Shown one piece after another: positions 1 to 64,000 of a DNA stretch of 64,000 bases. The notes under the pieces were generated by a model. The model was given only the letters and a program-made list of their open reading frames with translations. It did no database searches and was not told the DNA's origin. Location of the stretch: positions 9,075-73,074 of the forward strand of contig CAYUFB010000002.1 of the NCBI GenBank assembly GCA_964444125.1, written 5' to 3'. A program made the translations under genes and the position numbers. Numbering within the stretch: the stretch's first letter is position 1; each line of letters starts with the position of its first letter. Origin of the DNA: an uncultured Candidatus Saccharibacteria bacterium. GTDB lineage: Bacteria > Patescibacteriota > Dojkabacteria > B142 > JAFGMG01.

Positions 1-25
1 AATTATCCCTAACTCCTTGTCAGAG

Positions 26-34
26 TTATCCACA
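26..34. promoter_or_regulatory. Perfect DnaA box TTATCCACA upstream of dnaA. Near-boxes at 3-11 and 82-90.
   Basis: Exact 9-mer consensus read directly, about 170 nt upstream of the dnaA start codon. Confidence 0.6.
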
Positions 35-206
35 AAACAAAATTGTATACAAATGCAACTACATTTGTAACTTATCTACATTTAGGATATTCTTTAGACA
101 ATTCAAACGTACGCGAACCAACAGAAAGCCCCTCAAGCCCTTGTGGCTTGAGGGATCTTCTATCACTGCTCACGCGTTTTCTTTACATGTCAAATTAATA
201 CTAAAT

Positions 207-1595
207 ATGGAAAACGTCCAAGAACTCTGGAAAGTAGTGCTTGCTCAAATCGAGGTCAAAATTGATTCCCCTGCACAGTTTAAAACTTGGTTTAAAGATA
301 CAAAGTTAGTCAAAATTGGATCTGAAAATGCAGTAATTGGAGTCAAAAACTCTTACGCTTGCGACTGGCTTAAGAAAAAACATCACAAGACAATAAAAGA
401 TACCCTAAGCTATGTCTATGGCAAAGATGTTGAACCTAAATATGAAGTAGACCCTGAGCTTTCTTCAAAACCTTTAGAAAAGGTCACACCAGAAGAATTT
501 AGTAAAGAAGTTCCTCTATTTGGACTAAACCAAGGAGTAAGCCAGGACTTGCAAACATTGATTAAAAAGTCTCAGCTCAATCCAAAATACTCATTTTCTA
601 ATTACGTTGCAGGGAACTCAAATCGAATCGCACTTGCTGCTGCAAAAGCTGTGGCAGAGAAACCAGGAGAAGTGTATATGCCTCTTTTTGTACAAGGCAA
701 AACAGGTCTTGGCAAATCTCATCTTGCTCAAGCAATTGGACGTGAAGTCCTTGAGAGATATCCAAGCAAAAAAGTTTATTACACCACTAGTGAAGGGTTT
801 TTAAATGATATGGTCAAATCAATTAGAGAGGGAACGAGTATGGAATTTAGAAAAAAATATAGATCAACAGACTTACTAATCATTGACGATATTCAGTTAA
901 TCAGTAAATGGGTTGAAACACAAAGTGAGTTTTTTAATACTTATAACGAACTACACAATTCAGGAAAACAGATTGTATTAATATCAGATAAAACCCCTGA
1001 TCAGATAAATGGACTTGAGCCAAGATTAAAATCTCGATTTCAAGGAGGTGTTGTAGTAGAAATAATGCCGCCGGATTTTGAGATGCGCCTTGCAATTATA
1101 GAAAAGAAAATGGGAGAACTTGGTGTTGATTTACCAAGCAATATAACTGAATACATCGCTAGAGAAATAAAAGACAATATAAGAGAACTAGAAGGTGCTT
1201 TGCAGAAAGTATCATTATACAATTCTATGCATGAAGCAGGACTTACGATCAATGAAGTTGCAAGAATTATTGGAAGAGATCAAAGAAGCAAAAGAGAAAA
1301 AATCAAACCCGCCTCCATATTAAAAGTTGTATCGAAAGAATTCGATATAACGCTTAAAGATCTCAAAGGACCAAGAAGAACTGCAGAACTTGCCCTTGCT
1401 AGGCAGATTTGTATGTTTATTTTAAGAGAAGAATTAGGATACAAGTTAGAAAAAATCGCCGAAATATTGGAAAGAAAAGATCATACAACAGTGATCCATG
1501 CAATAGACAAGATAGAGACGAAAAAGAAAATTGACGAAGGATTTCGTGAACAATTAGAAATAATTCTTAACAATTTAAATACTATATCAACATAG
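207..1595 (+). CDS. dnaA: Chromosomal replication initiator protein DnaA. The ORF track starts at TTG 141; ATG 207 (MENVQELW) is the likelier start.
   Basis: Walker A GKTGLGKSHLAQAIG, Walker B/sensor LLIIDDIQ, and a C-terminal DnaA box-binding HTH (TVIHAIDKIE). It is followed by dnaN. Confidence 0.92.
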   Translation: MENVQELWKVVLAQIEVKIDSPAQFKTWFKDTKLVKIGSENAVIGVKNSYACDWLKKKHHKTIKDTLSYVYGKDVEPKYEVDPELSSKPLEKVTPEEFSKEVPLFGLNQGVSQDLQTLIKKSQLNPKYSFSNYVAGNSNRIALAAAKAVAEKPGEVYMPLFVQGKTGLGKSHLAQAIGREVLERYPSKKVYYTTSEGFLNDMVKSIREGTSMEFRKKYRSTDLLIIDDIQLISKWVETQSEFFNTYNELHNSGKQIVLISDKTPDQINGLEPRLKSRFQGGVVVEIMPPDFEMRLAIIEKKMGELGVDLPSNITEYIAREIKDNIRELEGALQKVSLYNSMHEAGLTINEVARIIGRDQRSKREKIKPASILKVVSKEFDITLKDLKGPRRTAELALARQICMFILREELGYKLEKIAEILERKDHTTVIHAIDKIETKKKIDEGFREQLEIILNNLNTIST

Positions 1596-1604
1596 ATATC
1601 CACA
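1596..1604. promoter_or_regulatory. Near-consensus DnaA box ATATCCACA (8/9) in the dnaA-dnaN intergenic region, next to an AT-rich stretch at 1690-1712.
   Basis: Read directly from the sequence; consistent with a bipartite origin flanking dnaA. Confidence 0.4.
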
Positions 1605-1712
1605 CGATAATTTCGTTTTAAACTTGCTTAGGACAAGAACATCTGAGAGAATATACACAAATACACAGTTACTAATAAGCCTACTATTTTATATATAAAA
1701 ATATATTTAGAG

Positions 1713-2840
1713 ATGAAAGTATCAATTTTGCAAGAGAATTTTTCTAAAGCACTCAATCAAGCTGCAAAAGCAGTATCAAATAGACCAAATATACCTGTTC
1801 TTGCAAATGTTTTGATCAATTGTGAAAAAGGAAAAGTGAAGCTATCAGCGACAAATTTAGAAATTGGAGTAAATACCTGGATTGGCGCGGAGATTGCAGA
1901 AGAGGGAGAAGTAACAGTCAGTGCCAAACTTCTTGCAGAATTTGTAAATTCACTCCAATCAGGTAAATTGGAGCTTATTCAAGTTAATCAAACTCTTGAG
2001 GTTAAGTCTGTGGATAACCGTGCAGAATTTATGATAATTCCTGCGACAGACTTTCCTGAGGTTCCACAAGTATCAGGAGACCCAACGTTTAGTTTGAATG
2101 CCTATCTTTTTGCCGATGCAATCAATCAAACAGCTTTTGCTACAGCAACTGATGATTCAAGACCGGTACTTACTGGGCTTCTTCTTGAGACAACAGGTAG
2201 AAAAGTTTCATTAGTTGGTGTTGATGGGTTTAGATTATCCAAGAAAAACTTAAAAGTTGAAAAAGGCAGCGCGGAAGATATCAAAGAGGTTATTCCAGCA
2301 AGATCGCTAGTTGAATTAGAAAAAATTATCAAGGAATCTGTTGATGAAGATGCCCTACTCGAGGTTTACCTACAAAAAGGAAAAGGCCAGGTATTATTTA
2401 AAGTTGGAAATACGGAGTTTACGACAAGATTAGTTGATGGTGAATTTCCAGATTATACTCAAATAATTCCTGCAGAAAAAAATTACGGATTTAAGATCCT
2501 GAAGAACGAGTTTGCCACAAGTATCAAAATTGCAAGTATTTTTGCAAGAAATGTAATAGGTAACAAAGTTAGATTCAAGGTAGATCCTGAAAGTAAGAAA
2601 CTTGAATTAATCGCAAATGTTGTAGATATAGGTAATAACGAGAGCAAAGTTGATATTCTTGATATTCAAGGAGAAGGATTTGAGACTGCATATAATATCA
2701 AGTTTCTTCAGGATATGATAAATGCTATAAAAAGTGACAAAATCTTATATGAAACCCAAGGCATTACCTCTCCAGGAGTCTTTAGAGATGCAGAAGATCC
2801 AGATTTCTTACACATAATCATGCCGATGAGATTGGAATAA
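1713..2840 (+). CDS. dnaN: DNA polymerase III beta subunit (sliding clamp).
   Basis: 375 aa, typical DnaN N-terminus MKVSILQENFSKALNQ...RPNIPVLANVLI, and synteny with dnaA. Confidence 0.9.
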   Translation: MKVSILQENFSKALNQAAKAVSNRPNIPVLANVLINCEKGKVKLSATNLEIGVNTWIGAEIAEEGEVTVSAKLLAEFVNSLQSGKLELIQVNQTLEVKSVDNRAEFMIIPATDFPEVPQVSGDPTFSLNAYLFADAINQTAFATATDDSRPVLTGLLLETTGRKVSLVGVDGFRLSKKNLKVEKGSAEDIKEVIPARSLVELEKIIKESVDEDALLEVYLQKGKGQVLFKVGNTEFTTRLVDGEFPDYTQIIPAEKNYGFKILKNEFATSIKIASIFARNVIGNKVRFKVDPESKKLELIANVVDIGNNESKVDILDIQGEGFETAYNIKFLQDMINAIKSDKILYETQGITSPGVFRDAEDPDFLHIIMPMRLE

Positions 2841-3163
2841 GGCAGTAGAGAGTATCTAGTAATGAGTATTGAGTGATGAGTAAAAAGTCAAAAATAATAA
2901 AATGAAAACAAAGTACTGTAATTAACAAGTTAATTAAATAGTTTTTCTCAGAAGCAGGACTAGATTGGTTTGAAGTATGATGTATTCAGTATTGAGCTTT
3001 GAGTATTGAGTAGTAAAACAAATATTCTATACCTGATAGTAAGGTGAATAAGTCCTCGCTACTAAATAAAGGCGCATATGTTTGGATCAATAATCAATAC
3101 TCAAGTCTCACGACTCATAACTCAAAACTAGTCACTCAACACTCTCTGCTGTATACTATCTTC

Positions 3164-4291
3164 ATGAACAATACCGATTCAACCTGGAATTCTTTCGTTT
3201 CTTCTTCAAAATGGGGTGATATTTTGCAATTTTCTCAATGGGGCGAAGTCAAAAGACTTGAAGGCTGGTCGCCTCATTATGTCACAAGCAAAGATACGAA
3301 AGTTAGATCAATTGTATTAATTAAAAAAGCCGGCTTTTTGGGTAATTTAATGTATGTCCCTCATGGACCGGTTTTCCAGTCGACAAACGACCTTGCTGAA
3401 GAAATTGATTCGTGGAAAGAAGCTTTGCTTTTACTTGCTAGGGAACAAAACTGCTTTCTTATTGAAATCGATCCAAAAATTGGTCATTTAGTCGATAAGA
3501 AACAAGAAATTGACAATGTCGATGAGAGTACGAAATTAAAACATCAAATTATTAACAAAAACATCGAAGGTTTAGGGCATTTTTTTGATGAAGAAATAAT
3601 CGATATATTTATGAAGGCAGGGTTTGAAAAGACAAATAGAAATATGCAACCAGTCTTCAAACTTCTCTATTCTCTTGAATTATCTGAAGACGAATTAATG
3701 AGCTTAATGGACAAAAATACTAGATACAATATCAGGTATGCTCAAAAAAAAGGTGTTCAAATTCACGAATATCTTCCGGACGATCCAGAAATTAATGAGA
3801 AATTGAAAGTGTTCTATGGTCTTATGAAGGAAACTCAAAAAAGAACGGGAGGATATCCGATTCGACCGTATGACTCTTTTTTGAAACTTTTTGACAGTTT
3901 TAAGGGAACAAATAATCTTGCCTTGATAGAAGCAAGTTTCGAGGGTGATGTAATTGCGATGAACATATCTCAGAGAACTCAGAACTGGGCATCAAGTTTC
4001 TATGCAGGATCAAATAGGTTGCACCCAAACTTGAAGGCTCCATATCTACTTCGCTGGCATTCTGTTTGTAAGGCCAAAGAATTTGGATCCAAGGTATATG
4101 ATTTTTGGGGCATTATTCCAAATTCAAAACAACATGAGGGTTATTCTTCAAATAAGCTCAGTTTTGGGGGAACTAGAATTGACCATGTTGGTATAATGGA
4201 GATACAAATTAGTGCCTTCAAGGCCCAAATTTTTGTATATTTATTAGTCTTAAGGAAGCTTGTTTACAACTTCAAACGCAAAATATTATAA
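3164..4291 (+). CDS. FemAB-family aminoacyl-tRNA-dependent peptidoglycan cross-bridge transferase (FemX-like). The ORF track starts at 3044; ATG 3164 fits the family N-terminus better.
   Basis: Motifs WGEVKRLEGW, KNTRYNIRYAQKKGVQI and YGLMKETQKRTGGYPIRPY are typical of FemAB/FemX. Confidence 0.7.
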   Translation: MNNTDSTWNSFVSSSKWGDILQFSQWGEVKRLEGWSPHYVTSKDTKVRSIVLIKKAGFLGNLMYVPHGPVFQSTNDLAEEIDSWKEALLLLAREQNCFLIEIDPKIGHLVDKKQEIDNVDESTKLKHQIINKNIEGLGHFFDEEIIDIFMKAGFEKTNRNMQPVFKLLYSLELSEDELMSLMDKNTRYNIRYAQKKGVQIHEYLPDDPEINEKLKVFYGLMKETQKRTGGYPIRPYDSFLKLFDSFKGTNNLALIEASFEGDVIAMNISQRTQNWASSFYAGSNRLHPNLKAPYLLRWHSVCKAKEFGSKVYDFWGIIPNSKQHEGYSSNKLSFGGTRIDHVGIMEIQISAFKAQIFVYLLVLRKLVYNFKRKIL

Positions 4292-5069
4292 ACGTTTATT
4301 TGCCCTGACTTTTCTGCCAATATTAGCTATTGGTGGAGTTTATTTTGTATATAATTTGACCAGTGTTAAAGGCGTTGAGCAAATAAGTGAATTGGAACTT
4401 GAATATGATGAAGATGAAAGAATTATTATTATCTCCGATACACATCTTGGGTGTGAAAATGATCTAAACAAGTATGATTATCTAGAAAATATAATTTCTG
4501 AAGCGGACAAAATTGTTATTAATGGTGATTTTTTTGATAATTACGAATGTGGGTTTGATGATTTCATGAATTCTGATTACAGAAATTTGTTTCCCTTATT
4601 ATTAGAAAAAGACACGGTTTATATATATGGTAATCACAATCTTAAAAGGTTTAGTGATGCGGATGTATTGAATTTCTCAAAATATCAAACTGATCGATTT
4701 TTTTTAACTATTGGAGAGAAAAGGTATGTTATTGAACATGGACATTTGATAACACCTTCTTTAGAACAAGAATATCCCTATTTGTTTGCGAATCGGGCTG
4801 CTATCAAGTTTGGCAGAATGATTGATAGTGTTGGTACGTTTATTGAAAATGAAGATTACTTTGAGAGATATAAGGGCCAAAACGAAGATTTAAAAAACTG
4901 GGCAAAAACCAATTTAATGGAAAATGAGTATTTGATAACCGGACATACACATTTAGCGGAAATTGATTTTGATAATCATTTTATTAATACGGGATTGATA
5001 AGGTATGGTTATGCAAACTATTTGCAGATATTTAATGGCGAAGAAACATTAGTAAGCGAGGAGTATTAG
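4260..5069 (+). CDS. Calcineurin-like metallophosphoesterase with an N-terminal TM helix.
   Basis: Metallophosphoesterase motifs DTHLG, NGDFFD, GNHN, EHGH and GHTH. The start codon is TTG. Confidence 0.7.
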   Translation: MFTTSNAKYYKRLFALTFLPILAIGGVYFVYNLTSVKGVEQISELELEYDEDERIIIISDTHLGCENDLNKYDYLENIISEADKIVINGDFFDNYECGFDDFMNSDYRNLFPLLLEKDTVYIYGNHNLKRFSDADVLNFSKYQTDRFFLTIGEKRYVIEHGHLITPSLEQEYPYLFANRAAIKFGRMIDSVGTFIENEDYFERYKGQNEDLKNWAKTNLMENEYLITGHTHLAEIDFDNHFINTGLIRYGYANYLQIFNGEETLVSEEY

Positions 5070-5073
5070 GCTT

Positions 5074-6249
5074 TTAACTAATAGAGAAACTTGCAATGTC
5101 CGCATAGTTTTTTTGGTAATAAGCCGCACTTGTAAAAGCATCGTTTACCACAGCTTCGATGATACTTTTGGTCAAAATGTAGGGATTTTTTATTGAATCC
5201 AAGAAGTTTTTAAAACTCTCAATTGTAAAAAAATGATCAGGCTTCATATCCATGAAGTCCAATGAAATGGCAAAGTCATGTAATCTTCCGAGATTCCCAA
5301 TGTCTTTCTGGTCAAACCAGGCATCAAAAGGTGTTTTCATAACTTGTGCAAAATTTCTAGAAATGACGAATAACAAAAATTTTGCATGTTCAATCATGTC
5401 ATTGGTACTTATTTTGTCTGTGGGTTTTTGGAAGTGTCTTATGTATTGTTCTGGGACATTGAATTTATCTTTGAATTTTTCATATTGATTAAATTCGAAT
5501 TCTTCTTTTAGCCAAAGGTAGCTTGATACCATTTGATCGAATGATTCGGGGAGGAGTTTTCCGTCTTCGTCAAAAAAGGCGAAGTATTCACAATCTATTC
5601 TAGTAGGGTCGGTCAATCTTACACTTGCACATACCAAGTCGTCATCAATTAGATGTTTTGCACTCATCACGTTACTTAATATTTCTGCATATCTTTGACC
5701 CAAAACTCCTTGTGAGGAATACATTTGTTTTAAATCTCTAAATGAGATTTTGAGGGTTGCTATAGTTATCCCTATATGAGCTCCCATATCTTCAAGTGTG
5801 TCTCCAATATATGTCTCAAGAAACATTTCATCAAAGAGCGTCAATCCTGGTATGATAGGATTTGGGTCTTTTGTTTTTGCCTTAAAATATTGAGCATCCA
5901 ACAACCATCTAAGCGACAAGCCTTTGGTGAGAAGACACCCTACATGTCCATAACCTGACTTGTCAGATAATATTACAGCTTTGTCCGTCCTTCCAGTTTC
6001 TCGACCTCTACTTAAAATTGTTTTGGGAAGAGAATATAATTGTGTGGTTTCCGGGTTGCCAGCAATAAATAAGTAATCAAGCAGATCTTCTTGAGTTATT
6101 GTATAACCAGGATTGATATTTATTTCAATGGCGGATGTGTCTAGTCCAGCTTGTGTTAACGCATCAACCAAGCCTATTTGATGACATCCCCATGTATTTA
6201 TTGAGGTGTATATACTGTCTGGTGGTTGTATTTCTAAGAGAAAACTCAC
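5074..6249 (-). CDS. Hypothetical protein, 391 aa, no recognisable domain.
   Basis: Long ORF with coding-like composition, divergent from the DegT gene. Confidence 0.5.
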   Translation of the reverse strand: MSFLLEIQPPDSIYTSINTWGCHQIGLVDALTQAGLDTSAIEININPGYTITQEDLLDYLFIAGNPETTQLYSLPKTILSRGRETGRTDKAVILSDKSGYGHVGCLLTKGLSLRWLLDAQYFKAKTKDPNPIIPGLTLFDEMFLETYIGDTLEDMGAHIGITIATLKISFRDLKQMYSSQGVLGQRYAEILSNVMSAKHLIDDDLVCASVRLTDPTRIDCEYFAFFDEDGKLLPESFDQMVSSYLWLKEEFEFNQYEKFKDKFNVPEQYIRHFQKPTDKISTNDMIEHAKFLLFVISRNFAQVMKTPFDAWFDQKDIGNLGRLHDFAISLDFMDMKPDHFFTIESFKNFLDSIKNPYILTKSIIEAVVNDAFTSAAYYQKNYADIASFSIS

Positions 6250-6340
6250 TTAAACCTATTGATATATATATATTATATCTTAAGTGGGCATTACAGTTCA
6301 ATTTGTTTTCTCTTTTATACAATTTAAGCTAAAATCAAGT

Positions 6341-7570
6341 ATGAAAAACTTATTTATAGGCACTTCTCCAAATATTCAAAAAGACGATATCAAACTGATA
6401 TTTGCAAGCCTTTTTAGACCTTGGGCTTGGAGAGAGGAAGAGGCTGTTTATAAGTTTGAAGAAGAGATTGCAAATTATGTATCAGCAGACAGCAATTCCT
6501 TTGCAATCGCATTCGATTCGGCAAGGACATCTTTTTTCAAATTGCTTGAAGCTTGGGATATTGGGAAAGGAGATGAGGTGTTAGTTCCCAGTTTCACTTG
6601 TGTAGTAATTGTCAATTCTGTGTTACAAGCAGGTGCTACTCCAGTTTATATTGACACAGACCCTGATACTTTCAATATTTCCTTAGATGATTTAAGAGCA
6701 AAGATTAGCAATAAGACTAAGGCAGTTTTAGTTCAACATACTTTTGGTGTGTTTATCGATGTTCAAAAAATTAGAGAGCTTGTCGGAGATGATATAAAAA
6801 TCGTCGAAGACCATGCACACTCTTTGCAGAGAGATGTTTGGGACGACAAAACATCTGATGCATTGGTTCTAACATTTGGTATAGAAAAAACTATGACATC
6901 ACTTCGAGGAGGTATGGCGGTTGTGAGAGATGAGGCTTTGTACAAGAGTTTGAAAGACAAGCAAAGAAACCTCAAGGAGTTTAGCTATAGAAGAATATTT
7001 GTTTGGTTAATAAATCCCCTACTCTGGGCGATTATCACGCCTTTATATTTTGTAGGATTAGGAAAATTTACTATTGGGAGGTTATTTTCTCAAGCTGGGC
7101 ATAAACTTGGCCTTATGGGAAATATGGTTGAAGGATGTGAGTATCGAGGATGTTTCCCAAATTGGATGCCAGCTAAGATGCCAGGAGTATTAGCAGAAAT
7201 TGGTCTAAATCAATTAAGAAAATTAGATAAATTCAATGAACACAGAAGGATAATTGGTCAAATTTATGACGAAGCCTTTGGTAACACTTATTCAAAAACT
7301 GCAAAATATACCCCACTTAGATATCCTCTTTTGGTAGACGAGCCAATAAGAGTTCTTGCGAAATTAAGAAAACATCATGTAATTGCTGGCAATTGGTACA
7401 ACAGGATATTATTTACAGATCCGAAATACTTGGCCGTTCTTGGTTTTGATCCAAAAAGTTGCCCGATTACGATCGAAATTACGCCAAAAGTAATTAACTT
7501 GCCAACTTTTATAAAGGTGACAGAAGAAGATGCAAAAAAAATTGTGGAGATAATTAAAAAATTTGACTAA
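6341..7570 (+). CDS. DegT/DnrJ/EryC1/StrS-family PLP-dependent sugar aminotransferase. Start is probably ATG 6341.
   Basis: GDEVLVPSFTCVVIVNSVLQAGATPVYID, HTFGVFIDVQKIRELV, and a HAHSL context. Confidence 0.8.
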   Translation: MKNLFIGTSPNIQKDDIKLIFASLFRPWAWREEEAVYKFEEEIANYVSADSNSFAIAFDSARTSFFKLLEAWDIGKGDEVLVPSFTCVVIVNSVLQAGATPVYIDTDPDTFNISLDDLRAKISNKTKAVLVQHTFGVFIDVQKIRELVGDDIKIVEDHAHSLQRDVWDDKTSDALVLTFGIEKTMTSLRGGMAVVRDEALYKSLKDKQRNLKEFSYRRIFVWLINPLLWAIITPLYFVGLGKFTIGRLFSQAGHKLGLMGNMVEGCEYRGCFPNWMPAKMPGVLAEIGLNQLRKLDKFNEHRRIIGQIYDEAFGNTYSKTAKYTPLRYPLLVDEPIRVLAKLRKHHVIAGNWYNRILFTDPKYLAVLGFDPKSCPITIEITPKVINLPTFIKVTEEDAKKIVEIIKKFD

Positions 7571-7576
7571 TTATTT

Positions 7577-8230
7577 ATGAATACAAATCCAAAAGCTAAA
7601 AGAATATTGTGTTTTGGTGACTCAAATACCTGGGGATATATTCCAGGACAAGCCAAAAGATATGGTCCTGATTTAAGGTGGACTGGGATTTTACAAAAGC
7701 TACTTGGAGAAGAATTTGAGATAATTGAAGAAGGACTAAATGGCAGGACAACAGTTATAGATGATGATCAGAAACCCGGAAGAAACGGCGAAAATTATTT
7801 ACTTCCTTGCCTACTTACACATGATCCAATTGATTATCTAATTTTATTTCTAGGTACGAATGATATGAAGGAAAGGTATAATCAGACGCCTTCGGATATT
7901 GCTTCAAATATTGAAAAGCTTATTAAATTAATTTATTCGACAGCATTCAATCAGGCAAAAAATTCGCCGAATATATTATTAATAAGTCCAACTATTATTG
8001 ATGAAAGTGTAGAAGGTGTGCAAGAAAAATATAAAGGTGCTGAGAGTAAATCAAGATCACTTGGTGTACTTTATGAAGAGATATCAAAGCAATATGATTT
8101 ACAATTCATTGATCTTGCTGAATTTGTCAAACTTAGCAAGGTTGATGGCTATCACTTTGATCGAGAAACGCATCAGCAAATTGCAAAATCATTCTATGAA
8201 AAGATAATGCAGGATTTCCAAACGAACTAA
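7577..8230 (+). CDS. SGNH/GDSL-family hydrolase (esterase or acylhydrolase).
   Basis: GDSNTWG (block I, catalytic Ser) and LGTNDM (block III). Confidence 0.75.
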   Translation: MNTNPKAKRILCFGDSNTWGYIPGQAKRYGPDLRWTGILQKLLGEEFEIIEEGLNGRTTVIDDDQKPGRNGENYLLPCLLTHDPIDYLILFLGTNDMKERYNQTPSDIASNIEKLIKLIYSTAFNQAKNSPNILLISPTIIDESVEGVQEKYKGAESKSRSLGVLYEEISKQYDLQFIDLAEFVKLSKVDGYHFDRETHQQIAKSFYEKIMQDFQTN

Positions 8231-8244
8231 AAGGGGGATATTTT

Positions 8245-10419
8245 TCAAACGAGTTCCAGTCTGGCATATTCTTTGGCTAGTTCTTTGATCCCGGAAGCGA
8301 ATTTGATTCTGATAATCTCATCGTCAATGTATATTACTTCGCCAATGCCAAAATATTCACTTCTTACACGAGAGCCTTGGCATATATCTAGAGTGTCATA
8401 ATAAGACGAGGTCTCCTCCTCTTCTTGTATATAACCAAAACTAGAACTAACTGGCTTGCAGTCTTCAATGTATTCAATTAAACCTTCTGGAATCTCGTCG
8501 ATAAATCTAGAACGAAGCATGTCTTGATAGCTTCCCATATAACTTCTACGGCTTGCGTATGATAAATATAGTTTCTTTTTGGCCCTGGTAAATGCAACAT
8601 ACGCAAGCCTTCTCTCCTCTTCCAGTTCGTCAGGGTCAGCGTAACTTCTTGAATGTGGAAAAATATTCTCTTCAAGACCACATACAAAGACATAGTCAAA
8701 CTCTAAACCTTTGGCAGCATGAATAGTCATCAAAGTCGCCTTGTTGGTTGATGTATCTTTGTCAGCTTCCTTTGCCTGTTCTTCAAGAAGTGAGATGTCT
8801 TCTAAGAACGATTCGATCACATCTGAGGCAATTTCACCTTTGTATTTGACAGAAATATTTACAAATTCCTTGATATTCTCAATCTTGGACAGACTTTCTT
8901 CACTTTTGTCGTTGTACTCTTCAAGAAGATTGCTTCTTTCTAATACTCCTTTTAGAAAATCGACTAAATCCATGGTCTTCAAATTCGCGCGAAGGGATAA
9001 AATCAGGTTTGTGAAGCCTTCGATTTTCTTTAATTGGCTTGCCGATAAAAAGAGTCGAAGAGAATCTATGTCTTTAGCTTCAAGCGCCTCGAAGATTGAT
9101 AATCCTTGTTGGGATGAATACGCAGTCAAATTCGTAAGCAAAATATTACCAATCCCACGTCTTGGTGTATTGATTATCCTTTTTAATGAAACATTATCTT
9201 TGGGATTTGCGATAAGTCTGATATAGGCAAGGATGTCTTTGATTTCTTTCCTATCATAAAATCTGACATTTCCGACAATCTTGTAAGGGATCTGATGACT
9301 GATCATTGCTTCTTCGAGAATTCTTGATTGTGCATTTGTTCTATACAAAATGGCAATATCATTTATATCTGATAATTTCTTGATCATCTGGGCAATATTT
9401 ACTGCTTCAGACCTATCGTCTGGTGCTTCGTATACAGAAATTAGATCACCATTATCATTGTCCGTCCAGAGTTTTTTCTTTTTCTGTCCTTTATTGTAAG
9501 AGATTACCTTGTTTGATGCTTCAAGTATTGTCTTAGTTGATCTGTAATTTTGCTCTAGCTTGATTGTCTTGACCTCGTCATAGTCGTTTTCAAAGTTTAG
9601 TATGTTTTTGATATCTGCTCCTCTCCACTTATAAATACTTTGTGCGTCATCGCCCACAACAAAGATATTCTTCCTTTTTGATGCAAGAAGCTTTGCGAAA
9701 GTGTATTGAGCGTAATTTGTGTCTTGATATTCGTCAATTAGGATATACTTGAATAGTTCCTGATATTTCTCCAATACTTCCGGGGTTTGCTGAAAAAGAA
9801 TAATTGTCTTCATTATCAAATCGTCAAAATCTAATGCTTGATTGGATTCTAGGGTTTTTTGATACTCAGGATAAATCTTGGAAATCATTTCTTGGAATAG
9901 TCCTGTAGCGTACATTTTGTAACCATCTGATGTGATAAGCTCGTTTTTTGCAGATGAAATTGTATTGAGCACTGCTTTTGGCGGGAACTTTTTGATATCG
10001 ACATCCAGCCTTTTTAGGATTTCTCGTATAATAGATTTCTGATCAGTTGGATCGTATATCGTGTAACTTGAGTCAATACCTATGTGATAGCCATCGATTC
10101 TTAAGATTTTGGCACAAATAGCATGAAAAGTTCCCGCCCAGAATAACGTCTTAGACGTTACAATGCCGGCATTCTGACCTGAAGACAATTCTTTTGCTAT
10201 TCTGTTTTTGATTTCTGTAGCGGCCTTGTTGGTAAATGTCACAGCAAGAATCTCTTCTGGCCTGGCAAGTCCAGAGGAGATTATATAGGCAATCCTTTGG
10301 GTTAGAACCTTTGTCTTGCCGCTACCTGCGCCAGCAATAACTAGTACTGGGCCTTGTGTTGTAGTGACCGCTTCAAGCTGTTTTTCGTTTAATTGAGTTT
10401 GAGAATTTGTATTTTGCAT
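8245..10419 (-). CDS. uvrD: ATP-dependent DNA helicase UvrD/PcrA.
   Basis: AGAGSGKTKVLTQRIAYII (motif I), a DEYQDTN-like motif, and VGDDAQSIYKWRGA, as in UvrD/PcrA; 724 aa. Confidence 0.9.
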   Translation of the reverse strand: MQNTNSQTQLNEKQLEAVTTTQGPVLVIAGAGSGKTKVLTQRIAYIISSGLARPEEILAVTFTNKAATEIKNRIAKELSSGQNAGIVTSKTLFWAGTFHAICAKILRIDGYHIGIDSSYTIYDPTDQKSIIREILKRLDVDIKKFPPKAVLNTISSAKNELITSDGYKMYATGLFQEMISKIYPEYQKTLESNQALDFDDLIMKTIILFQQTPEVLEKYQELFKYILIDEYQDTNYAQYTFAKLLASKRKNIFVVGDDAQSIYKWRGADIKNILNFENDYDEVKTIKLEQNYRSTKTILEASNKVISYNKGQKKKKLWTDNDNGDLISVYEAPDDRSEAVNIAQMIKKLSDINDIAILYRTNAQSRILEEAMISHQIPYKIVGNVRFYDRKEIKDILAYIRLIANPKDNVSLKRIINTPRRGIGNILLTNLTAYSSQQGLSIFEALEAKDIDSLRLFLSASQLKKIEGFTNLILSLRANLKTMDLVDFLKGVLERSNLLEEYNDKSEESLSKIENIKEFVNISVKYKGEIASDVIESFLEDISLLEEQAKEADKDTSTNKATLMTIHAAKGLEFDYVFVCGLEENIFPHSRSYADPDELEEERRLAYVAFTRAKKKLYLSYASRRSYMGSYQDMLRSRFIDEIPEGLIEYIEDCKPVSSSFGYIQEEEETSSYYDTLDICQGSRVRSEYFGIGEVIYIDDEIIRIKFASGIKELAKEYARLELV

Positions 10420-10485
10420 TTTGACGGTGATAGTTTAACACGAATTTTATTAAACGTTTTCTTTTATCTCTGCTAAAATGATTTC

Positions 10486-12279
10486 ATGCGAAAAAAATAT
10501 TTTGTAACAATCTTGATCGTTGCTTTCGGATTTCTTTTTTTTACCTCCCAGAAGGCTTTTGCCAAGTTTGAAACTACTATTACAAGAGAATATTATCTTC
10601 AAGACGACTTCTCCGTTATGGTCAAAGAGACAGAAGTGATCAAAAATAATACTTCTAATTTATATGTTCCAGGCGGAGCCAAAAAGGATTTTGAAATATT
10701 GGCAATTGAAACTGGTAATCTGGATAATCCCACAATATTACAAAAGGCACTAGATAGTTTATCAATAAAAGCCAATGGTCAAAACATCTCATATACTTCA
10801 AAAATACAAAAGGATATTGCTTCAATTTCTACAAATTTTCCTGCTGCTGTATCTCCAGGCGGTAGTGTGACATTTGTGATGGAATATAGACATCCTGGAA
10901 TGCTTGAGACAAATGGTGCTCTAAAGGATTTTTTCGTCAATGGGTTTGCTGTAAATAGCACTTTTGAGGATGCTTCAAACTCAACAAACTATGAAACCTT
11001 GGTGTTTGTTCCAATTAATTATCCTGATATAAATTTTATTAACCTGTCTTATCAAGAAAGGCAATCTGGAAATTACAAAGTCTACTCTTTTTCAAAAGAA
11101 GATATGCTTGGCAATTATCTTTGGATCCAGTTTGGAAGAACTCAATATTACAAATTCGAGATAATTCAAAACATCAAAAAGTCAGAAAGATTAAATACAG
11201 GTAATTTGAACCGCTATGAGATCGTAATTCCAAGAAATATTATGACTGCTGATATTGATCAAAAAATATACTATGAAGCTATCACGCCTGAACCAGAGTG
11301 GATAAAACAAGATAGTCAAGGAAATTTGATAGCAAGTTTTAAATTAAAAAGTAATTTTGATGGCAATATCACCATAAAAGGATATGCTTCGATAAACAAG
11401 GTGAATGATTTGGAAATAGCCAATTTCGGTAATTTGTCCGAGATAGGTGGCGAAATGAATAGTTATTTGGCAAAAGCTGATTATTGGGAAGTAGATCATC
11501 CAACAATTCAAAATCAGGCAAAGGTTTTGAAGTCTTCAAACACCGATATTGCTAAACTTGTGCTTGATACCTATAATTTCGTCATCGACAAGATAGATTA
11601 TTCAGATGTCAAAAGATTTGGATTAAATGAGAGACAGGGCGCAGTAGCAACTTTGCAAGGAGGGGCGGCTGTTTGTATGGAATATTCTGATTTATTTTTA
11701 ACATTGATGAGAGCGCAAGGTGTGCCTGCTAGAGCTGCTTTTGGTTATGGTTATGACCCAAAGTCTTCGTCAGATACACAAGAGAGCCACCAATGGGTAG
11801 AAATTTATGCCCCAAAAATAAAGCAATGGGTGGCTGTAGATGTAACCTGGGGTGAAAATGGGCCAGCGTTGATTGGTGGAGATATGAATCATTTCTACAC
11901 ACACGTAGCTTCAATTTCTCCAAATGAGCCACCTGCAATAGTTAGTGTTGGCTATGGAATACTTGATCTGGAAGTTGCAAACTACAATATCGAGGTAATT
12001 GAAAGCCTCCCTGAAGGGCAATATACCCTCCAAGAGGATTTACTTGTCAGATACAAATTTCAAGATGAATCTTTATCAGATAATTTATCAGGACTGTTAA
12101 GATCAAAAGTCGAAGCTACTTATTCAAATCTACTTAATCGCCAAAAGCTAAGTCTTGATCAGATACTTGCCCTGTTTTTTGTAGCCATGCTCGTTTTGAT
12201 CGCAGCTTTGATATTGTTTGCTACAATCCAGAAGATTAGAAAAAAAGTTTCTAAATCTGAGTTAGAACAATTGCAATAA
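10486..12279 (+). CDS. Transglutaminase-like cysteine protease-fold surface protein, with a signal peptide and a C-terminal TM anchor.
   Basis: GGAAVCMEYSDLFLTLMRAQGVPARAAFGYGYD with catalytic Cys, HQWVEIY (His), and a VDVTWGE-like Asp context. Confidence 0.8.
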   Translation: MRKKYFVTILIVAFGFLFFTSQKAFAKFETTITREYYLQDDFSVMVKETEVIKNNTSNLYVPGGAKKDFEILAIETGNLDNPTILQKALDSLSIKANGQNISYTSKIQKDIASISTNFPAAVSPGGSVTFVMEYRHPGMLETNGALKDFFVNGFAVNSTFEDASNSTNYETLVFVPINYPDINFINLSYQERQSGNYKVYSFSKEDMLGNYLWIQFGRTQYYKFEIIQNIKKSERLNTGNLNRYEIVIPRNIMTADIDQKIYYEAITPEPEWIKQDSQGNLIASFKLKSNFDGNITIKGYASINKVNDLEIANFGNLSEIGGEMNSYLAKADYWEVDHPTIQNQAKVLKSSNTDIAKLVLDTYNFVIDKIDYSDVKRFGLNERQGAVATLQGGAAVCMEYSDLFLTLMRAQGVPARAAFGYGYDPKSSSDTQESHQWVEIYAPKIKQWVAVDVTWGENGPALIGGDMNHFYTHVASISPNEPPAIVSVGYGILDLEVANYNIEVIESLPEGQYTLQEDLLVRYKFQDESLSDNLSGLLRSKVEATYSNLLNRQKLSLDQILALFFVAMLVLIAALILFATIQKIRKKVSKSELEQLQ

Positions 12280-13157
12280 CAATGATCAATATAGAAACTA
12301 CCTTCTGAGTGAGTATTTTTTCTGGAGATATCTTCTTTGCTTATTTTAGGCAAGAATACTGTCAAAAACACCCCAATAACAAGTACGAAAACTGGTTGGA
12401 TGCCAAGGACGATATTTACTAAAGCCATTGGGGCTATTGTTAATGCATAATTATAGGACAAAATAGCAAAGGTATTGAGTGATTGATTCACAATATTTAT
12501 TGAAAAAGCCTTCGCCTTATAAATTTGTGTGATTGATATAAACGTGTCTCTGACATTTTTGACAAACAAGATAAATCCAAGAAACACCAAAAAGTATCCA
12601 ACATTTTGCCAAAAGGAAACTACCACAAAAGGGTTGTTATTCGAGACAAGTTTGAAAATTAGAGAATTAAATGCAAGCATCAGAGAAGAAAACGTCATCA
12701 TCAAAAGCACCTCAAGTTTTATCTGTGGAATTTTTTGTGAAAGATCTAAACTTATCCCTACTACTCCAATTATTATTAATATGAAGGCAAAGATTTGCAC
12801 TAAGGTTAACGATTCGTTGAAAAAGATTTTGCCAAGTATATAGATAAATAGTGTGCTTAATTAAAACATTGGTACAATAATCGAAGGGTCCGTCTTTTTA
12901 AGAGCTAACATATAAGGCAATACGGCAAGAGGATAAAGTATGCCTCCAAAGATAACAAGAAGTATTTCGGTAATTTTTAGCTCAAAGACAGAAGTGTTGA
13001 TGAAATACAATATTGGTATTGAGAAGATACTGATCATGCACATGAAAGGAATCGTAACGACGATATTTCTCCCTTTGATATATTTATCAATGAATACTTT
13101 GTCTAAATGGTTTGTAACCGCCCAAAGAAATGGAGCGAGTAATGAAAAAAACAACAT
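12159..13157 (-). pseudogene. EamA/DMT-family transporter interrupted by an in-frame TAA (codon at 12861-12863). ORFs 12861-13157 and 12159-12800 are in the same frame.
   Basis: Reading through the stop gives PMF*LSTLFIYILGKIFFNESLTLVQIFAFILIIIGVVG, which spans the conserved EamA C-terminal motif. The two parts total about 310 aa, the normal DMT length. Confidence 0.6.
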
Positions 13158-13175
13158 AATAATTACGTTAAAAGA

Positions 13176-14897
13176 TTACATCTTCTCGACAGTTCTGATG
13201 CCCATTAAATCAAGTCCCCTCTGAAGTACGATAGAAACTGCTTCTGTAAGCATGAGCCTAGCGTCCCTGGTATTTTGGTCTTCTGCTTTGATAACTTGGA
13301 GGTTTTTGTAAAAACTATTAAACCTGGTTGAAAGCTGCAAAAGATAGGTGGCGATTATGTTTGGACTATAATCTCGACTGGCATTTTCAACGATTTCAGA
13401 AAATCTTTCCAAAGTTTTGAGTACGTTTATTTCATAATCACTTGTAAGGTATCTTTCTAAATTTACTTCATAGTTGTAGTTTCCAGCTTCTTTGAGAATT
13501 GATTTGGCTCTTGCATAGGTATATTGAACATAAGGTCCAGAATCTCCTTCGAAATTTACACTCTCGTCTAGATCAAATGCAAGATATTTGAAAGGACTGA
13601 TTTTCAAGAAAGAGTATTTCACTGCTCCAACGGCAATCGTTTCTGCAACTTCGTCAATGTTTTCAACTTTGCCCTTCTCTCTTACTATTGGCTTGATCTT
13701 GGCAACAGCTTGATTAAGTACATCATTTCCGAGAATTACTTGGCCTTTTCTTGAAGACATCTTGCCCGATTTCAGACCTACAAATTCGTAAGCATTATGA
13801 TACTGTTTATCCTTGAACTGCTCAGGCCAAAGAAGCTCTTTAACTTTGAAAGTGACCTTGAAAAAGCTAATTTGTTCGACAGCTACATTATGCACATGAA
13901 GATCCACAATGCCATATTCATTGTTTTTTATAACTGCAAGTCCAAGCTCTTTGCCTTCATATGTCGGAAGTCCTTGTGAATTAATGAAAACCCTTGTATC
14001 TAAGCCATATTTTGCACCATCAAATACAATAGCTCCTTGGCTTTTGGTTAAAATCTTTGCTTCAAGCGCTTTTGAAATGGCATCTTGCACAAATGGCAAT
14101 GTCTCTGATTCCATATACTCTCTTTCAAATGTCGTATATACTCTCTCGTATATTTCGTGAAATTTCTCCAAACTCCAGTCTTTTCCAATTCTCCAAAGTT
14201 TATTAATTTCTATGTCTTCTTGAGAATATATTTTTTCATTTATAGCTTTGATTTCAGCTTGAGCATTATCGTCTTCCTCAAAAGCCGTAGCACCTTGGGT
14301 ATAGCATTTCCCAAGAAGTGCTACTTTTTCGTCTGCGCTTTGAGGATATTGGTCTTCAGGAACTTTTATAAACGCCCAAAGACATTTTGCTATATGCATG
14401 CCTACATCTCCTTGATAATTCACACGAATAACTTCTGCTCCTTGGGCCTCAAACAATCTAACTAGAGATTCCCCCAGGATGATATTTCTCAAATGGCCAA
14501 TATGAAAAGATTTGAAAGGGTTGGGATGAGCAAATTCGACCATTATTCTTTGACCTTTGAGTCTCTTATTGTCACCAAAAGACTCCTTGTTTTCTAATAT
14601 CTTCGAGATCACCTTTACAAAGCTAGCATTATTCTGCTTGAAATTGATAAATCCCGGGCCAGCAATATGAGTATCAAGTCCTAAGTTTTGAGTGTCAAGT
14701 TTATTTACAACCATTTTGGCAATATCAGGTGGGGATTTTTTTATCTCTTTTGATAGTTTCATTGCTACATTCGTAGCCCAATCACCGTGGGATTCATTTT
14801 GGGGCCTTTCTAGGTGAATGTCTTTTGGCTCAATAGTAATATCATATATATCTTTGAGGGCTTTTGAAATTGATTTTTGAATTGTCTCTTTCATCAA
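13176..14897 (-). CDS. argS: Arginine--tRNA ligase.
   Basis: N-terminal ArgRS domain, HIGH motif (SFHIGHLRN), and a KMSSRKG (KMSKS-like) motif; 573 aa. Confidence 0.9.
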   Translation of the reverse strand: MMKETIQKSISKALKDIYDITIEPKDIHLERPQNESHGDWATNVAMKLSKEIKKSPPDIAKMVVNKLDTQNLGLDTHIAGPGFINFKQNNASFVKVISKILENKESFGDNKRLKGQRIMVEFAHPNPFKSFHIGHLRNIILGESLVRLFEAQGAEVIRVNYQGDVGMHIAKCLWAFIKVPEDQYPQSADEKVALLGKCYTQGATAFEEDDNAQAEIKAINEKIYSQEDIEINKLWRIGKDWSLEKFHEIYERVYTTFEREYMESETLPFVQDAISKALEAKILTKSQGAIVFDGAKYGLDTRVFINSQGLPTYEGKELGLAVIKNNEYGIVDLHVHNVAVEQISFFKVTFKVKELLWPEQFKDKQYHNAYEFVGLKSGKMSSRKGQVILGNDVLNQAVAKIKPIVREKGKVENIDEVAETIAVGAVKYSFLKISPFKYLAFDLDESVNFEGDSGPYVQYTYARAKSILKEAGNYNYEVNLERYLTSDYEINVLKTLERFSEIVENASRDYSPNIIATYLLQLSTRFNSFYKNLQVIKAEDQNTRDARLMLTEAVSIVLQRGLDLMGIRTVEKM

Positions 14898-14966
14898 AAG
14901 TTATTAATACGTTAAGATTGAAACTTAACCGTATCTTACAAAAAAAATGCCAAAAACGCCAGTAAA

Positions 14967-16646
14967 TTAAGCTATTTTGATATTTTCTATTGCTACTTTG
15001 ACAAACTCCACAAAAAGAGGATGAGCAGATAACGGTGTTGATTTGTACTCAGGATGTCCTTGAGTTGCGACAAAAAATGGATGAATTTTTTTTGGCAATT
15101 CGATAAATTCAACAAACATTCCATCGGGGGATTTCCCAGAAAAAATCATACCAGCTTTCTCAAGTTGCCCTTGATAATCATTATTGAACTCAAATCTATG
15201 TCTGTGTCTTTCCTCAACTATCCCCTTTTTCTTGTCTGCAAAAGCTTTGTGTTTATCATAGATACTATAGACATAGGAATCTTTATTTAAGACGCAAGGG
15301 TATGTTCCTAGTCGCATTGAGCAGCCATCGCCCTTAATTACTTGATATTTCGGATCAAAAGGAATTGAGTGAATAATTTTGTTTTTGGATTTTGGGTTGT
15401 TCTCTTCTGTATCAGCGTCTTTGATCCCAACAACGTTTCTGGCAAATTCAACTGTCGCAAGTTGCATACCATAGCATAGACCAAGATAAGGAATCTTATT
15501 TTCCCTTGCGTATTTGATAGCTTTTAGTTTGCCTGAGACTCCTCTTGAACCCCAACCAATTGGGACAATTATCCCATCAACATCAGATAGTAGAGAACTA
15601 ATATTTTTTTCTTGCTTGTCAGAATTGATGTATTTCAACTCTATCTTGGAATCATTTGCGATAGCACCGTGCTTAATGGCTTCGATTAATGCATAATATG
15701 CATCAGTTAAGCTTGAGTCTCCTGTCCCAAAGTATTTTCCGACAATTGCAATATTTACCTTTTTCTTTTTGGGTTTAAGCCTTTTTGCAACAAACTTCTC
15801 CCAGGAGGAAAGTTTGATTTCTTTAAATTTTAATTTGAAGTTGGTCAAAAGCTGTTTATCAAGTCCTTGTTTTTGAAGATGTAGTGGAACCAAGTGGATG
15901 TCCGGCAAGTTTTCATTGGAGAAAACGTTTTTTGGGTCAATGTGAAATTTCATTGCGAACTTGTACTTGCGTTGAGTGTCAATCGGAAGCTCACTTCTAA
16001 CAACGAGGTAGTCAATATTTATGCCCATGCTCATTAGTTCTCTGATACCCAATTGGGCTGGTTTCGTTTTAGGTTCACCAATATGAGCTGGTACTGGTAC
16101 GTATGTGACATGAACGTGCGCAACGGGCTGAGTCAATCCCAGGATTCTTGCCGCTTCATAATACAACCCGTTATTATTTTCGTACTCCCCTACTGTGCCG
16201 CCAAGTTCAACTACCACAAAATCAGCATTGGTCTTTTTGGCGGCACTTCTGAACCTCTCTAGTATTTCGTTTACAATGTGTGGGATTGGTTCGACGTCTT
16301 CTCCGTCATATTCCATTCTTCTTTCTTTGTTGATGACAGTTTGGTATAACTGTCCCATCGTCATGAAATTGTCGTGCCCGACTTTTTGATCCAAAAATCT
16401 TTCGTAATTCCCTAAATCTTGGTCTCCTTCTAGACCATCAAAACACAAAAACGGATCTCCGTGCTCAATAGGATTAATAGTTCCAAAATCAACATTTAAA
16501 TTATTTTCACATTTAATTGGACATACATTATAGCCATGTTTCTTAAGAAGCATTGAGATTGAAGCTGCTGTAACCCCTTTGCCAAGTGCACTTATTACTC
16601 CACCGGACACAAAAATATATTTCACCTGCTTATTTGCTTTAGGCAT
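14967..16646 (-). CDS. pyrG: CTP synthase.
   Basis: KYIFVSGGVISALGKG N-terminus and the glutamine amidotransferase motif GLCYGMQLA; 559 aa. Confidence 0.95.
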   Translation of the reverse strand: MPKANKQVKYIFVSGGVISALGKGVTAASISMLLKKHGYNVCPIKCENNLNVDFGTINPIEHGDPFLCFDGLEGDQDLGNYERFLDQKVGHDNFMTMGQLYQTVINKERRMEYDGEDVEPIPHIVNEILERFRSAAKKTNADFVVVELGGTVGEYENNNGLYYEAARILGLTQPVAHVHVTYVPVPAHIGEPKTKPAQLGIRELMSMGINIDYLVVRSELPIDTQRKYKFAMKFHIDPKNVFSNENLPDIHLVPLHLQKQGLDKQLLTNFKLKFKEIKLSSWEKFVAKRLKPKKKKVNIAIVGKYFGTGDSSLTDAYYALIEAIKHGAIANDSKIELKYINSDKQEKNISSLLSDVDGIIVPIGWGSRGVSGKLKAIKYARENKIPYLGLCYGMQLATVEFARNVVGIKDADTEENNPKSKNKIIHSIPFDPKYQVIKGDGCSMRLGTYPCVLNKDSYVYSIYDKHKAFADKKKGIVEERHRHRFEFNNDYQGQLEKAGMIFSGKSPDGMFVEFIELPKKIHPFFVATQGHPEYKSTPLSAHPLFVEFVKVAIENIKIA

Positions 16647-16793
16647 TTGGCTACAATAAAAATTAGAGGGATTTTTGGTTTAAGTGATATTAGAATAGTT
16701 AAGAATAAATGTCCAGGAAAAATTATTTTTTTGCCACTTTTTTGCACCAACTAAGTTAAGACAAGTATATATCAAGCATGTTAAAATATTTGT

Positions 16794-17273
16794 ATGCCAA
16801 AAGACGAAATCTTAAAAAATCAATTGAACAAAAAAAGACAATTAGAACTTGAAAACGAAAAAAAGGACGAAGAGAGAGAGATAGATAGGACAAAAGATAT
16901 GCTTGATGAAGCACTTGATAACCTTGAATTTAAGAAAAAAAACTCCAAGCCACAAGGCAAAATTGCCAAATTGAAACACTGGTGGTTGCAAAAAAGTTTA
17001 AAGCAAAATTTACTTATTTTAAGCGCATTTGCTTTATCCCTTCTCTTGTTATTTGTTTTCTTTATATATATTTGGTGGACAGGCAAAGATGCAATACTCT
17101 TTAAGTCAACACTAGAAGGCAAGGTCTATGATAGATACGAAAAAAACATTGAAGATGTATCAATTAGCATTGATGGGAAATATAAGACAAAAACAAACAG
17201 CAAAGGAGAGTTTGAGATAAAGGGTCTAGATAACGGAAAAGTAAAGGTCTTGTTAGAAAAAAAACGGATATGA
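16794..17273 (+). CDS. N-terminal part (coiled coil, TM anchor, start of the first carboxypeptidase-regulatory-like domain) of a surface protein split by an A8 homopolymer frameshift.
   Basis: It ends ...GKVKVLLEKKRI*. The +1 frame is open from 17257 and continues the domain (GYEPVERSIAI...). Confidence 0.6.
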   Translation: MPKDEILKNQLNKKRQLELENEKKDEEREIDRTKDMLDEALDNLEFKKKNSKPQGKIAKLKHWWLQKSLKQNLLILSAFALSLLLLFVFFIYIWWTGKDAILFKSTLEGKVYDRYEKNIEDVSISIDGKYKTKTNSKGEFEIKGLDNGKVKVLLEKKRI

Positions 17274-17370
17274 GCCAGTAGAAAGAAGTATTGCTATAGG
17301 GCGATATCGAACATATAGAGAATTCGAAATTGTTGAGCTTCCCAAAGGAAGTATCAAGGCAGTTTTAAAT

Positions 17371-18597
17371 ATGCCAGAGGGATTTGATCCTGCACTTGTA
17401 ATTATTGAAATTGGCGGAAAAGAGTACGTAATCGAAGATGAGAATATAACAATTGATAATTTGTATAAGGGTAATTATGAACTCATAATCAAGTCTCCTG
17501 AGTTTGTAGATATCAGACAAGAAGTAGAGATCAAGGCTGGTGAAAATGACTTAGGCATAATTGATCTAACCCCTGCAGCAGATATTGTAGCGGATATATA
17601 TGATTGGACAACAGATAGGACTCTTGCAGAAATCAAGTTTGAGGGGATCGATAGAGAGTATAAATTCAAAGACGAGAAATTTATTATTGAGGATTTTGAG
17701 GATATTGATAATCTTTTTGCCCTAAAGTTTGGGGCAAATGGATATATTGATAACAGAATAGAAAGAAGAATTGTATTGGGCCTAAATGATATTGGCAAGA
17801 TCTATTTATATCCGGATCAAGATTTATATACAATTAGCAAAACAGGGAGATTGGCTGGATTAAAGATGGATTTAAGTAGCACCAATATTACAGCGATAAG
17901 CGTAGACGAGATATCTGCCATTGATCCAGCGAATATCAAATTTGTTCATAACAACATCTTGTATAGATATGACAAAAAAACTAATCAGCCCCAAAAAATC
18001 AATGAATACAAAAGAGGTTTGATATACCTCAATAATACTTTTGAGACTATACTGGAAGTAGTTGATGATAGTGGAGAGTACTTAGTATATAAAAATGCAT
18101 CCGACAAAGTTTTGACAAAATTTGAAAAATTGCCAACAAATGTATTAGTCTCAGATGATGGAAGATTTGCTTATTTTTCTTTTGAGGGAGATATGATAGC
18201 GGGTCTTTATCAGGTTGCTTTAGAGTATGGAACGACAAGACAATTAATTGATCAGGAAATTGATCTGATTGCTATTGACCAAAAGGGAGAACAGATTATT
18301 TATAATCAAGCTGGCAAAATTTATAATTACAATACAAGAATTTTCAAATCTTCTGCAATAGATGCCCCCTCATCGTCAAAAGCAGTGTATGCAAATAACA
18401 AATGGTACATTCTGACAGGTGATAGTGTTGTAATAATGGAAAATAATTTCAGAGCTATTGATAGCTTGGATTTATCACATAGCATTGATTCGATAACACT
18501 TCAAGGTGACTTATTGGTATTAAAATCGACTAATCAAATATATCTGATTAACACTGCTAATCCAAATATTATACAAAGCATTTTGTTTAATATTTGA
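17371..18597 (+). CDS. C-terminal part of the same surface protein. Its frame is open from 17257. It contains a second CarboxypepD_reg-like domain and a beta-rich region.
   Basis: IIEIGGKEYVIED...GNYELIIKSPEFVDIRQEVEI resembles CarboxypepD_reg repeats, and it is contiguous with the upstream ORF across the A8 run at 17257-17264. Confidence 0.6.
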   Translation: MPEGFDPALVIIEIGGKEYVIEDENITIDNLYKGNYELIIKSPEFVDIRQEVEIKAGENDLGIIDLTPAADIVADIYDWTTDRTLAEIKFEGIDREYKFKDEKFIIEDFEDIDNLFALKFGANGYIDNRIERRIVLGLNDIGKIYLYPDQDLYTISKTGRLAGLKMDLSSTNITAISVDEISAIDPANIKFVHNNILYRYDKKTNQPQKINEYKRGLIYLNNTFETILEVVDDSGEYLVYKNASDKVLTKFEKLPTNVLVSDDGRFAYFSFEGDMIAGLYQVALEYGTTRQLIDQEIDLIAIDQKGEQIIYNQAGKIYNYNTRIFKSSAIDAPSSSKAVYANNKWYILTGDSVVIMENNFRAIDSLDLSHSIDSITLQGDLLVLKSTNQIYLINTANPNIIQSILFNI

Positions 18598-18624
18598 TAA
18601 TAAAGCTTATCTTTGTAGTATAAT

Positions 18625-20418
18625 TTGGCATTATTATCTCCTTTCAAATTGTCCAAGCGCAATCAAATAGAAGAAATCAAAGAACGATTGGATATTGTTG
18701 ATGTTGCAGGTAAATATCTAACTTCCATCAAAAGAAGTGGCGCGAACTACTTTGCATCTTGCCCTTTTCATAACGAGAAAACCCCCTCTTTTTCTATTAA
18801 TCAGGATTTGCAAATATATAAATGCTTTGGTTGTGGAGAAAGTGGTGATGTGATAACTCTTATTCAAAAACTTGAGGGCTTGACCTTTCCAGAGGCATTA
18901 GAAAAGACTGCCGAGATGGCTGGTGTCGTACTTGAAAAGAAAGCGTACACTCCTGAACAGGTCAAATATGTTGAGCAAAAAAAGAGAATAATTGATGCGA
19001 ATAATCTGGCTTGTAAATACTATAATTATTTATTGCTCAATCATAAAACCGCCAAAATTGCACAAGAATATTGTAGCAAGAGAAAAATCACAAAAGAGAT
19101 TATAGAGAAATTCCAAATAGGCTATGCACCAAAAGGATACGAATTCTTAAAAAAGTTCTTACTCAAAAAAGGGTTTACTGAAAAAGAGCTTGTCGCTTGG
19201 GGATTGCTGGTAGAAAAAAACGGCAAAATATATGACAAGTTTAGATATAGGCTTATGTTTCCAATATTTGATAATCAAGGCAATGTGATAGGCTTTAGTG
19301 GCAGGCAAATTGAAAAAAGTGATTATGGTCCAAAATATCTTAATTCTCCAGAAACGATCGTATACAAAAAGAAAAATACCCTCTATGGTCTATATCAAGC
19401 GAAAGAAGCAATAAGGAAACAAAAGTTTGTAATTTTGGTGGAAGGAAATGTAGATATTCTTTCTTCATCAAGAGTTGGGGTAGAAAATATCGTCTGCCCT
19501 CTTGGGACAGCGCTAACTGAAGAACAGTGCAAGTTGATGAAAAGATATGCCGATAGAATTTTTTTGGCCCTTGATACTGATGAAGCAGGAGAAAAGGCGA
19601 TAATTAGAGGACTAAAAATATGTCAAAAGGTTGGGTTAGAAATAAAGGCTCTTGATTTGAAAGATTTTCAAGATTCAGATGAATTGATAATGCATGATGA
19701 AAAATTATGGAAAAAGACAGTTGATAATCCTATTGAAATTATTGAACTGTTTGTTCGAAGGTTCTCCAAAAAGTACGATCTTGGCAGTCCAAATGGCAAA
19801 AGCGCTTTTGTGAAAGCGCTTTTGCCATTTATCAATGCACTTGAAGATGATGTCGAGAAACAGGCCTATATCAAAAAGATTTCTGAACAAATAGATCTTC
19901 CAGAGCAGACAGTTTTGGCAAGTATCTCCAAAAAGTCCGTCACTTTGGCGAAGGCTGATTTTGATCCTAAACCATCGAAAACAGCAGAAAGGGCAGTATA
20001 TAAGAAGGTCGATTTGAGTAATAGAAAAAACTACCTTGCTGCATTGTTATTGCAAAACCCGAAATACATCAAGGAAGAATCATGTCTTGATGTTTATGAG
20101 TCGTGGTTTGTTGATTTTCTTGTGAACTGGAAAAACAATGCAGACAAGAAGCTGTTGGATCAACTTGAAGAAAAACGGAGAATTTTTCTTGAGGATTTGT
20201 TGATGGCAAATCTGCCTGAAACTTCTGCCGATCAGATGGAGATAGAGATAAGGAAGCTATTTGCATCAATTGAGAAGTCAAAGTTAAGTCAGCAGATCAA
20301 AGAACTAAAAAAACAAATACAAAAAAAGGAACTTTCGGGTGAAGATGAGGTTAAGTTGTTGGAAAAATTAAAAATTTTGTCCAGAAAGCTTCTTGACGAA
20401 CCAGCAAAACAACTTTAA
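18625..20418 (+). CDS. dnaG: DNA primase.
   Basis: CHC2 zinc finger CPFHNEKTPSFSIN...CFGCGESGD and the TOPRIM motif ILVEGNVDILS. Confidence 0.9.
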   Translation: MALLSPFKLSKRNQIEEIKERLDIVDVAGKYLTSIKRSGANYFASCPFHNEKTPSFSINQDLQIYKCFGCGESGDVITLIQKLEGLTFPEALEKTAEMAGVVLEKKAYTPEQVKYVEQKKRIIDANNLACKYYNYLLLNHKTAKIAQEYCSKRKITKEIIEKFQIGYAPKGYEFLKKFLLKKGFTEKELVAWGLLVEKNGKIYDKFRYRLMFPIFDNQGNVIGFSGRQIEKSDYGPKYLNSPETIVYKKKNTLYGLYQAKEAIRKQKFVILVEGNVDILSSSRVGVENIVCPLGTALTEEQCKLMKRYADRIFLALDTDEAGEKAIIRGLKICQKVGLEIKALDLKDFQDSDELIMHDEKLWKKTVDNPIEIIELFVRRFSKKYDLGSPNGKSAFVKALLPFINALEDDVEKQAYIKKISEQIDLPEQTVLASISKKSVTLAKADFDPKPSKTAERAVYKKVDLSNRKNYLAALLLQNPKYIKEESCLDVYESWFVDFLVNWKNNADKKLLDQLEEKRRIFLEDLLMANLPETSADQMEIEIRKLFASIEKSKLSQQIKELKKQIQKKELSGEDEVKLLEKLKILSRKLLDEPAKQL

Positions 20419-20442
20419 ATTGTTCTAGATTAATAATACAAA

Positions 20443-20853
20443 ATGAGTAATCTAGACGATTATCAGTCTGACGCTAGTGCTTCAAGTATTGATTATGAAA
20501 AACAATTAAGGCTGGACGAGAAACTCAACGAAAGAGATATGAAAAGACATCAAGGTTTCTTTGCATCACTATCTGAAAAAGGTAAGGTCCAAAAAGCCTT
20601 TGCCAGCTTGGTCGTTGTTGCGGCCTTAGTATCAACCGGTTTTATTGCATATCAAGATCAAAGAAACCAACAGATAGAAGATTCATCTGCGTATGATTGT
20701 AATGAATTTCAGGTCAAAGTTTATGATACTGATAGTTACACATGCAAAGATTGTCCTTTCGGAGAGTTTGGCAAATTGAGTTTGTGTCAAAAAGAAAGTC
20801 CTACAGGTATCTGCGAGCAAACAGGTTCAGGATGCTTCGTTCCAGATTTATAG
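20443..20853 (+). CDS. Small single-TM protein with a Cys-rich extracytoplasmic C-terminal domain.
   Basis: TM helix LVVVAALVSTGFIAY followed by a domain with 6 Cys. Confidence 0.45.
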   Translation: MSNLDDYQSDASASSIDYEKQLRLDEKLNERDMKRHQGFFASLSEKGKVQKAFASLVVVAALVSTGFIAYQDQRNQQIEDSSAYDCNEFQVKVYDTDSYTCKDCPFGEFGKLSLCQKESPTGICEQTGSGCFVPDL

Positions 20854-22077
20854 TTATTGTCCAAGCCGCATGCCAGGATTGCGATCAAGCTTGCTATGAT
20901 CATGTGGCAGGTATTTGTCTTTAGAATTTCTCTGGCTTGATAAATAAGCAGATATTCCTATCATTGCGGCATTGTCCTGAAATAGTTTCTTTGAATACGG
21001 ATAGTATACTACTGGTTGAATATCTATTCCTTTTTTTGTTTCCCTTGCGAGTTTTCTTATAGAATATCTAACCTTCGCATTGCTGACTACTCCACCCCCA
21101 AGTAGAATTGATTTAACAGGGTGAGTTTTTAGAGCCTTTTGTACTTTATTTATGAGCGTTTCGATAGCGGCATTTTGGAAACTGGCTGCTATATCTATTA
21201 TCTGTTTTCGATTTAGATTAATTTTTTCTTCGCTCACCTCTAGGTTGGTATCTTGGGTCCAGGACTTACTTTTTTGTCTATTTTGTACTCTACTCTCCCC
21301 TGCTAGGTCTCGTGTGAGATATAGAACTGCAGTTTTTAAGCCAGAATAGCTGACGTTGAGGTCCGGGCTATTTTGCATAGCAATTGGTAATTTGTATGCA
21401 TTTTCGTCTCCTCTTTTGGCTAGTTCTTCAATAACTTTGCCACCTGGGTATCCTACTTTGAGTATTCTTGCGACCTTGTCATAAGCTTCACCAAGAGCGT
21501 CATCTAATGTTTCTCCTATTATTTCATACTTCCCGAAACCTTTTACATAAATAATTTGTGTATGTCCACCTGATATTAATATCCCTAAAGCAGGAAAGTT
21601 GATTTCTGTCAGTGGGTCTGCTTGACTATTTAAGCCTCTGGCAAATGAGCTTAGAAGATGTCCCTCCATATGATCTACCGCGATAATCGGCAAATTGTAT
21701 AAGATAGAGATTTCTTTGGCTTTTTTGATTCCTACTTCTAGCGCTATAGCAAGTCCTGGTCCTTGTGTAACAGCCACTGCATCGATTAAATTATAAATGC
21801 TCTTTATGTCTGACTTTGCAATTTCGTTAATCGCACCTTTTTGTTTTGACTTCTTGGCATTCGAAATGGCTTGCCTGAGTGCGGTTTCAATCACTTTGTC
21901 AATTCTGTTTTCATGTTCCAGACGAGCTATGCCAGGAACTGTACCACCCCATTTTCTATGCATCTCAATCTGGCTAGAGACGACGTTTGATAGGACCATG
22001 TTTTTGTGAGTGACCGCCACACTCGTATCATCGCAAGACGTATCAATGCTCAAAATTGTATTTATTTCTTTTTTCAT
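20854..22077 (-). CDS. tsaD: tRNA N6-adenosine threonylcarbamoyltransferase TsaD (Kae1/Gcp family).
   Basis: N-terminal ILSIDTSCDDTSVAV, HMEGHL metal site, and C-terminal GGGVVSN. Confidence 0.9.
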   Translation of the reverse strand: MKKEINTILSIDTSCDDTSVAVTHKNMVLSNVVSSQIEMHRKWGGTVPGIARLEHENRIDKVIETALRQAISNAKKSKQKGAINEIAKSDIKSIYNLIDAVAVTQGPGLAIALEVGIKKAKEISILYNLPIIAVDHMEGHLLSSFARGLNSQADPLTEINFPALGILISGGHTQIIYVKGFGKYEIIGETLDDALGEAYDKVARILKVGYPGGKVIEELAKRGDENAYKLPIAMQNSPDLNVSYSGLKTAVLYLTRDLAGESRVQNRQKSKSWTQDTNLEVSEEKINLNRKQIIDIAASFQNAAIETLINKVQKALKTHPVKSILLGGGVVSNAKVRYSIRKLARETKKGIDIQPVVYYPYSKKLFQDNAAMIGISAYLSSQRNSKDKYLPHDHSKLDRNPGMRLGQ

Positions 22078-23273
22078 GATCTTTTTAAATTTATATATTT
22101 ATTTAAAGCAAATATTGCAATTAGTATGGCCACTAGGATGAAATAAAATGTTTGCAATTTGTTTATCTCAGCTAGATATCCACCGATGATACCAAAGATT
22201 ATATACGGGGTTTGAGTTAGCATTGCAAGGGTTGAAATAGTGCTTGCCCTATATTTTGATTCAAGATTCTCATTTACCACAACTGAGGCCCAAGGCACCA
22301 CAAATCGACCTAATAGAGTTATAAATAGCATGATAAAGAAGCCAATATAATAATTTGTAGTAATGAAGAGCAAGGATAGAATCAATATCTGTCCAATATA
22401 GAGAATATTAATTCCTCTGACATCCTTGAAGTAATTTCTAATTGATGTGAAAAAGTATAGAGATATGAGTGAGATTGCATTGATAATTGCATAGGTATAA
22501 CTAAGAGTCTCCCCAGTGTAGCCAAAACTTTCACCAACGTACTGTCTGATAAATCCCTGTCCCCATAGTCTATATACACCCCATGAAGCAATGATAAGCA
22601 AAATTACTGGTTTCAAATTTATGCTAAATAAATTCTTAAACCCAATAATTGTGTGTTTCTTAAATTGCGAAAAGGAAAACTTATCAGTATCAACTGAAGG
22701 CTCGGTTAGAAACAGACTAATAATTAGCGCAATTCCAACGAATATTGCCCATCCAAACCAAGGATACTGAGGGTCAATTCTATAAAGCATGCCACCTACT
22801 AGAGATACGATCACAAAAACCAATCCTGTGAGTGCGTAATAGCTTGAGGTGATTTTTGAGAAAAGAGACTCTTTTTTTGTTTCAACTAAACTGTCATATG
22901 ACAATGCCTCCATGCTACCCGATATAAAGGCGAGTCCTGCAAAAGCTAGTGAGTTGCCGAGACCGAGAAGGGAAATTGTTTGTCCAAAAGCCATGATTGC
23001 TGTACCGATAAGTTCGATTGCAAGTCCAAGAATAATCGTTTTTTTCTTCCCCAAAAGATCTGCAATGGCACCTGACGGGATTTCTAAAATAAATCCGATC
23101 ATAAAAGCAAACGTATCTAGGATACTTAGTTCGAATTTGTTCATGTAATTGAGCCAATAGAAGGTCCAATTGCCCATCACAAACCAGCCGTTTGTGAATA
23201 CTCCTAGTAGATAATAGATTTTTATGTTTCTTAGCCCCCCTGTTGGGAAGATATAGTCAAACAATTTCGCCAT
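22074..23273 (-). CDS. MFS transporter.
   Basis: About 12 predicted TM helices with MFS-like loop motifs; 399 aa. Confidence 0.75.
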   Translation of the reverse strand: MAKLFDYIFPTGGLRNIKIYYLLGVFTNGWFVMGNWTFYWLNYMNKFELSILDTFAFMIGFILEIPSGAIADLLGKKKTIILGLAIELIGTAIMAFGQTISLLGLGNSLAFAGLAFISGSMEALSYDSLVETKKESLFSKITSSYYALTGLVFVIVSLVGGMLYRIDPQYPWFGWAIFVGIALIISLFLTEPSVDTDKFSFSQFKKHTIIGFKNLFSINLKPVILLIIASWGVYRLWGQGFIRQYVGESFGYTGETLSYTYAIINAISLISLYFFTSIRNYFKDVRGINILYIGQILILSLLFITTNYYIGFFIMLFITLLGRFVVPWASVVVNENLESKYRASTISTLAMLTQTPYIIFGIIGGYLAEINKLQTFYFILVAILIAIFALNKYINLKRS

Positions 23274-23359
23274 ATATAAATAATTGCCTTAAAAGCTCTA
23301 ATCGATTGTAGATTTTATCAAATTTGGTAGAATAGTTGTAAATATTACTTATTTCAAAT

Positions 23360-23764
23360 ATGGATGATTGTGTTTTCTGTAAAATTGTAAATGGCGAAAT
23401 TCCTTGTTATAAGATTTATGAAGATAGTCAATTTTTGGGATTTCTTGATATTTATCCCGCCAATAAGGGTCAAGCGTTAATCATCCCAAAAGCTCACACA
23501 AGTGCTCAATTCTCGCAGGTACCCGATGATGTTTTAACAGGCGCAATACTTGCTGCAAAATCTCTTGCAGCCAAGATTGAATCTAGTGTTGATAATGTAG
23601 CAAGGTGTATAGTTGCTGTTGAAGGATTTGATGTGGATCATTTTCATATAAAAATATATCCGACATATCTTCCGAATCCAACTGACGAAGCATTTGGCAG
23701 GGGTGGTCAAAAAGCTAATGAGAAAGATCTAAAAGATTTGCAGGAATTGATAAATCAAGATTAG
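23360..23764 (+). CDS. HIT-family (histidine triad) nucleotide hydrolase.
   Basis: CVFCKI N-terminus and the HIT motif DHFHIKIYP. Confidence 0.85.
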   Translation: MDDCVFCKIVNGEIPCYKIYEDSQFLGFLDIYPANKGQALIIPKAHTSAQFSQVPDDVLTGAILAAKSLAAKIESSVDNVARCIVAVEGFDVDHFHIKIYPTYLPNPTDEAFGRGGQKANEKDLKDLQELINQD

Positions 23765-24876
23765 TTCTTATACTGATATATCGAGATTTCTCTCCCAGTC
23801 TCTGAAGTCTGGCTTATCGAAATAATATACATCTCTTGGGTCAATTTGTTTATATAGTTAATTATCCCCTCTACTCTTTCGGGCCATTCGATAGATATAA
23901 TTGATGCATTATCACGTAGCGCATTTTCGAGTCCAATGTCTTTAAGGATTGTTTCGTTTTCGCTCTCAATTTCATTAAGTCTCCAAAAATCATAATGATA
24001 AAGTGTCTTTCTTGTTTTAGGATTCTTATATTGCCTTTCAAAAACATAGGTAGGAGATAAAATTGGTTCATTAATTTCTAAATATTGCGCGATAGCTTTT
24101 GTTGCGTGGGTCTTCCCTGCCCCAAGATCTCCCGAAAATAGTATAACTTTCAAGTCTGGTTTGTTAGTTAGAAATTCTTTAATAATGTCGATCGTTTCTT
24201 GTTCTGAGTTTGATATCTTCTTGCCTGTCCTGTGAAAAGATTTAAGTATCTGCTCGTGAAATTTTGTTCCTCTTAGAACGCTAGGTACACTTGTTGTAGT
24301 ATCAATAACTGTAGAAGATGGCCTTCTAGGCAACCTGCCATAATCAATAATTAGGTCAATTAATTCTTTTTTCCCTTCTGGCAAGCTCTCTAGCAGACTA
24401 TCAATGCTATATGGTGTACTACCTCCAGAAAGGTTTGCACTTGTTGCGGTGATCCCTTCATCTAATTTTGATACTATCTGGATTGGAATTATGTGATCAG
24501 GAATTCTAATTCCTAGTGTCCCTGTTTCACTTTCAAGTCTTCTGTCTGTATTCTCCTTTGATTTACTAATGACTGTATATGGGCCGGGTAAAAAGTTTTT
24601 GTAAATATTCTCGGCAGTTTCATTGAGTAAGACGTATTTTTCTGCCATTTTTCGATCTCTAAGGGCCACAGAAATAGCCTTGCCTTCAGGTCTGCGTTTG
24701 TAGCGTATCAGTTTACTCACGCCCTTTTTGTGGCTTGCTAACGAGCCAATCCCATAACAGGTTTCGGTGGGATAAACAACTATTCCACCATCTCGTAGTA
24801 CATTTACTACTTTTTCCAGATCTAAATCAGTTAATTTATCTTTTGCCTTAATTATTTCCATTGCTAATTTTATCAT
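23761..24876 (-). CDS. Fusion of L-threonylcarbamoyladenylate synthase TsaC/YrdC (N-terminal) with the TsaE/YjeE P-loop protein (C-terminal).
   Basis: N-terminal YPTETCYGIGSLASHKKGVSKLIRYKRRPEGKAISV (YrdC). C-terminal GDLGAGKTHATKAIAQYL and YHYDFWRL (TsaE). Confidence 0.8.
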   Translation of the reverse strand: MIKLAMEIIKAKDKLTDLDLEKVVNVLRDGGIVVYPTETCYGIGSLASHKKGVSKLIRYKRRPEGKAISVALRDRKMAEKYVLLNETAENIYKNFLPGPYTVISKSKENTDRRLESETGTLGIRIPDHIIPIQIVSKLDEGITATSANLSGGSTPYSIDSLLESLPEGKKELIDLIIDYGRLPRRPSSTVIDTTTSVPSVLRGTKFHEQILKSFHRTGKKISNSEQETIDIIKEFLTNKPDLKVILFSGDLGAGKTHATKAIAQYLEINEPILSPTYVFERQYKNPKTRKTLYHYDFWRLNEIESENETILKDIGLENALRDNASIISIEWPERVEGIINYINKLTQEMYIISISQTSETGREISIYQYKN

Positions 24877-24881
24877 AAGAC

Positions 24882-24910
24882 AAAAAAAGGGGTAGATATA
24901 TCTACCCCTT
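24882..24910 (-). terminator. Rho-independent terminator of hup: GGGGTAGATA|TATCTACCCC palindrome flanked by an A7/T7 run.
   Basis: Perfect 10-bp inverted repeat immediately downstream of hup on the minus strand, followed by T7. Confidence 0.6.
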
Positions 24911-24951
24911 TGTAATTAACCAAGCTATACATTTAAGCTATTAGCTCAAAT

Positions 24952-25224
24952 TTATTTGACCATTTCCTTGAAAGCTTTACCAGCTTTAAATACAGGAACT
25001 GTTCTTGCAGGAATCTTGATTGAAGCACCTGTTTGTGGGTTTCTTCCAGATCTTGCTTGTCTTTTGCTTGGTTTGAATGTACCGAAGCCAGTAAAGGTAA
25101 CTGTGTCACCTTTTTTAACTGTTGACATGACTGATCCCATGAAAGCTTCTAGTACATCACCGACTGCTTTTTTTGTTAAGCCAGTCTTTGATGCGATTGT
25201 GTCGACCATTTGTGTTTTGTTCAT
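24952..25224 (-). CDS. hup: DNA-binding protein HU.
   Basis: 90 aa with GFGTF and the RNPQTG arm; strong AGGAGG ribosome-binding site upstream. Confidence 0.92.
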   Translation of the reverse strand: MNKTQMVDTIASKTGLTKKAVGDVLEAFMGSVMSTVKKGDTVTFTGFGTFKPSKRQARSGRNPQTGASIKIPARTVPVFKAGKAFKEMVK

Positions 25225-25498
25225 TTGTAGTAGCCTCCTTTCTTATTGCCCCTGAACTAAAGGGGGTTTATTTGTTGATAACAAAATCAACACCCATAGT
25301 CTATTATGTAATTCGCTTTGTGTCAAGCATTTCTCTTGTCTGGTAATGGATTTGCGTAGTTCATTTAAAATAGAGACAAGATGAACTGCCAAAAGCGCAA
25401 TCTAATTCGACGCTCTCGGCACTATGTCCGGTAGTTATGCTTTTTGGAGATTGCTGGACAGGCTATTATGTCATAGAAAATTCAACGAAAAGTGTGAA

Positions 25499-26338
25499 TT
25501 ACTCCATCTCCTTATCGATTCTTGTAATTTTTTTCGCAGAAAAATTTTCGATTTCTACTAAAACTGAGTTAAAGATTTTTGGTCCTTTTGTCTCTTCTTT
25601 GAATTTTTGCTTGTATGGATATTTGAAATTAGGTATCACGGAATCAAATGAAACCCAAAGCGAAGCTTCTTTAGTTCCGCACATCCCTACATCGCTCACA
25701 AAAGCGCAGTTGCCTTCTTTTGTTGATCTTTTTAATAATTTGGCATCAATAGTACCAACATGAGTATGTGTTCCTAGAACTGCTGCTGTGTCATTTCTGA
25801 CATACCATCCGAAGCTAGCTTTTTCTGATGTGGCCTCAGCATGGAAGTCGATAAGTATTGGAATATTACTATTCTCCCCTACTCTTTTCTTTATTTCTTC
25901 TTGAAATTCGTCGTATGCCCAAAATGGATTTCTAACTTTTTGTCTCATAAATTCTTGTCCCAAAAAAGCTGCAATTATGATTTGCCCTTTCTCTCCCAAA
26001 TCGATGATATCCCAACCTTTTCCTGGAAGATATTCTCTCCCCTCGTAGTTGTATGGTCTAACTATTGGAAGGCTTTGATCTTCTATCTCAATTTTGAATT
26101 CTGGTATATCCCAAACGTGTTCTCCTGTCGTGAAATAATCAATACCATATGATTGCAGTTCGGAAAGAATTTCACGTGTAACTCCCCTACCCCCAGCGGC
26201 GTTTTCTGCGTTAGCGATTACAAAATCGACTTGATACTTTCTACGAATATCTGGCAAAGCACTTTTCACCGCCTCTCTTCCAGGTCTTGCAGAGATATCG
26301 CCAATGAAAAGAATTTTTAAATTGTTATTATCGTTCAT
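25499..26338 (-). CDS. ymdB: YmdB-family metallophosphoesterase (2',3'-cyclic-nucleotide phosphodiesterase, TIGR00282-like).
   Basis: KILFIGDISARPGREAV and ANAENAAGGRGVT, as in YmdB. Confidence 0.85.
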   Translation of the reverse strand: MNDNNNLKILFIGDISARPGREAVKSALPDIRRKYQVDFVIANAENAAGGRGVTREILSELQSYGIDYFTTGEHVWDIPEFKIEIEDQSLPIVRPYNYEGREYLPGKGWDIIDLGEKGQIIIAAFLGQEFMRQKVRNPFWAYDEFQEEIKKRVGENSNIPILIDFHAEATSEKASFGWYVRNDTAAVLGTHTHVGTIDAKLLKRSTKEGNCAFVSDVGMCGTKEASLWVSFDSVIPNFKYPYKQKFKEETKGPKIFNSVLVEIENFSAKKITRIDKEME

Positions 26339-26554
26339 GTGTTAATTATAGTTTACTTTGCAAAATATTGCTATTGAGCCGTATTCTTGTATTCTTGTTT
26401 GATTGATAGACTGCCTAGATATAGCAGTGTGATGTTATAAAATATAAGTTAGTAATTTGGAATTTTTTGAAAATTGTTTGGAAATACTATGAATTGAAGA
26501 AGTATTTGTTTGATAATATTAGTCATGGACAAGTCTTTGTTGCTATAATCTAGT

Positions 26555-27109
26555 ATGAAATTAAAGATTATTCAGATAGGTGATCCTGTCTTAGAACAAA
26601 AAGCCAAACCAGTTAAGGACATAAATGATCCGGCTCTGCAAACATTGATCGATAATATTCTTGATACTTGCAATTTCGATCTTGATAAAACAGCTGGTTT
26701 ATCTGCCCCTCAAGTAGGGGAGTCACTTGCTGTATCTGTTTGCAGACGCTTTGATATTTCTGATGATTCAGTCGAATGGGAGGTTATGATTAATCCGAAA
26801 ATTATAGCTAATTCTTCAGAAAAGAGTACTATGTGGGAAGGATGTTTAAGTATTGGAGAAGGGGATAAGACTTTGTATGGTCCGGTTACTAGGCCCAAAA
26901 GAGTCACAGTCGAATATTTAGATAGAGCAGGGGAGAAAAAAAGGTTGACGGGGGAAGACTTCTTTAGTCATGTGATACAGCATGAAGTAGATCATGTAAA
27001 CGGGATTCTGTTTATCAAATATGTCCAAAATCCAGATCAAAACCTATGGTTATCAAAGGAAATTGATAATTATTTAGAAATTCACGATACTTTTCCTCCA
27101 ATTGTGTAG
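26555..27109 (+). CDS. def: Peptide deformylase.
   Basis: GLSAPQVG, EGCLS and HEVDHVNG motifs. Confidence 0.9.
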   Translation: MKLKIIQIGDPVLEQKAKPVKDINDPALQTLIDNILDTCNFDLDKTAGLSAPQVGESLAVSVCRRFDISDDSVEWEVMINPKIIANSSEKSTMWEGCLSIGEGDKTLYGPVTRPKRVTVEYLDRAGEKKRLTGEDFFSHVIQHEVDHVNGILFIKYVQNPDQNLWLSKEIDNYLEIHDTFPPIV

Positions 27110-27113
27110 TTTT

Positions 27114-28640
27114 TCACGTGAAATATTGAGGAGCTCTGAAACTTAAGGCTTCTGCTATTTCTTGTTTCTCAACATTATCTTTTTGTTTAAGATCTGCAAT
27201 TGTCCTTGCTACTTTGAGAATTTTAAAATATCCTCTTGCCGAGAGATTGTATTTGGCAATCGCCTGTTTGAGAATTAATAGAGATGATTTATCTAGTTTG
27301 ATATAAGTATATATTTCATTGTTTGACATTTGGGCATTACAATTTATGTTTCTTGATTTGAACCTCGAATTTTGCATATTTCGTGCACGATTGATACGAT
27401 CTTTAACTTTACTAGATGACTCCTGTTTTGTGTCCGACTTTTTAAGCTCTGTATACTTGACTTGATTGACCTGTACTATCAAATCAAATCTATCATATAT
27501 TGGGCCACTGATTTTCTGTAAATACCTTTTGCGCTCGTAGGGTGAACAAATACACGGTTTTTTGTCGCTTCCAAAATAACCGCACTTGCATGGATTCATA
27601 GATGCAATAAGCTGGAAATTGGCAGGGTAGGTGACTTTGTATGAAGCTCTGGAGATATGGACGTTTTTATCTTCTAGTGGCTGCCTCAGTGCTTCAAGCG
27701 ATTTTTGCTCAAACTCAGGAAACTCATCAAGGAAGAGTACCCCATTGTGCGCTAATGATATCTCTCCTGGCATTGGATTTGATCCACCTCCAACAAGAGA
27801 TACTTGAGAAGATGTATGATGAGGTGATCTAAAAGGTCTGGATGTGATAAGCGGATAATTTGGATCAATTGATCTGGTTATGCTATGTATTCTTGTAACC
27901 TCTAGGCTTTCTGCAAAGGTCATATCTGGCAGTATTGAAGGCAATGTCCTTGCTAGATAAGTTTTGCCTGATCCGGGTATGCCTGAAAGTAGCAGGTTGT
28001 GTCCGCCCGCAGCCGCAATTTCAAGAGCGCGCTTTGCCTGGATTTGTCCTTTGATTTCGGAGATATCATGTATGTTCGGATCGTTTTTTATTACTTTTGT
28101 CTTAGAATTTCTGATTGGTTTAAGTATTGTTGTATTGTTTAGGTGGGTGACTATTTCTTTGAGTGATGTGACACCGTAGATATTTACGTTTTTGACAAGT
28201 GCTGCTTCAGAGGCATTTTCGTACGGAAGAAATATCTCCTTAAAACCTTTTTTTTGTAATGAATCGATAAGAGGTAGTACTCCACTTATTGAGCGTAAAC
28301 TTCCATCAAGTGCCACTTCTCCTAGGAAAGCAAATGTTTTGAAGTCGAATTCTTTGATTATCTTTTTGGCCAAGAGTATTCCAACCGACATAGCTAGATC
28401 AAATATTGGTCCTGATTTGGGTATATTGGCTGGGGCAAGATTAATAATTTTGTGTCCTGTGCCTATATCAATATCGCTATTTCTAAATGCTGACATCATT
28501 CTTTCTCTTGATTCTTGTACTGCTTTATCAGGAAGTCCAACTATACTAATCTTCCTTTCGCCTCTAGTTATATCGGTTTCAACCTCAATGATCTGTGCAT
28601 CTAAGCCCATTAAAGTTGCTGTATATACTTTTGAGAGCAT
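27114..28640 (-). CDS. comM: YifB/ComM-family Mg-chelatase-like AAA+ protein.
   Basis: N-terminal Lon-like domain, Walker A GIPGSGKT, and the C-terminal ComM domain. Confidence 0.88.
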   Translation of the reverse strand: MLSKVYTATLMGLDAQIIEVETDITRGERKISIVGLPDKAVQESRERMMSAFRNSDIDIGTGHKIINLAPANIPKSGPIFDLAMSVGILLAKKIIKEFDFKTFAFLGEVALDGSLRSISGVLPLIDSLQKKGFKEIFLPYENASEAALVKNVNIYGVTSLKEIVTHLNNTTILKPIRNSKTKVIKNDPNIHDISEIKGQIQAKRALEIAAAGGHNLLLSGIPGSGKTYLARTLPSILPDMTFAESLEVTRIHSITRSIDPNYPLITSRPFRSPHHTSSQVSLVGGGSNPMPGEISLAHNGVLFLDEFPEFEQKSLEALRQPLEDKNVHISRASYKVTYPANFQLIASMNPCKCGYFGSDKKPCICSPYERKRYLQKISGPIYDRFDLIVQVNQVKYTELKKSDTKQESSSKVKDRINRARNMQNSRFKSRNINCNAQMSNNEIYTYIKLDKSSLLILKQAIAKYNLSARGYFKILKVARTIADLKQKDNVEKQEIAEALSFRAPQYFT

Positions 28641-28737
28641 TGTTTATAGATAAATATATTGCTTGATTAATAGTGTGTATAATATTCCTATAAGATTAAA
28701 AAAGTATGAATTTTGTATTAAATATTAATTAAAATAT

Positions 28738-29292
28738 ATGTTGTACTTTAAAAAATTCAAATACTGTCCAGTTTGTGGTAGCGAATATTTAACTGGCGAC
28801 TTTGATGAGGATTCGACGATGTTTTTATGTAAGCAATGTGGGTATAGGTACTATCAAAATATGGATCCAACTGTTGCCTTGATAATTCCAAATGGATCAA
28901 ACCCAAATGAGGTTCTTTTGACTAAACGGAACATGAATCCTGGTCTTGGTCTATGGGATACGCCTGGAGGGTTCTTGAAATATGGAGAAGATCCTGAAAA
29001 TGCATGTGTCAGGGAGATAAAGGAAGAATTGGGTATGACAATTGAGATTGATAGAGTATTTGATGTATTAATTAATATATATGGCTATCAAGGGGTGGAG
29101 TACAATCATACAACTTTGTATTATCTTGCAAAACCTATTTTCGCTCTTCCTGAGATTGCCGATAAACAAGAAAATTCGAGTGTGAAGTTTTTTGATATAA
29201 GGAGGGTAGGGGAGGAAGAAAAAACTTTTGCTTTCAAGGCTGATATTAAGGCATTAAAGGAGTATCGCAAATTCCTTGCAAAAAATTCTTGA
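28738..29292 (+). CDS. NUDIX hydrolase with an N-terminal zinc ribbon.
   Basis: CPVCGSEY...CKQCGY ribbon and the Nudix box GGFLKYGEDPENACVREIKEELG. Confidence 0.8.
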   Translation: MLYFKKFKYCPVCGSEYLTGDFDEDSTMFLCKQCGYRYYQNMDPTVALIIPNGSNPNEVLLTKRNMNPGLGLWDTPGGFLKYGEDPENACVREIKEELGMTIEIDRVFDVLINIYGYQGVEYNHTTLYYLAKPIFALPEIADKQENSSVKFFDIRRVGEEEKTFAFKADIKALKEYRKFLAKNS

Positions 29293-29318
29293 CAAAAATT
29301 TCCAATATTTGGTATATT
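29289..29318 (+). promoter_or_regulatory. Sigma-70 type promoter of hsp20: TTGACA (29289-29294), 18-nt spacer, TATATT (29313-29318).
   Basis: Consensus -35 plus a near-consensus -10, about 65 nt upstream of the hsp20 ATG. Confidence 0.55.
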
Positions 29319-29345
29319 TTAGCAGACAGGGGGTGCGGGTGCTAA
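29319..29345 (+). promoter_or_regulatory. CIRCE-like inverted repeat TTAGCAGAC-N9-GGGTGCTAA (putative HrcA operator), just downstream of the -10.
   Basis: Compared with the CIRCE consensus TTAGCACTC-N9-GAGTGCTAA. The TTAGCA/TGCTAA arms are exact and the 9-nt spacer matches. Confidence 0.5.
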
Positions 29346-29383
29346 AGCTCTTTGTCGTATTTTTACTTTTTATCAAATATATT

Positions 29384-29797
29384 ATGAGAATGACTGTTTG
29401 GGATCCATTTGCTGTAGCAAGACGAATGAGAGATATCGATGATTGGAATGATATGTTTGAGTACGATGAGACAGAACTGGATATGTATGAAGAAGAGGAT
29501 AAAGTGGTTGTGAAATTGAAGGCTCCAGGATTTGACGATAAGAATGTGAACATCACAGTTGAAGACAATACTGTAACTATTACAGGTAGCGCGGAAACTA
29601 AGGAGGAAGAGGAGGATAAGGCAAAGAAATATTATAAAAAAGAGATAACTCAAAGATCATTTACTAGAACAGTATCGTTGCCATCAAAAGTTTTGGTTGA
29701 TAAAGCGAATGCTGAGTTTAAAAATGGTATTTTGCAACTAACTCTTCCAAAAGCTGAGGAATCAAAACCAAAGAAGGTTGAGATCAAGGTTAACTAA
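29384..29797 (+). CDS. Hsp20/alpha-crystallin small heat shock protein. ATG 29384 is the likely start; the ORF track starts at 29276.
   Basis: Alpha-crystallin domain VKLKAPGFDDKNVNITVEDNTVTITG...AEFKNGILQLTLPK. Confidence 0.85.
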   Translation: MRMTVWDPFAVARRMRDIDDWNDMFEYDETELDMYEEEDKVVVKLKAPGFDDKNVNITVEDNTVTITGSAETKEEEEDKAKKYYKKEITQRSFTRTVSLPSKVLVDKANAEFKNGILQLTLPKAEESKPKKVEIKVN

Positions 29798-29824
29798 GAT
29801 TCGAATTATTAGAGTAGAGGAGAA

Positions 29825-29850
29825 AGGGAGGCACAAGTGTCTCCCTTTTG
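29825..29850 (+). terminator. Possible terminator hairpin after hsp20: AGGGAG, 10-nt loop, CTCCCT, then TTTTGG.
   Basis: 6-bp stem followed by a short T-run. Confidence 0.35.
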
Positions 29851-29916
29851 GTTATACTATCGTATGGTATTCAAACAAATTACTTTTTACTATAATAATA
29901 TTTTTATTTAGATCGT

Positions 29917-30192
29917 ATGAGTTATCAATATACATATTTGATGTGGACATTGATTTTTGGATTTGTCTGGTTAATGCTGTATTGTTTCAGAAAGGATGTA
30001 CGAAAGGAAATGTTGTTGATAAGTAGTATGTTTGGGATAGGTGGGATTACATCTCAAGTAACAAATATTGCAGATTATTGGGATCCAATCATACTGTTGA
30101 AAGAATGGTATATGGTAAGGAAATTATCTATGATTATGCAAGTACTTTATACTCGGATCTTGATAAACTGGTTGATATACAAAAGCGTGTAA
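29917..30192 (+). CDS. Possible small membrane protein (91 aa), or the frameshifted N-terminus of the next gene.
   Basis: Two hydrophobic helices. It overlaps the start of ORF 30078 in another frame. Confidence 0.25.
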   Translation: MSYQYTYLMWTLIFGFVWLMLYCFRKDVRKEMLLISSMFGIGGITSQVTNIADYWDPIILLKEWYMVRKLSMIMQVLYTRILINWLIYKSV

Positions 30193-30911
30193 AAGCTCTG
30201 TCTGGGCTTGGGTTGACTGCGCCGCTTCTGTCTATTGCATTACGAACGACGTTGTTTACTGAATTTGAGAAATCGCGACTAAAAGATAGTAGGATTAACC
30301 TACGTGATTTTTTTACTTATGAGTGGATTACGGAGTTTCTTGATGATATGATTAGAGCCAAGACAAATGTTGATGTTGGCACTAATTTGGATGAGCTGTA
30401 CGATATGGCTGTGTTGAAATCAAAAATTAGAAAAGTTGCTCTTTCCGCTATTGTTGCAGAGGCTGCGATAGAGAGTATGGAAATCGAAGTTGGTGATTCT
30501 CTTTGTGAGATCCATCGAGACGATGTTTTTGAGGCTAAGGAATTTAATGCGCATGTAAGGATAAATGATTACGCTTTCTTTAACGAAGAAACAATAAGTA
30601 AAGATCATGGATTTTTTCGGGTTAAGATTCTGAAAGTAGATGATCTTAAAAGTCATGATAATGGATTAGTTCAGATTGAATTAATAGCAGAAGGTGGTAA
30701 TTCACAAAAAATTGAGAACTTAGATAAAGTAAAATTGCATAAAGTTGGGACTAAGATTGGAGAGGCATTGTTAAGTAGAGGGATTATTACTAACACATCA
30801 AATATTCAAAATTTGCCTAGTAGTGTATCGGAAACTAGTATGATTTTATGGAATGCCATGAAGAATGAAGTACTTAAATCATCTGATGGGGTTATTACTT
30901 CTGCAGAATAA
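30078..30911 (+). CDS. Hypothetical protein. The start is TTG 30078 or ATG 30105.
   Basis: 277-aa ORF with no recognisable motif. Confidence 0.5.
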   Translation: MGSNHTVERMVYGKEIIYDYASTLYSDLDKLVDIQKRVKALSGLGLTAPLLSIALRTTLFTEFEKSRLKDSRINLRDFFTYEWITEFLDDMIRAKTNVDVGTNLDELYDMAVLKSKIRKVALSAIVAEAAIESMEIEVGDSLCEIHRDDVFEAKEFNAHVRINDYAFFNEETISKDHGFFRVKILKVDDLKSHDNGLVQIELIAEGGNSQKIENLDKVKLHKVGTKIGEALLSRGIITNTSNIQNLPSSVSETSMILWNAMKNEVLKSSDGVITSAE

Positions 30912-30958
30912 AAAATAAAATTTAAGTGTCAATTTTCAATCCTATCAAAGGAGTTTGT

Positions 30959-31618
30959 TTACCTCACTTCCACTAAATCCCACCAAAGAATTAGGCGTTC
31001 TTTGAGGCCATTATTACATGTCTGCATAGTAAGTGTTGGGGTATCAGATTGGCTTGTATAAACACTTGTTTCGCTTGGTTCAACAATTTTTGAAGTTCTA
31101 AACGAATATGTGTAAGTTATTCCGTTGTAATAAATATAGGCAATATCCCCTGGTTTGATCTTATCAAGATTTGCAAAGAAGCCGTTTTGTTTGCCATCAT
31201 AGTTTGACCTGTGTGCAAACAAATACACATTACCGTCTTTTGTTGCCTCATCAGGAAGAAGTGTGAACTTACCATGTGCAATATATTGATCTAGGACAGG
31301 TATATATTCTTCTTTGTATCTTGGGTCCGTATTTGCCCAGATATCGTGTTTGAGATTAATTGAGGGGATTTCTAGAGCGAAATTCGCATAAGTTTCTTCA
31401 GTCAGATTAGTTTCATTATTGGCAGTCGTTTCTGCAAGAACAGGCACTGAAAGGCTATCATTAAGTAAAAAACTATTATTTGCTGTTTTAGATTCTTCAG
31501 TGTGTTCTTCATCAACAGTACTTTCTACTTGTTGATTAATACCAGTAACTAAATTTAGCAAAATATTGCCAAATAATACTATTAGTATTAAATTTGAAAG
31601 AATAATTAATTTTCGCAT
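30959..31618 (-). CDS. Sortase-family transpeptidase with an N-terminal TM anchor.
   Basis: Catalytic signatures LFAHRS (His), LTMQTCNNG (TLxTC Cys) and a following Arg (KERL). Confidence 0.8.
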   Translation of the reverse strand: MRKLIILSNLILIVLFGNILLNLVTGINQQVESTVDEEHTEESKTANNSFLLNDSLSVPVLAETTANNETNLTEETYANFALEIPSINLKHDIWANTDPRYKEEYIPVLDQYIAHGKFTLLPDEATKDGNVYLFAHRSNYDGKQNGFFANLDKIKPGDIAYIYYNGITYTYSFRTSKIVEPSETSVYTSQSDTPTLTMQTCNNGLKERLILWWDLVEVR

Positions 31619-31753
31619 ATCACTATTATATATCTACCTCAATTATATCATTATTAAGTCATTTTCTTGAAATTTAAACAGTACTTCTGTTATCATTAAG
31701 CATTGCCCCAGATGTTATTTGTATGGGGCTTTTTTATTTCATTTTTCTTTCTC

Positions 31754-32509
31754 ATGGAAAATTCACAGCAAAATGGTTCAGAAAAGAAGGTTTTAGTTGT
31801 TGCAAACCCAGAGCTCAAATCTCAAGATATACTTGCTTTAGGTGCATTATTGCATATCCTGAAAGAGGGAAAAGAAAAGGTGGAAATACTAACTCTAGGC
31901 AAGGTCAATGAAAAAAAGGCTGAATTGCTTCCTGAAGGTGTCGATGCAGTCAATGAGCTTGCAGGCCAGAAATTTTTGATACAGTTTGTTTCGCAAGAAG
32001 ATTCAGTCGAGAATGTCCAATGGAATCAAGATAACAAAGATCTAAATCTATATATCACAATGAAGCAAGGAGATTTCAAGCCAGAGAAGATGAAATTTGA
32101 AGCCTTAGGTGGAAACTATGAGAAAATTTATGCTCTAGGCATTACGTCAATTGACCAGTTAGCACCTGCAATAAACGATGGTGTTAGATATATTTTCAAA
32201 GATACTGAAATTGTAAGTTTTGGTGCTACATTAAAAGCTGATGGCGCCAAGATCAAGGCACAAGAAAATGAGAAATTTGTCTCGACAGGGGAAGAAGTTT
32301 ATAAATATGCAAAAAATACTGGCAAAAAAATTAGTACTGATGCAGCGAATTACATTTTATCTTCAATCCTATCTTCAACTGACGGATTTAAGTTGTCGAT
32401 TAATGATGCCCAGACATTTATAACTTGTGCCGAACTAACTAAAATTGGTGCAGATATTAAACAAGCAAATTCATTAGTAACGAAATTTAGCGAAAAAACA
32501 ACTAAATGA
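31754..32509 (+). CDS. NrnA-like DHH-domain protein with degenerate catalytic motifs. ATG 31754 is the likely start.
   Basis: KKVLVVANP...ILALGALLHIL and AANYILSSILSSTDGFKLSINDAQTFITCAELTKIGAD match the DHH fold, but the DxD and DHH motifs are absent. Confidence 0.55.
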   Translation: MENSQQNGSEKKVLVVANPELKSQDILALGALLHILKEGKEKVEILTLGKVNEKKAELLPEGVDAVNELAGQKFLIQFVSQEDSVENVQWNQDNKDLNLYITMKQGDFKPEKMKFEALGGNYEKIYALGITSIDQLAPAINDGVRYIFKDTEIVSFGATLKADGAKIKAQENEKFVSTGEEVYKYAKNTGKKISTDAANYILSSILSSTDGFKLSINDAQTFITCAELTKIGADIKQANSLVTKFSEKTTK

Positions 32510-33786
32510 TCAAAGAATTTTTAGAAATATCTAAAAAGGTTATTATTGTTACCGATCCAAACGCAGATTTTGATCAATTTGCCGGATTTATAGCACTTGC
32601 CAAATTTCTACGTGACGAGCAAAAGGAAGTGTCTCTTTTGTTCCCCAAAAACACCAAAACGAATTTGTTCCTTAAGTTGTTTCCAACTGAGGATATAAAA
32701 GTGATGGACAAAACAGCTTGTGATAGTTTTATTGTCAGTCTTAGAAAAAATGGTGCAGTTGTTAAAGAAGTTAAGTGGCAGGAAGATCAAGGAAAAATAA
32801 ATATATACGTAACAACACAAAAGGGAGATATCGACTCTGAAAATGTAAATATCAAGCCAAATATGAACGTATTCGACGCAATTATATTATTTGGAATAGA
32901 GGATCTGGAGAAAGCTAAGAATTATTTTGCATTAGAAGATTCGTTTTTTAATAAAGGCAAGACTATTCAAATAGGCAATCTTCACAAGGACCAAGGGGCG
33001 TATAAATTCAACGAGGTAAGTGATATATATTCAGTTTTAGTTTATAAATTGGCGCATGATCTTGGTATAAAAATATCTGGGATGATCCAAACAGACCTAC
33101 TTTCTGGAATCCTTTGGAAGACTAAGGGGTTGTTTAGAGTATCAGATAAATCAGTAGTTGAGGTTATCTGTGAACTATCCAAGTCACAAGCAAATATCAA
33201 AGCAGCCCAAGATAAGGCCTTTAGACAAAATACAATGCAAGATATGCAAATACTTGATTTGGTTATAAAGAATTTGAATATTAATTCAGATAACGTTGCT
33301 TACAGTGTCATTCATAACGCTCAGACAAAAGGCGTCAATCTTGATTTCATTATCTCTTCAAATTGGCACCAGCTAGATAAATTAAAAAATGTAGACTATG
33401 GATTTGTATTATTTGAGTATGCTGATCATGTAAAGGGGCTGGTATTTAGTTCCGGAATAATCGATTTAAATGAAATTCTGACTGAGTTTAAAAGTCATGG
33501 CGATGAGTATGAGAGGTATTTCCAGACAGACAAGAAGATTGAAGAAGTTAAGGAACTATTACTAAAGGCGAAGAAGGACAATAAATCAGCACCTGTAGAA
33601 ATTATTAAAGGTGAAAAAAAGCAAGAGGAGAAGAAAGCTACAAAAGAGGAGGGTGAAACAAAAACAAACTACGATCCATTAGCCCCGGCAAATGTACTGC
33701 CGGACCCACTCGCTTTGGAGAAGCTTGAAGATAATGACCAGAAATCTGGTTATAATCCACCCCCTCCAATTAATCCAGTAAATTAA
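32506..33786 (+). CDS. Second NrnA-like DHH/DHHA1-like protein. The DHH motif is lost and the C-terminal tail is proline-rich.
   Basis: VIIVTDPNADFDQFAGFIAL (motif I retained), QTDLLSGILWKTKGLFRV; tail YNPPPPINPVN. Confidence 0.55.
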   Translation: MIKEFLEISKKVIIVTDPNADFDQFAGFIALAKFLRDEQKEVSLLFPKNTKTNLFLKLFPTEDIKVMDKTACDSFIVSLRKNGAVVKEVKWQEDQGKINIYVTTQKGDIDSENVNIKPNMNVFDAIILFGIEDLEKAKNYFALEDSFFNKGKTIQIGNLHKDQGAYKFNEVSDIYSVLVYKLAHDLGIKISGMIQTDLLSGILWKTKGLFRVSDKSVVEVICELSKSQANIKAAQDKAFRQNTMQDMQILDLVIKNLNINSDNVAYSVIHNAQTKGVNLDFIISSNWHQLDKLKNVDYGFVLFEYADHVKGLVFSSGIIDLNEILTEFKSHGDEYERYFQTDKKIEEVKELLLKAKKDNKSAPVEIIKGEKKQEEKKATKEEGETKTNYDPLAPANVLPDPLALEKLEDNDQKSGYNPPPPINPVN

Positions 33787-33868
33787 TAATTGTATTAATA
33801 AAAATTTATCAATAATTCATGAATTTAGTTATTATGTATGTTATAAACTTCTAGTTTAATACTAATTT

Positions 33869-34546
33869 ATGAAACCACATATTTGTGTCATAGAAGACGA
33901 CATATCACTTGCAAACTCAATAAAAAAGTTTCTCGAACTGGAAGGATTCAACGTTACCAATTTGCATAATGGCAAAGAAGGTTATTTATACCTTCTGGAT
34001 AATTATAGATTTGTGGATGCTGTTATTCTTGATATCAATTTGCCAGGCATGAATGGACTAGATATATGTCACGACATCAGGCAGAAGGCTATAGATATAC
34101 CTATATTGATGCTAACCAATGAACTTCGTACCGCCACGGTTGTTGACGCTTTTGATATCGGTGCTGATGATTATATAAAAAAGCCATTTGAAATTAAGGA
34201 ACTCAAAGCAAGAATTGATTTACGACTTCGAAAAAATTATCAAAGAGGGGAGAGGATTATCAAACATCGTGATTTGGAGATAAATATCTCTCGAAGAGAG
34301 GCTAAATACAAAGGAAGATTGCTCAATCTTAGACGCAAGGAATTCGATTTGTTGATATTTTTGCTTAGAAACAGGGGGCAGGCAATAGCTAGAGATGAAA
34401 TAATATCGTGTGTATGGAATTTTGATCAGATGCCATACCCAAACACGATTGATGCACATATAAGTGTCATTCGAAAGGAAATTGATGACAAAGATCAAAA
34501 CATCATCAAAACAATACACGGGATTGGATACAAATTCGTTGATTGA
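33869..34546 (+). CDS. OmpR/PhoB-family two-component response regulator. No histidine kinase is adjacent.
   Basis: Receiver domain with IEDD, a phospho-acceptor Asp context (VILDINLPGMNG), and a winged-helix C-terminal domain. Confidence 0.85.
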   Translation: MKPHICVIEDDISLANSIKKFLELEGFNVTNLHNGKEGYLYLLDNYRFVDAVILDINLPGMNGLDICHDIRQKAIDIPILMLTNELRTATVVDAFDIGADDYIKKPFEIKELKARIDLRLRKNYQRGERIIKHRDLEINISRREAKYKGRLLNLRRKEFDLLIFLLRNRGQAIARDEIISCVWNFDQMPYPNTIDAHISVIRKEIDDKDQNIIKTIHGIGYKFVD

Positions 34547-34551
34547 TTGAA

Positions 34552-36714
34552 TTAGTCCTGACCCTGATTGCCTTGCAAGAATGATTCAATATCATTGACC
34601 AATATGTCTCTTGGCTTACTTCCCTTCGCTGGACCCACCACGCCGTACTTTTGCAATTCATCAAGAAGTCTTGCAGCTCTGTTGTACCCGACACTTAGTT
34701 TTCTTTGAATCAAGGAAGAAGATCCTTTGCCAGCAGCGACAACCACTCTTGCAGCATCAGCAAAAAGCTCATCATCAGAGAATTTGGCACTTGCTCTAGC
34801 TCCTGCAGGAAGATTTGGATCAGCCTGTCTTTCTATTATTTCGTCATTGTATTCAACCTCATCAACTTGACCTTTAAGGAATTTGACTACTCTTTGCACC
34901 TCATCTTGGGTGATAAGTACACCTTGAAGTCTATAAGGTTTGTTCTTGTCTGGTTCCTTAAATAACAAATCTCCCATACCAAGAAGGGACTCTGATCCGA
35001 TTTGATCTAAGATAACTCTTGAATCAATCTGTGTAGTAACGCTCATTCCGATTCTACCTGGGATGTTTGCTTTGATCAGACCTGTAATGACATCAACTGA
35101 AGGTCTTTGTGTAGCCAAGATCAAATGAATACCCGTAGCTCTAGCTTTTTGAGCAAGTCTGACGATTGAAGATTCAATTTCTGCTCCTCCGGTCATCATC
35201 ATATCGGCCATCTCGTCAATTACTATTACAATATAAGGCAATGCTGCAAACCCCTTTTTTCCATTATATCCTTCAATATTTCTAACCATCGATTCTCTAA
35301 AGAGTGTATAACGCTGTTCCATTTCTGCTAATGCCCATTTCAATGCGTTATTTACCTTTTCCATTTCAGTGATAACAGGTGTTAATAGGTGAGGAATTCC
35401 GTTATAGTCCGATAATTCCACTTGTTTTGGATCGACCATGATGAATCTAATCTCATCTGGTGATTTGTACATCAAAAGACTCATGATAAAGGAGTTGGTC
35501 AATACTGATTTGCCTGATCCTGTTGCTCCAGCAATAAGTAAGTGGGGCATTTTCTGAATATCAGCGATTATATTGTCTCCTGCGATGTTTTTGCCAACGG
35601 TAACAGGTAATTTCCTCTTTGGATTTTGCATCTCATCATCTGTAGCAAGCTCTTTGAAGAAGACAGCTTCTCTGCTTGTATTTGGGACTTCAATACCTAT
35701 ATAACTAGTGCCTGGAATAGGTGCTTCTATTCTAACGGCATTTGATGCTACTGCTAATGCTAGAGCGATGTCATTTTTTAGATTTGCGATTTTTGATACC
35801 TTTGTCCCAAGTGGTATGTCTATGGCATATTGAGTCACAGTTGGCCCAATAGCGACATTTACTACTTTTGCATTGATCGCAAAGCTTCTAAGGGTTTGCT
35901 CAATGATCTCAGATTTGCCCTTGATATCTTCTCTCGTTTGTTTTTTTGTTGGTGGATTATTAAGCAAATCCATTGGTGGTAATTGCCAGTTCGGGTATTG
36001 CAACTCTTCATTAGCAAGAGTCTCTTGGTCTCTATTTTGTTGATTATTGATAGTTTTAAGTTCTACTGGTTTGTTTTGTTCGGGTAATTTATCTACATTA
36101 GAAAAATTGTCCAGCCTTTTATTGAAATCGCCGAAAGTCTCTGCTGGTTGAGGATTTGTATCTTCCTCTTTGACTTCTTTAGAAGCAATTGCAACGAATA
36201 ATGCTTTGATATTGGTAAATATTTTGCTGAAAAACTCAGTAATTGTCATAACAAATATTAATGGGATCGAGATGATGAATAGAATAATTGCAAAAAGCAT
36301 AGTGAATTGAGCAAATATCTGTCTTTCGAAAAATCTTGAAATATGATATCCAGCAAGTCCTCCAATGCCTCCATCTTGTGCTGTCTCAAATAATAGCTCT
36401 TTGTCCGCAACGAGAGTGAAAATGATTAGCAAAGAAAAAATAAACAGAAACTGTCCGAATAAACTTCGTGCAGAATTGAGAGTATATTTCACATTGAACA
36501 AGCTTAGCGAGGTATTCAAAAAGAAAATCCCTGCTAATATGGTGACATTTCCAAAAATTGATTTAGTGAATTTGAGTACTGCCGATTCTGAATTTATAAG
36601 GGTGATTGTGCAAAGTATAAACAGCACCAAGAAAACTAAACCCAAGAAAGTTTGAGTCTCTTTGCTGTTGTATGTCACAGATGTTCTTTTTTTTGGTCTT
36701 CCTCTTCTTCCCAT
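34552..36714 (-). CDS. ftsK: DNA translocase FtsK/SpoIIIE.
   Basis: N-terminal TM helices, Walker A GATGSGKS, and a C-terminal gamma domain. Confidence 0.9.
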   Translation of the reverse strand: MGRRGRPKKRTSVTYNSKETQTFLGLVFLVLFILCTITLINSESAVLKFTKSIFGNVTILAGIFFLNTSLSLFNVKYTLNSARSLFGQFLFIFSLLIIFTLVADKELLFETAQDGGIGGLAGYHISRFFERQIFAQFTMLFAIILFIISIPLIFVMTITEFFSKIFTNIKALFVAIASKEVKEEDTNPQPAETFGDFNKRLDNFSNVDKLPEQNKPVELKTINNQQNRDQETLANEELQYPNWQLPPMDLLNNPPTKKQTREDIKGKSEIIEQTLRSFAINAKVVNVAIGPTVTQYAIDIPLGTKVSKIANLKNDIALALAVASNAVRIEAPIPGTSYIGIEVPNTSREAVFFKELATDDEMQNPKRKLPVTVGKNIAGDNIIADIQKMPHLLIAGATGSGKSVLTNSFIMSLLMYKSPDEIRFIMVDPKQVELSDYNGIPHLLTPVITEMEKVNNALKWALAEMEQRYTLFRESMVRNIEGYNGKKGFAALPYIVIVIDEMADMMMTGGAEIESSIVRLAQKARATGIHLILATQRPSVDVITGLIKANIPGRIGMSVTTQIDSRVILDQIGSESLLGMGDLLFKEPDKNKPYRLQGVLITQDEVQRVVKFLKGQVDEVEYNDEIIERQADPNLPAGARASAKFSDDELFADAARVVVAAGKGSSSLIQRKLSVGYNRAARLLDELQKYGVVGPAKGSKPRDILVNDIESFLQGNQGQD

Positions 36715-36769
36715 CGTAAATAGTGTACAGTTTATATATAGAAGGGGTCAAGGCGGGTCGGGGCAAAAT

Positions 36770-37906
36770 TTATTTAATTATCGAGTAATCAAATTGCAAA
36801 TCACCACCGAGTCGCCAAAAACTTATCCCAGCGAGATTGCTTTTCTTAGCCTTTTGATAGCGTTTTTGGACATCGCTTTCGTCTATATATACCAAGATTC
36901 TGTCATTTCCATCTCTTTTGTAGGATGCATATCGTTCGCCCCAAAGCGGAATCTCTTCAATTGTTGCATTATATTTTTCGGTTATCTCCTTGATTTGATC
37001 GTAGGTATAAGCGTCAGCTTGCAGTTTCTCTTCGGGAGCTTGAGGCATCAAGTTGGTTACTATGTTGATCTCGCTTGCTGCCCAGTTGTAGCCATAATTA
37101 TGTACCCCAAGGTGAATCTTTTTCTTTGGAATTTTCTTTATTGCCTCGTTGATCACCAGGTCAACCCAAAGAATTGGAGCTATTGGTCCGGGTGTCTTTT
37201 GGGCCTGACTGGAATAATCATAAGCCATAATTCTTATTTCATCTGCATGTTTAGACAGAAATGCCCAATCTTGAACTTGTCTAGTTTCTTTCAGGGTCGG
37301 ATATATTGTATTTTCGCCCCATTTGGCAAGTACTGTAATCGAAAAGGTGAGATTACTACCCTTTTCCTTTTCGATTTCTCTTATTCCTTTGTTAAGTTTG
37401 ATTACAAATTCTTGATATTTTTCTTTATCGCTTAATTTCGTGGATTCATAATCTAGGTCGATACCATCAAAGTTATTCTTATCGATCTCATCAAGTATCT
37501 GTTTTAAATGCCTATCAAAACTTTCTTGATTCTGTAGTACCTTTGTAAAAATCTCATGATCAAACATTGCAATTGATGGTACAAATGCAATTTCATTGTC
37601 CTGGGCGTATTTTTGTAAAGATGTAAATTTTGTATTTTTCTTCAATAAGCTTCCATCTTCGTTTACTTCATATAGAACTGGCATAACTAGATAAAAAGTA
37701 TCTGGGTTTTGCTCGAGAGTCTTAAGGCCTCTTTCTATATCCCAGTAGGGGATCCAAGCGGAGATTTTGGTCTCTTCTGAAGTTGTTTCTGTTTTGTCTT
37801 GTTTTGGTGTTTTGATTATCTCTTGTGTATCGGTTTTATTTAGAAACAAATATACCCCAAGAAATACAAATAGTATGAAAATTATAAAGAGTATTATCCT
37901 TCTCAT
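36770..37906 (-). CDS. Glycoside hydrolase family 18-like protein with an N-terminal TM anchor.
   Basis: GH18 catalytic motif DGIDLDYE. Confidence 0.7.
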   Translation of the reverse strand: MRRIILFIIFILFVFLGVYLFLNKTDTQEIIKTPKQDKTETTSEETKISAWIPYWDIERGLKTLEQNPDTFYLVMPVLYEVNEDGSLLKKNTKFTSLQKYAQDNEIAFVPSIAMFDHEIFTKVLQNQESFDRHLKQILDEIDKNNFDGIDLDYESTKLSDKEKYQEFVIKLNKGIREIEKEKGSNLTFSITVLAKWGENTIYPTLKETRQVQDWAFLSKHADEIRIMAYDYSSQAQKTPGPIAPILWVDLVINEAIKKIPKKKIHLGVHNYGYNWAASEINIVTNLMPQAPEEKLQADAYTYDQIKEITEKYNATIEEIPLWGERYASYKRDGNDRILVYIDESDVQKRYQKAKKSNLAGISFWRLGGDLQFDYSIIK

Positions 37907-37912
37907 TATTGT

Positions 37913-38755
37913 TTATGTAATTTGTACTAAAATTGCACCAATTATTGCGAGTATCACGGCTATAATCTTTTTAAGAGCCAGGTCTTTTTCTTTCAGATAT
38001 AGGTATTCTGCAAAAAATGTAATAACTAAAAATGATTCCGTGGTCACAATTATTGTGCTTTGTTCACCAGTATTTAGTGCATTATTTAGAAATAGATAGC
38101 CAAATGCAGCAAATACTGAGGAAGAAATAATTAGTTTGTAATCTTTTGTAAATATTTTTTTCGATCTATTCTTCCAGTCTGGCATCATAATTACATTGAT
38201 TATTGCCCCAAAAGCTAATACTAAAAAGGTAAGTTGCATGACGCTAAAATGTTTAAAAAAGTAACTGTAGGAGGTAATTATGAAAGCATAAATAATTGTT
38301 GCAGCAAGTTCTAGATATATTCCTCTTGCGGATTTTGTGTTCTTTAGGTTCTGGTATAAAAGTAAGCCTGCAGATACTGCAAAAAACAGACCAATTAATT
38401 TGATCGCACTAAATGATTCTCCTAGCACCAATACGTCTAGAAAAAATATCCAGACCATGCGTAATCTACCGACTGCACCTTGGATAGAGGGGGATATGAA
38501 ATTAACTGCCTTGTTTTTTAGATAATTATGAAGTACGACAAACGAAATCATTAGGATTATCATTGTCCATGCAGTAGGGTTGTTTGTGAAATTCTTTTCA
38601 GATAATAGAAAAGGAGATACTATAATCGCTCCAATAAAGCTGAACCAAAATGAATAGGCCCATGCGTCTTTGTTACCCTTAAGTAGCTTTCTAGTTAGAA
38701 TGCCCGCTATTGTATAAAACAGCGCTGAAAGTAAGGCATATATAAACCAGTTCAT
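37913..38755 (-). CDS. EamA/DMT-family transporter.
   Basis: Ten predicted TM helices and duplicated EamA-like halves; 280 aa. Confidence 0.75.
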   Translation of the reverse strand: MNWFIYALLSALFYTIAGILTRKLLKGNKDAWAYSFWFSFIGAIIVSPFLLSEKNFTNNPTAWTMIILMISFVVLHNYLKNKAVNFISPSIQGAVGRLRMVWIFFLDVLVLGESFSAIKLIGLFFAVSAGLLLYQNLKNTKSARGIYLELAATIIYAFIITSYSYFFKHFSVMQLTFLVLAFGAIINVIMMPDWKNRSKKIFTKDYKLIISSSVFAAFGYLFLNNALNTGEQSTIIVTTESFLVITFFAEYLYLKEKDLALKKIIAVILAIIGAILVQIT

Positions 38756-38761
38756 TTATTA

Positions 38762-39424
38762 TTATCTAATAAGTTTTTTCATTTTTTCCTTCCAAAGAGT
38801 GATTTTCTCATGATTGCCTGATAGAAGTACCTCAGGAACTTTCAATTCTTTTCCGTTCAAGTTGTATACGGCTGGTTTGGTATATATAGGATATTGGATG
38901 GTGGAGTCATCATCATAAAACGAATCGGTCTTGGGGGTTGATTCATTGCCTACAACATTGGGGATCAGCCTCGAGACACTGTCTACAACAACCATTGCTG
39001 GTATTTCGCCTCCAGTTAGGACATAATTTCCTATTGATATTTGCATATCGCAAACTTCGTCTAATATCCTTTGATCGAAGCCTTCGTAGTGTCCTGCAAG
39101 TATGATGACGTGATCAAAGTCTTTTGCAATTCTTTTGGCTGTTGATTGCTTGTAGGTTTCACCTTTGGCAGTCATCGCTATTACTAATGAGTTTTCTTTT
39201 TTCAGTTCATCAACTGCTTTGGCCACAGGTTCAATCATAATAATCATTCCTCCTCCGCCACCATATGGAGTATCGTCAACTTGTTTATATCTGCTTTTTG
39301 ACCAGTTTCGTAAGTCGTGAATGTTGATTTTTATTATTCCTTTCTCTTGTGCTCTTTTAAGAATGCTTTCTGAAAATGGTCCTTCAAACATTTTTGGAAA
39401 AAGCGTGAGTATATCTATTTGCAT
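38762..39424 (-). CDS. trmD: tRNA (guanine37-N1)-methyltransferase.
   Basis: MQIDILTLFPKMFEG, TPYGGGGGM and GHYEGFDQR motifs. Confidence 0.92.
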   Translation of the reverse strand: MQIDILTLFPKMFEGPFSESILKRAQEKGIIKINIHDLRNWSKSRYKQVDDTPYGGGGGMIIMIEPVAKAVDELKKENSLVIAMTAKGETYKQSTAKRIAKDFDHVIILAGHYEGFDQRILDEVCDMQISIGNYVLTGGEIPAMVVVDSVSRLIPNVVGNESTPKTDSFYDDDSTIQYPIYTKPAVYNLNGKELKVPEVLLSGNHEKITLWKEKMKKLIR

Positions 39425-39509
39425 TGTTGATTATTAATTTAATTGATTATACAGTATTTAAATACTATTGGTTTGGTTATTTCTATTATGAAAATGATAT
39501 AATATTTTT

Positions 39510-39773
39510 ATGGAAAAAGAACTAAAAAAATTAATGAAAGCAAATAAAACATTGTTTTGGGATATATCAGAAGAGGCTCTAAATGGGCTTTCTCAAAATG
39601 CTGTGGTAACAAGGATTGTTGAATATGGAGATATGGGCTCTTTCAAGAAATTAGTTGACCTAAATGCAGATTTATTGAAGGATCTTGCAAATTCCCAAAT
39701 GCATAAAGGTAGAGTGAACTTGTCCAAAAGAATCATAAATTTTATAAACACATATTTTGAGTACAATTCATAA
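39510..39773 (+). CDS. Small hypothetical protein; putative partner or antitoxin of the downstream nucleotidyltransferase.
   Basis: 87-aa ORF overlapping the next gene by 17 nt. Confidence 0.4.
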   Translation: MEKELKKLMKANKTLFWDISEEALNGLSQNAVVTRIVEYGDMGSFKKLVDLNADLLKDLANSQMHKGRVNLSKRIINFINTYFEYNS

Positions 39774-40368
39774 GCAAGTTTTAAATGATAAACAACTTGA
39801 GCTACTTCCTCTACTACATAAGTTTTATAAATTTTATTTAGCAGGAGGTACTGCTTTGGCTCTCCAAATTGGGCATAGGAAATCTATTGATTTTGATTTG
39901 TTTTCAAAAGAAGAAATAGACAAAAATGCAATATTAAAAGTACTTGACCAACGAAAGGTTAATCAGATTATTGTTGATAGTATTGACGAATTCACGTTTG
40001 TTTACGATGGGGTAAAATTGACATTTTTAAATTTTCCGTTCCGGATAGAGGAGTTTGTTGATTTAGAATTTGTAAAAGCTGTTGATTTTCTTACGATTGC
40101 TGCTATGAAAGCATATGCCCTGGGTAGACGTGCTAAGTGGAAAGATTATGTTGATATTTATTTTATTATTCAAAAGGAATCCATTAATTCTATTATTCAC
40201 AAAGCAGAGGAACTTTTTGGAAATTTATTCTCAGAGAAGCTTTTTCGTTCTCAGCTTTGTTATTTTGAGGACATTGATTATTCAGAGAAGGTTGACTTCG
40301 TAGCAGATCACGAAGTTAACGATGAACAGGTCAAGGAAACATTGAAGCGGATTGCTGTGACTTTCTAA
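39757..40368 (+). CDS. Nucleotidyltransferase-fold protein of the AbiEii/AbiGii toxin type.
   Basis: YLAGGTALALQIGHRKSIDFDLF matches the GGTAL...hR.S.DhD signature of AbiEii-family nucleotidyltransferases. Confidence 0.5.
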   Translation: MSTIHKQVLNDKQLELLPLLHKFYKFYLAGGTALALQIGHRKSIDFDLFSKEEIDKNAILKVLDQRKVNQIIVDSIDEFTFVYDGVKLTFLNFPFRIEEFVDLEFVKAVDFLTIAAMKAYALGRRAKWKDYVDIYFIIQKESINSIIHKAEELFGNLFSEKLFRSQLCYFEDIDYSEKVDFVADHEVNDEQVKETLKRIAVTF

Positions 40369-40373
40369 ATTTT

Positions 40374-41420
40374 TTAGTTAGACTTTCCTTTTAGCTTCCT
40401 TTTCCAATTTTCAAACTTCTCATAATAATGAGTGAAGTTGTATTTGAAGCTTACCGGTATGTCTCTAGCATGGATCCACTTTTCTGCACGTCCTCCAAAT
40501 CCCACCTTAAATAGTCCAAGTCCAGCCCATGGGTCTTCCATGTCAAGTTCGTTTTTTTCATTTAATGGTAGTCCCCAGAAATTGTGTTTCTCTAAACCAC
40601 GTTTCTTTGCTTCTTTAATTGCTTCCCACTGCATCAGATAGCTGGCAGGGATTTTTTGATACTCGCTTAAACTTCCTGAGTGATGATAAACACTTTGATT
40701 ATTGTAGAAATTAAATATGGCAGAAGCTATGTATTTGCCTTCATATTTTGCAAGAAATAGAACATTTTGATCGTCTTCTAAAAAAGCTTCAAATTCATGC
40801 TTTATATAATCAAATGAATATGCTGTCCATTTGTGCCTTTGTACAGTATCTTGGAATATCTCCCAAAAAATTTCCAGTTTGCCTAGATCTTTCGTTTGTT
40901 CAATAGTCACACCCATTTTTGTCGCTTTGCGAATTAAGTATCTGGTGTTTTTGCGCATACTTTGCAGTAGGCTTTCCTCTGTGTCGTTTAGATCAAGAAC
41001 CCATGTTTCTTCCGCATCAATCCCATGCATTTGGGATTTTTTTGTTTCGGTTTCTAATATTTTTGAATTTTCGATTAATGGGCTGATTCTTACAAACCAT
41101 GCACCTTCATTTTTTGCCACTTGTTTTAGCTCGCCTATTACAAACTCTACCAATCTAGTATCCTGCCAGTTTATAACTGGGCCATGTCTAAAATGGAGAT
41201 ACTTGCCTCTTCTTGCTTCAACCTTCGTTCCAAGTGCAACCCCAATTAAATTGTCGTTCTCATAAATACCTAAGCGAAAAATTTTTTGTTTTTGGCTTAT
41301 TAGAAAATTTCCCCAATTCCATGATTGAATAAATGAGGTAGGGGAGGTCGTTTTTCCTGCATTGTTTGTTATAAATTCTTCCCAATTCTTTTTGTCTTCA
41401 ATTTCTTTAATTAAATACAT
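40374..41420 (-). CDS. FemAB-family peptidoglycan cross-bridge aminoacyltransferase, second copy.
   Basis: MRKNTRYLIRKATKMGVTIE plus the overall FemX architecture; 348 aa. Confidence 0.75.
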   Translation of the reverse strand: MYLIKEIEDKKNWEEFITNNAGKTTSPTSFIQSWNWGNFLISQKQKIFRLGIYENDNLIGVALGTKVEARRGKYLHFRHGPVINWQDTRLVEFVIGELKQVAKNEGAWFVRISPLIENSKILETETKKSQMHGIDAEETWVLDLNDTEESLLQSMRKNTRYLIRKATKMGVTIEQTKDLGKLEIFWEIFQDTVQRHKWTAYSFDYIKHEFEAFLEDDQNVLFLAKYEGKYIASAIFNFYNNQSVYHHSGSLSEYQKIPASYLMQWEAIKEAKKRGLEKHNFWGLPLNEKNELDMEDPWAGLGLFKVGFGGRAEKWIHARDIPVSFKYNFTHYYEKFENWKRKLKGKSN

Positions 41421-41423
41421 TTA

Positions 41424-43223
41424 TTAATTTGTGATAATTAGTTTAATTAATTGTGGAGAAAATCGACCTTCAATTAGTATATTGTCACCTTCTTTAACTA
41501 TGTTGTTTAGGAGTTTAACAATATCTAATTCTTGAGTTATGTGATATGTTTCAAAGTCCGCACTAGTATTTTTTATCTCTTCTATTAGTTCGATATCTGT
41601 AGAAATCAACACATCCGAATCTTTGATGATATTTTGCGCAAGTTCTTTGTAGGCTGTTTTTTTGAAACTACCAAGTTCAATTATACCTTTTGTGATAACA
41701 AGTCTCTTTCCTTTGGTTTTGCTAAGAAGTTTTAGTGCTGATTTGAAGCCTTCTGGGTTTGTGTTATAACTATCGTCTAATACATCGGATTTGTTTATTC
41801 CGATTTTCCAAGTTAAGTGTAATTTCTCAAAATTGATTGTCTTGAGTTTGTTTGCGATCTCTTTTGTATCCATGCCCAGTTCGATTGCGACTCCAACAGC
41901 TGCTAGGGCATTTGAGATGTTGTGTCTGATTGATGTTTTGACTTCGGTTGGGTATTCAACATCTTTGTAGCGAATAACAAAGCTAAAGCCATCATCCTTT
42001 GGCGTTATGTTTTTTGCATAAAGCATGCCTTTTGCTGGATCAGGAAACTCAGTTTTTGACTCAGGTTCAAATGAATGCGCTATTTCAGTTTCCTCGTCGA
42101 TAGTATAGTACATCAATTTGCGTTTTGTAGTTTTGGTTGCCATCTGTAGACAATGTTGGTTGTTTGCATTAAATATCGCCAATCCTTCTTGTTTTAAGTT
42201 CTCAACTATTTCGTTTTTTGCCTTGACCAGATTTGACATGGATCCAAAAAGAGAGAGATGTTGAGGAGTGATACCAGTTACAATTGATATGTCCGGAACC
42301 AACAAATTTGTTGATTGAGCAATTTCACCTTTCTTGTATGCACCCATTTCTGCAATAAATACCTCGGTCTCTGCTTTCAGATTTCGAATAATTGACTCTG
42401 CTACACCGACTGTGGAGTTAAAGTTCTCGTCGGTTTTGGCTGTTTTGAAGCTATCCTTGATAAGTTCGTATACAATTTCTTTTGTGCTTGATTTGCCATA
42501 GCTCCCAGTGATAGCAATCACCTTAAATCCTTTGTGTGCAGTTACTTTTGCTTTTGCACTTTTGATAGTTTTTTTCCTTTTGTATTGCGCAAGAGGTTCG
42601 GTCATCACTGCCCAAAATGCAACTGGAAAAGGGGAGGCTAGATCCATACCCAAGACCAAAATATTTGTGAGCATAAGGATGGCAATTGCTAGTGGGATTC
42701 TTTGAATATCATAGTCGTCATCAGTTTGGATCAAAATATCATCGAATCCAACAATTTGGTAGTCTAGTTTTTCTTCAACTTTCTCGATCTCTGGTCTTTG
42801 ATATATTTCATAAATTGTTTTGATTGGTATGAAAAGAGGCAACACCAGAGTTATAAATGCAAGTAGGGTAATCAATAGATTTCTGATGCTTTTTTTGGGG
42901 CGAACTAGTTTGCTGGAAAGAATATCTTGTAATCTATCAAGGCCTTCGAAAATGTAGGTCGCAAATGTAAGGACAGGAATGATCAATAAATAGTTTGACG
43001 GGACAAAAAAGAATGCCAGAGAAAAGCTAAAGAGAATTAGTTGAACAAAGTTAATTAGTACTGATCTATAGCTTTTGGCCTCGTGATATTTGAGGTATGA
43101 CACAATCCGATCTACTCTATATTCCTTGATCTGCCAAATATAGGTGTCATGGAAGATATTTCTAATGACAACCAGTATTGCCGGCAAGGAAAAAAATATT
43201 ACTAGTAGTATAAGTCCAGTCAT
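41424..43223 (-). CDS. murF: MurF-like Mur ligase (UDP-MurNAc-tripeptide--D-Ala-D-Ala ligase family). The usual N-terminal domain is replaced by a polytopic membrane domain of about 210 aa.
   Basis: P-loop VIAITGSYGKSSTKE and the C-terminal LDDSYNTNPEGFKSAL signature (MurF DDSYNANP). There are at least 6 hydrophobic helices in residues 1-210. Confidence 0.75.
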   Translation of the reverse strand: MTGLILLVIFFSLPAILVVIRNIFHDTYIWQIKEYRVDRIVSYLKYHEAKSYRSVLINFVQLILFSFSLAFFFVPSNYLLIIPVLTFATYIFEGLDRLQDILSSKLVRPKKSIRNLLITLLAFITLVLPLFIPIKTIYEIYQRPEIEKVEEKLDYQIVGFDDILIQTDDDYDIQRIPLAIAILMLTNILVLGMDLASPFPVAFWAVMTEPLAQYKRKKTIKSAKAKVTAHKGFKVIAITGSYGKSSTKEIVYELIKDSFKTAKTDENFNSTVGVAESIIRNLKAETEVFIAEMGAYKKGEIAQSTNLLVPDISIVTGITPQHLSLFGSMSNLVKAKNEIVENLKQEGLAIFNANNQHCLQMATKTTKRKLMYYTIDEETEIAHSFEPESKTEFPDPAKGMLYAKNITPKDDGFSFVIRYKDVEYPTEVKTSIRHNISNALAAVGVAIELGMDTKEIANKLKTINFEKLHLTWKIGINKSDVLDDSYNTNPEGFKSALKLLSKTKGKRLVITKGIIELGSFKKTAYKELAQNIIKDSDVLISTDIELIEEIKNTSADFETYHITQELDIVKLLNNIVKEGDNILIEGRFSPQLIKLIITN

Positions 43224-43389
43224 TATTTTTTATAAAATTATATGCTAAGTATAGCAGTAAGTAATTTGTTCGACTAGACAGATTTATTAGTAACATTATC
43301 TTTTTATTTTGCTGCTTGTCGTTAGCGTATGGTAATTAGTTTTGCTCTGTGCTAGTATTCATGTATTATTTAATTATTAAATTAGTGTT

Positions 43390-43698
43390 ATGGTAGAAGT
43401 AGTAGCGGCTGAAAAAGTCGAAGCAAAAGTAGTAAATGAAAGTTCCAATGGGACAGCGGATTTGATGGCACTTGGTTCTCTTATTCTAGGTATAATCAAT
43501 CTTTGTTCATGGTGTATTCCTTTCTGTGGATGCCCAATGTCAATAATTGGACTAGTATTAGGATTTCTTGGATTGAAGTCAAAAAAGAATGCAATGTTTG
43601 CAAAGGTTGGTATCGTATTGTCAGGTTTGGGACTTCTAGCATCAATAGTAAATGGAATTGCTGGAGTTGTACTAAATACATCAACTTTTTCATTCTAA
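43390..43698 (+). CDS. Small two-TM membrane protein.
   Basis: 102 aa with two hydrophobic helices around a KSKKNAMFAK loop. Confidence 0.5.
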   Translation: MVEVVAAEKVEAKVVNESSNGTADLMALGSLILGIINLCSWCIPFCGCPMSIIGLVLGFLGLKSKKNAMFAKVGIVLSGLGLLASIVNGIAGVVLNTSTFSF

Positions 43699-43726
43699 AA
43701 TTTGATAATTAAATCAACTTAAATAA

Positions 43727-43758
43727 AGCAGCCCAGGAAACTCGGTTGCTTTTTTTTA
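43727..43758 (+). terminator. Rho-independent terminator: AGCAGCC stem, loop, GGTTGCT, followed by T8.
   Basis: 7-bp stem with one G-U pair plus a T-run, immediately after the 43390-43698 gene. Confidence 0.55.
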
Positions 43759-43777
43759 TATATAATTTGTTAATCAT

Positions 43778-44344
43778 ATGATGGACCCAGATAAGCCAGT
43801 TAGAATAGATGAACATTCCAGAAATATTTGGAGTCCGGAAAAAACGACTCCACAAGACTTTGTTAATTCTTTTATTGGTGCCTTGAATGCTAGACAGGAG
43901 CATATATTCTACAAGAACTATCCGCAAAATGAGCAGGTTGGATTGGTAGATGCACAGATATTATCGAAAATAATTAATCAGTATGTCTTGCTTCGGTATC
44001 CAGATGTGTCTTTTAATGAAGTGGAAAGGGAAGATATTGGGGAAATAGTCCAAGAGGCTAATCGACTTCTCCCGATGGAATTTAATGACTGGGTCGATGG
44101 TTGTTTGATGCCTTTTGGGAACAAGAGATCTAGAGGAAAGAAATATTTTGCAAATATAGTTTCAGGTTGTATGGTTGATGGATCGCATGAACCTTTTTCT
44201 GATGAAGACAAAGCCCTAGCATTAAGATCATGGCTTATTGAAGTAGATAGATTTGTAGAAGATCATATTGGTGAGTTTGATAAACAGATGAGGATATTTA
44301 ATCAACAAACTCCTTTATTAGTTGCGCAATCTTTTTTGGATTAG
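43778..44344 (+). CDS. Hypothetical protein.
   Basis: 188-aa ORF with no recognised domain. Confidence 0.5.
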   Translation: MMDPDKPVRIDEHSRNIWSPEKTTPQDFVNSFIGALNARQEHIFYKNYPQNEQVGLVDAQILSKIINQYVLLRYPDVSFNEVEREDIGEIVQEANRLLPMEFNDWVDGCLMPFGNKRSRGKKYFANIVSGCMVDGSHEPFSDEDKALALRSWLIEVDRFVEDHIGEFDKQMRIFNQQTPLLVAQSFLD

Positions 44345-45038
44345 TCAAAGGGATGCCATGGCTTCCTTCGATAATTTCTAATTTTGAGTTTAGAATTAGT
44401 TTATGTAGTTTCTGACCCATGGCAAGTGGGGTTACTTTATCATCTTTGCCCCAGATTATAAGTGTTGGAATTTGGATTCTTTTGAAATTTTCTTCCAAAT
44501 CTTCGTTTGTAACTCTTCTGAACTGTTCTTGAGTCTTGGAAGAATCTACATAATCTCTTTCTCTAATTATATAGTAATAAATGAATTTTCGAAGTTTTGA
44601 TTCAAGATTTGTAGGTAAAACGGACAAAATGAACTTGAAAATTTTTGAAAAAGGTAATAATGTTTTTGCTTTTAGAGTTTTGTATCTTAACCCAGAAGAA
44701 GAGCAGAGTATAATCTTCTCTACACTAATTTCATCGTTACTTGCAATAAATCCAACCAAGCTACCACCAAAGGAATGGCCAAATAATATGAATTCTTTTT
44801 CTTTCACATACTCTTTGATGAAGTCTTCTACAAATTCTGCATAATCTTTGACGCCCCAGTAACTAGGTGGAGCAGGGGATACTCCAAATCCTGGTAATTC
44901 TAGGTTGTATACTTTGAATCTAAGCTTGGCTAACTCGTTTTGGAGTGCGCTCAAGCTTTTTATGCTGGCATTCTTGGCCCACCCATGAATGAGAATTATC
45001 GCTTTGCCAGTTCCTTTTATTGTGTAGTTTGTCTGCAT
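44298..45038 (-). CDS. Alpha/beta-fold hydrolase.
   Basis: IILIHGW (oxyanion) and GHSFGG (nucleophile elbow GxSxG). Confidence 0.75.
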   Translation of the reverse strand: MQTNYTIKGTGKAIILIHGWAKNASIKSLSALQNELAKLRFKVYNLELPGFGVSPAPPSYWGVKDYAEFVEDFIKEYVKEKEFILFGHSFGGSLVGFIASNDEISVEKIILCSSSGLRYKTLKAKTLLPFSKIFKFILSVLPTNLESKLRKFIYYYIIRERDYVDSSKTQEQFRRVTNEDLEENFKRIQIPTLIIWGKDDKVTPLAMGQKLHKLILNSKLEIIEGSHGIPLTNPKKIAQLIKEFVD

Positions 45039-45079
45039 AGTGCCTTAAGTATACAGTTTGTACAAACGCATGTACAAGA

Positions 45080-45137
45080 AATTGTGTGCATTTGATAGGT
45101 GCACACAATTGACAAAATGTACAAAATACCTTATCAT
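45080..45137 (+). promoter_or_regulatory. rpsO promoter region. An 11-bp perfect palindrome AATTGTGTGCA-N9-TGCACACAATT (45080-45110) overlaps the -35 TTGACA (45109-45114). The -10 TATCAT lies at 45132-45137.
   Basis: Read directly from the sequence. There is a 17-nt spacer between the -35 and -10, and TGTACAA recurs three times nearby. Confidence 0.5.
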
Positions 45138-45213
45138 TATTTTGACTTTTACTTTGGTAGGTATGCAGCCAGCATCTTACTGAGGTTTTAGATTAATTGT
45201 TACAAAAAATATT

Positions 45214-45486
45214 ATGGCAGTAGATAACACAAAGAAAGCTGAGATAATCAAGAAATATCAGCAATCAGATAGTGATACAGGATCCCCTCAAGTTCAGATT
45301 GCTTTATTGACACAAAAAATCAATGATTTGGCTAGTCACTTGAAGACTCACAAAAAAGATAAGCATTCTAGAAGAGGTTTGATTGTCATGGTTGGAAAAA
45401 GAAGAAAATTAATCAAGTATCTTGAGAGAAAAGAAGGATCAGTTGTCGTTTCTAAGCTTCTTAGAGATTTGGGATTAGAAAAATAA
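45214..45486 (+). CDS. rpsO: 30S ribosomal protein S15.
   Basis: 90 aa; [25 protein letters not shown] is a typical S15 sequence. Confidence 0.95.
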
Positions 45487-45509
45487 TCAATAGTTAGTAG
45501 AAATTATCA

Positions 45510-45540
45510 AGACCCGGCGAATCGCTGGGTCTTTTTTGTT
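45510..45540 (+). terminator. Rho-independent terminator of rpsO: GACCCGGCG aatc GCTGGGTC then TTTTTTGTTTG.
   Basis: 9-bp GC-rich stem followed by a T-run. Confidence 0.7.
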
Positions 45541-45588
45541 TGAAATTTGATTTTGATATAGACTGTAGTTGATATTATTTTCAAATAA

Positions 45589-46704
45589 TTGAAAGTTCTT
45601 TGGAAAACAACACAATCTAATAAACCAATAGTTAGGCACAGGCCAAAACGTTTCTCATTTAGGCCGAATATCAAGCCAAGGATCAAAATTGACAAAAGAA
45701 GCGCGGGTAGATTTAGAAGAAAGCTTACAATTTTTACTCCACTTTTGCGTATTATCAAGTCCAATTTTCAATATGTTTTGATTGTTTTTTCTTTGCTTAT
45801 TATCGGGTTGTTTTTTTATGGGATCTTTCAGACAAATGTATTTGATGTCAAAAAGATTAGAATAGAGGGGGTTGAAAATGTGGATAGGGAAAGATTGGCT
45901 GAAGTTGTCGGTAAGTATAAGGATAGAAACATCTATTCAATAAATCTATCGGATATTGAGGACGAGGTTTTGAATTCCTCTGTTTATATAAAAAATGTCT
46001 ATGCTAGAAAACAATTGCCTTCCACAATTATCATTGAAATTAAAGAAAGGTATCCAACTCTTGTTATTCTAAATTTTGATGGTGTGTATCTTATCGATGC
46101 AGAAAACATTGTAACTTCAAACCCTATAAATCAATCGATAGATTTTAGTGAGGACGAATGGTACGTCTATCATACAAATTCACTTGATAATTTGATTATC
46201 AAAAATAGGATAATGGCTAATTTGAAAGAGGGAGATCCGGAATTTGACGAAGAGTCGTTTGATTATGAAAATTATGATGTTACCATCAAGCAACGGATCA
46301 AAAACGAAATAAAGCAGGAGATGGATCAGGCTATTGCTGCGCATTTCTCATCTCTTGAACAGGTAGTCAATGAAAGTGAGTATGCAGGACTTCCAAGAGT
46401 CTATTTTTATGATGGTGGTAGCTACAATCAAGAAGATAGGTTAGTGCTTGATCAGATCACTGATGTAGAAAAAGTGGTCAAATATTTTGAGAGGCTTGAT
46501 AGGTATTCAATCACAAAAATTGCCTGGGTGACCAAATTTAGCTTGAAAGTAGAAACCTTAGAAGGTAAGATATTTATGTTTGGAGATAATAGAGATATTG
46601 ATAAGCAGATAGACGACCTTGATGTGATACTTGTCGAACTGTCCTTAAGTGGCAAAGATTTCACAACAATCAATCTCCAAAGTGAAATCATTGGGGTTAA
46701 ATAA
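45589..46704 (+). CDS. ftsQ: Cell division protein FtsQ/DivIB (POTRA domain).
   Basis: Basic N-terminus, single TM helix, the POTRA segment VKKIRIEGVENV...NIYSINL, and synteny with ftsA-ftsZ. Confidence 0.72.
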   Translation: MKVLWKTTQSNKPIVRHRPKRFSFRPNIKPRIKIDKRSAGRFRRKLTIFTPLLRIIKSNFQYVLIVFSLLIIGLFFYGIFQTNVFDVKKIRIEGVENVDRERLAEVVGKYKDRNIYSINLSDIEDEVLNSSVYIKNVYARKQLPSTIIIEIKERYPTLVILNFDGVYLIDAENIVTSNPINQSIDFSEDEWYVYHTNSLDNLIIKNRIMANLKEGDPEFDEESFDYENYDVTIKQRIKNEIKQEMDQAIAAHFSSLEQVVNESEYAGLPRVYFYDGGSYNQEDRLVLDQITDVEKVVKYFERLDRYSITKIAWVTKFSLKVETLEGKIFMFGDNRDIDKQIDDLDVILVELSLSGKDFTTINLQSEIIGVK

Positions 46705-46721
46705 TATACAATTTTTTTATT

Positions 46722-47663
46722 TTGAGTATGAAAAAATATTTGTGTTTATTGTTGATATTGATAGTGGTTGGGTTCGGATCATTTGCAAATATGGTTTTGG
46801 CACAGGAGGCGTCTGATATAATACGGCTAACTTGTACTGAAATCTATGGGAAAAACTTAGAAAGACTTGAATGTAGCGATGATTCAATCTGTAATAGTGA
46901 AAAAAGTTACTACTTGGATAATCATGATGGCAAGTGCGAGATCGCTGCTGGTGATTGTAGGCCAGGCTAACTTGTATGTAAAAATGCTGAATCTATACAA
47001 GGTTTTTTCGAATATTGTTGTGATACAAATCCATCATCTCTGTTTGATCCTAATAACACGAATATTCCTATTGAGGATAGGGTATCTTGTAATGATGATA
47101 AATTGAAAAAGTCAATTAGTGCTGAAAGTAGTCTTGATCAGGGGATGAAGGTAAATAATTGTAGGTCATTGTCTAGTGCAGAAGATGTAAACAATATTAC
47201 GAAATGCGATTTTGAACATTTTTGCTCAATTGATAATTCTCCATATTGTTGTGATTATACCCCACCAGGCACGCAAGTAGTAGATTCAGTCTCAGAAGAC
47301 TCATTTAAGTGGTGTAAGGATATGGATGGAGAAGAATTGCAGAGATGTTCGGAATGTATAGGAACAAGATCAAATCCAACAGGGGCGATATGGACGGAGC
47401 TTGGATGTATTGACCCATCTCCAGCAGGGATCATAACGAGGATATTCTAGATAGGTATAGGAATTATGGGAGGAGTGATAATAATCAGGTTGATACAGAT
47501 TTCGTTGTTATACTTGAAAGAAGATGCGCAGAGTATAGAGGAGGCAAGAGATATGCTAACAAGTTTGATAATGGGATTAATATTATTGGTAGGAGGAGTA
47601 GTGTTATTACAATTTGTGGGAGTAAATATCCTAGGACTTCCTGAGGGTTATCTTGGAGGTTAA
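46722..47663 (+). pseudogene. Decayed paralog of the hairpin-protein family. One reading frame is broken by an in-frame TAA (46968-46970) and an in-frame TAG (47448-47450).
   Basis: Signal peptide, Cys-rich ectodomain, the conserved NPTGAIWTELGCIDPSPAGIITRIF segment and the two-TM hairpin are all in one frame. TAG 47448 corresponds to CAG in the intact paralog at 59148. Confidence 0.6.
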
Positions 47664-47861
47664 ATATTGATAATTGTCAACAATTCCAAATCGGTTCTTT
47701 AAATATTTTCATAATTGCTCTAATATTTATTTTGTTTTATTAAGTACAACAGGCAAATTTTGAGTGAAGAATAATTTAATACAGATAGTTGATTGTTGTT
47801 ATTAATTAAATTATACTACTTACAAGCAAAAAGTTTTTTTATAAGAATTTTTTAATCAATT

Positions 47862-49142
47862 ATGGCAAACAGAATAGTTACAGCGATAGATATTGGCTCT
47901 ACAAAGATTTGCACTACAATTGCTTCAATAGAAGAAGACAGGCAACCATCAGTAATTGGCGTTGCAAGTTATCCAAGTAATGGTATGAAGAAAGGCGTGG
48001 TGGTCAATATAGACGAAGCAATCAATGCAATAGCTTCATCTTTGGAGGCAGCAGAGAGAATGGCAGGGCTTACAGTTTCTTCAGTGTATATTTCCATAAA
48101 CGGCAAACATATTACAAGTACCAATAACAAAGGGGTTGTTGCTGTTGCGCAAGATGAGATAGTTACTGATGATGTGTTTAGGGCTATTGAGAGTGCAAGA
48201 ACGGTATCAATACCTCCTTCAAGAGAGATATTGCACGTTATCCCTAGAGAATTTATTGTTGATGCGCAAGGGGGTATCAAAGATCCAGTAGGGATGACAG
48301 GTACCAGGCTTGAGGTTGATGCTCATATAGTATCTGCAACTAGCACCTCTTTGCATAACTTGATTAAATGTGTGCAACAATTAGGTCTTAAGGTTGAAGA
48401 TGTTGTTTTTAGCGGATGGGCAGCTGCAACAAGCGTATTAACTGCAACAGAAAAAGAACTTGGAGTTACATTGCTTGATATCGGTGGTGGTACAACTTCA
48501 ATTACAACTTTTGTCGAGGATGCTATTACATATAGTGGATGCATTCCTTTTGGAGGTACTAACGTAACTAGTGATTTGGCTATTGGACTTCGGGTATCAT
48601 TAGAAGATGCAGAGAGAATCAAGTTGAACACAGAAGAACTGATGAGAAGTTCTGCAAGAAGAAGAACTGAAGATAAAGAAAAAGATGAAGAAAAATCCAA
48701 AAAGCAAAGCGATATTATCGATATTAGTTCACTAGAAGTTGAAGGAATGAAAACTATTTCAAGAAAAATGTTTGAAGATATTATTGAGGCTAGATTAAGT
48801 GAAATATTTGATCTTATTATTGATCAAGTAGAACAATCTGATAATGAGATCAAATTACCAGCAGGTATTGTTCTTACTGGTGGAGCAGCTTTGATCCCAG
48901 GCATTACAACTATTGCAAAGAAAGTTTTTGGGGTACCTGCAAGAGTGGGCTATCCGAAAGGACTTGAAGGCTTGATTGATGAAATCAATAGCCCTGCTTA
49001 TGCAGTAAGTCAAGGTCTGATTCTTTATGGATCACAGGATGAATCAGGTGGCAGAAACTTAGGTATCTCAGGAAGTGTTGGAGACAAGGGTGATGGATTT
49101 GTATCCAAGATTGGAAGTTTCTTTAAAAATTTATTGCCATAA
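47862..49142 (+). CDS. ftsA: Cell division protein FtsA.
   Basis: Actin-like ATPase with AIDIGSTKICT and DIGGGTT motifs; 426 aa. Confidence 0.9.
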   Translation: MANRIVTAIDIGSTKICTTIASIEEDRQPSVIGVASYPSNGMKKGVVVNIDEAINAIASSLEAAERMAGLTVSSVYISINGKHITSTNNKGVVAVAQDEIVTDDVFRAIESARTVSIPPSREILHVIPREFIVDAQGGIKDPVGMTGTRLEVDAHIVSATSTSLHNLIKCVQQLGLKVEDVVFSGWAAATSVLTATEKELGVTLLDIGGGTTSITTFVEDAITYSGCIPFGGTNVTSDLAIGLRVSLEDAERIKLNTEELMRSSARRRTEDKEKDEEKSKKQSDIIDISSLEVEGMKTISRKMFEDIIEARLSEIFDLIIDQVEQSDNEIKLPAGIVLTGGAALIPGITTIAKKVFGVPARVGYPKGLEGLIDEINSPAYAVSQGLILYGSQDESGGRNLGISGSVGDKGDGFVSKIGSFFKNLLP

Positions 49143-49227
49143 GCTTGAACAAAACGACGAAATTGTCTAGACTATGTGTAGTTTCGAGACAGAGAATTTA
49201 TAAATTAATGTTTAATAAATATAATCA

Positions 49228-50409
49228 ATGCTAGTCAAACCTCAAACAACAAATCTTGCCAAAATCAAAGTAGTAGGAGTAGGTGGAGGTGGTGGAAATG
49301 CGATAAATAATATGATTGCAAACTATGATATTGATGGAGTTGAATTTATTGCCGTTAATACTGATGCACAGGCTTTGGCAAATTCAAATGCAGAGGTTAA
49401 ACTTAGAATCGGGGAGGAGACAACAAGAGGACTTGGTAGTGGTGGTAACCCTGAGATAGGCAAAAAGGCTGCTGAAGAGAGCATTGATATGTTGCATGAG
49501 CATTTAGCTGGTGCTGATATGATATTTATAACTGCAGGTATGGGTGGCGGGACAGGTACAGGCGCTAGTCCAGTTGTTGCAGGTATTGCCAAAAACCTTG
49601 GTGCACTTACAGTATCAATTGTAACAAAACCCTTTGATTTTGAAGGAAAAAGGAGAATGGATACAGCCTTAAAAGGTATTGCAGATTTGAAAGATAAAGT
49701 AGATACGCTTATCGTTGTTCCAAATCAAAAACTTATTGATACGATGGAAAGAAATTTAACATTTCTGGAAGCGATGAAACAAGCGGATGATGTACTATCA
49801 CATGCTGTCAAAAGTATTTCGCAGCTTATCACTCAAGCTGGACTTATCAATGTGGATTTTGCTGATGTCAGGTCAGTTATGACAAATGCAGGTACCGCTC
49901 TTATGGGGATGGGTACTTCTAAAGGTGAGGATAGAGCACTCCAAGCTGCAAAGTCTGCTACCTCAAGTCCTTTACTTGAAGTTTCAATTGATGGAGCAAC
50001 TGGAGTATTGTTTAATGTGCTTGCTGGCAAAGATCTTGCTTTATATGAAGTTGATGAGGCAGCGAAATATATATCATCAGTTGTATCGCCTACAGCAAAC
50101 GTGATCTTTGGGGCACAAATTGATGAGAGTCTTGAAGATCAACTTCAAATTACAGTTATGGCAACAGGATTTGAGACTCATAATACAGATTCTTCTGGAG
50201 TGATCAATACTTCCAAATCAAGGTCTGGCTCTAGAGATATCTCTGTTGATATGGTAGGAGATGATGATTATAAACAGACAAAACCTAGAGTTCAATCTGG
50301 ATATGTTTTTCCTGAAGAGGAAAGTGCTTTTTCTGCCCGTGAGATCAAAGATGAGGAAGAAGAAGATTTGGATACTCCTTCATTTTTGCGAAGACGAAAG
50401 AAATATTAA
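49228..50409 (+). CDS. ftsZ: Cell division GTPase FtsZ.
   Basis: GVGGGGGNAINNM tubulin signature, GGTGTG, and a C-terminal acidic tail. Confidence 0.95.
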   Translation: MLVKPQTTNLAKIKVVGVGGGGGNAINNMIANYDIDGVEFIAVNTDAQALANSNAEVKLRIGEETTRGLGSGGNPEIGKKAAEESIDMLHEHLAGADMIFITAGMGGGTGTGASPVVAGIAKNLGALTVSIVTKPFDFEGKRRMDTALKGIADLKDKVDTLIVVPNQKLIDTMERNLTFLEAMKQADDVLSHAVKSISQLITQAGLINVDFADVRSVMTNAGTALMGMGTSKGEDRALQAAKSATSSPLLEVSIDGATGVLFNVLAGKDLALYEVDEAAKYISSVVSPTANVIFGAQIDESLEDQLQITVMATGFETHNTDSSGVINTSKSRSGSRDISVDMVGDDDYKQTKPRVQSGYVFPEEESAFSAREIKDEEEEDLDTPSFLRRRKKY

Positions 50410-50427
50410 TTAAGTTCAGGTATAAAT

Positions 50428-51510
50428 ATGAGCACTGCTGAATCAACTCCTGATCCAAGTTTGGCTATTCAAGAAGCGCCGGGATTGGATATTGTAGCGC
50501 CTCCAGAGATACCAGTATCTTCAGTAAATCCTCGAATTGAGACGCATTCAGCAACAACTCAGATTGGATCTCGGACTGCAATAAAATATATTGATAGATC
50601 AGATATGCCAGCTGCAGAAGCAGAAAGAGCCCTAAAGGTAAATTTGGCGCTAACAAAACACGCTGTGATTTCTGATCAAGATATTGCCAATGCACTTGAT
50701 AAAGAAATGGTAAAAAAAGAGTTGATGAGGCTTGACCGCGGTGCGACAATAATTGATCGAATAAAAGAGAGTGTAACAATGCCAGATTTCAAAGATAAGC
50801 TCAAAAAGCTCGCTTGGAATGGTTTGAAATATGGCTATTGGGGATTTTTTGCATATGGAGTACTTACAGGTACAAGCCCTATTGGAGTAGTTAAAGATAT
50901 TGTCAGTATACCTGGTAGAATAGGGGATTTGGTTAATACGGGTGCAGACAACTTAATTAGCTTTCTTGGTTTGGAATCTAAGCCTGCGGGAGGTCCCCAG
51001 AATACATCAGGCGACATACTTCAGTCAAAGATTCCATCTGGAAGACTATTTGATACGCCGGTATTTGATGATGATGGAGAAATGACTAATAAAGGTGGGA
51101 CATTTTTCAATCTGTTTAAGCCACTTTTGGGAAAGGATCTAGCAACTTCATTGACAAAAACAGTAGGTACACCTTTTGTCGGAATATTTGGTTCTCTTGC
51201 ACAAAATACGAAGTATCCTGTTGAAGGGAAGTGGGGACCTTTTTTGGCTTATCCAGCGGTTTATTATGGAGGTAAGAAGCTTGGTCTATGGAATGAATTA
51301 TATACAAGACTTAAAGGAGATAGTACAGGTAACTTAAATCAAATGAAGAGACAAGAAATTGAAGCATTGAAAGAAAAAGCAAGAAATGAACTACTCTCAG
51401 GAAACTGGGAAGGTTATTCAGAGATTAGACTTGCCATTGATAATATAGGTGAAAGATATAAAGGAATTGAAAATCAATTAATTCGCCAACGTAGGGCTTT
51501 AGTGGCATAA
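50428..51510 (+). CDS. Hypothetical protein downstream of ftsZ.
   Basis: 360-aa ORF, 18 nt after the ftsZ stop. Confidence 0.5.
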   Translation: MSTAESTPDPSLAIQEAPGLDIVAPPEIPVSSVNPRIETHSATTQIGSRTAIKYIDRSDMPAAEAERALKVNLALTKHAVISDQDIANALDKEMVKKELMRLDRGATIIDRIKESVTMPDFKDKLKKLAWNGLKYGYWGFFAYGVLTGTSPIGVVKDIVSIPGRIGDLVNTGADNLISFLGLESKPAGGPQNTSGDILQSKIPSGRLFDTPVFDDDGEMTNKGGTFFNLFKPLLGKDLATSLTKTVGTPFVGIFGSLAQNTKYPVEGKWGPFLAYPAVYYGGKKLGLWNELYTRLKGDSTGNLNQMKRQEIEALKEKARNELLSGNWEGYSEIRLAIDNIGERYKGIENQLIRQRRALVA

Positions 51511-51517
51511 CAAATTT

Positions 51518-51982
51518 ATGTTAAATCTAGTTGTATTAGAACAATTAATCAAATTTAGTATCCCTGATAAATCATTGCAGGATAGGTATATCAAGGGGAT
51601 CTCTGCTGCAATTCAGGATCTTTTTTTCAATTTGTTGAGTATCTTTCTAATTGGGTCTGTCAAAGACAGATTAGCGCTAGAGGGGTTTATTGACCTAGTC
51701 AATAAGTTAGAAGAAGATTTTGATCCAACAGATATGGAAAGAACCAGAGATTGGTTAGAAACAAATATAGATCTAGATACGGATGCTTTTATGGATGAAT
51801 ATATAAGTAGGGTAGATAAAATGCAGCTAGACCTTATCAAAATCTTCTCAAAGAATATAACAGAAGAGCAAAAAATAGAATTAATTAATATAATTGATAA
51901 ACAATTAATAGAATTAGAAAAGAACAGAGAAGAAGTTGATACGATGAAAGAAGCCCTAGAGGTTTTAAGATTTAATCAATAG
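51518..51982 (+). CDS. Hypothetical acidic protein.
   Basis: 154-aa ORF, co-directional with ftsZ. Confidence 0.45.
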   Translation: MLNLVVLEQLIKFSIPDKSLQDRYIKGISAAIQDLFFNLLSIFLIGSVKDRLALEGFIDLVNKLEEDFDPTDMERTRDWLETNIDLDTDAFMDEYISRVDKMQLDLIKIFSKNITEEQKIELINIIDKQLIELEKNREEVDTMKEALEVLRFNQ

Positions 51983-52844
51983 GTCTTGCAATAGCTACAA
52001 ATCTTTTTGCATTATTCCCATTTGGGTAACAGGTAAAAAGGGTCAGTGTAGATTTGTTCTTTTGTCCTGTGATGATTGATACATCTTCTGGCTTGACGAT
52101 TTTGGTTTGCACAACTCTGTATTTATGGGTTTGGCCTTCGATTTCTATGCTTACCTCATCTCCAATCTTGATTTCACTTAGTTTCGAGAAGGCGGCCGTG
52201 ATATCTTTGGTCCTAGAATAATAATCTCCTCCAGCACTGTGTCCATATATAACAATATTATTATTAATATCGGAAATAGGAAGGCTCGTACCTTTGAAGT
52301 GGGCTAGAGCACCTTTTAGGGCTTCTTGATATGCGCTTTCAACTCCACTTTCCACATTTGGTTTTACGGGTAGGGAGTTTAATTCCAATGAAGGGATTGA
52401 AATTTTGAAATTGTTTTTGTATTCAAGGCTGACAGGGTCATTTTGCAATACATGTTGAGATAGGGCGTCTTTGGTCAATTCCTTAAAATATTCAGATCCC
52501 GGGTTTGAAAGATATGTCTCTTTGGGTCGTATTGAATCTCCTTTGACAAGTTCCGGTCTACCACTTTCATAATAACCAGAAATCTCTCTTGCTCTCTGTT
52601 TCATTTCAGGAAAGATCTGCCTGGAAAGGATTATGCTGCCTGCAATGATAAACAATGAAGGGATCAAAATCCTTGCAAGCGTTGAAGTTTTTATCAAGTT
52701 ATTGAAATCATTTCGAATACCCACAAGCAGATCCCATAATGTCGTTGGTGGGATTTCTTCTTTTTCGATTTCAATTTCTCTACTATAAATCTCTCCGGGG
52801 TCACGAAATTTCACAGCTCTTTTTTTGTAACTCTTTAGAGGCAT
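51972..52844 (-). CDS. Sortase-family transpeptidase, second copy, with a TM anchor.
   Basis: IVIYGHSAGG (His), TLTLFTCYP (TLxTC Cys) and a downstream Arg. Confidence 0.8.
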   Translation of the reverse strand: MPLKSYKKRAVKFRDPGEIYSREIEIEKEEIPPTTLWDLLVGIRNDFNNLIKTSTLARILIPSLFIIAGSIILSRQIFPEMKQRAREISGYYESGRPELVKGDSIRPKETYLSNPGSEYFKELTKDALSQHVLQNDPVSLEYKNNFKISIPSLELNSLPVKPNVESGVESAYQEALKGALAHFKGTSLPISDINNNIVIYGHSAGGDYYSRTKDITAAFSKLSEIKIGDEVSIEIEGQTHKYRVVQTKIVKPEDVSIITGQKNKSTLTLFTCYPNGNNAKRFVAIARPID

Positions 52845-53034
52845 TAGCGTTTTAAGTAAATAATTTTTAATATTGTACTAGATATTGGTGTGTTACGCCA
52901 AGAAAATAAAGGGGGGTACTTATTGTCAAATTGCTTGTAAGCTCTGGGGGATAGTGTTAGAATCCATTAGATTTTTTCACTGAATGGTTTTTTCAGTGAA
53001 TTTTTTGTTATTTCTACTAAACAATTTTATCATT

Positions 53035-54132
53035 ATGGCTATTAATCCTAAGATTAAGCAAAGCGTACAGTCTCTTGTTGATATGGGACTCAGGCAGGGA
53101 TATCTTACACAAGACGATATTTTAGAAGTTTTTCCCGAAGTTGAAGAAGATATGAAATTATTGGAATACATCGTTATCCAATTGCAAGATTCTGAGGTAG
53201 AAATAATTGAGCCAACTGTTGATGAAGAAATTCCTGTTGCACCAAAGCCAAGTCAATTATCATTTGAACAGAAGATCCAAATTCTTAAAAAAATTCGCTC
53301 TCATGTGAGTACTGATCCAATTAGGGCATATTTACATGAGATAGGTAGAATTCCATTGTTAAATGCAGAAGAGGAAGTGATCTTGGCCAAGAGAATAGAA
53401 AAAGGAGATGAAGAGGCTCGAGAACTTTTAACAACAGCAAATTTGAGACTTGTTGTCTCAATTGCCAAAAAATATGCCAAAAGAGGTTTGGATTTACTTG
53501 ATTTAATTCAGGAGGGTAATATCGGACTGATGAGAGCAGTGGAGAAATTCGAATACAGAAAAGGATTTAAATTCTCAACATATGCAACCTGGTGGATCAG
53601 GCAGGCCATAACCAGAGCTATTGCTGATCAAGCTAGGACAATTCGAGTGCCAGTACATATGATCGAAACAATCAACAAATTAAGTAAGGTCAATTCTGAA
53701 CTTAGTGCCAAACTTGGGCGAAAGCCTAATCATCAAGAACTAGCAGAAGCTTTAGAAATTGATGTAGATAAAGTACATGAGATTATCCGTATTGCGCAAA
53801 GACCGGCTTCACTTGAAGCGCCTATTGGAGAGGAGAAAGATAGCAAGCTTGAGGATATTATCGCCGATGAATATAGCGCGTCTCCATCAGATATTGCGAC
53901 TTGGTCGTTTTTGCGTAATCAAATAAATGAGATACTTACAGGTCTAACTGATAGAGAAAGGAAGGTATTAGAGTTGCGATTTGGGTTGAAAGATGGAGTA
54001 TCTAGGACACTTGAAGAAGTCGGACATGAATTTAAAGTAACAAGAGAACGTATTAGACAAATAGAAGCAAAAGCTTTAAAGAGACTCAAAAGCGATGAAG
54101 TTGCTCAAGCATTGAAAGATTATCTTAAGTAG
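53035..54132 (+). CDS. rpoD: RNA polymerase primary sigma factor. ATG 53035 is the likely start.
   Basis: Region 1.2 [14 protein letters not shown], region 2 [37 protein letters not shown], and region 4 [20 protein letters not shown]. Confidence 0.9.
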
Positions 54133-54136
54133 TTTT

Positions 54137-55213
54137 TTATACGTATTTTGCTTGATAAACTTTGAGTACTGTTATAAATAGTACCACAATCAACGGTCCG
54201 TATAATAATCCCATCACTCCAAAGACTTTCAATCCGCCAAGAATAGAAAACGCAAGAAGCAATGGATTGATGCTGGATTTGGCATTAGCAAGTTGCGTTC
54301 TAAGCAATGAATCAATTCCATTCGTCATTGCAAGTCCAATTCCAAATAAAACTAGTGCTTTGATCACTTCTCCAGAAATCAAAAGGTAAATACTTGCTGG
54401 AATCCATACAATACCTGAGCCAATTGGGATTATAGAGAACAAAGCAATCATCATGCCCCAAAATACCGGAGCCTCTAGACCAAGAATCCAGAAAGCAAAT
54501 CCACCGATGATTCCTAACCCAAATGCAACAACAAAAGTCCCCTTAATTATTGCATTGGAGGTCTCAACGAAATTTTTGATAAATAGTTTATCAACATTGT
54601 CATCGAGCGGACTTAGATCCACAATTGCTTTGTACAATCTTGGGCGAAGTGAAAACAAAGAGAAAATCGATATAAGTAGAAGAGAGGCTTGTGTCACAAG
54701 GGATAAAGTCTTTGAGACACTTCCTTTTAGCCCGTTAACAATAGTATTTAGAAAACTTTCCGAAAATTTGATCGCAAATTGTTGTACTTCTTCGTTAGTT
54801 ATTTGGTTTTCGGGATTTGAACTTACTTTGGAGATTAATTCATTTACCTTTTCAAGTCCAACGCTGTATTCTCCAATCAAATCGTGTTCTTGCCAAAATC
54901 CTTCTACTTTGCCAACAAGATTATTTGCCTGAAATACTACGATTATAGAAATAACAATTATGGGGATCACAACGGTCAAAATAATACTCAGACCCGCTAT
55001 CAATGATGCAAGCTTTTGGCTTTTTAGTTTTCTGACCAAGAATTCGTACCAAGGACTAAATATCTCGACTAGTATCAATGAAAAAAATATCACTCCAAGA
55101 TAGGGGGATATGACATATGCAAATCCTACAAAGAGGATAGCTAAGACCATTAGAAAGAAAAACTCGGTTAAATTCTTTTTGTTAAACATTTTGTATAAAT
55201 TAATTATAGTCAA
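54137..55213 (-). CDS. AI-2E family (PerM/UPF0118) transporter.
   Basis: 358 aa with about 8 TM helices and the AI-2E topology. Confidence 0.7.
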   Translation of the reverse strand: MTIINLYKMFNKKNLTEFFFLMVLAILFVGFAYVISPYLGVIFFSLILVEIFSPWYEFLVRKLKSQKLASLIAGLSIILTVVIPIIVISIIVVFQANNLVGKVEGFWQEHDLIGEYSVGLEKVNELISKVSSNPENQITNEEVQQFAIKFSESFLNTIVNGLKGSVSKTLSLVTQASLLLISIFSLFSLRPRLYKAIVDLSPLDDNVDKLFIKNFVETSNAIIKGTFVVAFGLGIIGGFAFWILGLEAPVFWGMMIALFSIIPIGSGIVWIPASIYLLISGEVIKALVLFGIGLAMTNGIDSLLRTQLANAKSSINPLLLAFSILGGLKVFGVMGLLYGPLIVVLFITVLKVYQAKYV

Positions 55214-55286
55214 AGTCTACATTTTTATTATCAAATCCGCAAGTTTGTTCGAAGAAATTTGTGCTTGAAAAACTAAATACTGGTTA

Positions 55287-55670
55287 TTGAATCAAAGCTA
55301 TGTTAGCATGAGAAAAGGAAAACTTATGAACATGATTTTGGATTTTTTTAAAAAATATATTTTTGGATTTTTTGCGTGGTGGTATTTAGTCAAAGGCCGT
55401 GAGGTGGTTGATTATTTTTCTCGAACGATTCTGAAATATTTCGTTAGATTGAATATTGGGCCAATGCTTGGGAACCTCTTTGCTCCAATGTTCCAAGACA
55501 AATCACTTACGGGTAGGTTTATTGCATTTCCAATAAGATTGATTTGGGGTCTTGGGGGATTGATTATTGAATTAATAATAATCGCTATTGGTTTAGTCTT
55601 TCTGCATATATATTTCCTTTTGCCAATAGCAGTCATTTATCAGATAGTTACATTTGTAGTGCTTAAATGA
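55287..55670 (+). CDS. Small polytopic membrane protein, first gene of the operon. The start may be ATG 55326.
   Basis: Hydrophobic helices; its stop overlaps the Clp-like start by 4 nt (ATGA). Confidence 0.5.
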   Translation: MNQSYVSMRKGKLMNMILDFFKKYIFGFFAWWYLVKGREVVDYFSRTILKYFVRLNIGPMLGNLFAPMFQDKSLTGRFIAFPIRLIWGLGGLIIELIIIAIGLVFLHIYFLLPIAVIYQIVTFVVLK

Positions 55671-58243
55671 AGATAGTTAACAAAAAATTAAAAATTGGTA
55701 AATACAAGGAAATGGAGGTTTTTGTTGATTGGGCATACCTTCAAAAGGGTAGAGGACTTAGAAAAAAAGAAGATCTACTGCAACTTGCTTTTGGGCGGTT
55801 CTTGTTTGTTATTGCTGTTATAGCAATGACAATTATAACTATTGCCCAAATATCACTTGGTAATTTCATTGTTTTTGAGGCAATCAAAAACGACTCACAA
55901 ATTAGTTTGGTCTTTTGGCTTGTTTTAGCTTTGTTTCTTTATGCTTCGTATCTACTTCGTGATAGGTCCAAGTTTTTTGATACTCTGGATCTGAAGGCAT
56001 TGACTAAATTGGCAAAAGATATTGAAGATAATAATAGCCCAAAAGAAGTTGAAATTCTGGATTTCGTCGATTATGACGTATTAAATACCTTAGATAAATT
56101 GCTTGAGAATAATCAGGAAAATATTTATGAGAATTTAATGATTGATTTACTTGAATTACAAGATGTTGGTCAGTTAATCAACAGGCTTGGGATTCAAAAA
56201 GAAATATTGCTGAACGAAATTGGGCAATTAGATATGACAATAGAAGGTGATAAGGTTTATCAAATTAATAAACTGCTATATCAATCATTTGTCATGGGGC
56301 TTGATTATAAATTTAGTTTTATTGGTGAATGGATAATTTTCTTGAAATTAGCTCTCGATGAATATAACCAGGTTTTTATGAAATTAGGAATTACAAAAGG
56401 AACTTTATTATCTGTTCTGGAGTGGACAAAGGCGCAGGCAATGGGTAATAGATATAGGAAATTATGGAAATATAAAGCATCTCTAAAACCAAGAAGCACT
56501 GTCAATCGAAGCTATACATCAGCACACACACCTACTTTAAATAAATATTCTAGAGATTTGACCAGGGAAGTAATTGATGGAGAATTTAGTTATGCGTTAA
56601 GTAGAGAGACTGAAATTGCTGATGTGATTAGGTATTTGAAGCCAGAAAAAGGTGCTGTATTGTTACTTGGTGAAGCTGGTGTAGGAAAGACCACAATCCT
56701 AAAAAGTATCGCAGTGAAGATGGTGGTAGAGGATGTCCCTTCAAACCTGAAAGATAAGAGACTTGTGGAATTTGATTTTCACCGTGCCGTGACGCAAGCA
56801 CTAGATACCTCAAAGCTTAGAGCTTTAATTGAAGATATTATAGTTGAGGTTGGCAAATCCAAAAATGTTGTATTGGTTATTGACGACTTGGATGAATTGA
56901 TTGGATTGAAAGATGATATTTCAGATGAAATTGTCTCAACTTTGCATAAAGCGTTGTCTAATAATTCAATTAGTCTTGTTGCTACTTCATCAAATGAGGG
57001 GTATATAAAATCTATCAAGCCAAATACGCAGCTAGCAAATATTTTTGATGTTGTGCGTATTGATGAGCCATCACCAGAAATTGCTCTACAGATAATATTT
57101 GACGAGAGATCTAAGCTTGAGGATATGTACAATATCAAAATTCAATTTGATGCCTTGAAATCTGCTATTGAGCTTACTGATAGATATGACAAAACAAGGG
57201 TCTTCCCATTTAAGGCAATTGACACATTAGAAGATGCTTGTGTCTTGGCTCTTGAAGAGGGACTAGGTTTTGTTTCAGCTTCTCAAGTTGAGGCTGTGGT
57301 TAGCAAAGATGCAGGCATCAAGGTCGGGAGACTTGATGAGACTGAGGGGCAGAAACTACTGCAACTTGAAGATAGGATGAAACGCAGAGTGATCGGGCAG
57401 GATAACGCTATAAAAGCAGTAGTTTCTGCCCTGAAAAGAGCTAGGGCAGGTCTAGTATCAAAAAATAAACCTCTTTCGTCATTCCTGTTTTTTGGCCCAA
57501 CCGGTGTGGGCAAAACTGAAGTGGCGAGAACTTTGGCTGCTGTTTATTTTGGTGATGAGAAATTGATTACTAGAATTGATATGTCTGAATTTCAAGAAGA
57601 GAAAAATGTCTCAAGGTTGATTGGTTCGTCTGATGAAGATGGTTTTGTGGGAGGGCAATTGACTGAAAAGGTGAGAGAGCATCCGTTTTCTCTAATTCTC
57701 CTGGATGAGATTGAGAAAGCAAACCCCAAAGTCTTAGATTTATTCTTGCAGGTTTTAGATGAAGGTCATATCAAGGATGGTCTAGGAAGGGTCGTGGATT
57801 TCAAAAATACTATTATTATTGCGACGTCAAATATTGGATCTAAATCTATTGCTGATAGTTTCTCAAAAGAAATTTCATATGAAAAAACTGAAAGAATGGC
57901 GAAGGAAGAATTGAAAAAGTATTTAAGGATTGAATTTATTAACAGATTTGATAAAGTGATAATGTTTAAACCATTATCCAAAATTGAGATAGAAAAAATT
58001 GCTGGATTGATGATGAACCAGGTCGTAGATAGATTGAAAGAGCAAGGGATAGGTTTGAAATTTGAAGCTCAATTATTAAGCCAGCTTGCACAAAAAGGTT
58101 ATAGTCTAATGTATGGAGCAAGAGAAATGCGAAGGGTTATTCAAGATGAGGTCGAGACGAGAATTGCTGATATGATAGTGGCAGGCAAGCTTAAATCAGG
58201 GGATACTTTAACTATTAAGTCCTTGGAGGAATTTGAAGTATGA
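55667..58243 (+). CDS. Membrane-anchored ClpC/ClpB-like double AAA+ ATPase: two N-terminal TM helices, Clp_N-like repeats, then D1 and D2.
   Basis: D1 LLLGEAGVGKTTI with VVLVIDDLDE. D2 FLFFGPTGVGKTE, IDMSEF, ILLDEIEKANPKV, sensor GAREMRRVIQ, and PTLNKYSRDLT. Hydrophobic helices lie at about residues 45-95. Confidence 0.8.
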   Translation: MKIVNKKLKIGKYKEMEVFVDWAYLQKGRGLRKKEDLLQLAFGRFLFVIAVIAMTIITIAQISLGNFIVFEAIKNDSQISLVFWLVLALFLYASYLLRDRSKFFDTLDLKALTKLAKDIEDNNSPKEVEILDFVDYDVLNTLDKLLENNQENIYENLMIDLLELQDVGQLINRLGIQKEILLNEIGQLDMTIEGDKVYQINKLLYQSFVMGLDYKFSFIGEWIIFLKLALDEYNQVFMKLGITKGTLLSVLEWTKAQAMGNRYRKLWKYKASLKPRSTVNRSYTSAHTPTLNKYSRDLTREVIDGEFSYALSRETEIADVIRYLKPEKGAVLLLGEAGVGKTTILKSIAVKMVVEDVPSNLKDKRLVEFDFHRAVTQALDTSKLRALIEDIIVEVGKSKNVVLVIDDLDELIGLKDDISDEIVSTLHKALSNNSISLVATSSNEGYIKSIKPNTQLANIFDVVRIDEPSPEIALQIIFDERSKLEDMYNIKIQFDALKSAIELTDRYDKTRVFPFKAIDTLEDACVLALEEGLGFVSASQVEAVVSKDAGIKVGRLDETEGQKLLQLEDRMKRRVIGQDNAIKAVVSALKRARAGLVSKNKPLSSFLFFGPTGVGKTEVARTLAAVYFGDEKLITRIDMSEFQEEKNVSRLIGSSDEDGFVGGQLTEKVREHPFSLILLDEIEKANPKVLDLFLQVLDEGHIKDGLGRVVDFKNTIIIATSNIGSKSIADSFSKEISYEKTERMAKEELKKYLRIEFINRFDKVIMFKPLSKIEIEKIAGLMMNQVVDRLKEQGIGLKFEAQLLSQLAQKGYSLMYGAREMRRVIQDEVETRIADMIVAGKLKSGDTLTIKSLEEFEV

Positions 58244-59358
58244 GAAAGGTTTTTATTTTTGTTGCATTGCTTTTACTCATATCCTTCACTGGATTAATAA
58301 AGATTAAGGCTCAAAACAGCATATTTAACAGGAATTCTACACATGCTTCTTATGCGACATATGTTTTTGATTGTGCGGGAAGCGAGATTGAATTAGCGGT
58401 GCCAAATGTTGTGCCTTCTTCTTATGATAGTTTTGAATATTATGTTGAAAGGAGTGCAGGAGATGAAATAGTTGTCTTAATATATAAGCAATTAAATAGT
58501 TCTCCTCAGTTGGATGCGATAAGATCTTTTTCGACTTCTGGTACCGGAACTATTCCGTTAGACATATTGGATTACCAAACCGGTAGTATTCAATATAGAG
58601 TTGGTATGGCTATGAATGAGGTCTGTACTCTTCAAGGTAGCACGGATACAACCGTTTCTATTACTATTACAGACAATATAAAAACCACTTCGGACTGTCC
58701 TAATGGTGAATTTCTCCAGATTTCTAATGGAAGAGTTGAAAATAGTAGGGTAATTGTTGATATAAATGCTTGTGTTGATAGTTCGTCAAGGTATTCATTT
58801 ATAGATTTAACAGATAATCCTACCTCAATCATGGATGAAATAGGCACTGGAGAAATTGCAAGAGAATTGACAATAAGGAAATACGATAGTCCTATACGAG
58901 TAATTGTTGAAGGATATATAAATGGTTCTATGATTAAAAGATATGCAATTGACTTAAACGTTACAACAGAAATAATTGAATCGGTCTCGGAAGACTCATT
59001 TAAAGGATGTGGAGAGATGGGGGAGGATGAGAAGGCAGCGTGTATAAGATGTGTAGGTACTAAATCAAATCCAACAGGGGCGATATGGACGGAGCTTGGA
59101 TGTATTGACCCATCTCCAGCAGGGATCATAACGAGGATATTCCAGATAGGTATAGGAATTATGGGAGGAGTGATAATAATAAGGTTGATACAGATATCAT
59201 TATTGTATTTAAAAGATGATGCACAGAGTTTGGAAGAAGCGAGAGATATGTTGACAAGTTTGGTAATGGGATTGATATTGTTGGTAGGAGGGGTAGTGTT
59301 GTTACAATTTGTAGGAGTCAATATCTTGGGCCTACCTGAAGGATATCTTGGAGGTTAA
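58240..59358 (+). CDS. Array member A (372 aa): signal peptide, ectodomain, conserved Cys-containing juxtamembrane segment, and a C-terminal two-helix hairpin.
   Basis: The start overlaps the Clp-like stop (ATGA). C-terminus is IFQIGIGIMGGVIIIRLIQISLLYL-KDDAQSLEEARDMLTS-LVMGLILLVGGVVLLQFVGV. Confidence 0.6.
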   Translation: MRKVFIFVALLLLISFTGLIKIKAQNSIFNRNSTHASYATYVFDCAGSEIELAVPNVVPSSYDSFEYYVERSAGDEIVVLIYKQLNSSPQLDAIRSFSTSGTGTIPLDILDYQTGSIQYRVGMAMNEVCTLQGSTDTTVSITITDNIKTTSDCPNGEFLQISNGRVENSRVIVDINACVDSSSRYSFIDLTDNPTSIMDEIGTGEIARELTIRKYDSPIRVIVEGYINGSMIKRYAIDLNVTTEIIESVSEDSFKGCGEMGEDEKAACIRCVGTKSNPTGAIWTELGCIDPSPAGIITRIFQIGIGIMGGVIIIRLIQISLLYLKDDAQSLEEARDMLTSLVMGLILLVGGVVLLQFVGVNILGLPEGYLGG

Positions 59359-59421
59359 TGCTATTAGCTTGACCCCGAGTACTTGTAACTGTAGACTGAT
59401 AATTAAATATTAAATTGATCA

Positions 59422-59790
59422 ATGATGTCATTTCAAAGATTGGTTGTTTTCATGCTAATTTCATTAAGTTATCTAGCTCCTATGGCTGTTATGGCAGAGA
59501 CATTGGACACTTCAATAGGTACTATCCAAAGTCCATTGGGAGATACTGATATGTTTGGGCTCATTGAGAGACTTGTAGGATATGTTAGGCCAATTATTGC
59601 AATCACATTCCTTTTTGTAATTATTTATGGAGGTTATACCAGGATGACCGCAGCAGGGGATCCGGAAAAAGAGAAGAAGAGCAATTCAATTCTTACAGCA
59701 GGGGTAATTGGTTTTGCTATTATTGTCCTCGCTCCTGCGGTAGTTAGATTAGTTAGCTCACTTATAGGAATACAAGGAGATGTTGTCTAA
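59422..59790 (+). CDS. Array member B: a bare 122-aa VirB2/TrbC-like pilin-type subunit (signal peptide plus two-helix hairpin).
   Basis: Signal peptide ...APMAVMA; TM1 IIAITFLFVIIYGGY, loop TRMTAAGDPEKEKKSN, TM2 AGVIGFAIIVLAPAVV. Confidence 0.6.
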   Translation: MMSFQRLVVFMLISLSYLAPMAVMAETLDTSIGTIQSPLGDTDMFGLIERLVGYVRPIIAITFLFVIIYGGYTRMTAAGDPEKEKKSNSILTAGVIGFAIIVLAPAVVRLVSSLIGIQGDVV

Positions 59791-60535
59791 ATATACAAAA
59801 ATATTAAGCTTTATCACCGTACTAGTTGCGGGTTATTTTTTGTTTGTTACTGGCGTTCAGGCACAGAATTTTTCTGAATGTATTAGGGATAAAACAGTTA
59901 ATCAAACTGGTTATGTCTGCAGTTTGTGTGGTGATTCTGCCATAGATGCCGAAAGGGAATCAAATTGTGATAAACGTGTAATTGAAGGATATAAATGGGA
60001 TGCAAGTACCTGTAGTTGTATAAACACAAAGAGTAGTTGTTCTGGGATTTCTGAAAATGTTCAAAAGAGTCGCAAAGTTCAATGTTTTGCCAATGGGAAT
60101 ATGTGGAATTATTCAAGTTGTGAATGTATAAATAGTCAAACAGCAATGCCAATTGTTATGTCGCCTACCGTTGATAATGGATTAGGTAATGGATTGGACG
60201 ATACTACTAATAGTATCATCGGTATTTTTGATCGGGTCTTTTTCAAGACTAATTTCGATGGATCTGTCGACAACGTCTCTGAACTTATCAGAATGGCGTT
60301 TATTATTATTTTCATGATTATTGCTATTGTGGCATTTTTCTTAGGTATTTATGGAATGTATCTCTATAGTACAGCATTTGATGATGACGAGAAGGTTTCC
60401 AAAGCACAGAAGATTTTCAAAGATGCTTTGATTGGACTATTTATTGCTATTGCAGGTATTGTGCTTGTGCAGGTAGTCGCGATATTTTTGGGAGTAGATA
60501 GTGCTGATCTTTTTACTTTTAATGTAAGCAATTAA
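59780..60535 (+). CDS. Array member C (251 aa): signal peptide, Cys-rich ectodomain (12 Cys), and a C-terminal two-helix hairpin.
   Basis: AAGGAG ribosome-binding site inside the end of B. Hairpin IIFMIIAIVAFFLGIYGMYLYS-TAFDDDEKVSKAQKIFKD-ALIGLFIAIAGIVLVQVVAIF. Confidence 0.6.
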   Translation: MLSKYTKILSFITVLVAGYFLFVTGVQAQNFSECIRDKTVNQTGYVCSLCGDSAIDAERESNCDKRVIEGYKWDASTCSCINTKSSCSGISENVQKSRKVQCFANGNMWNYSSCECINSQTAMPIVMSPTVDNGLGNGLDDTTNSIIGIFDRVFFKTNFDGSVDNVSELIRMAFIIIFMIIAIVAFFLGIYGMYLYSTAFDDDEKVSKAQKIFKDALIGLFIAIAGIVLVQVVAIFLGVDSADLFTFNVSN

Positions 60536-60545
60536 AATAGAATTT

Positions 60546-61127
60546 ATGAAGAAAATTTTTTTCATTTTCGCAATAATTTTTATTTCTCTTGGCTCGTTGG
60601 GGCAGGTATTTGCACAGACTCAAGAGGAGGTTCAAGAAAATGGGGTTAATATTCAAGTTGGAGAGAATACCTTAAATCTAGATATCTTTGACCCAACGGG
60701 AGGTTGGGGGAATGTAGGAATTCTTGCACTATTGGGTTTGATTGGACAATTAATTTTTGGTTTACTTGTAGTCGTTTGGATATTTATAGCTTTGCTATCT
60801 GGTTTGAAAATAGTAAGAAGTCAGGGCAAAGCAGAAGATATTGAATCTGGCACTGGAGCTATAGGCAATATGCTTAAAGGTATTACGTTTGGTCTCCTGT
60901 TTTTTGTAGCAGTGTCTGTTATTGGTATGATCACGGGTGCCGGCACTGTCTTTGAATGGTCTGATAATTTGCAGGAATGCTCATGTGAAGCATCAGTTGA
61001 AGGAACTCCTTGTTATACATATAAATTCCAGGCTGAGGCCAGTGTGGAAGAAGAAACTGTTTGGGCATGTGAGAGAGATCAGCATGGCTCAAAATTCGGC
61101 AAAGGATGGTTTTCTAGTTTGGATTGA
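60546..61127 (+). CDS. Array member D (193 aa): signal peptide, two-helix hairpin, and a C-terminal Cys-containing domain.
   Basis: GILALLGLIGQLIFGLLVVVWIFIALL-SGLKIVRSQGKAEDIESGTGAIGNMLKG-ITFGLLFFVAVSVIGMI. Confidence 0.6.
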   Translation: MKKIFFIFAIIFISLGSLGQVFAQTQEEVQENGVNIQVGENTLNLDIFDPTGGWGNVGILALLGLIGQLIFGLLVVVWIFIALLSGLKIVRSQGKAEDIESGTGAIGNMLKGITFGLLFFVAVSVIGMITGAGTVFEWSDNLQECSCEASVEGTPCYTYKFQAEASVEEETVWACERDQHGSKFGKGWFSSLD

Positions 61128-61179
61128 CTTTTGTTTGTTAAATCGTTATCCTGATTTTATATATTAATTTAAATTCAAA

Positions 61180-61731
61180 ATGAAAAAGTACCTTACAAAA
61201 GGAGCTTTGGTGTTAGTAGTTTCGTATTCGTTCGCTAATGTGGCATATGCACAAAGTCTTCTACCTGCATTTATGGATGAGTTTTTAAATGATTGGAATA
61301 ATACAAATTCTGTCGATAAGATTAGTGGATTTATCAGGCTTGCTTTGACACTTGCATTTGGTGTTGTAATCCTTGCTGCTGTAGCATATTCTATTATGGC
61401 TGCTATCAAATACATCAAGAGTCAAGGAGATGCTGGTCAAGTGGAAGAAGCGAACAAAGCTATCAAAGCAATATTTCAAGGAGTTGTAGCTATGTTTGTA
61501 GGTATTATTGGGGTTGTTTTGGTATTCTTCATATTCAATGTCGCTCTTCCAGATCCAAGTATACCTTCTATTTGTGTGAAATGTCCAGAAAGTAATACTT
61601 GTAGGGTTTGTAGTGAAGGTAAACAAGAAAAGGGTGGAACGGATTATGTTTTGTCGGGTAATCCAAAATCGCCAGCAACAGAAGATGAGTGTAATCCAAA
61701 AACAGATACTATAGATTGTGAAGATTATTAA
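61180..61731 (+). CDS. Array member E (183 aa): signal peptide, two-helix hairpin, and a C-terminal Cys-rich domain (10 Cys).
   Basis: LALTLAFGVVILAAVAYSIMAAI-KYIKSQGDAGQVEEANKAIKAI-FQGVVAMFVGIIGVVLVFFIF, then CVKCPESNTCRVCSEG. Confidence 0.6.
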   Translation: MKKYLTKGALVLVVSYSFANVAYAQSLLPAFMDEFLNDWNNTNSVDKISGFIRLALTLAFGVVILAAVAYSIMAAIKYIKSQGDAGQVEEANKAIKAIFQGVVAMFVGIIGVVLVFFIFNVALPDPSIPSICVKCPESNTCRVCSEGKQEKGGTDYVLSGNPKSPATEDECNPKTDTIDCEDY

Positions 61732-61761
61732 TTGTTTTGCTGGGTTAATTAAAGATAATAG

Positions 61762-62805
61762 GTGAAAGCAATTTTATCGGTTCGTTTTATAATCATATTT
61801 TTGTTAATTGCCTTCTTGCTGGTAGGTTCGGTTTTTGCTCAATTTGGCTCTGGCGATGAACCTGCCAGGCTTCGTGACCTTGAGCCTCTTTTGGTGCAAC
61901 TGATTTATGTGATATGGGCACTTGGTGGGATAATATTTACAGCTGCGTTGATGTTTATAGGGTTTCTCTACATGACAAGTGCTGGAGATCCTCAAAAACA
62001 AGAGGCTTTGAAGAAACGCGCGACAAATTGGCTTTTTGGACTGATTCTGTTTTTCGCGGGATACCCATTGGTGTTGACTGCGTACAATGTTTTAGATATA
62101 GGTCAATCAAATCCGGATTGTTATAAATCAGTTTCAACTCCTGGGTTTCATTTTTTCTTCCCCGATGTATGTACTGATCCACTAGAGGGAACAGAGTTTC
62201 TTGTTGGTCAAACGGTTCAGAAAGCAAATTTAACTGAAGAAGAATTTATACAGAAACTTATAGATGGAAAAAGATGTGTCTTAAATGATAAATATGCTCC
62301 CGTAGAAAGCTATATATTTTCAAAAGATGATTATAAATTGTATAAGTACAAAATGGAAAGCAATGGGAATTGCTTGAAATATGATATTGTAGTACGTAAT
62401 TCAGTAGATATGAGGAATAGAGAGTATTTATATGTTTTCAGAGATGGTAAAATATTTGAGGAAGATGGGACATTCTATGTTTACGGAGGCAACTGTAGTA
62501 ATGATGGTATAAAAAACACGGGCAGGCAAGATATGTGTTGTTTGGGTGATCAGGGAAAACATTTCGTTGTTCCTTCCAGGACAGCTTCTGAAAATGATGA
62601 GCAGGGAGGATCCAAACGTCAGTATGTCAGAATGCTTGATGGGACAATAACATATTTTTGGTATGATGCAAAAGGAAATGATATTGGTGCGTGTGATTGT
62701 GAAAGGGATGGAAATACAACTGGGAGTGGTACTACTTGTAAATCTTTTTCAGGTGTAAGAGTATCTTTAGATTTATCTAATATCAGTGGGGTCCAAGTCC
62801 CATAG
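61762..62805 (+). CDS. Array member F (347 aa): signal peptide, two-helix hairpin with a TSAGDPQKQE loop, and a large C-terminal Cys-rich ectodomain.
   Basis: LIYVIWALGGIIFTAALMFIGFLYM-TSAGDPQKQEALKKRATNW-LFGLILFFAGYPLVLTAY. At least 12 Cys lie downstream. Confidence 0.6.
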   Translation: MKAILSVRFIIIFLLIAFLLVGSVFAQFGSGDEPARLRDLEPLLVQLIYVIWALGGIIFTAALMFIGFLYMTSAGDPQKQEALKKRATNWLFGLILFFAGYPLVLTAYNVLDIGQSNPDCYKSVSTPGFHFFFPDVCTDPLEGTEFLVGQTVQKANLTEEEFIQKLIDGKRCVLNDKYAPVESYIFSKDDYKLYKYKMESNGNCLKYDIVVRNSVDMRNREYLYVFRDGKIFEEDGTFYVYGGNCSNDGIKNTGRQDMCCLGDQGKHFVVPSRTASENDEQGGSKRQYVRMLDGTITYFWYDAKGNDIGACDCERDGNTTGSGTTCKSFSGVRVSLDLSNISGVQVP

Positions 62806-62828
62806 TATCGTATATATGATTAAACATT

Positions 62829-63950
62829 ATGCTCAAACTACTACACATCTCAGACATACATCTTGAAGCGAAGTTTGGTTTCCTTGGTGACAAAGCTAGT
62901 CAGGCAAGGGGTGCAATAGTGAAAGCTTTTGAGAGATCTATTGATGAAGCAATTTCTAATAATGTACATTTTCTGATAATTTCTGGAGATCTATTTGACA
63001 CTCCGTATCCATCTCAGACAGCAATCGATATTGTCAAAAAAGGTATCAAGAAACTTGAAGAGAAGGGCATTTATACAGTAATTATCCCAGGCAATCATGA
63101 TTATCTTGCAGCAGGATCTGTATATTTATCTCCTGAATTTTCAGAGGGATTGAATAAATTGATATTGTTTAACAATCCGAAAGAAATTAGAAGAGATATC
63201 GTAGATTTAAATTTAAGTCTATATGCAAAGCCAAACGATACTTCCAAAAGTCTTAAATCTCCTATTGTATCAAATGATGAAGTAGAGCAGAGTAAGAATG
63301 AATTTGATGCCCAATACAAAATTTGCATTGCGCATGGATCTTATGAAATGGGAAATGGAGAGATGAATTATCCTATAAAGAAAGAAGATATTGCAAATTC
63401 AAAGTTTGACTATATAGCACTTGGTGATTGGCATGGGACTAAGGATGTAAGCCATCAAGATCACAAAGCTTTTTATCCTGGATCACTTGAGCCACTTGCC
63501 ATAGATCAAAAATCGAGCGGTAAAGCATTATTGGTGACAGTTGAGAAGACAACTACTGTAGAAGAAATACAAATTGGCAAAATTAATTGTGAAAAACTTG
63601 AGATTGACATAACTCAGGCAGAAAATATTATTTCAATAATAGAAAAGAACTTAGATAATTTGATTGACCACAATAAAAATTATATGATCCAGGTCGATTT
63701 GATAGGCGATAGAGATCTTCAGACAAGATTTGAATTCGAAAAAATAATTGAATATTTCGAAGAAAAGTATTTCTTCATTAAATTTAATGATAAGACAAAA
63801 CTGAAATTAACAGATTTGGATCTTGCAAATTATCCTGACTATACAATAATTGGCAAGTTTATTCAGAATTTGCGCAAAAGGGATGATGTAGACTCTGGTC
63901 TAATAGACCAGGCGATTCACAAGGGAGTCAATCTGCTTGATAGAGAGTAG
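62829..63950 (+). CDS. sbcD: SbcD/Mre11-family DNA repair exonuclease (metallophosphoesterase).
   Basis: HISDIHLE, SGDLFD, GNHD and a GDWHG-type His motif. Confidence 0.8.
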   Translation: MLKLLHISDIHLEAKFGFLGDKASQARGAIVKAFERSIDEAISNNVHFLIISGDLFDTPYPSQTAIDIVKKGIKKLEEKGIYTVIIPGNHDYLAAGSVYLSPEFSEGLNKLILFNNPKEIRRDIVDLNLSLYAKPNDTSKSLKSPIVSNDEVEQSKNEFDAQYKICIAHGSYEMGNGEMNYPIKKEDIANSKFDYIALGDWHGTKDVSHQDHKAFYPGSLEPLAIDQKSSGKALLVTVEKTTTVEEIQIGKINCEKLEIDITQAENIISIIEKNLDNLIDHNKNYMIQVDLIGDRDLQTRFEFEKIIEYFEEKYFFIKFNDKTKLKLTDLDLANYPDYTIIGKFIQNLRKRDDVDSGLIDQAIHKGVNLLDRE

Positions 63951-64000
63951 TTTCCCTTGCTACTAAATAAATCTCCAATTTGCTAAAATGAATCCATGAA

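Follow-up and report, generated by a model that had tools for sequence, protein, structure and literature searches.

The 64-kb stretch of DNA analysed here (the window) carries a gene for a Clp/Hsp100-type AAA+ ATPase which, judged from its sequence, belongs to a membrane-anchored two-ring Clp family found across the Patescibacteria, as its Dojkabacteria (WS6) form. Hsp100/Clp unfoldases are textbook soluble machines. The function proposed for this one, to which an even chance is given, is that of a ClpP-independent, D2-driven, membrane-anchored unfoldase, working with a small protein encoded upstream, that extracts membrane proteins and does not export them. No description of such a protein is present in the searchable full text, including that on CPR type IV secretion and genetics, which is not proof of novelty.

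The gene and its window

55667..58243, + strand: membrane-anchored Clp/Hsp100-type AAA+ ATPase, whole gene, 858 aa
55326..55670, + strand: small membrane partner protein, 114 aa from the ATG at 55326 (ORF list, alignment; the mechanical ORF begins at TTG, 55287)

Overlaps of 4 nt flank the Clp gene on both sides. Its ATG overlaps the stop codon of the upstream partner gene (ATGA), and at the other end its stop codon shares bases with the start that follows (GTATGA, with GGAGG 9 nt upstream), an overlap that had been claimed in the initial annotation. Promoter and terminator scans of 54.9-63.2 kb did no better than with shuffled sequence. A tblastn search found no second Clp, in agreement with the claim of a single ClpB/ClpC in the 64 kb; the lack of a second ClpB in such a stretch says little. 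The 64-kb window also has no gene for ClpP, VirB4 or VirB6, and T6SS genes are absent from it and from the related loci. An anti-phage defence system was considered and rejected because PADLOC gave only generic AAA_2-region matches (DolB, PDC-M37B); the genes neighbouring the Clp gene had no PADLOC match.

A transmembrane hairpin ahead of the Clp domains

55685..55729, + strand: N-terminal cytoplasmic beta-hairpin, residues 7-21 (AlphaFold models; comparison with sequences of the wider family)
55790..55858, + strand: transmembrane helix 1, residues 42-64 (hydropathy, conservation, AlphaFold model, charge)
55901..55957, + strand: transmembrane helix 2, residues 79-97, then a conserved YLxRDR motif (same bases as helix 1)

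Two hydrophobic segments lie where they had been reported, with 19-residue Kyte-Doolittle means that peak at 2.49 and 2.29, and in the rest of the Clp protein no segment exceeds 1.6. The position of both is kept across 19 homologs of 42-63% identity, in which the flanking motifs are conserved as well (DWxYL..RGLRKE before the first helix, YSxYLxRDR after the second). On average the N-terminal flank carries 4.1 Lys plus Arg residues, the 14-residue loop 1.1 and the C-terminal flank 3.7, by which the hairpin obeys the positive-inside rule. The predicted N-in/C-in hairpin would tie the N-domain, D1 and D2 to the cytoplasmic face of the membrane, and the notion of a membrane-tethered Hsp100 is supported. 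How the entry face is placed with respect to the bilayer is not fixed, because the linker from the second helix to the N-domain is of low confidence (pLDDT <50 at residues 101-108 in AlphaFold models).

It is extremely improbable that the anchor is an artefact of annotation, the true start being 3′ of the hydrophobic segments or the helices being amphipathic and not membrane-spanning. The ATG at 55667 is without a strong Shine-Dalgarno sequence, but residues 1-100 are conserved as protein in the 19 homologs, the stretch preceding the first helix included, and the ATG overlaps the upstream stop. Up to residue 330 the only later Met codons are those at 16 (before the first helix), 54 (inside it) and 158 or beyond (in the N-domain), and the two segments average a hydropathy of 1.8-2.3 with few charged residues across homologs. 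Both objections, which had been named in advance as ways to refute the anchor, are rejected on conservation, overlap, Met positions and hydropathy, and the annotated start codon is upheld.

Domain architecture and known relatives

56000..56482, + strand: divergent Clp N-domain, residues 112-272, all-helical double repeat
56528..57256, + strand: D1 AAA+ module and lid, residues 288-530 (Pfam, alignments)
57344..57955, + strand: D2 AAA+ module, residues 560-763 (Pfam, alignments)
57974..58216, + strand: ClpB_D2-small domain, residues 770-850, with sensor-2 GAREMRR (Pfam, homolog alignment)

The tandem AAA+ arrangement is that of a class-1 Clp/Hsp100 protein, with a D1 of AAA type and a D2 of AAA_2 type (Pfam E-values: AAA 3.9e-18, AAA_lid_9 4e-09, AAA_2 4.7e-53, ClpB_D2-small 1.1e-21), and it is preceded by a double Clp_N repeat domain whose Clp_N fold is supported. 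The initial annotation had all catalytic motifs intact, which is right for D2 and wrong for D1, where only Walker A is kept. Alignment to T. thermophilus ClpB and S. aureus ClpC shows D1 to have an intact Walker A (GEAGVGKTT), a Walker B that is I-D-D and not I-D-E (D407 stands for Glu), ALDTSKLRA in place of the KYRGEFEER pore loop (the Tyr is missing, D380 being aligned with it) and ANIF in place of ERRF, N-I replacing the R-R arginine fingers. D2 has GPTGVGKTE, LLDEIEKA, a G-F-V-G pore loop, TSN, NRFD and GAREMRR, with sensor-1 N722 and Arg finger R760 intact. D1 is probably a nucleotide-binding, hydrolysis-poor scaffold ring. A Walker B change from Glu to Asp lowers hydrolysis in other AAA+ proteins; it does not prove that D1 is inactive here. 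In the mechanism proposed, D1 would be a structural, nucleotide-binding assembly ring and D2 would be the motor.

An M-domain and a UVR linker were both looked for in the Clp protein and found in neither case: 22 residues stand in place of the 83 in ClpC and about 145 (143-151) in ClpB, there is no PF02151 match, and no long coiled coil appears in the AlphaFold model between residues 530 and 558. An IGF/LGF ClpP loop is likewise absent, with a gap opposite the RFAGFGG of S. aureus ClpC. The protein would act alone, without ClpP and without ClpB-style DnaK coupling.

The top Foldseek matches of the full model are ClpC, ClpB and ClpA. E. coli ClpA, a class-1 Hsp100, has the same order of Clp_N-D1-D2-D2small, is likewise without an M-domain, and is the only one among solved Hsp100s that aligns uninterrupted (query 275-851 to ClpA 153-734). 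However, it is soluble and has an IGL ClpP loop, an active D1 and a pore-loop Tyr, which the query does not, and against TIGR02639 the query scores 409.4 bits, well below the cut-off of 993.15. ClpB/Hsp104 gives the best overall sequence scores (1qvr at E 9e-114) and also has no ClpP loop, and SNIGSKSIADSF after sensor-1 of the query resembles the SNLGS segment of ClpB. In contrast to the query with its degenerate D1, ClpB is soluble, with a coiled-coil M-domain for DnaK coupling and two active rings; the catalytically competent D1 that marks ClpB is not seen in the query, which reaches 471.7 bits with TIGR03346 (equivalog cut-off 1232.1). ClpC/ClpC1 heads the Foldseek matches to the full model, and D1 aligns to it slightly better than to ClpB (109 bits), but its UVR half-M-domain, ClpP loop and adaptor-controlled activity have no counterpart in the query. 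For ClpV/TssH (TIGR03345) the score of 396.3 bits is again below the cut-off (884.95). The shortfall against the ClpB, ClpA and ClpV models speaks for a family distinct from all three.

A Patescibacteria-wide family with a constant small partner

Orthologs with the same N-terminal extension, for which a search had been suggested, are abundant. A profile search over 1.84 billion representatives found the N-terminal module in 157 representative clusters, nearly all of 830-930 aa. In a motif table of 209 sequences, 95 of them canonical ClpB/ClpC, nearly all members of the transmembrane family have the N-terminal segments, all have 22-27 residues replacing the M-domain and are without the D1 pore-loop Tyr, most are missing the D1 Walker B Glu and the Arg fingers, and all but one keep K/DE/N/R/R in D2. 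The 95 canonical proteins have K[YF]DETRR/KYDENRR, with a credible transmembrane segment in none. The window protein has the features that mark the family, namely the hairpin before Clp_N, a degenerate D1 with an intact D2 and no M-domain, and the partner upstream. Most other members, typically those of 880-930 aa, have an extra N-terminal CxxC..CxxC zinc ribbon. The beta-hairpin of the window protein sits where the wider family has this ribbon and a 'fxYWgk' motif; the cysteines are lost, and there is no CxxC pair in the first 90 residues of this or other Dojkabacteria-type members, an absence that sets these members off as a subfamily and is compatible with membership.

Related loci were collected by a full-length alignment search (80 loci covering about 22 kb per genome, half of them ordinary ClpB used as negative controls). 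The partner gene (~110 aa) is directly upstream of Clp, usually overlapping it, in all 49 family loci where this could be checked, and is absent in 41 comparison loci without an N-terminal match, mostly ordinary ClpB. Besides the motifs WWY and N-[LF]-F-x-P-[ML]-[FY]-Q-D-x-S-x-x-G-R, its product shows a hydrophobic hairpin at the C-terminus; it forms at least 1208 clusters in Patescibacteria, and has no Pfam match even at E<=5. Natural partner-Clp fusions occur (P0205/P0272/P0273 and L079). We infer that the Clp protein works together with this small membrane protein, and an interaction of the two is predicted. The partner, Clp's most constant neighbour, had been overlooked in the initial annotation.

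Genomic context and possible clients

58240..59358, + strand: pilin-like protein 1, 372 aa, with Sec signal peptide, Cys-rich ectodomain and C-terminal VirB2-like two-TM hairpin
59422..59790, + strand: pilin-like protein 2, 122 aa (T4SS_pilin PF18895)
59780..60535, + strand: pilin-like protein 3, 251 aa (T4SS_pilin PF18895)
60546..61127, + strand: pilin-like protein 4, 193 aa (iterated pilin HMM, E 1.8e-34; signal peptide and 2 TM)
61180..61731, + strand: pilin-like protein 5, 183 aa (weak NCBIfam NF045849 match; pilin HMM)
61762..62805, + strand: pilin-like protein 6, 347 aa (T4SS_pilin PF18895 / TrbC)

The gene that overlaps the Clp stop codon had been described as that of a secreted protein; it is exported, with a Sec signal peptide, and is better named a VirB2-like pilin (its equivalent in L003 has a weak PF18895 match). 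Each of the six downstream proteins begins with a Sec signal peptide of the classical kind, with an AxA|Q site. Matches to the pilin HMM, which was built and iterated in this analysis, are confined to family loci and L013. Six to eight VirB2-like pilin genes follow Clp in 25 of the 26 Dojkabacteria-type loci that have 1.5 kb or more of downstream sequence; the linkage is absent in one Dojkabacteria lineage (L008/L009). This conservation supports the tight coupling to exported, membrane-inserted proteins that had been claimed, and makes a dedicated role plausible. For a cultured Saccharibacterium, VirB2-like pilin arrays have been reported as essential (PMC10633639). The co-transcribed pilin-array proteins would be the likeliest clients in Dojkabacteria. 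They are two-TM hairpins, inserted by Sec, whose cytoplasmic loop is short and charged.

The module is directly after groES-groEL in about 19 Dojkabacteria loci, which fits equally well a general proteostasis chaperone, tethered by chance and serving as an unfoldase or disaggregase of the heat-shock regulon that clears misfolded proteins near the membrane, with functionally unlinked pilin neighbours. To the same side belong a related pair within the hrcA-grpE-dnaK...dnaJ operon of L013, the lack of another Hsp100 in the window, and SEML1_0700/0701 of S. epibionticum, the probable counterpart pair in Saccharibacteria from domain coordinates, gene sizes and overlap, which (the homology being putative) is non-essential with only a late growth defect. 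However, the missing M-domain makes DnaK-coupled disaggregation of the ClpB kind unlikely, D1 has lost its pore loop and hydrolysis residues, and the dedicated membrane partner, like the fusions, suggests a task specific to the membrane. The pilin array is kept in the 25 loci at 36-63% protein identity, beyond chance neighbourhood, and in L012 a canonical ClpB adjoins the family member, which is therefore a paralog and not the cell's only Hsp100. A general chaperone is judged unlikely.

Outside Dojkabacteria the pair has no pilin link and is between mraZ-rsmH and an MraY-like gene, in the dcw cluster. The order is mraZ-rsmH-ftsL-like-partner-TMClp-Glycos_transf_4-DUF192 in L011, L014, L015 and L044 and partner-TMClp-Glycos_transf_4 in L012, and in P0220 the TM-Clp is fused with a Glycos_transf_4 domain. 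(The initial annotation had passed over this linkage.) These arrangements, together with the position of the window pair ~5 kb downstream of ftsQ-ftsA-ftsZ, favour a cell-envelope or division factor that remodels or regulates MraY-like or divisome membrane proteins, pilin adjacency being a secondary rearrangement. Such a role is distinctly unlikely, given that Dojkabacteria have no adjacent MraY-like gene and that the overlapping downstream genes are pilins; the dcw linkage may mirror co-expression with growth, not a shared substrate. In the preferred scheme of an extracting unfoldase, the same module would in other CPR lineages be tied to the dcw cluster and an MraY-like transferase. Because the pilin linkage is specific to Dojkabacteria, absent in L008/L009 and replaced elsewhere by an MraY-like gene, pilins are not the ancestral or only clients.

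Direction of threading and analogous machines

In Hsp100 rings the substrate enters at the N-domain/D1 face and is threaded through to the D2 face. With an N-terminal tether the entry pore therefore faces the membrane and the exit is into the cytoplasm. The machine would pull membrane-embedded or membrane-proximal polypeptides toward the cytoplasm, an action of extraction, dislocation or remodelling, like that of FtsH or Msp1, and not of export. We infer a membrane-inserted hexamer in contact with its partner, with substrates of the kinds considered above. A motor that pushes unfolded proteins outward, via a channel of its own and the partner's transmembrane helices, is very unlikely: threading leads away from the membrane here, the external loop has only ~14 residues, and the signal peptides of the six downstream proteins are those of the classical Sec route. 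Plasmodium HSP101 of PTEX, which is not integral to the membrane, docks its C-terminal D2 face on PTEX150/EXP2 and pushes substrates out; the polarity of the query is opposite. Of the extraction or export role once suggested, a dedicated role is plausible and extraction is favoured, and export is disfavoured by the threading polarity.

FtsH has two N-terminal TM helices and a hexameric AAA+ ring at the cytoplasmic face, its entry pore toward the membrane, and extracts membrane proteins. The likeness lies in the two helices holding an AAA+ ring at that face; FtsH, however, has a single AAA module, which is of a different clade, together with a large periplasmic domain between its TM helices and an M41 protease at the C-terminus, whereas the query has two AAA modules and no Peptidase_M41 match, so the resemblance is an analogy only. 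VirB4, a cytoplasmic-face ATPase, is proposed to pull the two-TM VirB2 pilin from the membrane in type IV secretion. The neighbours of the query are VirB2-like pilins too, but VirB4 is of an unrelated ATPase family. VirB2-like pilin arrays are known in CPR from a paper in which no Clp ATPase is mentioned (10.1101/2025.01.22.634366).

A bolder extension, doubtful as it stands, is that partner and Clp form a Patescibacteria-specific hexameric membrane 'dislocase', serving in Dojkabacteria as the motor of the pilin array and elsewhere in the control of MraY-type enzymes at the division site. Two-TM hairpin proteins would be gripped by their short cytoplasmic loop or their termini and pulled from the bilayer. 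For the variable VirB2-like pilin array of Dojkabacteria it would be a dedicated motor of assembly, turnover or exchange, and would replace or complement the role proposed for VirB4.

Significance

An integral-membrane Hsp100 with a pseudo-ATPase D1 and an obligate small membrane partner would be a new architecture in a heavily studied family. The anchored Clp family is widespread in the Patescibacteria, a large and poorly understood bacterial radiation, and its genes adjoin two features thought to be central to the CPR lifestyle, VirB2-like pilin arrays and the division/cell-wall cluster. If the homology of SEML1_0700/0701 is confirmed, the hypothesis is directly testable in a genetically tractable strain. 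If the dislocase reading is true, the CPR would hold the first integral-membrane Hsp100, a lineage-defining part of their surface biology.

Class and domains of the anchored Clp

The Clp/Hsp100-type AAA+ ATPase encoded at 55667..58243 is membrane-anchored, as the initial annotation had it, and the finding is real and broader than was first seen, though with one factual error, which concerns the first AAA+ ring (D1). The features that bear on this are as follows.

Features of the anchored Clp gene and its upstream neighbour (domains from Pfam)
55326..55670, + strand, partner gene (small membrane protein)
55667..58243, + strand, anchored Clp ORF, 858 aa
Residues 331-454 of the anchored Clp, AAA module (D1)
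Residues 471-526 of the anchored Clp, AAA_lid_9
Residues 601-763 of the anchored Clp, AAA_2 (D2, the second ring)
Residues 770-850 of the anchored Clp, ClpB_D2-small

Pfam matches neither Clp_N nor an M-domain family in this protein. The closest NCBIfam models are ClpB, ClpA, ClpK/G and ClpV, with all curated cut-offs missed by far (ClpB 472 bits against 1232, ClpA 409 against 993 and ClpV 396 against 885). ClpA is the sole solved Hsp100 that aligns to the query as one unbroken stretch, in keeping with the lack of an M-domain. The protein belongs to the Hsp100 superfamily, and is not a ClpA, ClpB, ClpC or ClpV.

Membrane anchor and start codon

When the whole protein is scanned, the 19-residue Kyte-Doolittle mean exceeds 1.6 only at residues 42-67 and 79-97 (peaks 2.49 and 2.29), the two stretches originally picked out as strongly hydrophobic helices. 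Twenty database proteins, all without a Clp_N annotation, align over the full length of the query at 42-100% identity; beyond them the homolog list falls sharply to 35-37%. By the names of the closest homologs, the window comes from a member of Dojkabacteria (WS6), within the Patescibacteria/CPR. Alignment of 19 of the 20 shows the first 100 residues to be conserved: a basic N-terminus (MKIxxKxKIGxYK), a DWxYL..RGLRKE motif preceding helix 1, the two helices at fixed positions and, after helix 2, invariant Y92, R98 and R100 (YLxRDR). AlphaFold models of residues 1-285 (pLDDT 81) and of the full-length protein (pLDDT 79) have a beta-hairpin at 7-21, helices at 29-64 and 78-97, a low-confidence linker at 101-108 and then a helical domain.

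A true start downstream of the helices, raised at the outset as what would undo the anchor, finds no support. The stop codon of the upstream gene overlaps the Clp ATG (CTTAAATGAAG), and the only later Met codons within the first 330 residues are 16, 54 (in helix 1) and 158 or beyond; together with the conservation of residues 1-100, this makes a downstream start untenable. Across the family (the Patescibacteria relatives of the query), Lys plus Arg number about 4 per flank against about 1 in the 13-15-residue connecting loop, and this, with the need for the ATPase domains to be cytoplasmic, gives a predicted N-in/C-in hairpin.

A degenerate first ring and an intact second

Residue-level alignment to T. 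thermophilus ClpB and S. aureus ClpC yields 93-109 bits for D1 and 270-295 bits for D2. The initial statement that both rings have all their catalytic motifs holds for D2, which retains GPTGVGKTE, LLDEIEKA, a G-F-V-G pore loop, sensor-1 TSN, an NRFD arginine finger and sensor-2 GAREMRR, but fails for D1. There Walker A (GEAGVGKTT) is invariant across the family, but Walker B is V-I-D-D where ClpB has F-I-D-E, ALDTSKLRA stands in for the KYRGEFEER pore loop and ANIF for the ERRF arginine fingers. The ClpP-binding IGF/LGF loop, whose presence had been put forward for checking, is absent from the query, a gap facing RFAGFGG of ClpC in the alignment.

These positions were tabulated for 209 sequences, including 95 canonical ClpB/ClpC from the search. 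All 95 have K-[Y/F]-D-E-T-R-R in D1 and K-Y-D-E-N-R-R in D2, and their M-domains measure 83 or 143-151 residues; a credible transmembrane (TM) segment occurs in none of them, though one had a lone 19-residue window over threshold. In every anchored-family member the M-domain position holds just 22-27 residues, which answers the question of an M-domain or UVR linker in favour of an M-domain-less protein. The D1 pore-loop Tyr is missing from every member, the D1 Arg fingers are mostly missing, and the D1 Walker B pair varies, in most members departing from the canonical form (DD, ED, DN, EN, GH, PD and others). All members but one keep the D2 residues, and all but one have N-terminal TM segments. 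We infer that D1 serves nucleotide binding for assembly and that D2 is the motor.

The partner gene

A gene of 105-125 codons, overlooked by gene callers in two loci, runs up to or into the Clp start codon in every locus examined. Its product has a WWY motif, the signature N-[LF]-F-x-P-[ML]-[FY]-Q-D-x-S-x-x-G-R-x-x-x-F-x-x-R and a C-terminal hydrophobic hairpin. The HMM of nine partner sequences matches the ORF directly upstream of Clp in 49 family loci, and has no match in 41 other loci of about 20 kb each. Similarity of these 41 to the query is confined to the part that lies C-terminal of its N-terminal region, and most are ordinary ClpB of other phyla. Synteny with the partner is obligate. 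A database search gives at least 1208 partner clusters, all unannotated and without a Pfam domain. In three proteins (P0205, P0272 and P0273) and in locus L079 the partner and the Clp ATPase form one fused protein, with the partner at the N-terminus, and gene fusion is a classic sign of physical or functional partnership. [The L079 fusion ORF (9236-11800) is in a MAG labelled ‘uncultured Gammaproteobacteria’, and several loci whose synteny is of the Dojkabacteria type bear the label ‘uncultured Candidatus Saccharibacteria’ or Doudnabacteria; these labels probably do not reflect true taxonomy.]

The wider family and its division-cluster setting

The search proposed for orthologs with the same N-terminal extension was fruitful: a profile of residues 1-285, run against 1.84 billion representative proteins (E<=1e-3), matched 157 proteins, nearly all of 830-930 aa. 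Members of 880-930 aa start with a CxxC..CxxC zinc ribbon, often DnaJ-like CxxCxGxG; an ‘fxYWgk’ motif comes next, then the TM region, a Pfam-recognised Clp_N and the degenerate-D1/intact-D2 body. At the zinc-ribbon position the Dojkabacteria form has a beta-hairpin without cysteines. Source names are ‘Patescibacteria group’, Parcubacteria and Uhrbacteria, and the annotations are only Clp ATP-binding subunit or AAA ATPase.

Outside Dojkabacteria the pair sits in the division/cell-wall (dcw) cluster. The order in L011, L014, L015 and L044, and partly in L012, is mraZ-rsmH-ftsL-like-partner-Clp-Glycos_transf_4 (MraY-like)-DUF192. The Glycos_transf_4 family encoded directly downstream of Clp in all five loci is that of the C-terminal multi-TM (MraY/WecA-like) domain fused to Clp in P0220 (1231 aa). 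In L012 a canonical ClpB adjoins the anchored Clp, which must there be a paralog with its own job.

Southlakia epibionticum ML1 has a probable counterpart of the pair, judged by sizes, overlap and domain coordinates, all of which mirror those in the window. SEML1_0700 is an 860-aa ‘AAA family ATPase’ (AAA 276-381, lid 415-471, AAA_2 544-706, D2-small 713-792, no Clp_N match) overlapped by SEML1_0701, a 127-aa hypothetical protein; both score NE/NE/GD in Tn-seq, and a separate canonical ClpC, with Clp_N and UVR domains, is SEML1_0512 (PMC10633639 supplement). A Mur ligase is divergently adjacent to the two genes.

The pilin array in Dojkabacteria

The Dojkabacteria-type loci, among them GTDB species representatives and two complete chromosomes, have the order [groES-groEL, or rpoD and a divergent AI-2E transporter]-partner-Clp-six to eight pilin-like genes-(sbcD)-SpoIID. 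Of the 26 such loci with at least 1.5 kb downstream, 25 have the array, the exception being L008/L009. In the window (58240-62805) all six products have a Sec-type signal peptide ending AxA|Q and a VirB2/TrbC-like hairpin that has two TM segments and a short charged loop; five have a Cys-rich ectodomain, and three reach Pfam T4SS_pilin. As first reported, the Clp stop overlaps the start of an exported-protein gene: the first pilin-like gene begins inside it, with GGAGG 9 nt upstream of that start. Synteny with pilins or with MraY is lineage-specific.

CPR genomes are known to carry arrays of 2-11 VirB2-like genes (10.1101/2025.01.22.634366), reported to be essential in a cultured Saccharibacterium (PMC10633639); no Clp ATPase is mentioned in either paper. 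Some CPR genomes have their T4SS genes close to dnaA (10.1101/2025.01.22.634366). The window is ordinary chromosome with dnaA-dnaN at its beginning (141-2840), which places the Clp-pilin cluster about 55 kb from the probable replication origin.

Matches of an iterated pilin HMM are restricted to family loci and L013, which Pfam also flags. In L013, from another CPR genome, a heat-shock operon (1192-15549) opens hrcA-grpE-dnaK and continues with a pilin-like gene, a TrbL/VirB6-like gene, a soluble Clp of 943 aa that has no M-domain, an S8 protease and dnaJ, followed by a partner-like gene (113 aa) and an anchored Clp (785 aa). Chaperone genes and pilins are here linked a second time, independently. 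The HMM also matches a 65-aa ORF just upstream of ftsA in the window (47466-47663, +), which may represent an isolated pilin-like gene, or else a false match caused by the hydrophobic nature of the profile.

Other genes in the window

Apart from the anchored Clp, the one chaperone gene recognised in the window encodes an Hsp20/alpha-crystallin small heat-shock protein (29276-29797, +). TsaC and TsaE are t6A-pathway components that are usually separate; here a 371-aa protein (23761-24876, -) joins a Sua5/YrdC (TsaC) domain to a TsaE domain, with TsaD close by (20854-22077, -). Two sortases (30959-31618, -; 51972-52844, -) and two FemAB-family peptidyl transferases (3044-4291, +; 40374-41420, -), with MurE-like, GH18 and FtsK genes, make the neighbourhood envelope-rich. 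Directly after ftsZ are two ORFs of 360 and 154 aa without a Pfam match (50428-51982, +); their position is conserved in a JGI contig (L001), and none was seen after ftsZ in L006. A 203-aa ORF (39757-40368, +) aligns to the AbiEii nucleotidyltransferase toxin over the N-terminal part alone (profile 8-69 of 238) and may be a truncated toxin-antitoxin remnant.

Proposed function

The function suggested here is drawn from anatomy and synteny. In Hsp100 hexamers substrate threads from the N-domain/D1 face to the D2 face; DnaK coupling in ClpB is via the M-domain, and docking of ClpP needs an IGF-type loop. The anchored Clp would be a stand-alone, D2-driven unfoldase at the inner face of the membrane. 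Its entry pore would be turned to the bilayer, so that most plausibly it extracts or remodels membrane-embedded proteins, a role likened to membrane-protein extraction by FtsH or Msp1 and to VirB4's proposed dislocation of pilin. The export role that was initially suggested alongside extraction, with the ATPase pushing proteins outward, is much less likely, because threading polarity opposes it and the neighbours' products carry Sec signal peptides. The main rival to extraction or remodelling is a general membrane-proximal quality-control role, in keeping with the groESL genes that adjoin the pair. If the anchored Clp does act on membrane-embedded proteins, those of the pilin array would be its best candidate clients in the window's genome, and the dcw/MraY linkage elsewhere suggests that the client range is wider or shifted. 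The host of SEML1_0700/0701, a cultured and transformable Saccharibacterium, offers a possible experimental handle.
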